NCBI GenBank assembly: GCA_038087875.1
Contig: CM075989.1
Location: 15,378,001 to 15,442,000 of the forward strand
DNA length: 64,000 nucleotides
From: Malacoraja senta
Taxonomy: Eukaryota
Direction of reading: 5' to 3'
Program-made: the position numbers and the translations under genes
In this document: positions 1-64,000 of the stretch, in pieces
How positions within the stretch are numbered: position 1 is the first letter of the stretch
How the letters are laid out: the number at the start of each line of letters is the position of its first letter
The notes under the pieces: generated by a model
The model's database searches: none
What the model saw: the letters and a program-made list of their open reading frames with translations, nothing else
Told to the model about the DNA's origin: nothing

Positions 1-1480
1 GACTTTGGCGCCTTTGGGTGGGGGGGTTAAAATCCAGTTTTCTACTGCCTTTAGGAGGTGGATTTTCTTGGGCTCCTAGCTACTGAAGAATAATCGATCG
101 GACTTCCGTTCCCGATTTAAAAAATATATAAATCGCGGGACAATTTAATAATTAGATTAAAAGAAAAAGCGACTTCTAACGCCCTCAACGCCTACAACTT
201 GACGGATTGCAAGAACGGGACAAAACAAAGGGTAAGTTGTTTATTTTACATATAATCTTGCTTCTTGGGATGACTTTAATCTAATTTTACTTTGCGAAAA
301 TGTCATTTGGGCCCCATACGAACCGGCAGTGTTTTTCCTGCTGACATGGAGTTCAAATTCACCGCAAATGCAATGTTCCAATCGATCATGTTCCAGAAAA
401 AACCACTCGCAAGATGATCTAAATGCGCTTTTGTTTTGGACAATCATGTCATAAGAGCATCTAAATCGTCTATATTTTGTGTTATTGTCTATCCATAGTC
501 AATATTTTTATACTAAATATCAGTTTTAGTCCCATGTATTGTGCAAAAAAATAATAAATTTGATTATATTGAGTGGATGTTTCTAGATTAATTTATGGGA
601 ATTAAACATTAAATTCCTTCCATCTGGCATATAAATTCATGACAGTGAGATTTAAAAATCATGTTATATTCTGAATTCTTGTGTGAATGGGATTAGTTTG
701 TTTTTTGGATACTTAGGCTATTTTAAAAATATATAATTTTCTTAAGAAATGGAATCTACAGGACATTCTTAATGGGGAAAGTAGTGGACAGAAAGGCATG
801 TCATGCGTGGTTTGAAGAGCAAAAACTTGTAGTTTACAATGCCAAAATGGAAAAGTTGAGGAAAAACAAGGTGTACAGAGTTGCTTATTGGTTACAATCT
901 GAGGAGTCTGATGATGCTGCTGATTATGATATGCCAATGTACCAGCTAGCAACTGATCTTCTCCATAAAGACTTGGTCTATTGGTAGAAATTGTAATTTA
1001 TTTACCTATCTGTTACGGACTTACAGCATATAATACAATAATATTAAAGTTCTGATCTTGAGAATATCACATTTTTGAATTTTCATGGCTGTCTGGGTGT
1101 TTATTACTATTTCCGTCACAACGGTCAACTTTGTAATTAACTAATGATATGCTTTGATTTCAAGTCATCCAAGTAAGATGTTTTATATTTGTTGTAGAAT
1201 GCTTCAATCTATAATAACTGAAAATTTCATTCATTTCTCTTAATTTTTAAGAAAGTTATGGGTTTATGACTGTCCTCGATCACAACTTTTGTGTTAAGTC
1301 AATGGAAAAGCAATAGGAAACAAGATGCTAATTTCCGAGTATGAAAATGGTCATACATTTTTTAATACTGAAGATATGAAAGTGAATTAGGTGTCAAATT
1401 AAACTTATTTTTATGCTTTATCTGATGGGATAAATTGCAGACTTGATTTTTTTTATCTCAAAATTTTGTAACATTGGTAC
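1..1480 (+). mobile_element. Non-autonomous DNA transposon copy 1 (GTAG..CTAC family); left end outside the window
   Basis: Colinear with 29698-32576; right end TTTTGTAACATTGGTAC is the inverted complement of the left end of copy 2; carries ORF remnant 772-987; internal deletion of ~330 bp relative to copy 2. Confidence 0.8.
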
Positions 1481-2939
1481 ATAATCCCATTTCAGGGCGC
1501 CATAATGTTTGGGACACATGGCTTCACGGGAGTTTGTAATTACTCAGGTGTATTTAGTTGCCACCTTAATGCAGGTATAAGAGAGCTCTCAGCACCGAGT
1601 CTTTCCTCCAGTCTTTCCATCATCTTTGAAAACTTTTATTGCTGTTTATCAACATGAGGACCAAAGTTGTGCCAATGAAAGTCAAAGAAGCCATTACGAG
1701 ACTGAGAAACAAGAATAAAACTGTTAGAGACATCAACCAAACCTTAGGCTTACCAAAATGAACTGTTTGGAACATCATTAAGAAGAAAGAGATCACTGGT
1801 GAGCTTACTAATCACAAAGGGACTGACAGGCCAAGGAAGACCTCCACAACTGATGACAGAAGAATTCTCTCTATAATAAAGACAAATTCCCAAACACCGA
1901 CAGATCAGAAACACTCTTCAGGAGTCAAGTGTGGATTTGTCAATGACCACTGTCCGCAGAAGACTTCATGAACAGAAATACAGAGGGTACACTGCAAGAT
2001 GCAAACCACTGGTTAGCCACAAAAATAGGATGGCCAGGTTACAGTTTGCCAAGAAGTACTTAAAAGAGCAAACACAGTTCTGGAAAAATGTCTTGTGGAC
2101 AGATGAGATGAAGATTAACTTATATCAGAGTGATGGCAAGAGCAAAATATGGAGGAGAGAAGGAACTGCCCAAGATGCAAAGCATACCACCTCATCTGTG
2201 AAACACGGTGGTGGGGGTGTTATGGCCTGGGCATGTATGGCTGCTGAAGGTACTAGCCCACTTATCTTCATTGATGATACAACTGCTGATGGTAGTAGCA
2301 CAATGAATTCTGAAGAGTATAGACACATCCTATCTGCTCAAGTTCAAACAAATGCCTCAAACTCATTGGTCGGCGGTTCATTTTACAGCAAGACAATGAT
2401 CCCAAACATACTGCTAAAGCACAAAGGAGTTTCTCAAAGCTAAAAAATGGTCAATTCTTGAGTGGCCAAGTCAATCACCCGATCAGAACCCAATTGAACA
2501 TGCCTTTTATATGCTGAAGAGAAAATTGAAGGGGACTAGCCCCCAAAACAAGCATAAGCTAAAGATGGCTGCAATACAGGCCTGGCAGAGCATCATCAGA
2601 GAAGACACCCAGCAACTGGTGATGTTCATAATCGCAGACTTCAAGTAGTCATTGCATGCAAAGGATATGCAACAAAATACTAAACATGACTACTTTCATT
2701 TACATGACATTGCTGTGTCCCAATCATTATGGTGCCCTGAAATGGGGGAACTATGTATAAACACTGCTGTAATTTCTACATGGTGAAACCAAAATGTGTA
2801 AAAATGGCCTTCATTAAAATCTGACAATGTCCACTTTAACCACATGTGATTTTTTTTCTATTACAAATCTCAAATTGCAGAGTACAGATGCAAATAAATA
2901 AATAATGGGCCTTTGTCTTAAACATTATGGAGGGCACTG
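1481..2939 (+). mobile_element. Tc1-like transposon with decayed transposase (~1654-2683); left IR interrupted by the preceding element
   Basis: ORF 1931..2443 has Tc1 motifs (ARCKPL, WTDEMKINLY, VKHGGGGVMAW); downstream QQDNDPKH and WPSQSPD-NPIE motifs lie in a shifted frame; ends GGAGGGCACTG|TA. Confidence 0.93.
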
Positions 2940-3272
2940 TAGTAGATTTAACAGAACCAAATGGAGTTTGTTCTGGATGTAAAGATGGGACGTTTTCCAG
3001 AGGAGTTTAAATCTGTTATTTCTACCAATCTACCATGAACAACATGGAAAATTAAAGCGTTGGCCCTGATCAGTGGAATCCCTGCAACATGTCGAGGATG
3101 TAAGATCATCAGTCTATACTAACAGAACTGAAATTATTATTTAACAGTGGTGCAAATAAACACTGAAAGAAATAACTCCATCTCACATCATCTGAAGTAA
3201 TAGTTCATTCCAAATTCAACAATGACAGTTGAACAGAAGATTTTCTTATAATGAAAAAAGACTAATAAAAAC

Positions 3273-3452
3273 CTTTTGATGTACTGGTATATGATGAAAC
3301 CATTGTGGTACATCCAGTTGAAGATGGTGATAAACTTGATGTATTATTTCCAGATCCAGCTTCAATTTTTTTTGATTTCTTTGAACCAATATTGTTTATC
3401 TCACAGGCTGCTGGGCGCTTGTTACTGACATTTGTGCTCTGGGCTGCACTTG
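3273..3452 (-). CDS. ZNF280D: ZNF280-like coding exon 6 (180 nt, phase 1-1); gene continues beyond the left edge
   Basis: TTTCTCACAG acceptor; (A)SAAQSTNVSNKRPAACEINNIGSKKSKKIEAGSGNNTSSLSPSSTGCTTMVSSYTSTSK resembles recalled ZNF280D SKRPSTSEVNNVNPKKPK...AKG; weak donor AAG|GTTTTT. Confidence 0.8.
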
Positions 3453-4244
3453 CTGTGAGAAAGAAAATAAATTACTTTTAAAACATATTACATTAAAAAT
3501 TAATTTAATTGGGTTTATACTGCAACTTTAAAAAAAATAATTTTGATTTTTTAACAGCTGTAGCAAAGAATAAACTATCCAATGAAATGGTTCAGATACT
3601 GTCATATTTAGCAATCAATAAATTTGTTTGACCGTTAAGGAAATTATAATCTAAACTAATTACATTAAAGAAGAAAAAGTTATTACGAAGATTTTCAACT
3701 GATAAAAATGTGAAAACAGTTCAAGCTTGGTCTCTCAAATGGAACTCAGTACCTTGGAATTTTCTGATGGGACCCTGCCTATAAACAGGATATGAACAGT
3801 TTTGCAGTTGCTACTGCTGTGTGGCAGTTTACTGTTTGGACAGTTAACAAAATAGAACAATGTTTAATGTAAATTTCAGTAGTTAAAATCTGCCAGCCAC
3901 TCAAAGTCTGAAGAAGAGCCTTAACCTGAAACCTGTCTGCCCATTTTGCAGCCGAGATGCTTCCTGACTCGCTGAGTTTCTCTATCAGTTTGTTTTTTAC
4001 CCCTAATTATTCGGTATTACTTTTATTCTCCCCCCAATAATACAAAAAAAAGCCACATAAAAATAGGAAGATAGAATCTGATCAAAAGCTATACCAATTC
4101 TGGAACTACAGATATTTGCCTAAACTGTAGGGATGAGGACATGCAGTGTTTATTTATCAGAACAAATCTTGTACTCCAAGGTTAAATTAGATGGAAAACC
4201 TGTAGAAGCTAAGATTATTTTACCCAGAATTTATAAAACTGTAA

Positions 4245-5052
4245 AGGGACCTGTTTATAACGAATTTCGATTATAGCGGACAAACCTTCCGACTCCACCC
4301 CTGGCTCATAATGTGCACCAGCGAGCCCTTCTTCACCCACCGCACGGTCCAGTTCACGTGTTGTTGCGGCAAACATTGTAGCCGCTGTGGACAGCGCTTT
4401 CTTCAGACTACCGGCAATGACATGATGCGCTTGGTCACTGTGGGATCCCTCCTCTCTCACCAGCTACCACGTCTTTCTATTAGTCATCGCTTTGTCCACT
4501 CGGCCTCCCCCCACTACAGACCCTCCTTCACCCCGGGAGTTGCCGACATACTCCATTTTAAAATATGTCAGCGACTCCATGGTAGAAGGAGGATGAAGCC
4601 TCAGGGTAGCGGACAAAGGACAGGTGAGAGGGGAAGGAGCCCCACGGTGACCAAGCACGTTCTGTCGGTAGTGGCGGCCTGAAGAAAGCACATCCTGTCG
4701 GGGGGCTACAAGGTCAGCCGTAATAATAGCCGAGTCAACCGGTGAAGAAAGACTCGCTGCTGCAGACCAGTGGTATCGGTGCCTATTTTAAGGTGTAACA
4801 ACATAAAGTGCTGGAGTAACTCAGCAGACTGAATCAGTCTGAAGGGTCCCGACGTCACCTATCCATGTTCTCCAGAGATGCTACTTGACCCACTGAGTTA
4901 CTCCAGATCTTTGTGTCCTTTTATGTATTAATCATCATCTCCAGTTCTTTCTTTCAACTCCATACAATAATACCATACTCGGTTTTAGTGGACAATATGT
5001 AATAATGAACACCCTTCACCCCTCCATGGTCCATTATAACGAAGGTTTACTG
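4245..5052. mobile_element. Related pogo/Tigger-type non-autonomous element; left end degenerate
   Basis: Right end TCCATTATAACGAAGGTTTACTG resembles that of 52129-52615; TTATAACG motifs at the left. Confidence 0.45.
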
Positions 5053-5644
5053 AATTAAGGATAATCTGATTCAAAGTTTTCAATATTAATGGGAAAAGAT
5101 TGGTAAATGGAGTCTAAGAATTGATGGGGACATTAATAGAGGAACCAAGTCATTCATGTGTGAAGTCAGAGCAAACAGAAAATGTTAGAACTCTAAACTC
5201 CCTTCTGCAAAAGGAAATTGATGCTCGGTCAGTTGCTGATGATAAATCTTAGATTGATGTATTTGTATTACCAAAGAGCTATGTGGGAAAGACAGGTAAA
5301 TGATATTTCATCACAAATCAACTATGATCCTACAATGGCAAACAGGGTTGATGGGGGGAGGGATTCAAAGGACAAAGTCCTGCTCCTGGTCCAATGCTTG
5401 CTTCTGCTTTGCTGTAGTTTATTTAATATACTTCAGCCATATTTTTGTTCCTTGGTCTCCAAATCTTAATCCTTTCTACCCTTGTTTTACTATTTGATAC
5501 AAATGTTTCATGGCAATCTTTCAAAGTTTATTGAACCTCTTCCCCCCCTTCAAACACATCTTGCATATTCTAGAAATAGCAGCTTTTAAACAGTGGGTTT
5601 GATTGTTTTCAATTCCTTCACTGCCTGCTCCAAAATTCATGCTC

Positions 5645-8600
5645 AAGATTCAAGAGTTTATTGTCATGCGTCCCAGATAGGACAATTAAATTCTTGCTTT
5701 GCTTCAGCACAACAGAATATAGTAGGCATGAATACAGAACAGATCAATGTGTCCATATATCATTATATAAATATATACACACCTGAATAAACAGATAAAG
5801 TGCAAATAAACAGATAATGGTCTATTAATGTTCAGAGTTTTGTTTGAGTTGAGTTTAATAGCCTGATGGCTGTGGGGAAGTAGCTATTTCTGAACCTGGA
5901 CGTTGCAGTCTTCAGGCTCCTCCTGTACCTTCTACCTGAAGGTAGCGGGGAGATGAGTGTGTGGCCAGGATGGTGTGGGTCCTTGATGATGCTGCCAGCC
6001 TTTTTGAGGCAGCGACTGCGATAGATCCCCTCGATGGTAGGGAGGTCAGAGCCGATGATGGACTGGGCAGTGTTTACTACTTTTTGTAGTCTTTTCCGCT
6101 CCTGGGCGCTCAAGTTGCCGAACCAAGCCACGATGCCACCGGTCAGCATGCTCTCTACTGTGCACCTGTAGAAGTTAGAGAGAGTCCTCCTTGACATACC
6201 GACTCTCCGTAATCTTCTCAGGAAGTAGAGGCGCTGATGTGCTTTCTTTATAATTGCATCAGTGTTCTCAGACCAGGAGAGATCTTCAGAGATGTCCACG
6301 CCCAGGAATTTGAAGCTCTTGACCCTTTCCACCATCGACCCGTTGATATAAATGGGACTGTGGGTCCCCATCCTACCCCTTCCAAAGTCCACAATCAGTT
6401 CCTTGGTTTTGCTGGTGTTGAGGGCCAGGTTATTGTGCTGGCACCATTTGGTCAGTCGGTCGATCTCTCTTCTATACTCAGACTCGTCCCCATCAGTGAT
6501 ACGTCCCACAACAGTGGTGTCGTCAGCGAACTTGATGATGGAGTTCGCACTATGACCGGCTACGCAGTCATGAGTATAGAGTGAGTACAGCAGGGGCTGA
6601 GCACGCAGCCTTGAGCTGCTCCCGTGCTGATTGTTATCGAGGCTGACACATTTCCAACAATACGATCAGTCTGTGGTCAGTGAATGAGGAAGTCGAGGAT
6701 CCAATTGCAGAGGGATGCGCAGAGACCCAGTTCTGCGAGTTTTGTAACCAGCTTGGAGGGGATGATTGTATAAAATGCTGAGCTGTAATCAATGAATAAC
6801 AGCCTGACATATGAGTTTTGTTGTCCAGGTGGTCCAGAGTGGAGTGGAGAGCCAGTGAGATCGCATCCACCGTTGATCTGTTGTGGCGGTAGGCGAACTG
6901 CAGTGGGTTCATGTTTTTGTCGAGGTAGTTGTTTTGCACCATGATCAACCTCTCAAAGCACTTCATCACCACCGACGTTAGTGCCACTGGTCGATAGTCA
7001 TTGAGGCACGTCACCTTATTCTTCTTGGGCACCGGTATAATTGATGCCCTTTAAAAGCAGGTGGGAACCTCAGAAGTGAGAAGTTGAAAATGTCCGTAAA
7101 AACTCCAGCCAGTTGGTCCGCACAGGTTTTTAGAACACGACCGGGTATACCATCAGGTCCAGGCGCTTTTCGAGGGTTCATCCCTCTGAAGGATTTTCTG
7201 ACGTCGGCCTCTGTGACTGACTGAAATACCATCACAGCGAATGGGGGCTCGAGAAGGCACATCAGTGTTCTCCCTATCAAAGCGTGCGTAAAACGCAATG
7301 AGCTCGTCAGGGGGTGATGTTTTGCCGATATTCGAGCTACCTCCTGATTTCGCCTTGTAGGAGGTGATTGCATTCAGGCCCCGCCAAAGCTGCCGAACAT
7401 CTGTCTCTTCCTCCAGCTTGGAGCAGGTCCCTTTTGTCCTTTTTGATGGCCTTACCAAGGTTGTATCTGGACTTCTTGTAGACCACTGTATCATCAGACA
7501 TGAATGCCCGGTGTCTGGTCTTCAGAAGAGTGTGGATCTCAGTGTTCATCCAAGGCTTCTGTTTGGGAAACGCTCGGAAGGTATTTGTAGGGATGCAGTC
7601 CTCCACACATTTCTTTATGAAGTCTGTAACGACTGTGGCATATTCATTCAGGTCCGTTGCCGAGTCCCTGAACATTGCCCAGTCTGCAGACTGCAAACAG
7701 TCCTGGAGTTGTTCCTCTGCCTCCCCTGAACAGCTCTGCACAGTCCTCACCTCTGGGGGTGCGCTCTTCAATTGCTGCTTGTAGGCAGGAAGAAGCATGG
7801 TTGGTATGGTCGGATTTACCGAAGTGAGGGCGAGGGATAGAGCGATAAGCATGCTTGATGGTGGTGTAGCAGTGGTCGAGGGTGTTTGGTCCTCTGGTGC
7901 AGCAGGAGACATGTTGGTGGAAGTTAGGGAGCGATTTCGTACGGTTTGCTTTATTGAAGTCCCCAGCTATGGTGGCAAACGCCTCGGGGTAAGATGTCTG
8001 GTGTTTGTTGACCATGGCGTGCAGCTCCTCCAGTGCCAGACGGACGTCTGCCTGGGATGGGATGTAGACCGCGGTCAGAATGATGGAGGTGAATTCCCTC
8101 GGAAGGTAGAAGGGGGCGACACTTCACCGCCAGATGTTCGAGGTGTGGAGCACCACGCAGAGTTGACCATGAGGCAGACGCCCCCTCCTATCCCTTTCCC
8201 AGATGCCTGCGTACGGTCCATATGGTGGATGGAGAACCCTTTAGGCTGGACCGCTGAGTCTGGGGAGCTGGGGGTAAGCCATGTCTCTGTGAAACAGAAC
8301 ACAGAAGGATAAAAGGGAGAGGGGGCCGAAGTCCTCTCCGCTTCAGTCTGACCTGTAGCCCTGCCCGACGGCCACGTTTCCGTACTCCATGGAGCCCTCC
8401 TCGGTGTTTGAACGTAGAGTACTTACGGGTCTCCGCGTGATCGGGGAATCCCCTGAGATCGGGAATTCCCATACAGTCTGCACCTCCAGCTCCGTTGCTG
8501 CTGGGGGATCCTGGCCGACGGCCTCGATTCTGGACTCTGTGAAGGCCTCCCCGGTGTTTGCAGGTAAGGTTCTTACTGTACCTGCGCGCCTCCGCGAGGT

Positions 8601-8818
8601 TGGGGATTCCCTTCTGATCGGGGATTCCCTTACCAGCGCTAACATTGCGAGTTCTCAGTTGCGCTAATGCATTTAAATGCATTAGCAGCTCGCTACTTAC
8701 AGCGTTGATTTCAGTGGTTTTTCTGATGCAGGTGAATTCATAAATGCTGTATCTTACTGTTTTTCTTTGTGCCGTTCGCAAAATATCGCCGCAGGCAGGC
8801 GCCATCTCAGGCACTTGA
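5645..8818 (-). mobile_element. Near full-length, frameshifted Rex1/Babar-type non-LTR retrotransposon (APE endonuclease plus RT)
   Basis: ORF fragments with [49 protein letters not shown] and KFLG; 5' GAGATGGCGCC; (CTTGAAT)-type 3' tail. Confidence 0.92.
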
Positions 8819-9143
8819 TCCAGGATCACCATATCTCCTTATATATTAAGACATTTATCAACAGATTGTGGTGGCTTCTAGAAATGTTATCATAGGAAAT
8901 TCTGCATCTCATAACATAATGAAGCGGTCTCTTTAAACATCCTTTAGTTTTAATAATGCACATTTCTAATAATGAGACAAAAACAATAGAAAACACTTAA
9001 AAGTTTGCAAATGGATTAATATTGATTTTGCAACTGAGAAGAACAAAGATAAATTAAATCTAATCATTAAAAGGATCACATGTAAACAGAACTACACACT
9101 ACAATACAGGAAGTGTAAACCAATTATTTTTTTTGCATTTTAC

Positions 9144-9347
9144 CTTTTCCGCTGGCATGATTAAGGATTTGAGTTGCTTGAAGAGGTTTGACAGTGTTTT
9201 GCTGCCCCAGCTTCTGTCCACTTACAGACGCACTTGCTACAGATACATTTATTTGAGTAGGATTGTAACTGATATTTGGAATTGCTCTCCCAGTTCCAAC
9301 TGATTTTAATTGAGAAACCCCTGTTCTTCCTGACAGAGAAGCGACTC
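9144..9347 (-). CDS. ZNF280D: ZNF280-like coding exon 5 (204 nt, phase 1-1)
   Basis: CCATAG acceptor and AAG|GTAAAA donor; lies in ORF 9124..9360 (GVASLSGRTG...ILNHASGK); phase-compatible. Confidence 0.7.
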
Positions 9348-11089
9348 CTATGGATAACAAAAAAGGATCAAATCATCACAAATTATCAATTAACTACTCA
9401 AATCAAACTAAAGAGAGCTCCATTAATTTAATTTTGGTTGTTTGAATGTATAAAATTCAACTTTCACATCAGTGCCTATTAGACTTTCTCGTGAAATGCC
9501 ACTTTCCAAATCACTGTACAAAAATAACTGTTTCATTGAGCAAAAAAAGCAAAGTGCTGGAGGAACTCGGATTCGTTCCAGCATCCGTAGTCTCATGCGT
9601 CTCCAATAATTTTTAATCTGAGAACAATTTGCTTTGATGTAGAACAATCCTCATTTTGGTTTCAAAATATTTCCACTCCTTGTGACCTCACAGCTCAACA
9701 TGTCAGTTCTCACTTCAGTTCTCAACATGTCAACACTTCAGTTCTCAATGCTCTTCCATAATGGGAACTTGGAATAGACTATCCGGCTGCATTGGGAAAA
9801 TAAAAAATTGGCAAGGAAGTTGTGATACCTGGTCAAGAGCTTGGTGGGAGAAGAGTTTATGTTCCAGCTTGTGTTCCAGGTAAGTCACTAGACTCGTAAA
9901 TATTATAAAGGTTTTTTTTGTAAGAATTAAATATATCCAGCAAGCTGGCCAAGTGTGTCGATTGTGGCAAATTCAGCCAAAGATGTGAATGTAGAATGAT
10001 GCACTTCTGAACGAGGAACCTAAACCATGAATGCATAACTAAAGTGGCCATTAATTAAGCTAGACAATGGAAACAACTGAAACCTCACTGCACTGGATGT
10101 GAAGCTATACTCAGCCAAGCTGATTAAAAGCGGCAATGTTCAGATTTGTTAAATGGCAATGTTTGGACTAATAAGATTTGGTTTACAATGAGTGATCCAA
10201 ACTGAGTGATTGAGGCAAGATTCTTAAATCACTTAGACTGATGCAGTAAAGGACAGAATAAGTATTGCAGGGCTCGAAATTAGCGGTTGCCCGGGTGCCA
10301 TTGACCACAGAAAGTGCCTCCGGGCAACCTAAACGGCGACTCATTTTGCCCGGCTTGGCACCCAAATACTGGTTTATACCGGTAGACGCAAGAAACTGGA
10401 GTAACTCCGCGGGTCAGGCAGCATCTCCGGCGAATAGGAACTGACATTTCGGGTCGGCGACTGTATTCCTCTAGGATCTTTGATTGCGGGTCAAAGATAC
10501 TAGGTGTGTGGTGACGAAGGGTCGGGGCGAATGACGGGCCCCGAACAGCGGCTCCACCGCCTCCTCCTCCCGCACCCCGCCCGGCGGAAGAAGGCCTCCC
10601 TCTCCCTCCCCCCCCCCCTCCTCCCGGCCTCGGCGTGCGAGAGGGGGTGTCTTGAAAGCGCCTTTTGCAGATTTGCCATCAGCGGCTCCTATCGCCCTGA
10701 TAACGGTCGCTGCTTGCAACTCCACTAACGCTGCTTTCAAACCAACCCCTCTCGCACGCCGAGGCCGGGTGGAGGGAGGGAGGGAGAGAGAGGGACGTCT
10801 CCTTCCGCCGTCTGAAGCAGCTGCACGACAGATCCTATAGCTATAGGATCTTTGAGCTGCACCGCTCAGCCCCGCACCTTGCTGTCGGCTGGCGGAGGAG
10901 GGGAGGTGGTGGCGAGGAGGCGGCGGCACTTTGCCGTTGGACAGGGACGGACAAGGCAGCGGGGCGATGTTGTCCGAGGAGCACTGACCTTCCTTCTTCC
11001 CCACCTCCTCTGCCACTTCCCCCCCCCCTTTCTCTCTCTCTCTTGTACGCCCCCCTCCACCCCTCTTATCCTGGGACCCCCCCTCTCCA

Positions 11090-11720
11090 TCCCACACTGA
11101 TCCCCATTCCCTCCTCTATCCAGTCCTCACTGACATCCCCTCCCCATCTACCCCCCCCAATCTATTCATCACCCTACCCACCTCGCATTGATTCTCCTGC
11201 CACCTCCCCCCCCCCATGCATCCTACACTGGTCCCCCAATTCATCCGGTACTGACCCCCTTCCCATCCATCCTGCACTTCTCCCCCCATTCATACTGCAC
11301 TGATCCTCCCATTCATCCCGTACTGACCCACCCTCCATTTACCATGCACCAATCCCCCCATCCATCCTGTAGTGATCTCCCCATTCATCTTTTACTGATC
11401 CCCCATTCATCCTGTACTGATCTCCTCATTCATCCTGTAGTGATCCCCCATTCATCCTGCATAGACCCTCCGATCCACACTGTCCTGACTCCCCCATTCA
11501 TCCTGTGCTGATCCCCTCCCCATCCATCCTGTACTGATCCCCCCATTCAAGGAGAATGGGGGGGAACAGTCTGAAGAAGGGTCTCGATAGATACTGCCTC
11601 ACCTGCTGAATTTCTCCAGCATTTTTGTCTACCCCCATTCATCCTGTACTGAACACCCATTCATCCTATACTGATCCCCCCCCCCATCCATCCCATACTG
11701 ATCCCCCCATTCAACACCAC
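11090..11720. repeat. C-rich minisatellite, ~23-25-bp unit CCCCCATTCATCCTGTACTGAT
   Basis: About 20 degenerate tandem units visible directly. Confidence 0.9.
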
Positions 11721-12515
11721 TGACATCCCCCGTGCTCTCCCCTCACAATTTTACATACTCCAACCAACACGTACTAATTCACCTGCCTCAATCCATCCAT
11801 TCCGCATCGATTGCCTTCTCAACACCCCCCCCCCCCCCGCCATCTATCCACCCTGCACTGATTCACACACCCCATGACCCTATTGTGCTTCATGGTCTTC
11901 AGAGCGAACATTGATTATGTTTGATAACGGAATGTAATCAAATGTGTTTTAATTCCCAATGTTATTATTTGTTTTGACACCTTTAAACATATTACCAAAA
12001 GAACATTTGCTGCAGTTATGTCCTTTGGCCATCTCTTGTCAGTTAGTGTAATGTTTAACCTGTCAGATGGGTATAGTCGGTTTTAACAGCTATTATCATA
12101 AAATGTCTTTAGAAATTTCCTTGCAACCTGTATATTTTGTTCTGGATAAATTATGTGGGAAGCCAGACTGTTTCTGTGCCAATAGCAATAACGACCCATG
12201 CTATGGCCATGTCATGGTAATTTCCGGTCCTTCACAGAAAACATGCTTGCATCAATCTATAGTGTGCATGGTTAAGCATATATGTTACCATGGTCCAGGA
12301 TTTATTGACGCAGGTTGATCATATGCTGAATAATCCAACCACATTTTTGTTTGGAAGTGGAAAGAACTAATAGAAATTGCATTAATTGCAATATGTAAAA
12401 AGAGTTGAGATATTGTATTATAATTTTGCTGCATGTCATTGTGGTATATATCATGTCTTGATTGGTGAATATGTTTAGTTTGTGAGTTATTTGAAGCAGA
12501 AATAATATGTGAATG

Positions 12516-12732
12516 TAGACAAAAGTGCTGGAGAAACTCAGCGGATGCGGCAGCATCTATGGAGCGAAGGAAATAGGCAACGTTTCGGGCCAAAACCCTT
12601 CTTCAGACTGATGGGTTTCGGCCTGAAACGTTGCCTATTTCCTTCGCTCCATAGATGCTGCTGCACCCGCTGAGTTTCTCCAGCACTTTTGTCTACCTTC
12701 GATTTTCCAGCATCTGCAGTTCCTTCTTGAAC
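12516..12732. mobile_element. Inverted Penelope pLTR mini-insertion with 14-bp TSD
   Basis: ~84-bp inverted arms (12515-12598 and 12613-12697); ATAATATGTGAATG duplicated at 12502-12515 and 12733-12746. Confidence 0.88.
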
Positions 12733-13134
12733 ATAATATGTGAATGCTTCATTGAGCATAATTCCGACTGGTAACTACGCACTTTGTCCGAGCACATTAT
12801 CGCACGCGTCATGCAAACCGTCTTCAATGACCACCTAAACTGTCATTTGGCAACCTAAAAAGCTGTCAAGGTTGGCAACAGGTAAAAAAAGTTAAGCGAG
12901 AGCCCTGTATTGGGTGATCTGGTTCGATGAAGCAATGGGTTTTTTTTGTCTGTAATTAACTTTTACTTGAGGATTATGTTAATTGGATGGATCCAATCCA
13001 ATGGTCAGCAGATGTAACCATCTGAATGGTAAATTAATGTTTCCCTTTGTGTGCATTCATACATCCCTATTAGACACGTATTCTTAAATAATTTGTGAAA
13101 CACCAAGAACAAAAGCCTCATAAAACATACTTAC

Positions 13135-13252
13135 CAGATAATACGGGAACACTTGGCTTGCTTTGATAATGTGCATTCTTTACATTGAACATCACGCCAC
13201 CTGAACTCTGAGATGCAGATGTTAGCGAACCTATATCTTTTACAATAAAACC
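13135..13252 (-). CDS. ZNF280D: ZNF280-like coding exon 4 (118 nt, phase 0-1)
   Basis: TTTGTTAG acceptor and G|GTAAGT donor; GFIVKDIGSLTSASQSSGGVMFNVKNAHYQSKPSVPVLS; phases match both neighbours. Confidence 0.85.
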
Positions 13253-14222
13253 CTAACAAAGAAAATAGTTTAAATAAAATCAAAGATTTGTATTTTTTGA
13301 AAAGGGGGCAAAAAAATAGTCGCCAATTATCACAGTAAAAGCTACGGTTGCAATCCTGTATGTTTATAAAGATTTTGTTATACGAAGGAATATTGCCAAG
13401 AAAAGTTTCCTTTCCTCAAGTTAATTAATTTTGAACTATACTTGTAATAATTGATTCAGGTGGGCTATACAAAAGAAGAATACATTTCACTGAATTAAGA
13501 CTTTTCAAACTAGTTATTTGAATTATAGAAAAATGTATGTACAGCTCCATTATCAACCCCTCCCCCCCTCCCCATGGTAATTATATATAATGAATCTTTA
13601 TTTATCATTCACAATCTATTAAACAACAAATTACTGAACTTAATCATACTCTTGTGTAGATAAACATGTGACAAGATATAGAATAGAGATTCCCAAGTTT
13701 GGTTTCTGTTTCTCTTCAACTCAAAGAACTTAGGTTGGGATTGGGAGTTACAATTGATCTCAATGCTCAAAGTTTAGGGTGGAAAGAGGAGTGACGGGAG
13801 AAACAACAGCAAGAGCTCATCGTATGACTGCTATCCAAAACAACCTCATAACAAAATCACTTAATTCTAATTTCTTCCAAATCTAAATTTAATCAACATC
13901 TGTTTATAGATGATGGGATCAACTAAGGTGAATCCAATGGCTAAAAAGTTAATTTATTTTGAATGGGGCCCCAAACTCCACAAAACTAATATTTTCTTTT
14001 GAAAATATTATTAAAATGTTCAAATTACCAAGTTAAATATTAGCTGCACAGAGTTGTTTGGAACAGATTGGTGGCTGAACGACTTGTTTCTCTATTGTAA
14101 CTTCTACATTTAACTGGAGTCTATGTTTAATGTTAAGAGACTTAAAAAATACAAAATACATTGAGACAATTATTTGGACATCTTAAAGCATCCATCAAAG
14201 TGAACACATTTCAAGATAATAG

Positions 14223-14302
14223 ACAGTGAACCTAATGCTGTTCCAGCATTTAGGTAGATGGAGTTATATACCTAAATGCTGGAATAGCATTAGGTTCACT
14301 GT
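14223..14302. repeat. 80-bp near-perfect inverted repeat (34-bp arms, 12-nt loop)
   Basis: ACAGTGAACCTAATGCTGTTCCAGCATTTAGGTA / TACCTAAATGCTGGAATAGCATTAGGTTCACTGT, one mismatch. Confidence 0.95.
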
Positions 14303-14356
14303 TCAACAAATGTGAAACATATTTAAGTAAACAAGTTAGAATATAAATTTTATTAC

Positions 14357-14502
14357 CTGCAATAATACCACTGGCTGTAGTGTCAATGAAACAGGCATAC
14401 TTTGAGATCCTGGCTGATAGGCAGCCATTGTGCTTGAAATTGATGGAGAAGAAGTGATAGATTGTTGGTTGACCGACTGAATTGTAGAAGATGTGTCTGG
14501 TG
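14357..14502 (-). CDS. ZNF280D: ZNF280-like coding exon 3 (146 nt, phase 1-0)
   Basis: TTTTTTCAG acceptor and CAG|GTAATA donor; open S/T/P/Q-rich frame (A)PDTSSTIQSVNQQSITSSPSISSTMAAYQPGSQSMPVSLTLQPVVLLQ. Confidence 0.82.
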
Positions 14503-14720
14503 CTGAAAAAATAGAATTTTTAAAAATTAATCAAGTTGCAAAGAATTTGTTTGGAAAGGAGAACACTTAAAAATGTTAAGGCATTACTTAAATTACGCTT
14601 CAAATTACAATTCAAATTATGTTTTGATTTCAACAAACATTAAACAGGTAAAATTCCAAGTAATATCCCAGAAATAATCTGTGAAGGTGCAAAAATAAAA
14701 AAAATCTTAGTATCACTTAC

Positions 14721-14813
14721 CACTGCTAAAAGACACCATCATGCTTTTACTGAGTCCACCATTTTGCATTCCGCCTCGCTGTGCCAAATGAAATGTTGTG
14801 CCTCCTGTTTTAC
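14721..14813 (-). CDS. ZNF280D: ZNF280-like coding exon 2 (93 nt, phase 1-1)
   Basis: AAG acceptor and GTAAGT donor; reads (S)KTGGTTFHLAQRGGMQNGGLSKSMMVSFSS in phase with exon 1; resembles recalled ZNF280D RGLKNGALSRGITAAF. Confidence 0.85.
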
Positions 14814-16507
14814 CTTGTAAGTAAATAGATAAAGCTAACATTAGTCATATTCTGCACAGAAACTTGAAAGATATTCTGTAATCATATCGAGTGGCTCTCC
14901 TTCAATCACTGTCCATCTCTCATTATTCTGTTTGTAAATTACAGGTAAACAGGCTCTAGAACATGTAAAATTCAAGGGTTGTTTCAAATAACGACGTCAT
15001 TGATATTTGAAATAATTTGCTTACCATGAATCCCCATAGAGAATAGTACAAAGATCTAATCCCATTGGGTATCATATTGATATTCTCATATTTGATAAGA
15101 TGAAATAGGGAATTCTTTTCTCTCTTCCCTGCTTGTTGAACTTGCAAATACAATGGTATTATTTTGAACTCCATTTTTAATCGCCCATATAAAAAGATAC
15201 ATTTTGCAAAGACTGACCCTGCTAAAGGTTGTTTGAGGAGTCAAACTGTGCAAGCTCGATGGACCCATGTGAAGAAACCTGCAAGATTTGCTTTGGTCAT
15301 AATCCTCCTCCTCAATCGCAGTTCTCCAAGAGACATTCACCAGAGATTTGATAACTAACAGGAGAAAGGGGCAACAAGCATGAACATTTTCATGGAAGAA
15401 AGTAGAGTACGAAGGAAACTGACCAGCGAGATGTTTTGAACCGTGTGTGCTCAAATGTTTCAGGCATTTTATCATTAATCTTCTACTGAGTACTGAAACC
15501 AATTTTTAGGTGTGTATTTCATGAATCTAAGAGATATTCAGCAATAAAGTTGGGTTTAGATGTGCTGAATGCATGTAGTTTAATTTAAATAATATAATAT
15601 GAAAAGGAATTCTGGAGTGATTTATTTTTCCCCTGCCCATCTATTCACCAAACGTAGTATGCTGTAACATGGAAATTCAGTCAATCCTAGAAAGAAAAAT
15701 CCAAATATTTTAGAGGTACTTTGTTTTCGATGTAAATTACATGCTGAAAGGTATATTGTAAAATTCTAGACATTTCCAAAATATGTTCCGAACAGTACAA
15801 GATACATAATGGAAATAAACTTAAAATGTTTCTCTTGCATACTGCTTTCTAAATATGTTGGCCTAGTTCTAGTCATCACTGAACAGCATTACTTCTATTT
15901 CCTTCGTTCATTTCCACTGAAAAATGTAAATCAATCATTGGATAAGGAAAATGTCACATCTGCATCATTGTATGAGTTCATAAAACTTAGATGACATTCT
16001 TGCAATACAAAGTGCAGAATGAACATAAACCGGAATGAAGACATTTGACTACAGACAGAAGAAATACTTCATTATTTTGAAAAATAAATTTACACTTCAC
16101 TATGCACTATATAGAGAGTGAGTTTAAACGACCCTAACGCTGACAAGTGGTTATTATCAAAGTTTATTTGTGAAATGGAGCGATCCATCAATTAGAAACT
16201 GCTCAATTCCGAATGAAGTACAGATCTCAATGCCATCTCAAAATTAACACGAAGAGTCATTCTACTTCACCATACAAAGATTTTCAAAGCATTGTCACTA
16301 TACTACAGCTAGCTCACCAGGGAAATTGTACTTTGAGCCTGTGGAAAGAACGGTACACGGGTGTCAGTGGTGCATTCATAACATGGAACTGTTATTCTGT
16401 CAATGCATCAAATCTTTCCTTTACAGTTCACTGAATGAATCTGTCCTCTAGAAATGTATCTTGGGCAAGGATTTATTTGAGAACATTGTTAACAAGAGCA
16501 GAAAACT

Positions 16508-16526
16508 ATACACACACATATATGTA

Positions 16527-16564
<38 letters not shown>

Positions 16565-16600
16565 CACACATACATCACACACATATATACACATTATATA
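16508..16600. repeat. Compound (CA)/(TG)/(TA) microsatellite
   Basis: Seen directly. Confidence 0.95.
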
Positions 16601-16788
16601 CAGCACCCTCCATAATGTTCCGTCATTTCTACATGGTGAAACCAAAATGTATAAAAATAGCCTTTATTAAAATCTGACAATGTGCACTTTAACCACGTGA
16701 TATTTCTCTATTACAAATCACAAATTGTGGAATACAGAGGCAAATAAATAAATGATGGGTCTTTGTCCCAAACATTATGGAGGGCACA
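16601..16788. mobile_element. Short internally deleted derivative (MITE) of the same Tc1 family
   Basis: TA|CAGCACCCTCCATAATG...CATTATGGAGGGCAC; body matches 2772-2939; abuts a (CA)/(TG)/(TA) microsatellite. Confidence 0.85.
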
Positions 16789-17891
16789 TATGTATACATA
16801 AATTGAAAATTACATTGTCAGATCAACTTCAACCTCGAATTGCAAGAAAATATCTATGGGTAGATGAGTAATTGGCAAGAAATGTGTTCCCAGAGTCTAT
16901 TTTCATAATAATTTATGATTATTGATCTTTCTTCATAGACAAGATGAAAAATCAGAACAATTAAAAGATGAACAGACATTGATAGAAGTTCTAATTTAAA
17001 AGATAACGCTGTTATTCAATACAAAATGCATATTATTTGGGAACAAATCTAATGCCTGCAGAAAGGAAAAAGATTTCAATGTTGGACTGCTGAACGAAAA
17101 ATAAAAAATGTTGAGAGCATTCAGGTCACAAGAATCTGTGGAGAGAGAAAGTTAGGGTCAACATTTGAGGTGCACAACCTTTTGTCAGAATTAATTAATG
17201 ACTTAAGAATAAAGGTTATAGAAGTATGAGAAAAAAAAGGAATGGACTATGATTACATCGAGGATAATCAAGTAGTTTCTGTAGAGGACCAAATTTATCA
17301 GGGAGGCATGGAATTTCTGGCAAAAGTGGGGACCCTCCAATATAGACTAAAGGGTACAGGAAATGGTAGGTGACTCCATGAATGCAGCTCTTCCCACAAG
17401 AGAAGGAATTCTCATTCAAGAAACAAATATCCTCACTTATTTGTGCTGTACCGAAAAATTGATATAAAGTACATTTAACCATAAAGATACAAGTCAATCC
17501 CAACACACTACAGTACTCTCCTTCAAATATAAAATTCCCACTGCTGTTTGCAAATTCCTCCTTGGTCTTGTTTGGCTTTACATAACATTTGACAAGATTT
17601 ACATAACGTGCTGGGAACTGTGTTCCTTCAATTCTAATCTTGTAGACATCGGCAGCAGTTCAGACCCCAAGCTCTAGAATCGCCTCCATTTTTACATCCA
17701 ACTCGTCTCCCTCTCTCTTAAAACCAACCATTCTGTCCAGTGTTTAAAAAGTTCTCCACATTACTTCTATACGTAATAGCATTACATTTTGTCTTGAAAG
17801 TCCACAAAATATTTTGGAATATTTTAAGTAGAGTTTTTTTTTTAATAACACCAATTTATTGTCATAGTTTAATGTCAGACATTCAATATGA

Positions 17892-19105
<1,214 letters not shown>

Positions 19106-20610
19106 TGAAAGGCCGAATGGCCTACTCCTGCACCTATTTTCTATGTTTCTATATTATTCTGGTCGGAACTGTTGACTATATCAAAAAGCATGAGTTTTGG
19201 CTATATTGATTTATTATGTAATTAGGTTACTCCATGGCAGAATTCTCAGATTAAATTCCAGTTGCAAGGAAACACAAGTATGGAGTAAACGAATGACACA
19301 GAAACATAAGAAAGGTAGATTATTCAGCTTTTCTCATCTTGTCACTTAAAGCATTCGTGACTGATCTTGTATCTCCAGAACATATTACTGTGCTCTCCCC
19401 ATTATCTCCTCTGGAAATCTACTTACGACCTCAGAAATATTTTGCTACTCGACTTCCACAGCCTTCTGAGGTAGATAATTCCATAGATTTTCAAGCCTCT
19501 GAGTAAAGACATTTCTCATCTCAGTCCCAAATATGTTACTTTGTATTCTGATTGTGACAATTTGTTCGAGAACATCAGGAAAGATTTCGCCCTACATCCA
19601 ATCTGACAAATTCGGACAGAATTTTGTACATTCCAGAAATCTCCCTGGACTTTTCTAAACTTTAGTTGTCTTCAGGTCTCAACCTGAAACATCACCCATT
19701 CCTTCTATTCAGAGATGCTGCCTCTCCCGCTGAGTAACTCCAGCATTTGTGTCTATCTTCAGTGCAAACCAGCATCTCCTTCCTATACAACTATTTAAGA
19801 ATGTTACCTGCAATTCCTCCAAGTCTCCCAAAGCTGTTTAATTCTTTCTCACAATTGCCGCCTTTCTCTCTTTAACTCTCCTGCCATGTTTATGTTATAC
19901 TTCATTATTTTCTCCCCCACGTGTTCTCCCTATACATCTGCAACTTTATTTTCTTTTCACTCCTTTTCTTCTCAGGCACAAAACCAGTCTTCATGGGCTA
20001 AATCAATGAAAACTGCTAAAACTATCTCCCTAATTTTTCTAATCGAAAGACTGCTGTAGGCCTTATTGCAGCTAAACATAAACATTGAAATAAGTAAATA
20101 AGTTAGGAATTAATGCAAGTTATAGTTTCCCTTCTGACTTAACAAGCTCAAATACTTTGTGAATGCAGTTCTAGTTCTATTCCACATCCTGTGCTAAAAA
20201 TCAACACATTTGTACAGAACTTTGTATGATGAACTGCAGCAGTCTAACACAGCATCCCATCTTTAACTTTAAGGACAATTATACAGTAAATGATGGCCTT
20301 AAAATTATATTTTCACAAACTCCAAGGATAAACACTGCATGCTTGTTAACATTATTAAAATTTATGGCACAGAAATTCTAGTGTAGAATCCCAGATATGA
20401 ACGGGTAGGGGAACGGAGGGTGCGATGTTCACCAAAAATTGGAGCTGGGCGAGTGTCTCACGTGTTCACTGAATGGGTAACTGGTCAATGTTGAGGGGCT
20501 GTGGTAGTACAGTGGTCTCAGAAAAACATGAGGGACTTTGGAAGGTAAAGGTACAGATATCATTGAGGCAGAGAATTACTTCAGTAAGGAAAAGTCTCAG
20601 GTATTTAAGT

Positions 20611-21693
20611 AGACACTCAGCGGGTGCAGCAGCATCTATGGAGCGAAGGAAATAGGCAACGTTTCGGGCCGAAACCCTTCTTCAGACTGATGCAGGGTGG
20701 GGGGGGGGGGCGGGAAAAAGAAAGGAAGAGGGGAGGCAGAGGGCTGAGGGAGAGCTGAGAAGGGGAGGAGACAGCAAGGGCGACCGGAAATTGGAGAAGT
20801 CAATGTTCAGACCACTGGGATGCAGACTGCCCAAGCGGAATATGAAGTCAGCAGTTTCCAGTGGTGCTCACTCTGGCAATGGAGGAGGCCCAGGACAGAA
20901 AGTTCAGATTCGGAATGGGAGGGGGAGTTGAAGTGCTGAGCCACAGGGAGATCAGGTTGGTTATTGCGGACCGAGCGGAAGTGTTCGGCGAAACGATCGA
21001 CAAGCCTACGCTTGGTCTCACCGATGTAGATCAGCTGATATCTAGAGCAGCGGATGCAATAGATGAGGTTGGAGGAGGTGCAGGTAAACCTCTGCCGCAC
21101 CTGGAACCACTGCTTGGGTCTTTGAATGGAGTCGAGGGGGGAGGTAAAGCGACACGTGTAGCATCTCTTGCGGTTGCAAGGGAAAGTGCCCGGGGAGGGG
21201 GTGGTGCGGGTGGGAAGGGAAGAATTGACCAGGGAGTTACGGAGGGAGCGGTCTTTGCGGAAAGCAGACAGGGGGGGAGATGGGAAGATGTGGCGAGTGG
21301 TGGGGTCACGTTGGAGGTGGCGAAAATGACGGAGGACTATTTGTTGTATGTGACGGCTAGTGGGTTGGAAGGTGAGGACTAGGGGGACTCTGCCCTTGTT
21401 CTGAGTGGGGTGTTGGGGAGAGAGAGCAGTGTTGCAGGGTATTGAAGAGACCCTGGTGAGAGCCTCATCTATGGTAAGGGAGGGAAACCCCCGTTCCCTG
21501 AAGAATGAGGACATTTCCGATGCCCTGGTGTGGAACATCTCATCCTGGGAGCAGATGCGGCGTGGACGGAGGAATTGGGAGTAGGGGATGGAGTCCTTAC
21601 AGGAAGCAGGGTGGGAAGAAGTGTAGTCTAGACAGCCATGGGAGTCAGTGGGTTGATAGTGGATGTCGGTCAAAAGTCTATCACCTGCGATGG
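20611..21693 (-). mobile_element. 5'-truncated Penelope-like element (RT thumb, GIY-YIG endonuclease, pLTR) with 12-bp TSD
   Basis: ORF 20807..21673 has the CxxxRCxxC linker and NLIYCIRCSRYQLIYIGETKRRLVDRFAEH; TSD AGGTATTTAAGT at 20599-20610 and 21694-21705. Confidence 0.93.
20658..20685 (-). ncRNA. Minimal hammerhead ribozyme core in a Penelope pLTR (representative copy)
   Basis: CUGAAGA-A-GGGU(UUCG)GCCC-GAAA-CGUU: conserved core boxes, 4-bp stem II, palindromic loop-less stem III; stem I is only ~2 bp. Confidence 0.6.
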
Positions 21694-21745
21694 AGGTATT
21701 TAAGTGATCTCGGCCTTCTGCAGGTTTCTGTTGCCGATTTGTTAA

Positions 21746-22423
21746 AGGGCCTGTCCCACTTAGATGATTTTTTTGCCGACTACAGGCGACTAGGCTGTCG
21801 CCACATGATCACGGGGTGACGCCTGTGTGGTCGTGAGTTGTCTGCTCAAGTTGCTTAAAGAGTCGTAACTTTTTTCTTGTTGCCGCTGGATTTTGAAATG
21901 TTCAAAAAATTTCGGCAACTGTGGGCTTGATGTAGCTTGTCTTCTCCTGTTGTAGGTTGTCGCCAGGTGACGTAGGTTGTCACCGGGTGCTGTCTTCGGT
22001 GAATTCCATTGGCGACTATCTACGTCAACTTGCGCTAACCGGCGACAGGTACCACCGACAGAATTGTTTAAGAGGGAACTGCAGATGCTGGAAAAATCGA
22101 AGGTAGATAAAAATGCTGGAGATCAGCGGGTGAGGCGACTGAATTGTCTTCAGTTGTCGCCGACAGGGTCGTAGCTTGTCGCAGGTGGACGTAGGTTGAC
22201 TTCAGTTGTCGTAGGTTGTTGCCTGTGTGGTCGTAGGTGTGGTGATAAGTGGACGTCGCAATGGGTCGCCGGTGGTCGGTAGCTTGACGTCGACTAGGTG
22301 GTTGGTTGTCATAGACATTGTTGTGGGGGAGGGGGGGGGGTCCAGTTGCCGGTTTCTCGGCGGCCTGCTACGACTGTGACTGTCGTTGGCAGTCACCGAA
22401 AAAAATCGCCTTAGTGGGACAGG
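21746..22423. mobile_element. MITE with AGGGCCTGTCCCACT-type TIR (Harbinger- or Kolobok-like), containing a small Penelope pLTR insert (~22069-22135)
   Basis: AGGGCCTGTCCCACT...AGTGGGACAGG; internal GTCGTAGGT-like repeats; the insert is flanked by CGAC(A/T)GAATTGT. Confidence 0.72.
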
Positions 22424-23354
22424 ATGTGCACATTGCTTTACAAATTTTTTAGCAGGGATTCTTGCAAAAAGATTCCCTTGAATCCTCATACAATTACTTT
22501 GTTAGCAAAAGGAAAATCACAGGATCATTGAAAAATATATGATTCAATATTTATAGATTAAAAACATGCTACAAGTTAACTGATACACAGCTTTTATGTA
22601 TTTAGTCCATCCTCGTGAATTGCATACATCAAGTATGATTTTCAAGAAAATGATTAGTAATTTTTTTAAGTTTTTGTTCAGTAAATTTAAATCTGATACA
22701 GAAACCAATCAGTAATTTACAAGATAGCATTTATTTCATCCAATTGCCTTTATTTGTTCACTGAAGATGCACATTGCCATAGATGCACACTGAACCTAAT
22801 ACAAAAACAGATTTAGATGCATCCAATTCTTGTGAATGATTTAATAAGATATAATTTTCTGTAGTGTTCTTTACAATAATTTTAAAAAAAAATCATGTCT
22901 GAGGTTAGAAGAAATACTGCTCAAATCTTTTATTATAACGATTTCTTCAATGCAATAGCATCAGCTGAACTGTTTAATTTTGAAATAACTAGTTTATCTA
23001 TTGAAAGCTAATCATTTGACGTGCAGTTTTTCTATTGTATTAAAATGATCCAATGCCAACAATATTGCTTCTTTTTTTTAATCAAAAAAGAAAGAAATGT
23101 ATTCAATGATTCAATCAAGTGATTCCATACTCTCTAGCATTATTATGCAAAATGCTGCTTGTAGGATTCAGTACAAGAACTTCATGGATTTCACCCTTAT
23201 AAAACTAAGCGACATTGATTTCCCTATCAACAACAATATGTTATAAACAATTTCACAGAATATACATTTGTGGCAGATAGTTTGTCATCAATTAAATGGA
23301 TTGTTCATACTTGGAATCTCAATTAACCCTAAAGAAACAAAATATGTGTCATAC

Positions 23355-23493
23355 TTATGTAACTGGTGTTTTTGGAGCTTGTAACCTCTCCCACAAAAAT
23401 AGGCTCATCATCATCATCATCTTCATCGTCTTTATTCCCTTTTTGCCAAGGCGCCAATTCTTCTTCTTCACATTCCATAAATAGTTCTGCCAT
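23355..23493 (-). CDS. ZNF280D: ZNF280-family zinc finger protein, first coding exon (exon 23355-23505, ATG at 23493)
   Basis: Encodes MAELFMECEEEELAPWQKGNKDDEDDDDDEPIFVGEVTSSKNTSYI, matching the recalled ZNF280C/D N-terminus (MAELFMECEEEELEPWQK...DDDDEPIFVGEISSSK). Pyrimidine tract plus CAG acceptor at 23506; GTATGA donor at 23354 (phase 1). Which paralogue (D or C) is not certain. Confidence 0.9.
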
Positions 23494-23623
23494 TCTTGCT
23501 CTGTCCTGATTTTGGAGGGGGAAGGAAAAAGTTTGCTTCACTTATAAATGATTATTTAAAAATCAACATTACATACCTCACAATGAGAAAGATTTTCTTC
23601 AATTCCCCAAATTAGTAATGTCG

Positions 23624-24030
23624 AAACATAGAAAGTAGGTGCAGGAGTAGGCTATTCGGCCCTTCAGGCCAGCATCGCCATTCAATATGATCATGGCTGA
23701 TCATCCAGAATCAGTACCCTGTTCCTGCTTTTTCCCCATATCCCCTGATTCAGTTTGCCCCAAGAGCTATATCCAACTCTCTCTTGAATGCATCCAGTGA
23801 ATTGGCCTCCACTGCCTTCTGTGGCAGAGAATTCCACAGATTCACAACTCTCTGGGTAAAATTCAGTCAACTCAGTCCTAAATGGCCTACCCCTTATTCT
23901 TAAACTGGGACTCCTGGTTCTGGACTCCCCAACAACGGGAACATTTTTCCTGCATCTAGCCTGTCCAATCCCTTAAGAATGTTATATGTTTCTATAAGAT
24001 GCCCTCTCATCCTTCTAAATTCCAGTCGAT
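23624..24030 (-). mobile_element. CR1 LINE 3' fragment
   Basis: Reverse complement of the CR1 3' end seen at 26960-27350. Confidence 0.88.
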
Positions 24031-25344
24031 CTATTAACATAATATAACATCAACCAATTCTGAACAGAATTTGGAAATATTACTGCTATACCTCTTTAAA
24101 TTATATTTTATCATCCTTATGCACATTAACTGTCAGTTCCATAGTACGTATCAAGTGAGGAAACAATTATTGAAATACAAGAAAGTTACTTCACAACTAT
24201 ACAAAGACTCCAAATGTTAAAGAGAGTTACGGACCAAACAGGGTCATATCATGTTTTATGATCATCCCCGAAGTGGCTGCTTGTCATATCATGAAATTGT
24301 TTAAACTCAGAGACATGAGAAGCTGCAGATGCTGCAATCTTGAGTAAAACACAAGGTGTTGGAGGAACTCAGCAAGCCAGAATGGGAAGGAGACCCGAAC
24401 CAAAACATTATTTGCATTCACAGATTCTGCCTAACCCACTAACATCCTCTAGCACTTTGTGTTTTGTCTTTAAAGTTTGGTTTAAAAATCCAAATCATTG
24501 AGCCTCTATAAATAACTAGTTGAATAAAATGTCATTTGTCTAAATAACAGGAAGCAACTTATTTTAAAACAGTTATATCAAAGAAGAAAAAATTAATGAA
24601 AATTATGGGGGGGAAGAAGAATTTTATAATCTGAGAAATGGATGAAAATAGTCTGAAAATTTATACAAGGCAGCAAGTTAAAGCAACTCGCCCAAAAATG
24701 AAAAATAGGTTTAATATCATTTAAGCTGGCACAGGTATTCCTAAGTGGGCACACAGCCCACGTTCCTTTGAACTTATCTTCTCTGGATCCATAGGGAGGG
24801 TTTAGGCGAAAGTCAACACCACAGCAGCATTGCTGCAAAATTATATAAAGGGCTGATATGTGTTCACAATAACAAGCTCAAATTATTATATCCTTCTCGA
24901 AACACATGGCGAAAACCACCCTCAGCGCTTTCCAAAGTTTCTGTATTTCTCACGCATTCTGAAATATTTTGAAACTATTAACATTCAAATAAACAATACT
25001 TTTTAAAAATCAAAATGTTAACTGATTAAAAAAAAAAATTCATAGGTCTTCTGTATAGACGTACGACCCTATTCCTGTAGTTAGTTAGTTAAGCTTATTG
25101 TCACATGTACTGAGGTACGGTGAAAAGCTTTTGATTTAAAAAAAAAAATTCTGTATGTCTTCTGTATAGACATACAATCCTATTCCTGTGATCCATAATC
25201 CTGGAAAATGTAGGTCACTTCCCATGCCTCGAGGACAACCTCGCAGTGAAAAGCAGGCATCAGTGTTGAAACTCATTATTGTTTTTCTATGTGCTGCATA
25301 TTTTTTGATCAATTGAGAAAAAGGGAATCTCAAGATCTTGAAGC

Positions 25345-25915
25345 CTAACAAAAATGCATGGTCCTTGGCAGCAGTGATCTTTGTCCTCTCACTTTTACAC
25401 CAAGACTCTCTGCAGCAAGCAGGTCATAGCACTGGAAAAATACCACCATCATTGCATTAGCAAAATACTTAGTAATTCGCTGAAAGAATTAGCGAACTAT
25501 CCCCAGTGTCAAGCTTCTAGTTACACCCAGACAGCTAAAATAGGCAGACTAAGCCCAACACCAGACTTCCAGAACTTTCTGAGCTCTGACATGGATAAAG
25601 AGATTCAAGAATTTGAATTTGCTGAAAGCCACCTTGAAGAAATGCAACATCCTCACCAACTCCAGGAAATCCGTGGCATGTAATGACCTAAAGTGAAGAA
25701 TAAGCATTCAGATTCTGAGAACCTTGAGTACTGGGACCACTTTCATAAATAGCCTCAAACAGGCAATCTCACAAACTAACCCTCTGCCCATCACATCAGG
25801 TATCTTCTATCCCATCATTGGAAGAGCCTGCACTACCCAATATTGGCCTTGTTAGTCACTTCAAAAGCCACAAAACTGGAGTAGAAGCAAATGACCATTA
25901 ATCCTGAGAGACTGT
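25345..25915 (+). mobile_element. Highly decayed RTE-type LINE 3' fragment
   Basis: ALEKYHHHCISKIL resembles RTE LE.FHQRCLRKIL; a C-terminal CP..GR.C....GL.SHL remnant lies near 25805-25865. Confidence 0.55.
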
Positions 25916-25949
25916 TCAAGAAGGAGGAATTCAATCCATCATCTTGTAA

Positions 25950-26176
25950 ATATAAAAAGCTGGAGTAACTCAGCGAAACAGGCAGCATCTTTGGAGAGAA
26001 GGAATGGGTGGCGTTTCGGGTCGAGACCCTTCTTCAGAGACCATTCTGAAGAAGTGTCTCGATCTGAAATGCCAGCCATTTCTTCTCTCCATAGATGCTG
26101 TCTGTCCCACTGAGTTACTCGAGCTTTTTGTGTCTGTCTTCAGTTTAAACCAGCATCTGCAGTTCCTTCCTCCACA
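25950..26176. mobile_element. Inverted Penelope pLTR pair
   Basis: Head-to-head copies of CTGAAGAAGGGTCTCGACCCGAAACG...GAGTTACTCCAGC; imperfect flanking repeat CTTGTA(A/G)ATA(T/C)AA. Confidence 0.8.
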
Positions 26177-26389
26177 GCTTGTAGATACAATCAAGTGCTG
26201 GAAAATCTCAATAAGTTCCTGATCCACAAGACAAAAATTCCAACAAAGAAATAACTAGGAAATCACTGGCAAAGGCAGCCAAAAAAATTGGTGTTTCTTC
26301 TATTGTATCATAGTTGTGTGATTTACCAGCACTAAAGGTGAGAATAGTCAAGAGAACCCCGCAAAGTCTAGGCCTCCATGATTTCCAAA

Positions 26390-26871
26390 TACTTAAGAGG
26401 TTATATTTTAATTAAAAGTGTTCCACCCTACAATGACATCACAATGGGATCTCATTTACATAAAATGCTCATCAACAGTGTTCCACCCAGTGCAATGAGA
26501 GATTTGTTACATTGTTGTAAGGAGAGGGAGGGAGTGGGGGACGGGTGGAGGATAAATGTTATTTAAACATTGTGTTTAGTGGGGAGTACGATAGGGGAGA
26601 GGTGAGGAGTGGAGGAGCAGGTAGAGGGGAGAGGAGAGCGATGAGAGGAGAGAGAAAGAGGTGAAGGGAAGGGGAGGGAATGTTGGGGGATGAGGGCAAA
26701 TGAGCCGCGCATGCGCAGTTGGCTGTGGGTGAGTGGTGGAATATTGCATTGGGGGGAACGGGTTGCATTGGGGGAATGAGTGAGTGGTGGAAACGGGTTG
26801 CGTTGGGTGAACGGGTGAGTGGGGAATATTGTGTTTGGTGAACGGAGCCAAACGGGTCCCACTTGGTCTAG
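26390..26871 (+). mobile_element. Non-autonomous Helitron-like element, same family
   Basis: Shares TGACATCACAATGGGA, GGGTGAGTGGTGGAATATTGC repeats and the 3' end ACGGGTCCCACTTGGTCTAG|T. Confidence 0.72.
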
Positions 26872-26889
26872 TGTCAATTAAAAGGCAAG

Positions 26890-27355
26890 ACTGATTCCTG
26901 GGATGTCAGGACTTTCATATGAAGAAAGACTGGATAGACTTGGCTTATACTCGCTAGAATTTAGGAGATTGAGAGGGGATCTTATAGAAACGTACAAAAT
27001 TCTTATGGGGTTGGACAGGCTAGATGCAGGAAGATTGTTCCCGATGTTGGGGAAGTCCAGGACAAGGGGTCACAGCTTAAGGATAAGGGGGAAATCCTTG
27101 AGGAAAAACTTTTTCACACAGAGAGTGGTGAATCTCTGGAACTCTCTGCCACAGAGGGTAGTTGAGGCCAGTTCATTGGCTATATTTAAGAGGGAGTTAG
27201 ATGTGGCCCTTGTGGCTAAGGGGATCAGGGGGTATGGAGAGAAGGCAGGTATGGGATACTGAGTTGGATGATCAGCCATGATCATATTGAATGGCGGTGC
27301 AGGCTCGAAGGGCCGAATGGCCTACTCCTGCACCTATTTTCTATGTATCTATGTA
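26890..27355 (+). mobile_element. CR1 LINE 3' fragment
   Basis: LSYEERLDRLGLYSLEFRRLRGDLIETYK...RTRGH...FFTQRVVNLWNSLP; GAAGGGCCGAATGGCCTACTCC 3' UTR and short repeat tail. Confidence 0.93.
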
Positions 27356-28214
27356 TTATAAATGGACCACCGAATTCACCAACCCAATAAACTGCGTTTG
27401 AAAAATGTGTGTGTCATTATCCCCATTAGCAATCTTTAAGAGGAGAAACGAAGCTCTAAAGATATGGAAAATGTGTCTTTTATGCAAAGAATATCTTTCA
27501 TGATCAGTAACAGTGTTTGGGTCATTACAACACAGGCTTTTCAGGGAGGCTTTTCAACTCACGCATGCACTGATCAGAAATTGAACAAATTAATCCCAAG
27601 GTTTTCACAAATTACTTCCATAAATTGCACAAAATCCGATCCAATTCTCTGTAAAAGTCACTGACTAATTCCGGTCCCGGAATAACAGATCATAATTTCT
27701 CTGAACAAATCTCCTTGTACCTTTTGCCAAAATATTTAAACCCGTGCTCCCATGTAAAGTAAATGTCAGTGCACCAGACCAACTTTGCCCGAGGGTTTGA
27801 TGACAATGTTGGTATTGGTTCAAAGTGAGCAGAGTGCTGCACATTCTGAGGGAAGAATAGGAATGGAGAAGTTACATCAGCCACTGGAAATACCAAAGGG
27901 TACTTCCAGAATTTTCTTTTTTTTAACTTTAGATTTCCAGCATCAGCAATGTTTTTGATAATCCACAAGCTTTGCAGCAGCAACCATGTTTGTTTCCATA
28001 TTTTAAATTGGGTTCTGCCTATAATTTGATTCTTGAATGCAACTTCCCATTTGGATTATTGTAATGCAGATGAGAGAATTATTGCTTATATTTTTGGAAT
28101 ACAACAATATTATTTAAAAACTAATCAGAACAAAATAGAATGAGAACTGCCAAATGTTCAACTAGTCAATTGATTTATTTTATTTATGGGAACATGCTTT
28201 AGGTCATCAAGTTT

Positions 28215-28965
28215 CAGAATCAGAATCAGATTTTATTCGCTAAGTATGTTTTGCAACATATGAGGAATTTCACTGGCCAGGTCAGTCAGACAATTAAAAG
28301 CAACAGACTCAAAAACACATTTTAACATGAACATCCACCACAGTGACTCCTACACATTCCTCACTGTGATGGAAGGCGAAATAAAGTTCAAGTCCTTCCC
28401 TTTTGTTCTTCCTCTGTCGTGGGCCTCGAGCCCTCCGTTGACGGGATGATCTTGACTCCCGTAGCCGGTGGCGTTGGGGCCCTCCGCGTTGAGGCGTTCA
28501 GCTCCCGCATCGGGGGGTTGTCAGCTCCCCGTGCCGGGCGATCGAATCTCGCGTCGGGGCTGGTCGAACCTTCTGCAGTGTTGGAGCTCCCGACTTGCCT
28601 CTCCCGAGACTGCGAGCCCTTGATGGTAAGTCCGCAGGCAAGGGATCCGCTCCGATGTTAAGTCCGTGCCCCGCGGTGGGGCTCACGACAGTCCGAGGTG
28701 GCTTCCAGCTCCAGCGATAGTAGGCCGCAGAGCTCGGGGAATGTGATCCGAAAAATGATCACATCTCCAGGAAGGTAAGAACCTGAAAAAAAGTTTCCCC
28801 CGATCTCCCCCCCCCCCCCACCACATAAAACAAACCGAAGTACATTAAATCAAACTTTTAAGAATAACACAAAAAAAAACAAAAAGATGAGAAAACGAAC
28901 AGACTGCCGGCAGGGCTGCCATCTCCCCTGGCGCCCCTGGTGGTCTATGCGCCCCTGGTGGTCTA
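28215..28965 (-). mobile_element. Non-autonomous LINE-derived retroposon A (central hairpin, (CTGATT)n tail)
   Basis: Shares head and central motifs with 55492-56318; simple-repeat tail at 28215-28230. Confidence 0.7.
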
Positions 28966-29269
28966 CACATAGTTGCATTGGGGGTTGGTTGTTGGAGCAC
29001 AGTTGACAATTAGGTCCAAGAACCTTCATCAAGGTCCAAGTTTCTTTGTGCAAAGGTAACAAATACATCCTTTTATTTTACTTTACTTTCACATTAATAT
29101 CATTCACCATTTATTTTTCATGATCATCTGTTTTTTCACCTCATAGTAAATGCAAGTAGTTTGCTCTTTCCACCAGAAATCTTATCAGAAACTACATGGA
29201 CTTCATTGAATTTTCCTTTCATTAACCATCAATGCAATTTTAACAACCAACCCCCGATGCAACTAAGTG
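28966..29269. mobile_element. MITE with ~28-bp TIRs and CAC..GTG termini
   Basis: CACATAGTTGCATTGGGGGTTGGTTGTT ... AACAACCAACCCCCGATGCAACTAAGTG; no TSD visible. Confidence 0.7.
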
Positions 29270-29636
29270 TCGAAAAGAACTGCAGAGGCTGGTTTATACC
29301 AAAGATAGATAGACACACGGCCACCCCCTCCCTCCACAAGAGCCATGGGATCATCTTAATTAGATTTGTGGCCGATTCCAGTAGAGCAGCATGTATCAAT
29401 GGGGAGGGCAGTATTTCAGACTGATTTCTGGCACAACAGCTCTCTAGTACATTTCCATGCATAATGCTATAATATTCCTTATCAGCACTGATTTCATTAA
29501 TGACTGTTTCTGGGGATGCATCCTGTACATTAAGATACCAATACATTAGGTGTGCAATTTATCATAACTTTTCATCACAATCTGCAACTATCAACCAGAT
29601 AACAGAATGCAACAGCATACCACTGCAGGGCTAATT

Positions 29637-32576
29637 GTAGCGATATTACAAAACCTACCTTCAGCGGCGCTGCAGATCTGCCACGGGCTGTGTGCGCGAC
29701 TTTGGCGCCTTTGAGGGGGGGGGGGGGATTAAAATGCAGGTTTGTATCGCTTGTCAGAGTGGGATTTCCTCGGGCTGCTAGTCGATGAAGAAAAATTTGG
29801 TTTAATTTCCGTTCCCGGTTTTAAAAATAGATAAATAAATGAATAAAGAATAAAAGATAAATCGCTGGACAATTTAATAGTTGGATTAAAGTAAAAAGCG
29901 ACTTCTAACGCTCTCAACGCCTTCAACGTGACGGATCGTAATATCAGGACAAAACAAAGGGTAAGTCGTTTATTTCACACATTATCTTGCTTCTTGGGGT
30001 GGCTTTAGTCTAATTTTACGACGCGAAAATGTTATTTAGTCCCCAAACGATTAGGCCATGTCTTTGCCTGCCGATATGGGGTTAAAATTCACGGCAACGG
30101 CAACGTTCGAATCGATCGCATTTCAGAAACACCCACTTCGCAAGATGATTTAAATCCTCATTTTTTTTGGACAATCATGTCATAAGAGCATTTAAATCAT
30201 CTATATTTTGTGTAATTGTCTATCCACAATCAATATTTTTATACTAAATATTCACAACAGTTTTAGTCACATGTATTGTGCAAAAAATAATAATTTTGAT
30301 TATATTGAGAGTCGATGTTTCTAGATTAATTTATGGGAATTGAACATTAAATTCCTTCATGACAGTGAGATTTAAAAATCATGTTATATTGTGAATTCTT
30401 GTGTGAATGGGATTAGTTTGTTATTTGGATACTTAGGCTATTTTTAAAAATTGAGCCTTTTCTTAAGAAATAGATAGATGTTTAGATCTAGTAATTCAAT
30501 TTAGATGAATTTAATTGATTAGATGATTTTAATTGATTTGATGAAACTGATGAATATGATTTTTTTGTTGGGTATTGACTATTTGTTTTAGCGTTTAACT
30601 TTATCATTTCTACCTTTTTTCTAAAACTGCAAATAATAACTTGTTTCTGTTAATGCTGTTCAGTGTTTTTTTTCCCTTTACATTTTAAACAGGTGTCTCC
30701 GAAGAAGAAATGCAAATTTGTCAACCCAAATGCCCAGCAAAAGAGACTGATTTAGACAGCATTCACAGAGCTTATCCAAATTTGGACTACTCCAAATGTG
30801 ATGATCTACAGGACATTCTTAATGGGAAAGTAGTGGGCAGAAAGGCATGTCATGCGTAGTTTGGAGAGCAAAAACCTGTAGTTTACAATGCCAAAATTGA
30901 AAAGTTGAGGAAAAACAAGGTGTACAGAGTTGATTATTGGTTACAATCTGAGGAGTATGATGATGCTACTGATTATGATATGCCAATGTACCAGCTAGCA
31001 ACTGATCTTCTCCATAAAGACTTGGTCTATTGGTAGAAATTGTAATTTATTTACCTATCTGTTACGGACTTAATAATAATAATAATGAATTTTATTTATG
31101 GGCGCCTTATACCGAGGTCTCAAGGACACCTTACAGAGATTTATGGTTAACATATAATCAGAATAATCAGAATTTTCAAAAAAATAAGTTATAAAGACCA
31201 ATACACAAATCAGGGACAGAATTCCTTCCAAAAACACAAAAAAAGAAAATCAGAAGCACAATTTGAGGAGAGAGCAGCGGCTACGAAACCGCGCCAGCGT
31301 CCACTCTCCCCTCCGACTGCCATCTTGAACACAGACTAACAAATACAATTACAAACAATTACATACAAAAATCATCCCCCCACAGTGATTTCCACTGTGG
31401 GGGAAGGCACAATGTCCAGTCCCCAACCCCAGTTCACCCCAAAAAGTCAGGCCAAATGAAGCCCCCGCTATTGCCTCTACGGAGGCCCGATGATCCTGGC
31501 CGTTCTCGCCGGGTGATGTAGCCCCGGCGTCGGGAGAGTCCTCCAGCAGCTGGGCCACCTGGAACGGCCGCACCCCTCACCGGAGGCCGCAACTACGGCT
31601 GGAACGGCCGATTTCCCGCAGGCGTCCGCAGCACCCGACAGGGCCGCGCCGATTTGGAGCTCAAAGCTCCCGATGTTGGAGTCGGCGCCGCCGCCCGCGG
31701 CTGGCCGCTCCACAGTCCCGCAGCCCGGAGGTGTTGAGCTCGGCGGTCCAGCTCACCGGAGCTCCAGCGCGTCGGTCCAGCGCGGCGACCCAGGCAAGGC
31801 ATCGCCCGCTCCGCTGCACAATAGCGCTCCAGCGCCGTGCCGCCACCGAAGCTGAGGGTGCTGTGCGACCCCCGTCGGGAAACGCCGCTCCACGCCGCTC
31901 CACGCCCGCTGGTAGGCCGCGAGGACGGGTCGACTGGGCAGCCGGAGAGAAGGCTGCCTCACCGATGTGATTTCCCCTTGTTCCCCCCACATCGAAATGC
32001 AAAATGAAGAAAAACAGAGACTTAAATAAAAACTAAAAACTAGAAACAAAAGTACAATTAACGGACGGCTGCTGTTTGGCAGCCGTTCCTCAAGATGGCT
32101 CCTCCCAAGATGGACTTACAGCATATAATACAATAATATTAAAGTTCTGATCTTGGGAATATCACATTTTTGAATTTTTAAGGCAGTCTGGGTGTTTATT
32201 ACGGTCTTCACTTATTACGGTCAATTTTGTAATTAGCTACAATTAGGTAACTAACTAATTATATGCTTTAATTTCAGTTCATCCAAGTAAGATGTTTCAT
32301 ATTTGTTTCAGAATGCTTCAATCTATAATAACTGAAAATTTCATTCAGTTCTCTTAATTTTTAAGAAAGTTATGGGCTTTTGACTGTCCTCGATCACAGC
32401 TTTTGTGTTAAGTCAATGGAAAAGCAATAGGGAACAAGATGCTGATTTCCGAGTATGAAAATGGCCATAACTTTTTTAATACCGAAGATATGAAAGTGAA
32501 TTAGGTATCAAATTAAACTTCTGTTTATGCTTTATCTGATGGGGTAAATTGCAGACTTGATTTTTTAAATTGCTAC
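29637..32576 (+). mobile_element. Non-autonomous DNA transposon copy 2 (GTAG..CTAC termini, 5-bp TSD TAATT), superfamily unresolved
   Basis: TAATT at 29632-29636 and 32577-32581; ~17-bp TIR GTAGCGATATTACAAAA; internal donor at 29961 and terminal exon remnant 30693-31036; interrupted by a retroposon at 31073-32111. Confidence 0.8.
31073..32111 (-). mobile_element. Non-autonomous retroposon C (central hairpin, L2-like (ATT)n tail) with 7-bp TSD
   Basis: GGACTTA duplicated at 31066-31072 and 32112-32118; the empty site GTTACGGACTTACAGC is present in copy 1 of the host element at ~1012-1027. Confidence 0.82.
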
Positions 32577-33033
32577 TAATTGGACCCAAATGAGTAAGTC
32601 AATAATCTATATGTTTCCTTAACTCGGTTGTAAAACAACTAAAGAAGACAACAAACCCAGAACAACAAATATATATTAAAATAATGAATTCAATGTCAAA
32701 TCAGGTAAAAGTAAAATAAAGATTAGACTAAAATAGGAAATCAAAACAAAATAACGAATATTTTTTAAATAGGTCTCAAAGTTGCTGGCATGACTATAAA
32801 AAAATACTTTCAGTGGTAGAGATTGTTTGGCAGTAATTAAGTTATACCACACTATTAAAAAGGCTCTAAAATTATGTAAAGTTACATATGCAAGATGCCA
32901 ATGTGTGCAAATGCAGCACAACTCAGACTAAAACTTGCGCGTTCATATTTGCACTTGCAAGATGTCACTGATCAATTTGTGCAATAAGTGAAGATAGGTT
33001 CACCATTACTTTCACAGTGAAATCTAGGATCTA

Positions 33034-34630
33034 CAGTGCATTCAGAAAGTATTCAGCCCCCTTCACTTTTCCATTTTGTTACGTTTACAGCCTTATTCTA
33101 AAATGGATTAAATTCATTTTTTTAATCATCAATCTACAATACCTCATAATAAAAAAGCAAATACAGGGTTAGAAATTTTTGCAAAGTAATTTAAAAGAAA
33201 TAACTGAAATATCACATTTACACAAGTATTCAGACCCTTTACTCAGTACTTTGTTGAGGCACCTTTGGCAGCGAATATAGCCTCAAGTCTTCTTGGGTAT
33301 GACGCTACAAGCTTGCCACACCTGCATTTGGGTAATTTCTCCCATTCTTCTCTGCAGATCCTCTCAACCTCTGTCAGGTTGAATGGGGAGCGTCGATGCA
33401 CAGCTATTTCCAGGTCCCTTCAGAGATGTTCGATCGGGTTCAGGTCCGGGCTCTGGTGAGCCACTCAAGGACATTCCCAGACTTGTCACGAAGCCACTAA
33501 TGCGTTGTTTTGGCTGTGCACTTAGGGTCATTGTCCTGTTGGAAGGTGAACCTCCGCCCCAGTCTGAGGTCCAGAACGCTCTGGAGGAGGTTTTCATCAA
33601 GGGTCTCTCTTGCTCTTTTCATCTTTCCCTCGTTCCTGGCTAGTCTCCCAGTTCCTGCCGCTGAAAAACATCCCCACAGCATGATACTGCCACCACCATG
33701 CTTCACCGTAGGTATGGTATTGGCCAGGTGATGAGCTGGTTTCCTCCAGACATTACACTTGGCATTCAGGCCAAAGAGTTCAATCTTGGTTTCATCAGAC
33801 CAGAGAATCTTGTTTCTCATGGTCTGAGAGTCCTTTAGGTGCCTTTTGGCAAACTCCAAGCGGACGGTCATGTGCCTTTTACTGAGGAGTGGCTTCCATC
33901 TGGCCACTCTACCATAAAGACCTGATTGGTGGAGTGCTGCAGATATAGTTGTCCTTCTGGAAGGTTCTCCCATCGCCACAGAGGAACTATGGAGCTCTGT
34001 CAGAGTGACCTCAGGCTCTTGGTCACCTCCTTGACCAAGGCCCTCCTCCCCCGATTGCTCAGTTTGGCTGGGCGGCCAGCTCTATGAAGAGTCTTAGTGG
34101 TTCTAAAGTTCTTCCAGTTAAGAATGACGGAGGCCACTTCGGGACCAGCAACGCTGCAGAAATTGTTTTATACCTTTCCCCAGATCTGTGTCACGACACA
34201 ATCCTGTCTCGGAGGTCTACAGGTAATTCCTTCGTCTTCATGGCTTGGTTTTTGCTCTGACATGCACTGTCAACTGTGGGACCCTATATAGACAGGTGGA
34301 TGTGTGCCTTTCCAAATCATGTCCAATCAATTTAATTTACCACTGGTGGACTCCAATCAAGTTTTAGAAACAACTCAAAGATAATCAATGGAAACAGGAT
34401 GAACCTAAGCTCAATTTTGAGTGTCATAGCAAGGAGTCTGAATACTTATGTAAATGTGATATTTCAGTTATTTCTTTTTATTTACTTTGCAAAAAAATTC
34501 CTGTTTTCGCTTCTTCATTCTGGGGTAGATTGATGATTAAAAAATGTATTTTAATCCATTTTAAAATAAGGCTGTAACGTAACAAAATGTGGAAAAAGTG
34601 AAGGGGCCTGAATACTTTTTGAAAGCACTG
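33034..34630 (-). mobile_element. Full-length decayed Tc1-like transposon (second family, long ~200-bp IRs)
   Basis: TA|CAGTGCATTCAGAAAGTATTCAG...GAATACTTTTTGAAAGCACTG|TA; ORF 33497..33979 has [25 protein letters not shown] and FQQDNDPK. Confidence 0.95.
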
Positions 34631-36169
34631 TATACACACCTCATAATGCACTGTTAACTTATGATAATTTGTCTGCAGAGTGAGTGTATGATTTAATTTT
34701 TTTATGAACAATCAAAATCACCTGAATGCATGTGTATTTAGGAGATGCGATGAAAAGTCAATGTTATCCATATTAGTCCTATAACGTATTCTGGCGCCTC
34801 TCTCTGCAACTTCATTCATCTTTCAAATCACTTACAGAATAAAATACAACTATTTTTAAATCAAAAGCACTGTGTAGCAAATAATTATTTTCTTATCCAC
34901 TAGCACTTCAATGCAAGACAACTGGGATAGAATACTTCATGGGGTAAGAACTATTCCATCAACAGCTTGGTAATTGCTGTTCTGGAGATGCAGAGGATAG
35001 TATCCACTCACACCATCAGGTGTTTTTCCAAGGATCAGTTTTATTCTACATGCACGTTTCCTATTGTTAAAATGTAGACGCTGTGAAACAATAATACTGA
35101 TAAAATATTAACACTGAAATACGGTAAGATTAGAAATCTATTCAGCTTTATTTTGATAAATTCATTGGAACATTTCTGGATGTACTGTTCAATTTGTCAT
35201 TCTCTACATTCCAGGTAAGTACATCTGCACATGACATGTTTTGTTGGCACCTTAATGTAGTAACCTTCTTTGAGTGGGAGGGAGGGAAACAAAGGAAAGG
35301 GAACCATGGGAAAACACAAATAGTAAATACTTCAAAGCTAAGATCCTGGATCAGAATATCTGTACTTTTGGAAACTTGATTTCATGATTTTAACATGATT
35401 TAAAAAAGGCATCAAAGATTTCAACAAGCTCTTTATCTGTCCCAGTTATTTCAACTAAAAACAGTCAAACAGTAGGAAAATCAATTTTCATTCATTGCAC
35501 AAATCTTCATCCATAATCATCACAAAGTGAAAGTGCAAGTTCGTATAAGTGTTCATTTTAGGCCTTCACCACAATTTTCAATTTTGATGAGAAACTGGGC
35601 TGCTATTCCATCAAAAAACTTGTTGTTTCAATTAATTTAGAGCTGTTAATTTTTAAAGCTGCAATAAAATCCACGAGAAAAAGCAGCTACCGTTTTAAAG
35701 TTTTGCATAAAAGATCCATCAACAATTCAAACTAAAATATTATATTAATATGCAAAATTTAGCACAGACAACTAACTCTACAACCCACATCTGTAGAACA
35801 TTTAATGTACAAATGACTTAGGGTAATTTACAAAGTAGTAGGAATAGAATGGAGCATCAAATGTGAACAAGAATTTAGAATGAAGGCCGAGCCAAAAATA
35901 TTGCGTCTGAATCTGGCCACTTTTTTTTTTAAACAAAGCCAAGAGCAAAGCCAAGAAGCTTCTTCCAGGAACAGCCATTCCAGGTCAGACAAAGATTCAC
36001 ATGCACCACTTCCAATCTAGTTTTAGAGCAATCTGCAATTAGTGCTTCATATGTAGCCTCCTGTATATAGATCTCACCGATATACCCAAGCCCTGTCCGC
36101 AATGACCATACTGACCTCCAGTTGAATGTCATTTCAATTATTTTTCCAATTCCCTCACCAACTTCTTAA

Positions 36170-36405
36170 GGGCATGTCCCACTTTCACGACCTAATTCAC
36201 AACCTTTTTTACTCGTGGACATTTTTCATCAGGCTAGAAAAACGCCCTGACCTACTTGATGCCACGAGTACCTACGGCTAACACGACGACCTACCTACGA
36301 ACTACCTAGGACCTCCTACGACCTCGTGACGACCATGCTGCGAGTGTGAGTCAAGGGCAAACTCAGCAGAGGTCGTAAATTAGGTCGTAAAAGTGGGACA
36401 GGCCC
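36170..36405. mobile_element. MITE with a related TIR, flanked by TTAA
   Basis: TTAA|GGGCATGTCCCACTTTCACGACCTAATT...AATTAGGTCGTAAAAGTGGGACAGGCCC|TTAA. Confidence 0.8.
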
Positions 36406-36655
36406 TTAAGTCCTCAAATTTCTCCACTGCCAGAGTGCGGCCAAATACAAATTAGAAGAACAGCACCTTATATTCCACCAAGGTGGTCTACAACCTAATG
36501 GTATGAAAACCAAATTTTCCAATTTTAGGTAATCCACACTCCTTGTGCTCTGTTCTCACTCCTGTCTCCCACCCCTCCCCTGTCTCGAAGTTTAGTTCTG
36601 TCCTTTTTTATTCTATCTGCACATCATCTCCCTCTTATCTGGTTCTATTTATTAC

Positions 36656-37690
36656 CAGTGACGTGTGGTGAGGTCAATGGTTGGGGAGGCACTGGCTGGT
36701 ATCAGTGGCCCGGCCCTCCCTGTATTGTCACCGCGTCTCCCCGGGGAGAGGGATGGAGCCGGGGCTGTGTGCGTGAAGCACGGCAACTGGAGGGGCGGGA
36801 GCGTTGCCCCGGGACCATGAGGGAACGACCCACCTCCCCCTCTCCCCCTTCTCCATCACACCCCCCTCCCCCTTGCTTTCCCCTCCACCCCTCTACTCTC
36901 TCTCCATCCCTCTCTCTCCCCCCTCCACCCGGGGTAGATCTACCCGAGCCGAGAGTACATTACTCCAGCGCGGGGCCTCCTTAGGCGCAGGGCCCAATTG
37001 GGAGCTTTCAGCGGCCCAGAGCCTCAGAATTGGCCGCTACAAATCTGCCAGTCAGCGCCGCCCGCGGCTGGAAAGTCAGTGCCGCCAGCGGTGGAATCCA
37101 GTGCTGCGCCGCCGCTGCTGAAGCTAGCTAACGTGGAGGGAGAGTGAGGTAGCGTCAATTACGTGGGCTGAGCCTACGTAATTGACGCTCGCTCTCCCTC
37201 CACTGGGCTCAAGACACACCCCCTCAGTGAGGCAGATGTGATCGCCTGGTGCTTTTTCATTGCAGTTTTATGACGACACCAGCGAGCCTAAATTTTACAT
37301 ATTTATACGTGAAATAAGTTACCTGGACTATGGAAGGCGAGGACATGTAATTAACGGGTTTACAAACATTACATTGGTGACATACAGAGATAGTAACAGG
37401 CACACGCTTATTGCCCGCGGTCCATATAGTTTCTGAGAGGTTGCGCAATCAGAGGGGAGGCTCAGCTCGTCGCTGCCTCACCTCTCATCTCTCCTTGTAT
37501 TTGCAGCGGAGCTGCGCAAATTTGGCGATTTTGACTATAAAAATGATTAGATTCATATAGAAATGACATTTATAACGCAGATAAGTGGAAAAATCTTTAT
37601 ATTTATTTTATTTTATTATTATTTTTCTTTACTTTTTTTTTAACAGCTATTTTTATTGGGTGTATGACAGGTGAGGCTCTGCCTCCCTGT
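36656..37690. mobile_element. Probable non-autonomous hAT-type element (CAGTGACGTG.. end), right end truncated, inserted into Penelope remnants
   Basis: Starts CAGTGACGTGTGGTGAGG; GAGGC motifs at both ends; Penelope-derived sequence on both sides (36420-36655 and 37690-37945). Confidence 0.5.
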
Positions 37691-38756
37691 TTATTACTCT
37701 CCTTCTGCTTCCTCTTCTGTCTCCACTTATCTGCCAGCCTCTGTCTCTATCTACACTCTCCTCCCAATCTACCCGTTTTTAACCCTTCTTCTACCTCTCA
37801 CCCACCAGCCACCATCCCCCAACATTACCCATCAAGACTCTTCAGTCTGAAGAAGGGTCTCGACCCAAAACGTCACCCCATTCCTTCTCTCCAGAGATGC
37901 TGCTTGTCCCACGGAGTTACTCCAGCATTTAGTGTCTATCTCCCCATATCCTCATGGTGATTTAAGGAATGATCTGAACAGAATATTTAGACTTAAAACA
38001 TAAAGTTTCCTATCATGTATTCTACATTTTCGATGACATCATATTCTACTCATCAAATTAGTTTGTAACAATAATTTATTTATTTTTGCTAATACATATG
38101 TTATAGACCTCATTCTGATTATCCCCACACAATTTCTCATATTTATATGTTACCTTGAAATGTCACTGTTTTCTTAAGTAATAAGCATTTGTGCATGTCT
38201 GAAAGGCCTTTTGAAATGTAACTACACTATATTGTCATTGTAAATTTCACATAGTCTCTTGTGCCAAGCATGGATGCAGAGTGCAATTCAAATTGAGTAC
38301 AACTTTATCCATTGCTCCCACATTTGGTTACAATGTAAATTCAATGCAGGGCGCTAATTTGATCAAAAAGTTAGAGTGCGTTCAGTAGTAAGTTGATTGA
38401 TAGGTATCATAGCATTATTCTTGTGGTATAGTTTTTATTCTTTTCTCAACAAAATAGAGGAATGGCAAGGCTCCTCAATCCTATTTAATGCACCTCTGCT
38501 TATGGGCAATGCCGGATGCTATTCACATCCTGGACAACTGCAGATGCACAAAATGATATCAACAGGAAGAGCTTAAAGATTTTAGTCCTTGAAAAGCATC
38601 ACTTACCAGATCCATGTCTGATCGTTAGCAGGATTATATGGTTCAGGAGAAATCAACACACAGCTGAAGTGGCAAAATGTAAAGAAGAAATGAGTGCCCA
38701 CTAGGCAGACATAGAAAACCAGCAGGTGCAGTCTCCCAAGTGTATCACATTTGCTA

Positions 38757-39115
38757 GTAAGTAAGTAAGTACATTTTATTTATATAGCACGTTTAAATCA
38801 ACTCGCGTTGAAACCAAAGTGCTTTACATAGAAAAAAAAAATTAAGTTTCCGTACATCCATAGAAAAATTAAAAAAAAAGAATAATGACACAACACATTA
38901 TAGAATTCAACATGAACGTCCCCCCCACAACAGAATCAAAACTTTCCACTGTGGGGAGAGGCATCAGAAAGTTTCAGTCCTCTTCCTCTGTGATCACCCG
39001 AGGTCGGGGCCTACTTGTGGCCTCCGCAGTCAGTCCGATGTTTTCAGGCCCTCTTGCCGGGAAGATAGAACTCCGGCGTCGGATGGACACTCCTCAGTGG
39101 CTTGGAAATGTCTGC
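38757..39115 (-). mobile_element. 5'-truncated retroposon D (hairpin remnant, L2-like (TTAC)n tail)
   Basis: Tail AAAGCACTTTGG...GTGCTATATAAATAAAATG(TTAC)n; CCCCACA/TGTGGGG stem at 38923-38956. Confidence 0.6.
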
Positions 39116-40177
39116 TAAATGGTCTTTACCTCCAAATACTGGTGATCCCAATGTTTCACAAATTTCACAGCCAAGGCCAGACAAACAAAGGTAATTTAAC
39201 TATAAAAGGTAATGGCAGAAAGAACAATTACCCTGAAACAGTTAGGGAAGCAGATAGGTAGGTACTTATGTGGCTACAAACATGATTCCAGGGTTAAACA
39301 CAGTCTCCTTGGTGTCAGACCCAACAATGGCATAAAATGCCTTGAGAACATTGAGGGGTTTCCCACCAGAGACCAGAGACCATGATCCATTACAGGAATA
39401 AAAAGATTAAAAGACAGGACCTCAAAGGTAGTAATTACAAATTGGTATCATGTTTCTTCAGATCCAGAAATACGTCATTGCAAATCAATATATGGCTGAA
39501 GAGATGGAGCAAGGAGGGCTTTCGATTAGTTCCAGATGGGGGTTGGGGAAAGCAAAAAAAAAGTAGAACATGGATAAATTGCATCTCAAAAAGATTTGGC
39601 TGAATATCCTTGCAGGAAGTTTTATTGATAGCACCAGGAAAGATTTAAACTAGCTTGGAAGACGTAGTGGAATCCTGACTGAATCATACAACAGGAGGAG
39701 AAAATTAAATGCAAAAGCCAGACAGTTAACAACACATCAGGAAGGCTGAAATGCAGAGAAAAACAAAGGCTGAAAAAATAAAAGGTATGGCAGGGAAAAT
39801 TGTTCTCGATGAAATAAAGGCAATAAAATGTGAAAAGCAAGGAGAGAATATGTGTTGTGAATCATGGTCGAAAGATGGGTATAGATAGAAGTTCAATAGT
39901 TCTAATATAAGCATTTTTGGATGATGCAAGAGGGGATTAAAAATAAGAGGGATGTTGGTTAGGGAAAATAAATATATTAACCAAGAAAAATCAATGAATT
40001 ATGTCATATGGTTTAAATTGGTGAAGAATGGAATTGTTTGCAATTTACGGTAGAGAAACAGAAGAGTAAATATATCTGCGACTTTCAACACAGTAACAAG
40101 ACAATAACAGTAGGAGACATCAACTCCTTGTGTCTCAACTACCCGAACATTAATTGACACAGTAAAGGGGGAAACAT

Positions 40178-40325
40178 TTAGGCGATTTTTTTATGCGACT
40201 GCCAGCGACTGTCATAGTCGTAGCAGGTCGCCGAAAAACTGGCGACTGGACCCCTTGTCTACGATAAGCTACAACAACCTACCACCTAGTCGACGTCAAG
40301 CTACGGCAAGCTACACCATTGTGTA
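40178..40325. mobile_element. Fragment of the 21746-22423 MITE family
   Basis: Reverse complement of 22275-22415 (CACCTAGTCGACGTCAAGCTAC). Confidence 0.65.
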
Positions 40326-40329
40326 GCTA

Positions 40330-42741
40330 CCCCCTCTCCACGTGAGCGCCGACGCCGACTCAAAAGTCGAGTCCATTCATTGACTCCGGGAAGCGCCGAC
40401 TGCCCCTCCCCACTTGGGAAGGATTCATTGCCTCTAGGGAGTGCTGACGCCATCCCAAATGTCAAGTCAATTAATTGGCTCCAGGAAGTGCCCACTGCCC
40501 CCCCACCCCCAGGAAGGATTGATTGGCTCAAGGAGCACCGACCCAAAAGTCGAGTCCATTCATTGGTTCCGGGAAGCGCCGACTGAGTGGTGGAAATGGG
40601 CTGCGTTGGGGAAACGGGTGAGTGGTGGAATATTGCGTTGGGGAAACGGGGGCCCAACGGGTCAGGCGGGTAGGTAGAGGAGAGGGGTTATGGAGGGTGG
40701 GAGGGAGTGACTGAGGGTAGGGAGTGACTGAGGGTAGGGGAAAGGAGGGGGAGGGAGAGGTGAAGGAAGGAGTAGAGGAGGGGAGGAGGTGAGGGGAGAG
40801 AAGAGGGAAGGTGGAGCCCTCGGGGACCAGCCCTCCCGTGTGACACCGCGCCCCCACGCCCCACGTTGGGGACGGGGCCCAACAGGTCCCACTTGGTCTA
40901 GTATATTACTAAAACTCTTGTCTTGTTTGTTTCCATCTATCTATGTGATCCCATGTGATCCTGAAATTACGCTAAAACAATACGCGATTGCACCACCTTA
41001 ATCACCATTGTCCTGTGGTTATTTATGTTATGTTTTGTTCAGATTGCTGGTATATTTCATGTTATTGACATTTTTAGATTTACAAAACCTCAATTTGAGA
41101 AAAATGTCTTCCCTGTGCTTACAGCTATGACTTCACAATGGGATTGTAGCCTTGCTCGCAACATTGTTGCTATCCAAGTACACTGAGTTTTGCTAGCTCT
41201 AGCAGGTGCATTTTTCTTAAAGTCACAGTACACTGAGTTCTGCTGGCTAGCAAGTGCAATTGCATTTTTTTAAAGTTTAAGAATGAGGGAGGGTGGATAA
41301 GGCAAAATGAGCAGCTCCTGCGCAGTTGGGGGCTATGGGTGAGTGGTGGAATATCGCGTTGGGGAAACGGGTTGCTTTGGGGGACCAGGCCTCCTGTGGG
41401 GGCTATGGGTGAGTGGTGGAATATTGCGTTGGGGGAACAGGTTGTGTTGGGGGACCAGGCATCCCGTGGGGGCTATTGATGAGTGGTGGAATATTGCGTT
41501 GGGGGACCAGGCCTCCCGTGTGACAGGGACCCAACGGGTTCCATTTGGTCTAGTGTATATTGCTAAAACTCTCATCTTGTTTGGATGTCTGCGTGAGATC
41601 CTGAAATTATGTCAAAACGATACACTATGGCGCTAACATTTTTGCACCACCTTACAATTGTCCTGTTGTATGTTTTCAACAAGATTTGTTCAGATTGATG
41701 TTATATTTTACAAGTTATTAACATTTTTACCTTTACTAAATCCAGTATGAGAAAGATTCAGCAGTGGCAGTTAGAGCCATGACATCACAATGGGACCTGT
41801 CTGTGAACAGTCTTCCAGCCCACAATGACAGCACAATGGGATCAGCAGCTTCCACCTCATGGGGGGGGGGGGTAAGGAGGTAGTGAGATTTTTTTTTTAA
41901 ATCTGTTTTAATCAGATTCTTGGGGAGAGCTTTCCTTTATAGAACAAATTCTAGAATTTTCCTTGGGGGGGGGGTGAGATGTCCACGTGGGGGCAGGGGG
42001 GGGGGGTAGAATAGAGGAGAGGTTTCATTTCCAGAACTCTCCTTGTGGGGGGGTGGGATGGGGGGTGAGGGTTTTCATTGTGAGGGGGTGGAATAGGGGA
42101 GAGGTTTCATTTCCAGAACTTTCATTGTGGTGGGGTGGGATGGGGGGTCAGCGCCAACGTGAGAGCTTTCATTGTGGTGGGGGGGGGGGGGGGGTGGAAT
42201 AGGGGAGAGGTTTCATTTACAACAAAAAAATCCAGAACTTTCCTTGCGGGAAGGTGGGATGGGGAATTTGAGAAAAATTCAGCAGTGGCAGTTAGAGCTA
42301 TGACATCGCAATGGGATCTCATTTACATAACCTGCCCATGAACAGACTTCCAGCCCACAATGACATCACAATAGGATCAGCAGCTTCCATCTCAAGGGGG
42401 TAGGGAGGTAGTGAGATTTTTTTTAAAAACCTGTTTTAATCAGATTCTTGGGGAGAGATTTCATTTACAAAAAAAAATTCCAGAAATTTCCTTGTGGTGG
42501 GGTGGGATGGGGGGGAGGTGAGCGCCGACGCTGACCCAACGTGAGATTTCATTTAAAAATTTTAAACTTTAAAAACGTCAGCCGCGCTGCGCAGTTGGGG
42601 GCTATGGGTGAGTGGTGGAATATTGCGTTGGAGGAACGGGTTGCATTGGGGGAACGGGTGATTGGTGGAAACGGGTTGCGTTGGGGGAACGGGTGAGTGG
42701 TGCAATATTGCATTGGGGGAACAGGGCCCAATTTGGTCTAG
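40330..42741 (+). mobile_element. Head-to-tail array of three non-autonomous Helitron-like units
   Basis: Each unit ends with a GGGACCC-AAC-GGGTCCC-type hairpin then A(C/T)TTGGT-CTAG|T (40901, 41553, 42741); units 2 and 3 begin TATATT(A/G)CTAAAACTCT directly after the preceding CTAG. Confidence 0.75.
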
Positions 42742-44283
42742 TATTAGATAAATGTCAGAAATATTCATGTCAGTTGTTTACATTAACATGCTATTTTTAA
42801 AGGTTCTTTATATAAGATCAAAAAAGTAACTTTATTGTTTCAATTTTTTCTCGTGAAGTTTCCTGAGGGTAGAAATTTTCTGGAGCATGCTATAACATAA
42901 ATGGAACAGACACTTGAAAAAACAAACTCTTAACAGCTTTCCTTCTTTGTGTAAAAAGAAACTGCAGATGCTGGTTTAAACCAAAGATAGACACCTTCTT
43001 TGTGCCTGAAAATATTCTCCAAAACAAAATTCAGGAAAATGAGCACTCTTACCATCATTTTTAAAAACAAAAAGAGTACTGGTTATATATAAAGTTCTAT
43101 TGCAATGTAAGTAATACCTTTCAATACATATCATTAAAGACAAGTTTTTATTTGAAATTAATTAAAATAAGTAAATTATTCACCAAAATTATTAATGTGT
43201 AAAAGAAAATTACACAAAGTTTTGAATAGGGCTGCGCACCAGTATAATCCTTAAAAATATATCACCAGTATAATCCTTAAAAATATAAGATTATAGCCCG
43301 AGCTACATAAATCACTGTAGCTCAAACGTACAAACTAATCACAATAAACTTCAATTTTCACCTTCAACAATTAAGAGCATCTGCTCTTTTCAAAAACGTT
43401 CCCTTATTTTTATGAAGCCTTGAAATAAAATAGGCACAAAGTGTACTCTAAGACAGGAATATGAAACTGAAAGTTAAAACTTTAAAACACAAAAAAGTTA
43501 GCCCAATAACTAATTTGGAATTGCATAGTATTGTTAGCATTAACCATTAATTAGCAGCATGAAGAATCGGCCTTAACCAAATTTGATTTCATTGAATTTA
43601 TGAATTGGAACCGGACAATTTCAACAAAACTTTATTTTAACCATTCCTACTTCAAATCAGCAAGTAATTGTTAATTTGCATCTTTATTAAAAGTGAGTAA
43701 AGACATGTTAGTGCAATTATAGAGGGCCCTTTAGTAAGATATTAAACCAAATGATGTTTGTTTTTTATTATGCATTTTGTGGGACTCATAACTATCCTTG
43801 CCTAACTAAATAAACACTTATCTCTGTGTTTTCCTATTTGCAATAGTGACGTCTCGTTGAAACCTCATAATTATTAGCCAGTTAAGTGTTGCCAATGTTT
43901 ATATACTAAAAACACGTGCAATATGCAACATAATCCAAATCCCTTTAAATCAAGTGTTCTAATCTATGCTCGCAGTTACAACCGATAGCGCATGAATCGA
44001 TGGCACATACGTCATCAAAATAAACAAGCAATTGAGAAACCAAAACAAAAAAGCAACAGTATTCATATTCGAGGCAAGTCAAACACTGTCAGGCCTAATG
44101 TGAACAAGTATGTTTTAAAGGTTTATGACCCCATGTTTCCAGGAGTCGTCGTGCACGGGTAACATTTCTACGTTCTCCAATATTAACCCATATTTGGGGG
44201 ATATACTTCCAATAAACACAGCGGGACTTAAGAACAAGACATGTGCTGTTCTTGTGTGGTGAAAGTTACTTTCGGATAGGACA

Positions 44284-44303
44284 GTGTGTGTGTGTGTGTG
44301 TGT
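44284..44303. repeat. (GT)n microsatellite at the edge of the CpG island
   Basis: Seen directly. Confidence 0.95.
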
Positions 44304-45010
44304 TTTAGCGCCCGGTATGTTGAGAAACGATGGACGAACCGCCGCGGACAGCCCTGTCCTCCCCTGCCCTGCCTGGATAGGGTCGCCCTGGATGTATTTC
44401 TATTTTCTGTTGCCGGCGTCGCGGTGTTTCTCTACAGCAATAATCACCGTCAAAAATAAATTCACGAAGAAGCCGTTAGTTGAAGTGAATACAACGGCAA
44501 AGGTTGCATTCACGAAGAAGCCGCTCGGGAGGAGGGGACGGGGGAAGTTGCACAACGAGGCCTCATTAAGTGTGAGTCAGCCGCCGATGGCGCGAGACTG
44601 GCCTTTAATGTCGCCGTCCGGTTGTTTCGGTGAAGTAACCACCAAACATGGCGCCCGTGGTCCGTCAGTCAGTCCGCCCGCCTGCCTGCGCCACAGGCCC
44701 AAGGCTGCCGTACGGCCACCGGCGTCTCCCGCTGCCCCCCGACCCACCTCGCCATTGAAAATAAGAAAAAGCTGACTCACCGCCTGCTTTTATCTCCCAG
44801 CTAAAAGCGGATGGTGGGTCCACAGTAATCCGCCGCCATGGTGGGTTTTTTTTTCGTCGTTTGTGCGCACTGGGGAACTGGCGAGGAGCCGGCGGAGGAT
44901 CATGGGTAGGAGGCAGCCTGTGCGGCGGGCGGGAGGGCGCGCGAAGCGTGCACTGCTGCAAGTGTGCCAGTACCAGCCTGAGGCGGGCGGGCGGGCAGGA
45001 AGGCAGATCC
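44300..45010 (-). promoter_or_regulatory. CpG island and probable ZNF280-like promoter with non-coding exon 1 (donor at 44780)
   Basis: GC/CpG-rich non-repeat segment in an AT-rich background. Contains GGGCGG boxes (~44985), YY1-like AAACATGGCG and CCGCCATG motifs, and a strong minus-strand donor GCG|GTGAGT at 44781/44780 facing the acceptor at 23506. Confidence 0.7.
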
Positions 45011-46665
45011 TAGATCTCCACTGTAGGATCTTTGGTCACCATGGCCTTATCCATTCATAGCCCTCTTTACCCGGCCTAAATGGCGACAACGCAACAGAAA
45101 CAAATCCAACAGAAGATAGACACAAAAAGTTGGAGCAGCATCTCTGGAGAAAAGGAATAATAGGTGATGTTGTTTCGGGTCGAGACCATTCTTCAAACTG
45201 AGAGTGAAGAAATCGACTATTTTTACACCACAATGTTTGTACTTACGTTTGAGCCTTGAAATAGTTGACTGGTACTTTATTAGTGACAAGTACCTGGAAA
45301 TAGTGAATTTCTTTGTTTTGCCTAAAATCCAGTAAAACGATATTATTTGTCCAAAATAAACTGCAGATACTGAAGATAGACATAAAATGCTGGGGTAACT
45401 CAGCGGGTCAGGCAGCATCTCTGGAGAAAAGGTGACGTTTTGGGATGAGACCCTTTTTTATTTCACTGGATTGCAGGCAAAACAAAGAATTTCGCTGTTT
45501 CAAGTTACGTGTGACTAATAAAGTACTATTTAACTATTTCAAGTAGTATGAGTGAGTCTCATCGTCTAGAGTGATATTAATACAAACCAGAATAACTTCC
45601 TCACAGCTTAAGGTAAAATGAATTAATTTTACTGAGAACTGCAGTGGCTGGCTTAAAATCGAAGGTAGACACAAAATGCTGGAGTAACTCAACGGGTCCG
45701 GCAGCATCTCTGGAGATAAGGATTGGGTGACGTTTCGGTGAAGACCCTTATTACTTTTACTGAGTTTTCAGTTATGAAGACCTGAGGGTCTGCTTGACTC
45801 GATAAGGCTCTGGTGTCTTAATTCGCCTCAGTCTTTCCATTCTTTTCCTCAGTTTTTGCCTTTAGGCTTTTGTTGCTGTCAAGTCCCGATCTATACTAAA
45901 GGAACCCCTTCCTCAACAAGATGTATTTTGGGATTAGTAATGAAGCATGCCTCTGCACTCTTGGTGAACACTTTTTAAAAAATCTTCCAGGCTTGTTATG
46001 ATTTGGCCATTTTTTGCTTTGTCTTCATTTATGTCAGACTTGTTTCTTCCAGTCCATCTATGGTTTAAAAACTTGTTACAATGAGAAAGAACCAGGAGAG
46101 AACAAGTATTTTCAATATTATGAATTAATCATTAATTACGTTAAGCATACCATCAAGTTCTCCTGGGGGGGGGGGGAGGAAGCATTACACACCTGGATTT
46201 TCTAGTGTCAGTTTGCTATAAAGTTTTGATGGCATTTGATGTCTAATTTTCTTAATGACTATCATTGTTTTACAATTTAAGATTATTGCTGTGTCCTGAA
46301 AGAGATGATTTTTTTTCCATTATACTGGCAATACAAAAATTGGAAATATAGACTAAACTCTCTATGAGCCATAAATAATTCAACATTTTTAAGATACGAC
46401 ATCTTATAACATGGCCCCATAGCAGAAGCGTCCTCGTCGCGGGGCTGGAAACTGGAAGTATCCTGAACTAATTCTGCTACCACCTTGCGACAAGTGATGG
46501 CTTCCACTGATTGTCGCCGGAAGCTTGCGTCCTTTTCAGGACGGATGATGACAGCGAGGTCAACATTTGTAACAAGATGGACACGAAAAGAAGAAGATAA
46601 CATTATGACTATTCATCCGATAACGTCTAAAATCTGTCTCATTGCATTGGATTGTGTGTTTTATT

Positions 46666-47093
46666 ACTCGGCTTGTACTCGCTAGAATTTAGAAGATTGA
46701 GGGGGGATCTTATAGAAACTTACAAAACTCTTAAGGGGTTGGACAGGCTAGATGCAGGAAGATTGTTCCCGATGTTGGGGAAGTCCAGAACATGGTGTCA
46801 CAGTTTAAGGATAAAGGGGAAATCTTTTAGGACTGAGATGAGAAAAACATTTTTTACACAGAGAGTGGTGAATCTCTGGAATTCTCTGCCACAGAATGCA
46901 GTTGAGGCCAATTCATTGGCTATATTTAAGAGGGAGTTAGATGTGGCCCTTGTGGCTAAAGGGATCAGGGGGTATGGAGAGAAAGCAGGTACAGGATACT
47001 GAGTTGGATGATCAGCCATGATCATATTGAATGGCGGTGCAGGCTCGAAGGGCCGAATGGCCTACTCCTGCACCTATTTTCTATGTTTCTATG
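46666..47093 (+). mobile_element. CR1 LINE 3' fragment
   Basis: Nearly identical to 26940-27355. Confidence 0.93.
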
Positions 47094-48989
47094 TCTTTGC
47101 CAGCAAAATAAATAAATGCCTGAGGTTTCACAGAATAAAGAATTGAATCAGTCAAAAAGGTAATAACTTTGTCTTTTGTGGAATGTGGGCTTCTGCAAGT
47201 TAACGTTTATTGTTGACTTGTGATTGCCCTGGTGATAAATTGTCTTTGTGAACTGTTGTCTCAAATCTTTAAAGTTTGCATTAAGTTTAATTTATCAGTT
47301 GGTCAGCTGCATTATTTCAGAATAAAATGAAACTTGCTCAACCTATTATTTCTTTTCAGTCAGCACGGAGTGAAAACATGTATGTTTTTTATTGTATTGT
47401 GAATTTTATAAGGTATATGTATCTGGATTTTATAAGGTATCTGGATTTTATAAGGTATACTTACACTACTTTCATTTTGTTTTCAGCATTCAATTGTTGT
47501 TTTATTTAATTCACTTCCATGAAATTCTTAATTGCATTGTTAACAATGATTAGAAAATGTAATGCACAGGCTTTCTCAAACAGTTGAATCCTTGATCGTG
47601 TTAGTGCAAATAGATTGTCAACTTTTCTTTTTTGAACCTTGCAAAGCAATTAATACAACATTATTCACTTTCTTTAGATTAATCATTTTTGGAATTCATC
47701 GTTTTGTCGGTTAAAACATGGTGCTACCATTGTGCACTTTCCTTGAGATCTGATCTTACAGAATGAGAGATGGAAAGAGTCAGCAGTCATAAACACTTTG
47801 AACAATCACCTTCTATAATCATTATGTTAAATAGTTCACAGTTGAGCAATAAATATGTTAAAAGTGTGAAGTGCTTCAATCAGTTCTGCAAATTTTACAT
47901 AGTGTCATCAGCCCAAAGGTGATTGTGGTATTTGTTCTGGAATATGATCCAATGGATTTTGGAAAGATTATGTGCACAGAGAAGAATGAAACATTTTTTT
48001 TTTTAAAGACAAAGTGCTGGATTAACTCTGAGGGTCAGAGAACAAGGAACAGAGGATTTATTGAGTGGGTGAGGTTGGAAAGTATGTGGAAAATTAATAT
48101 TGGGAAGTATTTTTATTAGAGCACAGTTAAAATCATTTGGGAAATGGTACAATTTAAATGGAATTACCATAGCAGCTTCAAGTTATAGTTATGTTTTGCG
48201 TTGTTACTCCTTCACTTGGCTGTCAGTTGCCTTTCAACTGGAATGGATTTTAACCTGCCCTGGAGAATTGTGTTAGATGAGAGGTCGGACATTGAAGGAT
48301 GACCATAACCCACCACTAATGTATCTTTAGTTTAGCAGATGCATACGCCCTGTGATGTTGGTGTGATAATTAGTACAAATAGGTAATTCATTCACTTTAA
48401 TGTATAGAAATGAGATGATTTTTGATTAAATTTAACGTTTAAAACTCGCAACATCACTGGCAAACCTTGCAAGCACTTGCATTAAATTTAATTTTTCCAG
48501 CAGATTTTTATCCTGAAGAGAATAATTGTTTACTGAGAATTGTGAATTATTTATTTAAATGTTTACTGTTGTTTATCTACTGTCAGGTCTTTTAACTGAA
48601 TACTTCAATTTGTCCTGTAGTTGGCTTTGTTTGAATTTAAGAACTATCTTCATACTTAACTGCAGCACTGACACTCTCAAAGTTAATATGAAATGTTTAT
48701 TACTCTTCCCTAGTGTAACTATTCCTCTTCAGTGATGAAGACACCAAGTAAATTGTTGGACGCTAATCATGCCAGTTCTAGAACGTCAACACTAGTATTT
48801 GAAAGTGCAGTATCTTTGGCCCCATCATTTTATGGATTGACAGATTTATAGAGAAATACAGCATAGAAACATGCCCTTCGGCCCAACAGATCCACGCTGG
48901 TGAAGAAGCCCATTTGAGCTAATCTCATTTGTTCGCGTTAAATCCATAGCCCTCTAAATCTTTCCCATCCATGCACCTGTCCAAATGTC

Positions 48990-49215
48990 TTTTGAATGTT
49001 ATTGGAGAGGCACAGATTGGATATTTTTTGTTTGAAATTGAAGCTTTTGACCAGTTCTACTTTGGTGCCATCAAGGTATGTGTGCTGCTTTGCTTCCTGA
49101 AGTCGGTCACAATCTCCTTTGTCTTGCTGACATTGAGGAAAGGTTGTTGTTGGCACCAAGTTACAAGGTTCTCGATCACCTTTCTGTGCTTAGTGTCATC
49201 ATTATTTGATATTCG
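48990..49215 (-). mobile_element. Degenerate Rex1/Babar RT fragment
   Basis: Similar to 6300-6520 (NNL.LNVSKTKE.VDF, VELVKSF). Confidence 0.65.
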
Positions 49216-49284
49216 GCCAACTCCAGTAGTGTCTTATCTCCCTCATTTTATACATCCCTTCAATTTACTTTATTAACCTTTCCT

Positions 49285-51648
49285 CCTGAAGAATGGGCCT
49301 TTTCTAATGGGGAACGGGGGTTCCCTCTTCCATGATTGATGAGGCCCTCACAAGTGTCTCCTCGGTATCCCGCAGTTCCACTCTTGCTCCCCCTACCCGC
49401 AGTCACAACAGGGACAGAGTCCCCCTGGACCTCACCTTTCACCCCATCAGCTGTCGCATACAGCACATAATCCTCCGACATTTTGCCACCATCGGGATCC
49501 CACTACAAACCATATCTCCACCCCTTTCCGCAGATATCGTTCCCTCCGCAACTTCCTGGTTAACTCATCCCTCCCACCCAAACCACCCCCTCCCCAGGTA
49601 CTTTCCCCTGTAACCGCAGGAGATGCAATACCTGTCCCTATACCTCCTCCCTCAACTCCGTCCAAGGACCCTGACAGTCCTTTCAGGTGAAGCAGAGGTT
49701 CACTTGCACCTCCTTGAACCTCATCTACTGTTCCAGGTGTGAACTATATATCAGCGAGACCAAACGCAGGCTCAGTGATCATTTCGCAGAACACCACTGC
49801 TCAGTCTGCCTTAACCTACATGATCTCCCAGTTGCTAAACACTTTAACTCCCCCTCTTATTCCCACACTGACATTTAATAATAATAAATATAATATCTTT
49901 TATTGTCATTTCACAGAGGTACTTCGAGATTTGGAATGCAGCTTCCATCCGATGTAATAACTTAATTAGCTAAAAATTTAGACACCCAGAGAAACAAGAT
50001 TAAAAAAAAACCCCAGTTAAAGCAGTATAAAGTGCAAATGGGTCTGCCGGGTCGATGTGCGACGTGACCATCCGAGGGAGACAGTTCATGGGGGGGGGCA
50101 CTCAGCAGGGCCGGTTCAGAGCAGCTATAGCTCTGGGGATGAAGCTGTTCCTAAGTCTGGAGGTGCGGGCGTAGAAGGCCTTGTAACGTCTGCCGGATGG
50201 TAGAAGTTCGAACAGACTACTGCAAGGGTGTGAGGAGTCTTTATGAATGCTGATGGCCTTCCTGAGGCACCGTGTATTGTAGATGCACTCCAAGGCAGGT
50301 AGCGGTGTCCAAATTATCTTCTGCACTCTGTGGACGACCCGCTGAAGAGCTCTCCTCTCCGCCTCCGTGCAGCTGAGATACCACACAGAGATGCCATATG
50401 TTAGGATGCTCTCTGTGGTGCAGCGGTAGAAGGTTGTCAGCAGCTGTTGGGGCAGACCAGTCTTTTTCAGTGTTCTCAGGAAGACCAGTTGTTGCTGTGC
50501 CTACTTGACCAGCGCAGCGGTGTTGGTGGACCATGTGAGGTCCTCTGAAATGTGTGTGCCCAGAAACCTAAAGCTGGACACTCCACACTGTCCCCGTTGA
50601 TAAAGATTGGAGCATATTCCCCATTTGTGTCCTTCTGAAGTTGATAATCAGCTCCTTGGTCTTAGAGGTGTTTAGGGACAGGTTGTTAGCTGAGCACCAG
50701 TCCGCCACGTTCTGCACCTCCGCTCTGTAGTGTGTTTCATCATCGTTGGTGATCAGCCCGATCACCGTTATGTCGTCTGCAAACTTGACAATGGTGTTGG
50801 TGTCGAATGCAGGAACACAGTCGTGTGTGAAGAGGGAGTAGAGCATGGGGCTCAGTACACAGCCCTGTGGTGTGCTGCTACTCGGGGTGATAGTGGAGGA
50901 CAGGTGCGGGCCCAGTCTCACTGCCTGCGGTCGCTCCGTCAGGAAATTCAGGATCCAGTCGCATATCGACGAGCTGAGGCCCAGTTGGTGGTGAGCTTGG
51001 TGGGGATGACCGTGTTGAAGGCAGAGCTGTAGTCTATGAAAAGCATCCTCGCGTACGTGCCCTGTCTTTCCAGGTGAGTCAGGACAGTGTGAAGAGCCAG
51101 AGAGATGGCATCCTCTGTGGGTCTATTTGCCCTGTATGCGAATTGATGTGAGGCAGGGATGCTGGATTTGATGTGTGAGAGGACCAGCCTTTCAAAGCAC
51201 TTCATGGTTATTGGTGTTAAGGCAACCGGATGGTAGTTGTTCAGGTTGGTGATTTCTGTCCTGGGCCTCCTCTACTGTTACACTGTTCCAACGTAAATTG
51301 GAACAGCCCCTCGTATTTCGCTTGGGCAGCTTACAACCTCTCTCTAAGCCTCCCCCATCCTAGTTCTCCCAATAGTCTGACTGGCCTGATTAAATTTTAT
51401 CTTTGTATGCTTCGTTGTTGACTTCTCCTAGCTAACGATGATCTATTCTACATTCTCCTTGAGCTTTGTCACCTTTGATGTCTCGTTTTCACACCTTAAC
51501 CTACTATATCTCTGTGTCTCCCTCTCCCCTGACTCAGTCTGAAGAAGTTTCTTGACCCAAAACGTCACCCATTCGGTCTATCTAGATATGCTGCCTGAGT
51601 TACTCCAGCATTTTGTGTCTATCTTCGGTGTAAACCAGCATTTGCAAG
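49285..51648 (+). mobile_element. Penelope-like element (GIY-YIG region and pLTR), split by the Rex-Babar insertion
   Basis: IDEALT, RVPLDLTFHP and QRFTCTSLNLIYCSRCELYISETKRRL motifs; pLTR at ~51530-51648. Confidence 0.88.
49877..51256 (-). mobile_element. 5'-truncated Rex1/Babar-type LINE nested in a Penelope element
   Basis: [26 protein letters not shown] and LPSGRRY motifs; (ATT)n tail at ~49877; the Penelope sequence resumes at ~51257. Confidence 0.9.
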
Positions 51649-52128
51649 CACTGCTATGGTGTCATGACAAAAGATCCCATTCTTCATATCTGACCTGAAA
51701 ATAAAATCCTGCTCAGATAGTATTGAATCTCTAATAGAAATTTGATAAGTCTGGTGATCTTAAAAAAAAATAACATTCAGTGGGTTGAAGGACCTTCGTC
51801 TCATGCTTTAGTGTGAGTTGAACCACAGTAATTCCATTCCCATATTCCCCGGCAGTGCGGAAGCTGAATGCAGAGTGTAAAGAGTTAGCAATCTGCACAT
51901 TGGCTTTAGGCTTTCTGGCTTAATATAGCCATAATAGAATCCCAATTACACTGCTCCAAACCATAAAACACTATTTAGATGGTGTATATCATCTCTTTGC
52001 TTCTTATGTGGATTCAAGCTCTAGTCATCTATCTAATTAACCAGTGGCTATATTTATATGATCAACATTTACACAGGGTATCTTGGTGAGGCTGAACATG
52101 CATTGCCACAGTTCAGTTTTTCAGTGTA

Positions 52129-52615
52129 CAGTAAACCCTTGTTATACCGGGGGTGGAAGGGTGTCTATTATTGCCGATTGTTCACTGTAACCGAGTATGG
52201 TGTTATTGTATAAATAGTAGAAACAAACAACTGCAGTTGCTGGTTAATAGATAAAAAACACAAAGTGCTGGAGTAACTCAGCAGTTCTCTGGAGAACATG
52301 GATAGGTGACGTTTCGAGTCGAGACCCTTCTTCAGTCTCTCGGTCCGGAACTGGGTCTGGAATCCAGGTGAGTTGATGGCCATGGCTGCTGGGGCAGAGG
52401 CTCTGATCAGTGCAGTCAATGGTTGGGGTCGGAAAGCAGGTAATGGAGGCAGTTGTGGCCTGGAAGCAAGTGAGGAAGCTGTGGGGGCTGGTGATTCAGG
52501 TGGTGGGTTCCGTCTGGAAGCAGCGCGAGCCTGGGGTAGAGGGCAGCCAGTGGTTGTTCCTTTGTCTATAACCAAAATCAGCCATAAAGAGGTCCGTTAA
52601 AACAATGGTTTACTG
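52129..52615. mobile_element. Tc1/mariner (pogo/Tigger-type) MITE with TA TSD
   Basis: TA|CAGTAAACCCTTGTTATA...TTAAAACAATGGTTTACTG|TA; Penelope pLTR nested at 52222-52340. Confidence 0.75.
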
Positions 52616-53544
52616 TATTCCTACATGTGACTTTAAAATCTGCTTAGTGGCAAAAGACTGACCTAGCTGGAATCTCTATGCTTCAGTCTCCTGCTGGGGC
52701 CAGATACAGACAGCTTTCTTGTTGGCTTCCGGGCCCGCTGGTGATCAGGCCTCAGACAATGCACTGCCAGACCCACCATCACAGTGTCCAAGACAAACCC
52801 CGAGCAAAGGCCAAGTTGGAAGTAGGTGCCTGCTTTCAAAGTTATAATTTAACTTTTTTTAAATGTTTTTGACATTCACAGCATTTGAAAATTATTAGAA
52901 TAAAAATTAATAATTCAAATATGTTATTTTTCAGTTAATTTAAATACAAAAATAAATGAAAAATCATTAAATTAAAAAGAAAACTAAAGCTAATTACCTT
53001 TGCTTTGCCCCTGCTTCACTGGCTGAGAATCCTACTGAAATCAATGATGTTGCAGATCTCTTGCTGAATCTTAACCTGGGTGCCGAGAGGCAAGATTGTT
53101 GAATGACGCATATTTGTCTGCTATATGGTTTAAAAAATGATCAAAAATTTGGGGAGCAGTCTGGATAACATAATGATAATTTAAAAAGAAAAGTTCAAAC
53201 ATCATAAATAAGGTTTTTTGGCCCATCTGGCCTCTGCTGGCCTCTCAGAGCATTCCCATCAGTCCCATTCCCCCACTTATTTATCTGTCGCCTACTTTCT
53301 CTCGAATGTTTATCCCCACAAATTCTCTCACCATGCCATCTTGCCAATAAGCATCAAAGTTCAAGATCAAATCCTGGTCACTGGACCAATGCAGCAGCAG
53401 CTTGAACAGCTATGCTGCTGCCAGATGCAGGGGACACAGCCCATCGCAAGGTGTTTAAAAAGACATAAAGGGATGGAGTACTCCCCTGAGTTATTCCAGC
53501 ATTTTGATTTTTTGTGAACTAGCATCTGCAGTTCCTTGTTTCTT

Positions 53545-53660
53545 CATCTCCAGGTGCTCCAGCTTCCTCCCATGTTCCAAACTAGGTTAATTGGACACTG
53601 TCAATTACCTTGTATGCATGGGAGTAGGAGAATCTGGAGGGAGGGTGATAGAGTTGTAAA
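53545..53660 (+). mobile_element. V-SINE (HE1-like) central-domain fragment
   Basis: CTCCAGGTGCTCCAGCTTCCTCCCA..TTCCAAA..AGGTTAATTGG resembles the recalled V-domain. Confidence 0.55.
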
Positions 53661-54384
53661 GAGCGGTTGGAAATGAGTGTAAATGCTCAGTGGGACTTTT
53701 TCCAGAGTGCACAACTGAATCCAGCCATTCCATGCTCTTGAAATAACAAATGAATCCGCTCTTAACTTTTGTCAGACACCACCATTCAAACTCATTGGCT
53801 TATGTGGATAAGTACCATCAATTTTCAGCCAGATTTCAAGGAGGTGCTTTGCTTCCAGATAGTTGGAGAAATTTGAGTTTTACAATTCTGATGCAAAGCC
53901 GACATTGTTTAAGTAATCAAGCAATATTTGATGATTACCATATAAAACAAGTGTGTGATCAAATATGGTATTGGTGTTTTAGCATGTACATCTATGCTAC
54001 AAAGATAGCATAGCCCTAGTGCAAAATTGTGTTAATTGATATTAATTCAAATTTTAATTTATAAATCTTAAATTATATTATGTGAATTTATCACAAAATT
54101 CAACATTAACTGGTGGACCATTTATTGATTCATCTAGTTCTTTGATCTTTATTCAGCAGCTTAAGTACACATCAATTATTTTCTTTGTCGCCTTGTCTCA
54201 TATTTAAAAATAAATCAAATGAGTAGAAGCCAGGGAAATAAATCAAGAGCTGTTCAGGCATTAACCCTTGCCGTTGGACTTGCTCCCAGCCTGACATCAA
54301 CTTGGATTTTATCTATTACATGTAGAATTCTGGTATACAAATTCTGCACCCATCAACCTGAGTGGTTAGTCTTCTGAGCTGCCT

Positions 54385-54520
54385 GAATTAGAGGTATTAA
54401 CTATGAGGAGAGGTTGGACAAACTTGGATTGTTTTCTCGGGAGTGCTGGAGACTGTTAGAGGTTAAACCTGTTAGAAGCATATAAAATTATGCGAGGCAT
54501 GGATAGAAGAACAGAATCTG
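54385..54520 (+). mobile_element. Old CR1 3' fragment
   Basis: NYEERLDKLGLFS...EAYKIMRGMDR. Confidence 0.65.
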
Positions 54521-55491
54521 TTCCATTTTGTGCAGTCAATCTCATCTTTAAGCCACCAGAAATTAGACAATTATCATTCTAGTCTCAAATGTTGCCTTGG
54601 CTCCAGCCTGAGGCACAAGGTTTTTCATTTCCTTTACTGAGCTGTCTTATGCCTATGAGAGTAAAATTGTTATTTCAATGCAAAATCATGCCGATTTCTA
54701 AGTTTTGCGTTACTGGTGCATGGCTGTTAGAAATGAGAGAAGATAAAGCTGCTTGCATTAATTCCACATACAATGTTTATATACAACAGACGAATTTAAA
54801 GAATATTCCCAAGTGCATGACTAACCTTTCAAACTATTTAAATGGAAAGTTAACCATCTCTTGGAGACCTATAGTCGCTGTAGTATGCATTAGGGGAAAG
54901 GGGTCTAAGGCACACCAGCACAATTAATCAACGACGGTTTCATGTCAGGATCAGGCTACACTTGCATGTTTAGCTGTTATTATGCATGCAAAACAAAACT
55001 CCACAAGCTTATGATGCCATAAAGAGTTTTACACAGCCATCCAGTTACATGGCACTCCTGCATATATTTCTAGCCATATGCACATCTGAGAAACTATACT
55101 CTGGAGGCCAATGTCTCAATAAAAAAGGAATAATTTCCTGGAATATTGTTGTAAATTAAACCATGGGAGCAAGCGAAGGGGCCAGAGATACAAACGGATA
55201 ATTTTTAAAATGGTAAGAGTGATCAAGACTTCTGGGTATAAGTGGGATGAATTAAGAAATAATTCAATGCAGAAATGAAGAAATATTAAATCATTCTAAA
55301 ATGCTAAATTATGATGAACAGGACATCCTTGCTAATGTGTATAGTTACACAGAAAGGGTATTAACTGCTGCACAGCTTAGCAAGCAGTAAGATTGTTCCT
55401 CTAGACAAAACCTTTTGCTTATCTTTCGTCATTTGCATCGTACAAAATAGCAGTACGGGTTTCCCTAACTGAGGAACACCTTAATCGATAT

Positions 55492-56318
55492 GGTTCAATG
55501 GTCCTTTATTGTCATGTGTACTGAGGTACAGTGAAATTTGATTTACTGTACAGTCATACCAAAGAAGTAACAAGATACAAAACGACATAAAGATTAAACA
55601 TAAACAGCCACCACTGTGGCGTCTGAGAATCCCTTGGGCACACAGCATAAGCGGAGACCAACAGCCATCAGTTCAATGTCCTGGCCACACACACGCTCCT
55701 TCACCATGATGTGACCAGAGTTCTACTGTCCGCTGTCACTCTCTCTGCAGTCCCTGTCCGCCCGAACAGTCAGAAAGCCGTCCACATTCGCACCAGACTC
55801 CAGGATATTCTCATGGCGCGATATCCATGCAAACATCGAGATCACTGCACTCACGGCAATCCCTCCGAGCCCTCACCAGTGCAGGCAGCACTCCATCTTT
55901 TTCATCACATTCCCCACTGATGGAAGGCAAATAACTTTTACCACCTTTCTTCCTTTTCTCCCGTGGTCGGGGCGATCGAAGCTCCCACAGTCAGCGATCT
56001 AAGCCCCCGCATCGGGGCCATCGAGGCTCCCACGATCGGGGCGGTCGAAGCTCCTGCGTTTGGAGCTCCCGCAGTCGATCCCTAACAAAGGGACCCCCAG
56101 CTCCACGATGTTAGGCCGCAGTGTGGATGGAGATACGATACGTAAAAAGTCGCATCTCCGTCGAGGGAAGAGATAAAAAAAGTTTCCCCACACCCCCCAC
56201 ATAACACAAAAACTAAAGGTACACTAAAACATAAAAATAATACAGAATAAAAACAACAAAAGATGAAGCGGACGAGACAGGCTGTTGGCGAGGCTGCCAC
56301 TTATGGTGCCACCCGGTG
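55492..56318 (-). mobile_element. Retroposon B, retaining an APE endonuclease fragment (55598-55930)
   Basis: Head as in element A; translates as ...ALVRARRDCRECS...VDGFLTVRADRDCRES...GHIMVKERVCGQDIELMAVGLR..VPKGFSDATVVAVY. Confidence 0.78.
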
Positions 56319-57162
56319 TTTTTGAAAACAATTCCATGCATTCATGCCAACGATAACAATATGTAATATTAACTAGTAACAAAGCCATTATAGGCTGCGG
56401 TTTCAGTCCATGCAGAGCCGGCTGATCTCAATCAGACTGGAAATGGGTCCCTCAACTAGCCCGGTGTCCTGTGTTTAATGGGGAGGGGGACAAATATATC
56501 TGCTCCATCGGAACCCCAGTTGACAAGTGCTTTAGCATAGGCACGTGGTGGGAATGGGTTCCTTAGTGTGGGCCTGCCTACACGTTACTGTCTAAACACA
56601 AATATGAAGAATGTTCATTGGCATATTCAGGTAACTGCAAATATGACATATAATTCTGCAATAATCATTGGCTTCGAAAGAAAAAGTGAGAAACTTGACT
56701 CAAAATACATTTATTTTGCAAAGATTGTATTATCATCATTTGTTTCCATTTTCTGGCAGTTCCTCGTGGCTGTGGCTCTGCAGCATTTCTGCATGTGTGA
56801 ATGAGTGGCTTGCATATCTGTGGGTAGTTTTATAGCTCTCTGATGGCATTGCATTCAGCTGCAACTTAGATTAAATGCCATGAGTGGCCAACCTGGAATT
56901 TGAAACTAACATTGTTATTGGACACATCCACTTTCCCAAACATTGGTGAGTTGGCTAACATTGTCATGGACAGAGGTTACAAATAATAAGGCATACATAT
57001 TCATCAGGAGCTCATACTTCCCCTCCTGGATTGGGTTCAAATGTCCCACGATAACCTCACCACAGACACAATGAGTCTGATTTTCCACCAATATCTGCAT
57101 TGACCAGTGGGCAGATTTGCCCATATCTCGGCAATGCCCAAGCAGCAGCTATAACATGTTCT

Positions 57163-57369
57163 TCACTTAGACGAGCACACTTGCAGGACACCCGTGCTGT
57201 GCTGGTGAATGTCAGCTGGAGTCCACCAAGTGACCTGTGTCAGTTTTGACAATGAGTCTTCAATCTGAAATAATAATTCCTGTTTTTCTTTCCATAGATA
57301 GATGCTGTCCTGGTGAGTTTCTGATTTAAAAAAATCTTCATTTGATTTCAACAAGGCAGCCAGCTTCTC
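57163..57369 (-). CDS. Candidate terminal coding exon of an unidentified upstream gene
   Basis: Pyrimidine-rich acceptor CTCTCTCCTTATCTATCTGTCAG, then 68 open codons (EKLAALLKSNEDFFKSETHQDSIYLWKEKQELLFQIEDSLSKLTQVTWW...) ending in TGA; non-repetitive; no homologue recognised. Confidence 0.3.
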   Translation of the reverse strand, partial: EKLAALLKSNEDFFKSETHQDSIYLWKEKQELLFQIEDSLSKLTQVTWWTPADIHQHSTGVLQVCSSK

Positions 57370-60300
57370 CTGACAGATAGATAAGGAGAGAGGAACAAAA
57401 GGGCTGATGGAACAAGGGAGGAGGAGAGGTGTGTGGAGGTCAGTGTCAGACTCTGCCTGTCCCAGCATGGGCAGAGTCGCTGCCAGCAGGTCATAGAGAG
57501 TGGGAGAAGTCTATGCCACAGGAAAGGCAAGCAAAGCTTTCTCTTTGATTTCATTGGGTTTATTAATTGTTTTTATGTGTGAGTTGATAATCGTCCTGGA
57601 TTTTTGCATAATTTTTATGTTTTATAGCTCCTGAATGGTTTGAGTGTTTGAGTATGAAAGATTCAATGTGAAGAGCCATCTTAACAACTGGGAGTGTACT
57701 GGCTGTCAAAGCCTGTTTGTCAGCACCACACACCCCTGGCACTGGGAGACGGATCCTATGCTGGTGTGCGTGGCAACTGGTTTTCCAATGAGTTAAGCTT
57801 CTAGTGGCGGGGGATTCCCGGGACCACATTGCAAGAAAAGTGACCATCAGGGTGCGAGGCAGCTGAGGTCATGCTCCACTGGCACTTCCATATCCAGGGG
57901 TTTATCTTCTGGCTTCAACCTGCCCATCACTTGTCTCAATCGCAAACAGTTCTGCAGATACTCAGATCCAGAAATAACGGAAAGAAAATACCGGAAGTTC
58001 TGAGCGAATCAGGCAGCACCAGTGGAGATAGAGTTTACATGTCCGATTGGACCCTTGATAGAATGCTTAGAGATATGCTGGCAACCCTCCATGTTAAGGC
58101 ATTTGGGATATGGCTATTTGCCCTTATGGAATCCATGACTCTGCCCAAAAAAATTGAGATACAAAATACATATACTGCTCTTATGGAACTTATGTAGGGA
58201 GGAAATAAATAAACACAAATTACAAAAGAAACAAATTTTGTCAATTTTTATTAAAATTACATTTCTTGATACATACACAGAAAATATGGTTTTTTTAACG
58301 CATTGCATTTATTTTGCTGTCTTACTTTTCTCTGGCATGCATTTAAAAGTGTACTTCTCCATTCAAACAGAAGGATGGAAGGTAATGAGTGAAGACCCAG
58401 CAGTCTTACACTGTCCTTCACGCTCTCCTCCTCCTACCTGGTTCCATCTGCCCTTTTCTTCCTCTCTCCTTATCTGTCTCTATCTATCACAATGAATGGC
58501 GGTGCAGGCTCGAAGGGCCGAATGGCCTACTCCTGCACCTATTTTCTATGTCTATGTTCTATGTCTATCACTTTCTAGCCTTTAGTCTGTTCTTTTGCTC
58601 CAGTTTGCGACAACTGCAGTTGCTTTTGTTTCCAAATGCAGCCATTGGTTAGTAAGAGAGTTTCTTTGGAAACTGACAAAGCAATTTCTTAAGTGAGGAG
58701 AGATGATCCACTTCGACCTGATGCTGAGCTTCATTGAAAGTTCCAATCTCGACCTAGGTCCCCATCCTGCCCTGGTCCCTAGTGATATAAGGTTGTCCTT
58801 GATTCCTCGCAACTAAGGAATATTCTGCCAATCTAGTCTTAGTTGTAGATAATATTTTCATGCGCCTCCTAGTTCGGTTCTTCAGCCAGCAGGATCAAGG
58901 AAATGCAGCAATGATGATTCCAACAACCTCAATATTCGGCTGAGCGAAATACTCAGTCTAGGTGCAAATGATTTTATCTAGTGATGCATGGGTCTGGTTA
59001 GTTTACTGCTCAGGTTCAGATTGTAGAACTTGCTGTAGTAACTGAAGGCTTCTCGAAGCTATAACCAGTTTCTCCATCAAGTAATCTGGGCAAAGAGAAT
59101 TAACCAAATCCACAAGTTTCTATTTGGCCTCTATGAATCTCTGGGGATTAGATAATGAAGCAATTGATAAGAGCTGACAAATTGTGTAGGAAGGAACTGC
59201 AGTTGCTGCGTTACACCAAAGATAGCTGCAAAAAGTTGGAGTAATTCAGTGGGTCAGGCAGCATCTCTGGAGAAAATGAGTAGGCGACATTTTGGGTCAA
59301 GACCCTTCAGACCCGTTTTGGGTCAAGACCCTTCAGCAGCCTTCTTTTTGCAGGGAGTTTGCCCTGCTGAACATGGTATCAGTGATCTTTTTTTATCTGT
59401 GGTCGGCATATTATCTGAAGATAACAGAAGCGAAAATGGGGTTTGCTTTAATGATCATCATAATCCTAAATTAAGTTATGATGTTGAATAGTGTCATACG
59501 GCACAAAAACAGGCCCTTTGGTGCACTATGCCCAGGCTGTCCATCAAGCACCCATTCACGCTAATCCGTTTTACTTGATCTTAGTGCATGGCCCACCATG
59601 CCTTAGCAATTCAAGTATTCCTTCTGCAGTAAATTGGTTTTAAAAATTCCCATTTCTAGGGATTTACGTATTTGTCTAGAAGCTTCTTAAATGCATCAGC
59701 CACCTTTCCAGGAAAGTGAGTCACAAGATTTATTTTTAAACATCCAAAACAATTATTTTTTTAAAATTGGTGATGCAATTTGTATAATAGCATGGACCCA
59801 GGATTGATGCCTTGTCCAGCACAATGTAGTTTGTATTTGTAATGCGTCACCAGTTGATTGAGCCCAGGTCAACACTGTTCCGTCTGGTGTTGGGCAGGTG
59901 AGCTGCAGATGCCAATTATATAACAACCACACCTGCCTCGCACAGCTCAGCAGAAATGCAACACTGAAATTGTTATCTGATCAGTTTAAGTCCATACTCA
60001 GTTTTATTTTCTAATTTCCCAATTTTGCATGGAAAATAAAGCAGAACCAAGGATTGCATTATCTGTTCTCCTCTTGTTATTGCTGGAATTAAATGCATTG
60101 GGAAGTTAATTACTGAAAGCACAAAAATGTAGTTTAAATATATAACGGAATTCTGCTTGTTTCAATTGCAGTCATAGAAATTAGATCATCTGCAGAGCGC
60201 TGAATCTCACAGTCACTGTGTTTCTGTACAAATCACTATGCACAATGTTTTACAGTCTATCTTGCCATTTCAAATGAAATCTTTATCTGGCATGTTAAAA

Positions 60301-60499
60301 AGCATAATTTTTTAATGAAGGTACTTTAAGTGCAGCTATTTTCATAAAATCAAACCACATTTCCATACTATATCCTTTTGCAGTAAATTGGTTAAAAAAA
60401 CTCCCATTTCTAGGGATTAATTATTTCTGTCGTCCACAGCACTGTTTCTTACATTTGTGCAGCTGCACTGGATACAGGAATATAATGGATAAATTACTG

Positions 60500-61200
60500 G
60501 ATTGGATCTAAAGGCCTGAACTATTGGTCCAGAAACAGAAGTACAAATCCCACAATAACAGCTGGAAAATTTAAATTCAAGTAATTAAATATATTTTGAA
60601 ATGTAAAGTTAGTAGCAATAATGGTGGCTTTGGAAGTACTGGGTTGTTGTAAAATCCCATCTGGTTCACTGAACCCTTCAAGGAAGGAAGGAAGGCTGCT
60701 TTCTTGCCGATCACACATTTGCAAATCTAAACCCAGAAACGTGGTTCAATCCCAACTGCCTTCTGGAAGGGAAAAACAATGAACTGCAGATGTTGGTTTA
60801 CAAAAAAAAAGATGAAGTGCTGGAATAATTTAGCAGGTCAGGCAGCATCTTTGGAGGACATGGATAAGTGATGTTTCAGGTTGGGACCCTTCTTCAGACT
60901 CCAAATAATAATAATAATATATTTTATTGTCATTGCACAAAGGTACAACGAGATTTGGTATGCAGCTTCCATCCGATGTAATAACTTAATTAGCTAAAAA
61001 TGTAGACACCCAGAGAAACATGATTAAAAAAAAGAAGGGTCATAGAAACATAGAAGTTTGGGTCCCAACCCAAAACATCATCTATACATATCCTCCATTG
61101 ATGCTGCCTGTCCCACTGTTGTACTCCAGCACTTTGTGGGGGGTTTTGCCCTCTGAAATGGCCTGGTCAGTTGAAAGGGCAATCAGGATGTAGAATCAAA
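60500..61200 (+). mobile_element. Shark-type SINE (SacSINE1-like) interrupted by an inverted Penelope pLTR (~60770-61145), which itself holds a Rex-Babar tail (~60903-61035)
   Basis: CCCATCTGGTTCACT..CCTT.AAGGAAGGA body motif; TGCC(T/C)TCTG(G/A)AA duplicated around the insert; the tail matches 49877-50010. Confidence 0.6.
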
Positions 61201-62419
61201 AACATCCGTTGCCTGTGATGGAATTTATAATAACTTCAAGAAGCATAGCCCAACTACAATCCAGACTACAGATGATCAAAAGCCCTGTATCTTGGACTAC
61301 GGAATGAGTCTGAAATAAGATCATCAGGCAGCTTTGCACTGGATCCTTTCTTCCATCACAGATTTGGATTATGGTTGCAGCTGCATAAAGGAAAAGTCAC
61401 GTGCTGCACAGAGAGTGCACGTGCCTAATCGCATCAAATGCATAGACTAACACGTACAGATTTCTGAATTGGCAGGCAACATCTGGGCACTCTCAGATCT
61501 TTTGGGATGAAAGCTTGTAATTAAAATCTCTGTAATAATAAAATGTAAATTATCAGTACTGCACTGAGTTTGGCCTCACACCATCAAACACATCTAAAAA
61601 TGTTATTGCTGGCACTTGCTGCACTATATTAACAGGAATTTGCTGTTGTTAACCCTCACATGACTTATGGAAAAATCCTGCAATGCCATTAACAAGGATT
61701 AAAATGTGGCACTTTGTTGGTGTCTGGTAAATTGCATTGATGCTGCAGATTGCACTACTGAAACGATGTATTAGGGATGCCTTTGTTATCAGATCTGCAT
61801 CTGCAATGCAAATCTAGCATTTGACCATAACCATGTTTAGACTGAATCAAATGTGAGGAAGGAGAGTTAGGTTAAGCTTGTTGTACCAACTATACATGAT
61901 CTTAAGGTAAACACGATCTGAGCAGTCAAGACAAGAACATCAGTCAAGAACTTGATGACAATAAACCGCCTAAGTTTCACTCTTCCATCTAATGTAATTC
62001 AAACCCACTGGCTGTGCGACTTTCTGGTACAGTGCTTCTAGACATCATTTATTACCCAGAGAATGTTTGTTGAGTGAGTTCTCCGCTGTTTGAACGTGCT
62101 GCCTGAAGACTCGCACATTATAGTAAAACATTAGGCAGGCATGTGAGAGGCATGTAGTGATGTTGTCACTGTTTCTACCCGGTGGGTTCCTTATTTCTGC
62201 TTCACAGAACACGCAATTTTAATGCAGTATCTTGAGAACTGGATTGAACCAGTTCTGCGCTTAACTAATTTATGCGGTGACCTCTTGAACTCCAGAAGCT
62301 GCACTGAACATAATGATCCCAGGTGTTTGCTGACTCTAATCTGAGTATTATGCAAATATTATTACAGAGGTGAAGAGACTACCACTATGCTGTCAAACAG
62401 CAGTGACATGCAAGCTCCA

Positions 62420-63507
62420 TACTTGAGGCATTTGAAGTAGATAATGGTGCAAAGAATTGAGAACAAATTAGTGTTGAATTAGAAAGTAGAGAGTGCTGAT
62501 AAATGGAGGCCTCCTCTGTAAACAGTTGCACCAGGGTTTGTTCCTAGCGTTCTCTGTTTACACATCATATATGACAGAGCGCAGTACAGTAACATGTTTA
62601 AACAAATCGTTAATGACATCAAATGATAGTGCTTGGAAACTGGCGGAAGAAAGTCTAATAATGGGAAAAGGAACAGCTATAAACAAAAGAGCAAAGTAAT
62701 ACTTAATGGATTTTAATGTGGAAAAGTGCCCTGTTATTCAATTTGGAGCAGGACACACGATTGTAAACCTAATGAGCATGGGCCATTTAAAATAAATTGT
62801 TGGGTTAAGGCAAAAATGGTCAGGGAAGGGTGGCACATCGGCATTGAAACAAAAAAAAGTAAAATTGACCATGATTTTAAAACAAAGTCAAATCATGGTG
62901 GAGTGAATGGTAGCTAATGTAACCCCACTTTTTAAGAAAACAGGGAATTATAGACCAGTTAGCCTGACATCGGAAGATGTTTAAGTTGATTATTAAAGAT
63001 GTAATAGCAGTGACAAGCAGTGACAGGATCAGTCAGTCAGCAAGGATTTATGAAGGGAAAATCATGCTTGACTAATAGACAATAGACAATAGGTGCAGGA
63101 GTAGGCCATTCGGCCTATCGAGCCAGCACCGCCATTCAATGTGATCATGGCTGATCATCCACAATCAGTACCCCGTTCCTGCCTTCTCCCCATATCCCTT
63201 GACTCTGCTATCTTTAAGAGCTCTGTCTAATCTTCTGGAGTTTTTTGAAGAGGAAACAAGTACAATGGATGATCGGGGAGGGGCAATGGGTGTGGTATAT
63301 CTGGATTTTCAAAAAGCCTTTGACAAGGTCCCGCATAAGAGATTAGTGAGCACATGGTATTGGGGGTAGGGTATTGACATGGATAGAGAACTGGTTGGCT
63401 GACAGGAAGCAAAGAGTAGGATTTAACGGGTCCATTTCAGAATGGCAGGCAGTGACTAGTGGGGTGCCGCAAGGCTCTGTGCTGGGACCCCAGTTATTTA
63501 CCATATA
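62420..63507 (+). mobile_element. Degenerate CR1 RT fragments, with an antisense CR1 3' end nested at ~63078-63226
   Basis: ANVTP.FKK, NYRPVSLTS, YLDFQKAFDKVPH and WQAVTSGVPQGSVLGP motifs; the nested tail is flanked by CTAAT. Confidence 0.85.
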
Positions 63508-64000
63508 CAATGCTCTCCATAATGTTTGGGACAGACCCATCATTTATTTATTTGCCTCTGTACTCCACAATTTGAGATTTGTAATAGAAAAAATCACATG
63601 TGGTTAAAGTGCACATTGTCAGTTTTTATTAAAGGCTATTTTATACATTTTGGTTTCACCATGTGGAAATTACAGCTGTGTTTATACATAGTCCCCCCCA
63701 TTTCAGGACACTTGCCCCCTTAATGCTGGTACAATACAGTTCTCAGCACCTAGTCTTTACTCCAGTCTTTCCATCACCTGTGGAAATGTTTATTGCTGTT
63801 TATCAACATGAGGACCAAAGTTGTGTCAATGAAACTCAAAGAAGCCATTATGCGACTGAGAAACAAGAATAGAACTGCTAGAGACATCAGCCAAATCTTA
63901 CGCTTACCAAAATCAACTGTTTGTAGCATCATTAAGAGGAAAGAGCACTGGTGAGCTTCCTAATCACAAAGGGACTGGCAGGCCAAGGAAGACTTCCACA
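63508..64000 (+). mobile_element. Tc1-like transposon of the same family as 1481-2939; runs off the right edge; inserted into a CR1 fragment
   Basis: TA|CAATGCTCTCCATAATG left IR is the reverse complement of 2710-2939; transposase start ATGAGGACCAAAG at ~63808. Confidence 0.9.

Follow-up and report, generated by a model that had tools for sequence, protein, structure and literature searches.

The four retroposons A, B, C and D found in a 64,000-nucleotide stretch of Malacoraja senta DNA (hereafter called the window) are best explained as non-autonomous, internally deleted derivatives of Rex1 LINEs, or SIDEs, which would carry a hairpin at the deletion junction and would have exchanged their 3′ tails. 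We place the probability of this interpretation at about 0.68. The hairpin core that these elements share most likely represents the deletion junction of a Rex1 open reading frame (ORF) that folds on itself, and not an ancient SINE domain. The features that bear on these conclusions are listed in Table 1. Element B had been described without coordinates when the DNA was first interpreted from its letters alone (the sequence-only reading), and the interval given for it in the table is our assignment.

Table 1. Retroposon features in the window. Coordinates are window positions.
Feature	Coordinates	Strand	Remarks
Rex1 LINE, broken, near full length	5640..8807	minus	another lineage; source of a comparison tail
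Element A	28215..28935	minus	5′ boundary approximate
A hairpin	28335..28372	minus	arms 28372-28362 and 28345-28335, 16-nt loop
C target-site duplication, 3′ copy	31066..31072	minus	7 bp
Element C	31073..32111	minus	full length, 1039 bp
C tail	31073..31140	minus	hairpin, AATAAA, (ATT)n; unlike the Rex1 3′ end tested
C second LINE-type head	31230..31329	minus	AAGATGGC and T-rich tract
C hairpin	31377..31403	minus	11 bp, 5-nt loop
C target-site duplication, 5′ copy	32112..32118	minus	7 bp
Element D	38757..39112	minus	5′-truncated; body, hairpin, T-rich tract, non-Rex1 tail with (TTAC)n
D hairpin	38923..38956	minus	inner three pairs of G-U type
Element B	55490..56314	minus	outside the range of the sequence-only reading; head and body as in A, arms apart, Rex1-type tail
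Decayed Rex1-type AP-endonuclease ORF start in B	55597..55958	minus	runs from 5′ arm to 3′ arm

Element A illustrates the general layout, in which a Rex1-type head is followed by a T-rich tract, a GC-rich body of degenerate repeats, the hairpin, and a tail with AATAAA and a short microsatellite. No target duplication of at least 5 bp was found for this element. The relationship among the four elements extends beyond the hairpin core to both heads and bodies. A long head is common to A and B (z 27.7, 200 shuffles), as had been proposed for A, B and C together, and the head of C is a weaker match that leans on the T-rich tract (z 4.3 with A, 8.7 with B). Bodies were likewise compared against 200 shuffles each, yielding z-scores of 12.8 for A and B, 7.9 for C and D, 5.6 for B and D, and 4.7 for A and D, and no significant similarity for A with C or B with C. 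Core-to-core comparisons, again with 200 shuffles each, gave z-scores ranging from 5.8 to 9.8.

Stems in A, C and D had been reported on the minus strand, and a single search pattern recovers exactly these three sites in the 64 kb and none in 100 shuffles. The flanking motifs described for them were also located, with GCCT preceding the stem and GATG or GACG downstream, partly overlapping the stem end. When whole elements are folded, the central pairs have a probability of approximately 1.0 in A, C and D. The hairpins folded in isolation differ modestly from shuffled sequences (z -2.1, -1.7 and -0.9, respectively). Across the three copies, one two-sided change and several changes of the G-U type are observed. 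Two compensatory exchanges had been proposed between A and C; the change from A-U to C-G is indeed two-sided and sits within C/G homopolymer runs, and the change from U-G to C-G alters one side only. One two-sided change among three copies is too few for any test, and covariation is thus not shown. A calculation on a partly misregistered alignment and structure, whose single two-sided change was equaled in 186 of 500 shuffles, was set aside.

The probable source of the hairpin core is revealed by element B, in which the segments corresponding to the two arms are separated by 296 nt (5′ arm at 55928, 3′ arm at 55618). The ORF remnant that connects them is damaged by frameshifts, a stop and a 12-codon deletion. 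Word-indexed searches with fragments of B returned no match, nor was there a Pfam match or a pairwise match to the Rex1 LINE at 5640..8807 for a B fragment. A full phmmer scan did detect the endonuclease remnant, with 61 proteins matching the B insert at E up to 0.001. When 11 of these proteins were examined with Pfam, RVT_1 was found in five, an Exo_endo_phos family in five, and ALKBH8_N in two. Furthermore, two short proteins on other contigs (P0121 and P0147) have the same 12-codon deletion as B, indicating that the B form is multi-copy and has spread as a family. In B, the endonuclease start is followed by the tail. A candidate local hairpin in B was rejected (z 0.13 alone, and unsupported in whole-element folding).

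Alignment of the proteins matching the B insert also led to L009. This LINE is nearly complete and has a single long ORF; it is probably host DNA in a bacterial assembly, and its sequence ends before the tail. Positions 55958-55630 of B are colinear at the DNA level with the endonuclease start of L009, through the 5′ arm (z 20, 0 of 500 shuffles). The single long ORF of L009, the endonuclease and reverse transcriptase (RT) domains found by Pfam in related proteins, and two curated Rex1 consensuses that agree in head and first endonuclease codons place the parent of the B insert in a Rex1 lineage. Long-range pairing of the arm-homologous segments was not predicted in either B or L009.

The core of A aligns to both the 5′ arm (z 9.5) and the distal arm (z 8.9) of B (200 shuffles). 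Translated, the 5′ arm and loop of A read PSITVRNV, and the 3′ arm reads VTVVDVHV. The 3′ arm agrees with the last codons of B at 20 of 24 nucleotides without gaps, compared to 16 for the next best site in the window. An eight-column endonuclease profile (P to V), whose columns were picked after looking at the sequences, ranks the 5′ arm and loop of A third among 127,948 positions. Under the full profile of 14 columns, A drops to 325th place, and neither C nor D stands out in the profile scans. A profile of the downstream motif places the end of B first and the 3′ arm of A 60th. Direct alignment of L009 with the cores of A, C and D gave no significant match, and their link to it runs through B. 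Because the core maps to two segments of the Rex1 endonuclease ORF located about 300 nt apart, we favor an origin at a deletion junction.

This outcome departs from the sequence-only reading, which had proposed a covarying core analogous to those of CORE-, V- and Deu-SINEs; the core instead maps to the Rex1 ORF, and the covariation amounts to one pair. A version of that proposal could nevertheless be defended. An independent, ancient structured core might have been maintained by selection and swapped among tails, with the endonuclease piece in B captured later by template switching and resembling the core by chance. The hairpin is retained in three otherwise diverged bodies with no central pair broken, and contigs from run X18 join the A stem to different sequence both upstream and downstream. 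However, this scenario requires a chance likeness to the Rex1 ORF at two sites in the proper order about 300 nt apart, and the unpaired loop still reads the conserved NV codons. Homology also covers the head and body, three copies are too few for covariation to support it, and no Rfam family matches any of elements A to D. We therefore consider an ancient core unlikely. Under the deletion-junction reading, the hairpin may be kept by selection, either for RNA folding or for RT binding, or it may be a passive junction. That three diverged bodies have all kept it is a hint of selection, whereas its origin at a junction makes a passive explanation possible.

The heads also point to a Rex1 source. 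L009 begins with ATGGCGCC, GTGGCAGCC, CAGC and a T-rich tract, which is the layout seen in the heads of A, B and C. With the T tract included, the match of each head to L009 was equaled in 1 (A), 0 (B) and 0 (C) of 500 shuffles. The signal is weak when the tract is removed, with counts of 14, 4 and 108, respectively, and the B head without its tract ranks second of 3196 windows, behind an unrelated site. In the portion of the PMC13343379 supplement available to us, taking the first 400 letters of each consensus, all four matches to the head motif GTGGCAGCC are Rex1 5′ ends, and TakFla_Rex1-3 and PolSen_Rex1-12 agree with it both in the head and in the endonuclease-start codons. The A/B head is present in none of the 19 little skate Rex1 consensus starts in that portion, again in the first 400 letters and with several consensuses 5′-truncated, which suggests that the exact parent is not among them. 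The start of the Rex1 LINE at 5640..8807 resembles, by eye, the consensus LeuEri_Rex1-15 from the same source, and its RT (5832-6665) shares 91% identity with a protein that clusters with a record from Leucoraja erinacea.

Rfam searches of the elements gave no match to tRNA, 5S or SRP RNAs, and no head contains a pair of A and B boxes that fits the consensus. The proposal that the head derives from a LINE, and not from a tRNA, thus agrees with the L009 layout, the Rex1 5′ ends and the missing boxes. The one ARAGORN call, a tRNA-Arg located about 490 nt inside C, was rejected, as it has no Rfam tRNA match. An open frame in the C body received low Atlas scores only. The GC-rich body, which in A and B contains degenerate repeats of about 23-24 nt, matches neither the N-terminal region of L009 nor that of the Rex1 LINE in the window. 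The top repeat lags of B are multiples of three (24, 45 and 69) and those of A are not, which is a weak signal.

Element C is the copy whose limits are best defined. It contains, in order, a head, a body, the hairpin, a second head and a non-Rex1 tail with (ATT)n. The repeat into which C inserted occurs again at window 1-1452. This other copy lacks C and has the corresponding empty site at 1017-1023, which fixes the boundaries of the element and its 7-bp duplication. Furthermore, contigs of runs X3 and X5, from two other organisms, join 31056 to 32113 across the C site. D has a candidate 5-bp duplication.

These boundaries bear on the idea that the elements are 5′-truncated or wrongly delimited fragments of an autonomous LINE outside the sample, with the body and hairpin lying in a long UTR. 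D is in fact 5′-truncated, and none of the Rex1 elements compared matches the body. However, C spans 1.04 kb between its empty-site boundaries and contains a LINE 5′ head as well as a 3′ tail, and RT sequence is absent from A, B, C and D. Consequently, we regard this idea as very improbable.

The second head of C had been noted as a LINE-like motif beginning with AAGATGGC, and it is borne out at approximately position 31329 (equaled in 1 of 500 shuffles when the T tract is included and in 15 when it is removed). The AAGATGGC start is common to skate L2 and Rex1 consensus heads in the part of the PMC13343379 supplement available to us, and the second head may accordingly be of either Rex1 or L2 origin. 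Because the 3′ module bears its own AAGATGGC head, C could consist of two internally deleted LINEs joined as a dimer.

Such a structure raises the alternative that the elements are Rex1 deletion derivatives as proposed, but that the 3′ ends of C and D are neighboring or nested insertions, or one-off chimeras of reverse transcription, rather than functional swaps. The dimer-like organization of C is consistent with this alternative, as are the tails of C and D, which cannot be aligned with each other (z 1.4), and the tentative boundaries of D. Regardless, both modules of C lie inside one 7-bp duplication, and a contig of run X5, from another organism, bridges the C stem and second head (31237-31439) with 30 differences, such that the junction is not confined to this locus. 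This alternative therefore seems quite unlikely to us.

The tails of the elements can be compared more broadly. Four distinct 3′ ends had been proposed, which overstates their diversity. The A tail resembles that of B, weakly by alignment (z 2.7, 5 of 200 shuffles), and 79 contigs depart from A at 28312 into a B-like continuation. The B tail is similar to the 3′ ends of two Rex1 elements in the window (z 5.3 and 6.0), neither of which matches the A tail. The tails of C and D match neither the A tail nor the tested Rex1 end, and each folds into a hairpin before AATAAA, a layout that is putatively L2-type. Two tail classes can thus be distinguished from the alignments, one apparently of Rex1 type (A and B) and one that appears unrelated to Rex1 (C and D). 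These two classes uphold the earlier proposal that a shared core is joined to unrelated 3′ ends and would entail at least one tail exchange. The tail types also suggest that several reverse transcriptases may be used.

A 4-kb stretch with A and C was aligned to contig pieces from sequencing runs, of which approximately 37,500-41,000 aligned per DNA run. Parts of this stretch are present in runs of 10 organisms, and no RNA run is among those listed. In both A and C, single positions are variable in dozens to more than 100 contigs per run in three organisms; the variable positions listed include none in the stem. Three observations on contig depth are hints only, and depth cannot rank the parts of an element. 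Depth over A and C is about four orders of magnitude greater than over unique flanks, bins containing the stem are deeper than most body bins, and the 3′ module of C (31106-31371) is nearly without coverage in runs X3, X5 and X18, where the body of C is covered. The poor coverage of this module would fit a lineage-specific tail. The viral contigs scanned contained no match, as was also true for phage. All eight metagenome matches were dismissed as chance because they span 46 nt or less and have no flanking homology.

LINE RNAs are transcribed from the head of the element, and their proteins recognize the 3′ tail and copy it by target-primed reverse transcription, which can act in trans on other RNAs and can be accompanied by template switching. 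On this basis, the following series of events could have produced the four elements. Internal deletion of a Rex1-lineage LINE would have given rise to a set of related non-autonomous retroposons that retained the Rex1 5′ end, with its presumed polymerase II promoter, and the first endonuclease codons, together with a GC-rich stretch in place of the N-terminal region. B-type copies would have kept about 300 nt of the decaying endonuclease ORF, whereas the branch leading to A, C and D would have lost most of it. The latter deletion would have placed PS-I-x-x-GNV codons beside x-VV-x-VY codons, and the partial complementarity of these codons would create the hairpin. A and B have Rex1-type tails, and it was presumably Rex1 proteins that copied these two elements in trans, by target-primed reverse transcription. 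The 3′ end of C and D was probably replaced by template switching, in C by a second unit of head plus tail, and this replacement may have shifted these two elements to L2 proteins. The ORF deletion in A, C and D is deduced by way of B. A more ambitious version of this model, which we hold only tentatively and consider rather doubtful, is that the elements constitute a high-copy, LINE-only superfamily of rays and skates in which the hairpin formed by the Rex1 deletion became a selected core and was carried from Rex1 to L2 tails.

Several features of the elements are typical of SIDEs, including a LINE-like 5′ end (modest without the T tract), an ORF deletion that leaves no RT, and multi-copy transposition of the element as a whole. 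As in known SIDEs, a LINE 5′ end and ORF start are joined to a LINE 3′ end in many copies, there is no polymerase III head, and the central region is of unclear origin. In the part of PMC5786205 available to us, ORF-less bipartite LINEs are attributed only to RTE, Ingi, Vingi and R2, and the listed SIDEs or bipartite forms are RIME, NARTc, Bov-A, RTESINE and R2 SIDEs. Likewise, the available part of PMC6740152 describes Persaeus as a SIDE of the CR1-group LINE Zenon and does not mention Rex1. Unlike these listed SIDEs, the elements described here would have a Rex1 parent, an intermediate with a longer ORF survives, the deletion junction would form a hairpin, and some members have an unrelated tail.

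The elements can also be compared to SINEs. Exchange of tails or modules is documented for ERE4B, IdioSINE2 and WALLSI in the same part of PMC5786205, and the available part of PMC5499810 describes CmiSINE and SacSINE1 as tRNA-headed SINEs of cartilaginous fish with an L2 tail in common. Like the tail-exchanging SINEs, the elements in the window have a common 5′ and middle part and 3′ ends apparently from different LINEs. However, the heads of those SINEs come from tRNA or 5S RNA and their bodies from UTRs, whereas the elements described here have a LINE 5′ end as head and a core that appears to derive from coding sequence. A central conserved segment and LINE-type tails are also features of CORE-, V- and Deu-SINEs (HE1, SacSINE1 and CmiSINE in cartilaginous fish), but the elements described here lack a tRNA head and an A/B box pair, and their core, observed to date in related genomes only, would originate from an ORF. 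Finally, the 5′ layout, the endonuclease N-terminus and the B 3′ tail, which contains AATAAA and a short microsatellite, are shared with Rex1/Babar LINEs, as described in the available parts of PMC13343379 and PMC6274825. In contrast to such LINEs, the elements have no RT, and the ORF survives as a broken remnant (B) or as a few codons only (A, C and D).

Both internal deletion of LINEs and exchange of tails are known processes. The literature we searched, as distinct from the Dfam and Repbase repeat libraries, holds no account of this family, of Rex1 as a source of such elements, or of a hairpin derived from coding sequence. Automatically generated skate repeat libraries may well contain the family without a label. 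Rex1 makes up 6.6% of the little skate genome according to the available part of PMC13343379, and elements of this kind would affect how repeats are annotated in rays, whose genomes are rich in Rex1.

The findings would add Rex1 to the few LINE clades that spawn such elements. The origin of SINE bodies is called enigmatic in the available part of PMC5786205, where the hypothesis put forward traces them to LINEs, mostly RTE, that underwent internal deletion and whose 5′ UTRs became the bodies. In this family, the parent lineage, an intermediate and derived hairpin forms appear to coexist, and thus the birth of a core and its selection can be tested in skate genomes. If the reading in which the core is under selection is true, then these elements would represent a SINE-type body domain that was born from coding sequence and whose intermediate form survives as B.

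An HDV-like (CPEB3 family) ribozyme match lies on the plus strand at window positions 46401-46478, and its score of 39.6 bits exceeds the gathering threshold of 35. This match may represent a ribozyme at the 5' end of a retrotransposon and not the copy that sits in the CPEB3 intron. Several other repeats of the window are listed in the table below. Among these, part of the copies of a 60-190 bp repeat are arranged as head-to-head palindromes, and the copies resemble the terminal repeats of Penelope-like elements that carry a hammerhead motif.

Other repeats of the window
Feature	Window positions	Description
60-190 bp repeat	12511-12700, 25954-26129, 37820-37949 and about 15 further sites	many copies
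Tc1-like DNA transposon copies	33032-34632, 1558-2941, 63506-64000	terminal inverted repeats of about 210 bp; transposase remnants
Long inverted repeat, GC-rich	10582-10810	78% self-complementary
Long inverted repeat	45255-45543	64% self-complementary

The repeat into which element C (a full-length, hairpin-bearing retroposon related to element A) is inserted is itself multi-copy, with copies at 29643-32566 and 1-1452. A 330-bp segment (30474-30804) was skipped by one contig of DNA run X18 and is absent, like element C itself, from the copy at 1-1452. A perfect 18-bp tandem duplication (28931-28965) lies where the 5' end of element A meets the flanking sequence. Within the GC-rich body of element C, ARAGORN called a tRNA-Arg on the minus strand (31544-31626), which is probably false and had no Rfam support.

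Finally, the Rex1-type comparison LINE, L009 (positions 1-3482), is an intact-looking vertebrate element that constitutes an entire contig of a bacterial metagenome-assembled genome. Its presence there most likely reflects host contamination.

What the first reader, a model, noticed from the sequence alone, without database searches (positions are those of the whole stretch)
55598..55930. Missing-link copy: the conserved hairpin of a non-autonomous retroposon family is built from two ends of a deleted LINE endonuclease gene
Seen: on the minus strand, element B reads CCTTCCATCAGTGGGGAATGTG, then ~290 nt of endonuclease-like sequence, then GCCACAGTGGTGGCTGTTTATG. The latter part is in one frame (one stop) and ends ...DIELMAVGLR..VPKGFSDATVVAVY, paralleling LPREFTSIILTAVYI in this window's own Rex-Babar element (~8060-8105). 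Element A (28335-28372) has the same two flanks nearly joined: CCTTCCATCACAGTGAGGAATGTG-taggag-TCACTGTGGTGGATGTTCATG. Established: Rex1/Babar APE domains begin with an LPSIxxxNV motif and contain a REF....VYxPP strand. Inference: the family arose by deleting the endonuclease core, which brought the PSITVGNV and TVVAVY codons together, and these were then selected to base-pair. In B the second arm (CACAGTGG) does not pair, consistent with a state before the hairpin existed.
Basis: partly seen in the sequence, partly recalled or inferred. Interest (0 to 1): 0.72.

Follow-up and report, generated by a model that had tools for sequence, protein, structure and literature searches.

The report
LINE-derived retroposon with gene-born hairpin
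A family of non-coding jumping elements carries an RNA hairpin whose two arms are leftovers of a LINE endonuclease gene, and the arms seem to have paired already while the gene fragment still lay between them, so the flagged copy is a decayed member of a common family rather than a pre-hairpin missing link.

Summary
The sequences are as described. B (55490-56324, minus) is a non-autonomous Rex1/Babar LINE derivative: LINE 5' end, endonuclease (APE) N-terminal fragment, then a LINE 3' tail. Both hairpin arms are collinear APE codons (LPSxxxGNV and SHAxVVAVY), so the EN piece is no secondary insertion. Two further EN-less hairpin copies lie in the window: C (5-nt loop) and D (8-nt loop); A has a 14-nt loop. 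The four copies have four different tails. Two claims fail. B is not a lone link: contigs of four organisms cover all of it, EN part included, far above single-copy depth. B's non-pairing arm is private decay: 97-99% of depth reads the pairing base at 55615, and 91-97% restores two bases missing in the left arm, giving 12 of 12 pairs across about 300 nt. Best reading: latent codon complementarity became a long-range stem, then the loop was deleted and the stem kept. Autonomous fish relatives pair at 6-10 of 12; one of 12 loci forms the same stem. Function is untested. New variant of bipartite non-autonomous LINEs.

The parts
55490..56324 (-). Element B: EN-retaining non-autonomous Rex1/Babar derivative (about 835 nt)
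   Evidence: Depth rises from single-copy flanks (23-26 in run X1) to thousands within these limits in 4 of 4 runs; contigs join flank to element in X2, X3, X6
55956..56324 (-). B 5' part: LINE-like 5' end, T-rich stretch, GC-rich 22-24 nt repeats; weak match to the N-terminal extension of the Rex ORF
   Evidence: Similar to the 5' parts of A and C and, by eye, to the 5' ends of L001 and L002; repeats
55914..55923 (-). B left arm (S-I-T-V-G codons of the LPSxxxGNV motif); this copy lacks 2 nt
   Evidence: 2-nt insertion behind 55917 in 91-97% of depth in 4 of 4 runs; motif in 100 of 173 proteins
55620..55913 (-). Retained APE endonuclease fragment, broken; lacks 12 codons around the GGGLA motif
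   Evidence: short spacer in 2 of 86 sequences (B and P0003), 22-24 residues in the other 84
55608..55619 (-). B right arm (A-T-V-V-A codons); base 55615 is a private change
   Evidence: Pairing base at 55615 in 96.7-99.1% of depth in 4 of 4 runs
55490..55596 (-). B 3' tail, Rex-type: short stem-loop, AATAAA, short repeat
   Evidence: Terminal 40 nt at about 1.6 million depth in X1, shared with a far larger family; similar ends at 5657-5673 and 25094-25110
28215..28945 (-). Element A: EN-less copy with Rex-type tail (TCTGAT repeats)
28334..28373 (-). A hairpin, 13 bp, 14-nt loop
   Evidence: -20.5 kcal/mol, z -2.56
31073..32111 (-). Element C: EN-less copy, with a second 5'-like module and an L2-like tail (label recalled); 7-bp target duplication
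   Evidence: GGACTTA on both sides and once in the empty host repeat
31375..31405 (-). C hairpin, 13 bp, 5-nt loop
   Evidence: -24.9 kcal/mol, z -4.60, 0 of 200 shuffles
38753..39095 (-). Element D: 5'-truncated EN-less copy with another L2-like tail (label recalled); 5' limit approximate
   Evidence: Found through a tail pattern, not through the arms
38920..38959 (-). D hairpin, 15-16 bp with G-U pairs, 8-nt loop
   Evidence: z -1.82 and -2.70 for two windows
5650..8820 (-).

Best explanation
Stem first, loop loss later. (1, shown) A Rex1/Babar LINE lost most of its ORF from just after the VVAVY strand to the 3' UTR; this bipartite element amplified using LINE proteins in trans (B type). (2, shown) The two beta-strand motifs are partly complementary by codon make-up alone, because Ile/Val/Met codons pair in a shifted frame. 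(3, shown for the family majority; cause inferred) In the B family the two motifs pair at 12 of 12 positions across about 300 nt, with Thr codons on both sides that turn G-U into G-C pairs. (4, inferred) The intervening EN sequence was dispensable and was deleted, leaving 14-, 8- and 5-nt loops in A, D and C. (5, inferred) The stem is kept by selection on the element's RNA, most likely because it helps the transcript be copied in trans (folding or stability upstream of the tail, or binding of the LINE protein). The 5' body plus hairpin then travelled with different LINE tails.
For: Majority letters in 4 of 4 runs restore both arms; depth at 55623 and 55635, inside the EN part, is similar to that at 55615, so these contigs are EN-type. 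The two 12-mers form a -20.3 kcal/mol duplex; A -22.4, C -26.5, the B copy -14.6 in another register. With the family's residues, 12 pairs with at least 11 Watson-Crick arise in 0.16% of synonymous draws. Thr is at the right-arm position in 0 of 141 and at the left-arm position in 3 of 100 proteins. Read by hand: all 48 cells (12 pairs x B majority, A, C, D) pair; 10 differ from the B majority, none breaks, 3 are two-sided (two kinds, one shared by C and D). D was found by its tail. One X1 contig skips 55620-55759, starting at the inner edge of the right arm. A, C and D share an upstream GGACT..AC motif where B keeps LINE-like K-S-Y-L codons.
Against: No tree. No autonomous parent from the same host group was found, so step 3 may predate the non-autonomous stage. 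One search showed only 40 of 317 substitution rows, 12 of 71 indel rows and 15 of 283 joints; no joint from arm to arm was among those shown. Contigs over the left arm could partly be EN-less types. Two X3 contigs skip the left arm (55798-56019; 55890-55954), so copies without the stem exist. Only three EN-less copies were seen, two found through the arms. The B copy's own fold does not contain the long-range stem. No functional data.
Confidence: 0.58

Rival explanations
1. The stem is a cis element of the autonomous LINE itself: the parent Rex1 already paired these two coding strands, and the non-autonomous families only kept it.
For: In L006, an autonomous-type teleost copy, the homologous site is the best partner among 2982 windows (-15.0 kcal/mol) and pairs with probability 0.86-1.0 at 10 of 12 positions, in the same register. 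Watson-Crick pairs over 9 loci exceed the synonymous null (44 vs 37.9, P=0.015). B's big deletion starts about 12 nt past the right arm.
Against: Only 1 of 12 distinct loci forms the stem. L006 alone has P=0.028 for its Watson-Crick count, not significant over 9 tests; total pairing is 70 vs 65.3, P=0.07. B's fragment is closer to another subgroup (43.5% to P0107) than to L006 (37.6%). The right-arm Thr is absent from 141 proteins.
Confidence: 0.2
2. One reading: the core was deleted first, the hairpin was perfected in the short form, and B type arose later by recombination between a hairpin element and an autonomous LINE.
For: Tail and module swapping is evidently common in this family (four tails in four copies). 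It would explain perfect arms without a 300-nt-range stem.
Against: It needs two exact crossovers at the arms. B keeps LINE-like codons outside both arms (K-S-Y-L upstream, A-V-Y-V downstream) and the G of G-N-V, where A, C and D are derived. It still makes B no pre-hairpin link.
Confidence: 0.1
3. Neutral: a chance inverted repeat promoted deletions between its arms during reverse transcription or replication, and the hairpin has no function.
For: Latent complementarity comes free from codon phase, with 3-nt periodic peaks in the slide test. Copies lacking an arm exist. The sample is small.
Against: Two kinds of two-sided change and no broken pair in three divergent EN-less copies with different tails and loops. 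Deletions driven by a stem usually remove the arms as well (general knowledge, recalled).
Confidence: 0.12

Closest known systems
Bipartite ORF-less non-autonomous LINEs (RIME/Ingi, NARTc, Bov-A, RTE-N, Vingi and R2 derivatives; PMC5786205)
   Same: LINE 5' end joined to a LINE 3' tail by internal deletion; no small-RNA head; high copy number.
   Different: The parent is Rex1/Babar, whereas that paper (2018) lists only RTE, Ingi, Vingi and R2. The retained part reaches into coding sequence, and a second deletion between two coding strands leaves a hairpin.
Rex1/Babar LINEs (single ORF with APE and RT; PMC6274825, PMC13343379)
   Same: APE N-terminal motifs, 5' end layout and Rex-type tail in A and B.
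   Different: No RT, broken EN, 0.3-1.0 kb; C and D end in other, L2-like tails (label recalled).
SINEs with conserved bodies and exchanged tails (CORE, V, Deu, Meta, Ceph; PMC5786205)
   Same: A conserved internal module carried with changing LINE tails.
   Different: No tRNA, 5S or 7SL head was found. The conserved module is traceable to endonuclease codons, not to a 5' UTR (as for Ceph/RTE) or an unknown source.
ORF1-retaining non-autonomous LINEs (HeT-A, HAL1, Ag-Sponge; PMC5786205)
   Same: Non-autonomous LINE keeping part of the coding region.
   Different: The retained piece here is broken and cannot encode a protein; Rex1 has no ORF1 (PMC13343379).

Membership tests
Bipartite non-autonomous LINE | 5' part derived from the LINE 5' end | tested here: met
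   EN N-terminus by protein and DNA alignment; extreme 5' end resembles L001 and L002 by eye only
Bipartite non-autonomous LINE | 3' end shared with a LINE | tested here: met
   B's last 40 nt are shared with a much larger family and resemble the end of the window's Rex LINE at 5657-5673
Bipartite non-autonomous LINE | Amplified as the deleted unit | tested here: met
   High depth across the 12-codon deletion (55723, 55729) and the EN-to-tail junction (55584); contigs span the junction in X3 and X6; P0003 shares the deletion
Bipartite non-autonomous LINE | Target-site duplication | tested here: inconclusive
   7 bp for C; none recognised by eye for A, B or D
Bipartite non-autonomous LINE | Autonomous partner in the same genome | not testable with these tools
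   No genome held; only teleost relatives fetched
Rex1/Babar autonomous LINE | Intact APE plus RT ORF | tested here: not met
   B has a stop, frameshifts, a 12-codon deletion and no RT
Rex1/Babar autonomous LINE | Clade placement by RT phylogeny | not tested
   B has no RT; the Rex1/Babar label rests on motifs (recalled) and on APE+RT fish proteins with automatic names
SINE (Pol III) | tRNA-, 5S- or 7SL-derived head | tested here: not met
   No Rfam hit in A-D; the one ARAGORN call (31544-31626) lies in the middle of C's GC-rich body, not at a 5' end
SINE superfamilies with conserved body | Match to CORE, V, Deu, Meta or Ceph domains | not testable with these tools
   No Repbase or Dfam library available

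The most novel reading that the evidence does not exclude
Rex1 LINEs can hide a functional long-range RNA stem inside their endonuclease coding sequence (seen in L006 in the same register). Non-autonomous offspring distilled it into a hairpin that boosts retrotransposition and now serves as a portable, SINE-body-like module carried by tails of at least two LINE clades: a conserved retroposon body born from protein-coding codons, with all stages still present in one genome.
Probability: 0.25. Interest if true: 0.72.

Novelty: new variant of a known kind. Interest (0 to 1): 0.48.

Why it matters
The origin of conserved internal bodies of non-autonomous retroposons is mostly unknown; the traced cases come from LINE 5' UTRs (PMC5786205). 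Here a conserved hairpin is traceable to two coding strands of the LINE endonuclease, with long-loop and short-loop stages coexisting. It adds Rex1 to the clades that make bipartite elements and gives a short, testable candidate cis element for trans-mobilisation. It matters mainly to transposon specialists, and the families may already sit unannotated or under other names in repeat libraries that could not be searched.

Tried and rejected
No genome was held. No further family copies came from pattern scans of viral, prokaryote genome or metagenome contigs, or from blastn against plasmids and phages. Word-index protein searches with B and with P0003 found no other relative. Locus searches found nothing; 45 and 47 did not run because the alignment was too loose. 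No RNA holder was listed among the runs. Four look-ups in earlier findings returned nothing. Rejected: secondary insertion of the EN piece (homology runs through both arms in register; motif spacing is 110-111 residues in 77 of 88 proteins). Rejected: chance match of A's flanks to B. Rejected: my own early note that P0003 shares B's frameshift; that stretch is in frame and only divergent. The MAFFT alignments of A with B and of A, C, D misplace the arms and were not used for pair counts. Summed contig depth was not treated as a copy number. Eight paper searches listed no paper whose title or abstract start describes this family; that library lacks most subscription papers, Repbase Reports and Dfam.

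Full report
Observation. Both quoted strings are present on the minus strand. B has 294 nt between its arms. A has a 13-bp hairpin with a 14-nt loop. B's stretch 55597-55824 is one frame with one stop. Searched against 1.84 billion representatives it gave 60 hits at E<=0.001; of 12 hits scanned, 2 passed Pfam's cut-off for Exo_endo_phos and 4 for RVT_1, and four named ones are fish proteins. In tblastn, 165 of 177 stored proteins (B's own two translations included) hit B. At DNA level B aligns with locus L004 continuously from upstream of the left arm to the V-Y-V codons after the right arm. The arms sit on the LPSxxxGNV and PREFSHxxxxxVY motifs, which lie 110-111 residues apart in 77 of 88 proteins with both. 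The EN piece is therefore native. The comparison with the window's own Rex element holds at motif level only. The Rex1/Babar label rests on recalled motifs and these relatives. [quoted passage not shown]

B is a family member. I laid contigs of four runs from four organisms on 55300-56500 at 80% likeness (4 of 24 runs listed). 8,243-10,823 contigs were laid per run. In X1 the flanks have depth 23-26, the EN bins 18,802-230,078. The tool states that this is not a copy number, but the step at both ends of 55490-56324 is clear in all four runs. The 12-codon deletion in the EN and the junction from EN to tail are both covered at high depth, contigs span that junction in X3 and X6, and protein P0003 has the same deletion (2 of 86 sequences). 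So the broken, deleted form itself amplified. Flank-to-element contigs in X2, X3 and X6 show the same insertion in those organisms.

B's unpaired arm is decay. At 55615, 96.7-99.1% of depth in the four runs reads the base that pairs. Behind 55917, 91-97% carries two bases that B lacks. Depth at neighbouring EN positions (55623, 55635) is similar to that at 55615, so the right-arm reading comes from EN-retaining copies; for the left arm a share may come from EN-less types. The restored arms pair at 12 of 12 positions (11 Watson-Crick, one G-U; -20.3 kcal/mol). Only 40 of 317 substitution rows were shown, so smaller differences in the arms may be hidden.

More copies. C (31073-32111) has a 13-bp hairpin with a 5-nt loop and a 7-bp target duplication. 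D (about 38753-39095) was found through a tail pattern and has a 15-16-bp hairpin with an 8-nt loop. A profile of the three hairpins found no further copy in the window. Counted by hand, all 48 cells over B majority, A, C and D pair; 10 differ from the B majority, none breaks, and 3 are two-sided. A and B end in Rex-type tails, C and D in two different L2-like tails (label recalled). No small-RNA head was found. A's linker TAGGAG resembles the P-R-E codons just before the right arm in the B majority; this is a suggestion only.

Where the pairing comes from. In 9 autonomous-type teleost loci with both motifs (of 22 fetched) the arms pair at 6-10 of 12 positions: 70 of 108 against a synonymous null of 65.3 +/- 2.8 (P=0.07), and 44 Watson-Crick against 37.9 (P=0.015). 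The signal is 3-nt periodic, so it comes largely from Ile/Val/Met codons. Only L006 forms the stem (best of 2982 windows; pair probability 0.86-1.0 at 10 of 12 positions); three more loci did not, so 1 of 12. The B majority has Thr codons on both arms, seen in 3 of 100 and 0 of 141 proteins; both changes turn G-U into G-C. Its degree of pairing occurs in 0.16% of synonymous draws.

Mechanism. Most likely a bipartite Rex1 derivative kept the 5' end through the VVAVY strand, latent complementarity was perfected as a long-range stem, the loop was then lost in steps, and the stem was retained because it benefits copying of the RNA in trans. One X1 contig skips 55620-55759 from the inner edge of the right arm, which fits stepwise loss; two X3 contigs skip the left arm, which shows that copies without it exist; no arm-to-arm joint was among the 15 of 283 shown. 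B is closer to the LINE than A, C and D on both sides of the arms, so the EN-retaining family is a fair intermediate stage, but not a pre-pairing one. The order of events and the function are inferred; rivals are listed separately.

Literature. PMC5786205 (parts 1-4 of 5 read: main text and part of the references; supplements not opened, and they may list relevant elements) says ORF-less bipartite LINEs were reported only for RTE, Ingi, Vingi and R2, and traces SINE bodies to 5' UTRs. PMC6274825, PMC13343379 and bioRxiv 10.64898/2026.10.27.761883 were seen as passages only and did not mention such elements there. Eight searches listed no description of this family; Repbase and Dfam could not be checked.

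Verdict. The feature is real and the coding origin of the hairpin is well supported. The 'missing link before pairing' reading is not. New variant of a known kind; interest 0.48.

Noticed in passing
window 46401-46478 (+); element about 46413-46596: Rfam CPEB3 ribozyme hit above the gathering score (39.6 vs 35 bits, full model) in a genome that does not look mammalian. It begins a 184-nt element that ends in AAG repeats and is flanked by ATAACAT on both sides (46406-46412, 46597-46603). It looks like a short retroposon, perhaps RTE-type (recalled), with a 5' HDV-like ribozyme. Activity and copy number not tested.
   Followed up: partly
L006 339-705: A teleost Rex-type copy forms a predicted long-range stem between the same two endonuclease strands in the same register; no further DNA of its subgroup was found.
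   Followed up: partly
window 31073-31330 (-): C carries a second 5'-like module (AAGATGGC start, T-rich stretch) and an L2-like tail inside the same target duplication: a composite that inserted as one unit into a repeat whose other copy at about 754-1452 is empty.
   Followed up: partly
window 31544-31626 (-): ARAGORN tRNA-Arg call inside C's GC-rich body; probably spurious.
   Followed up: no
window 25094-25140 (-): Solo Rex-type 3' tail like B's, with a short flanking duplication.
   Followed up: no
L001, L002, L023-L028 (handle G001): A bacterial MAG holds six contigs with fish-type Rex LINE sequence, three or four of them with open frames of about 1000 aa: host contamination.
   Followed up: no
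window 55803-55840: A 36-nt skip inside the EN fragment at depth about 4,000 in X1 suggests a B subfamily with a further deletion.
   Followed up: no
window 57163-57510 (-): Open frame of 115 codons that looks like a host exon; gene not identified.
   Followed up: no
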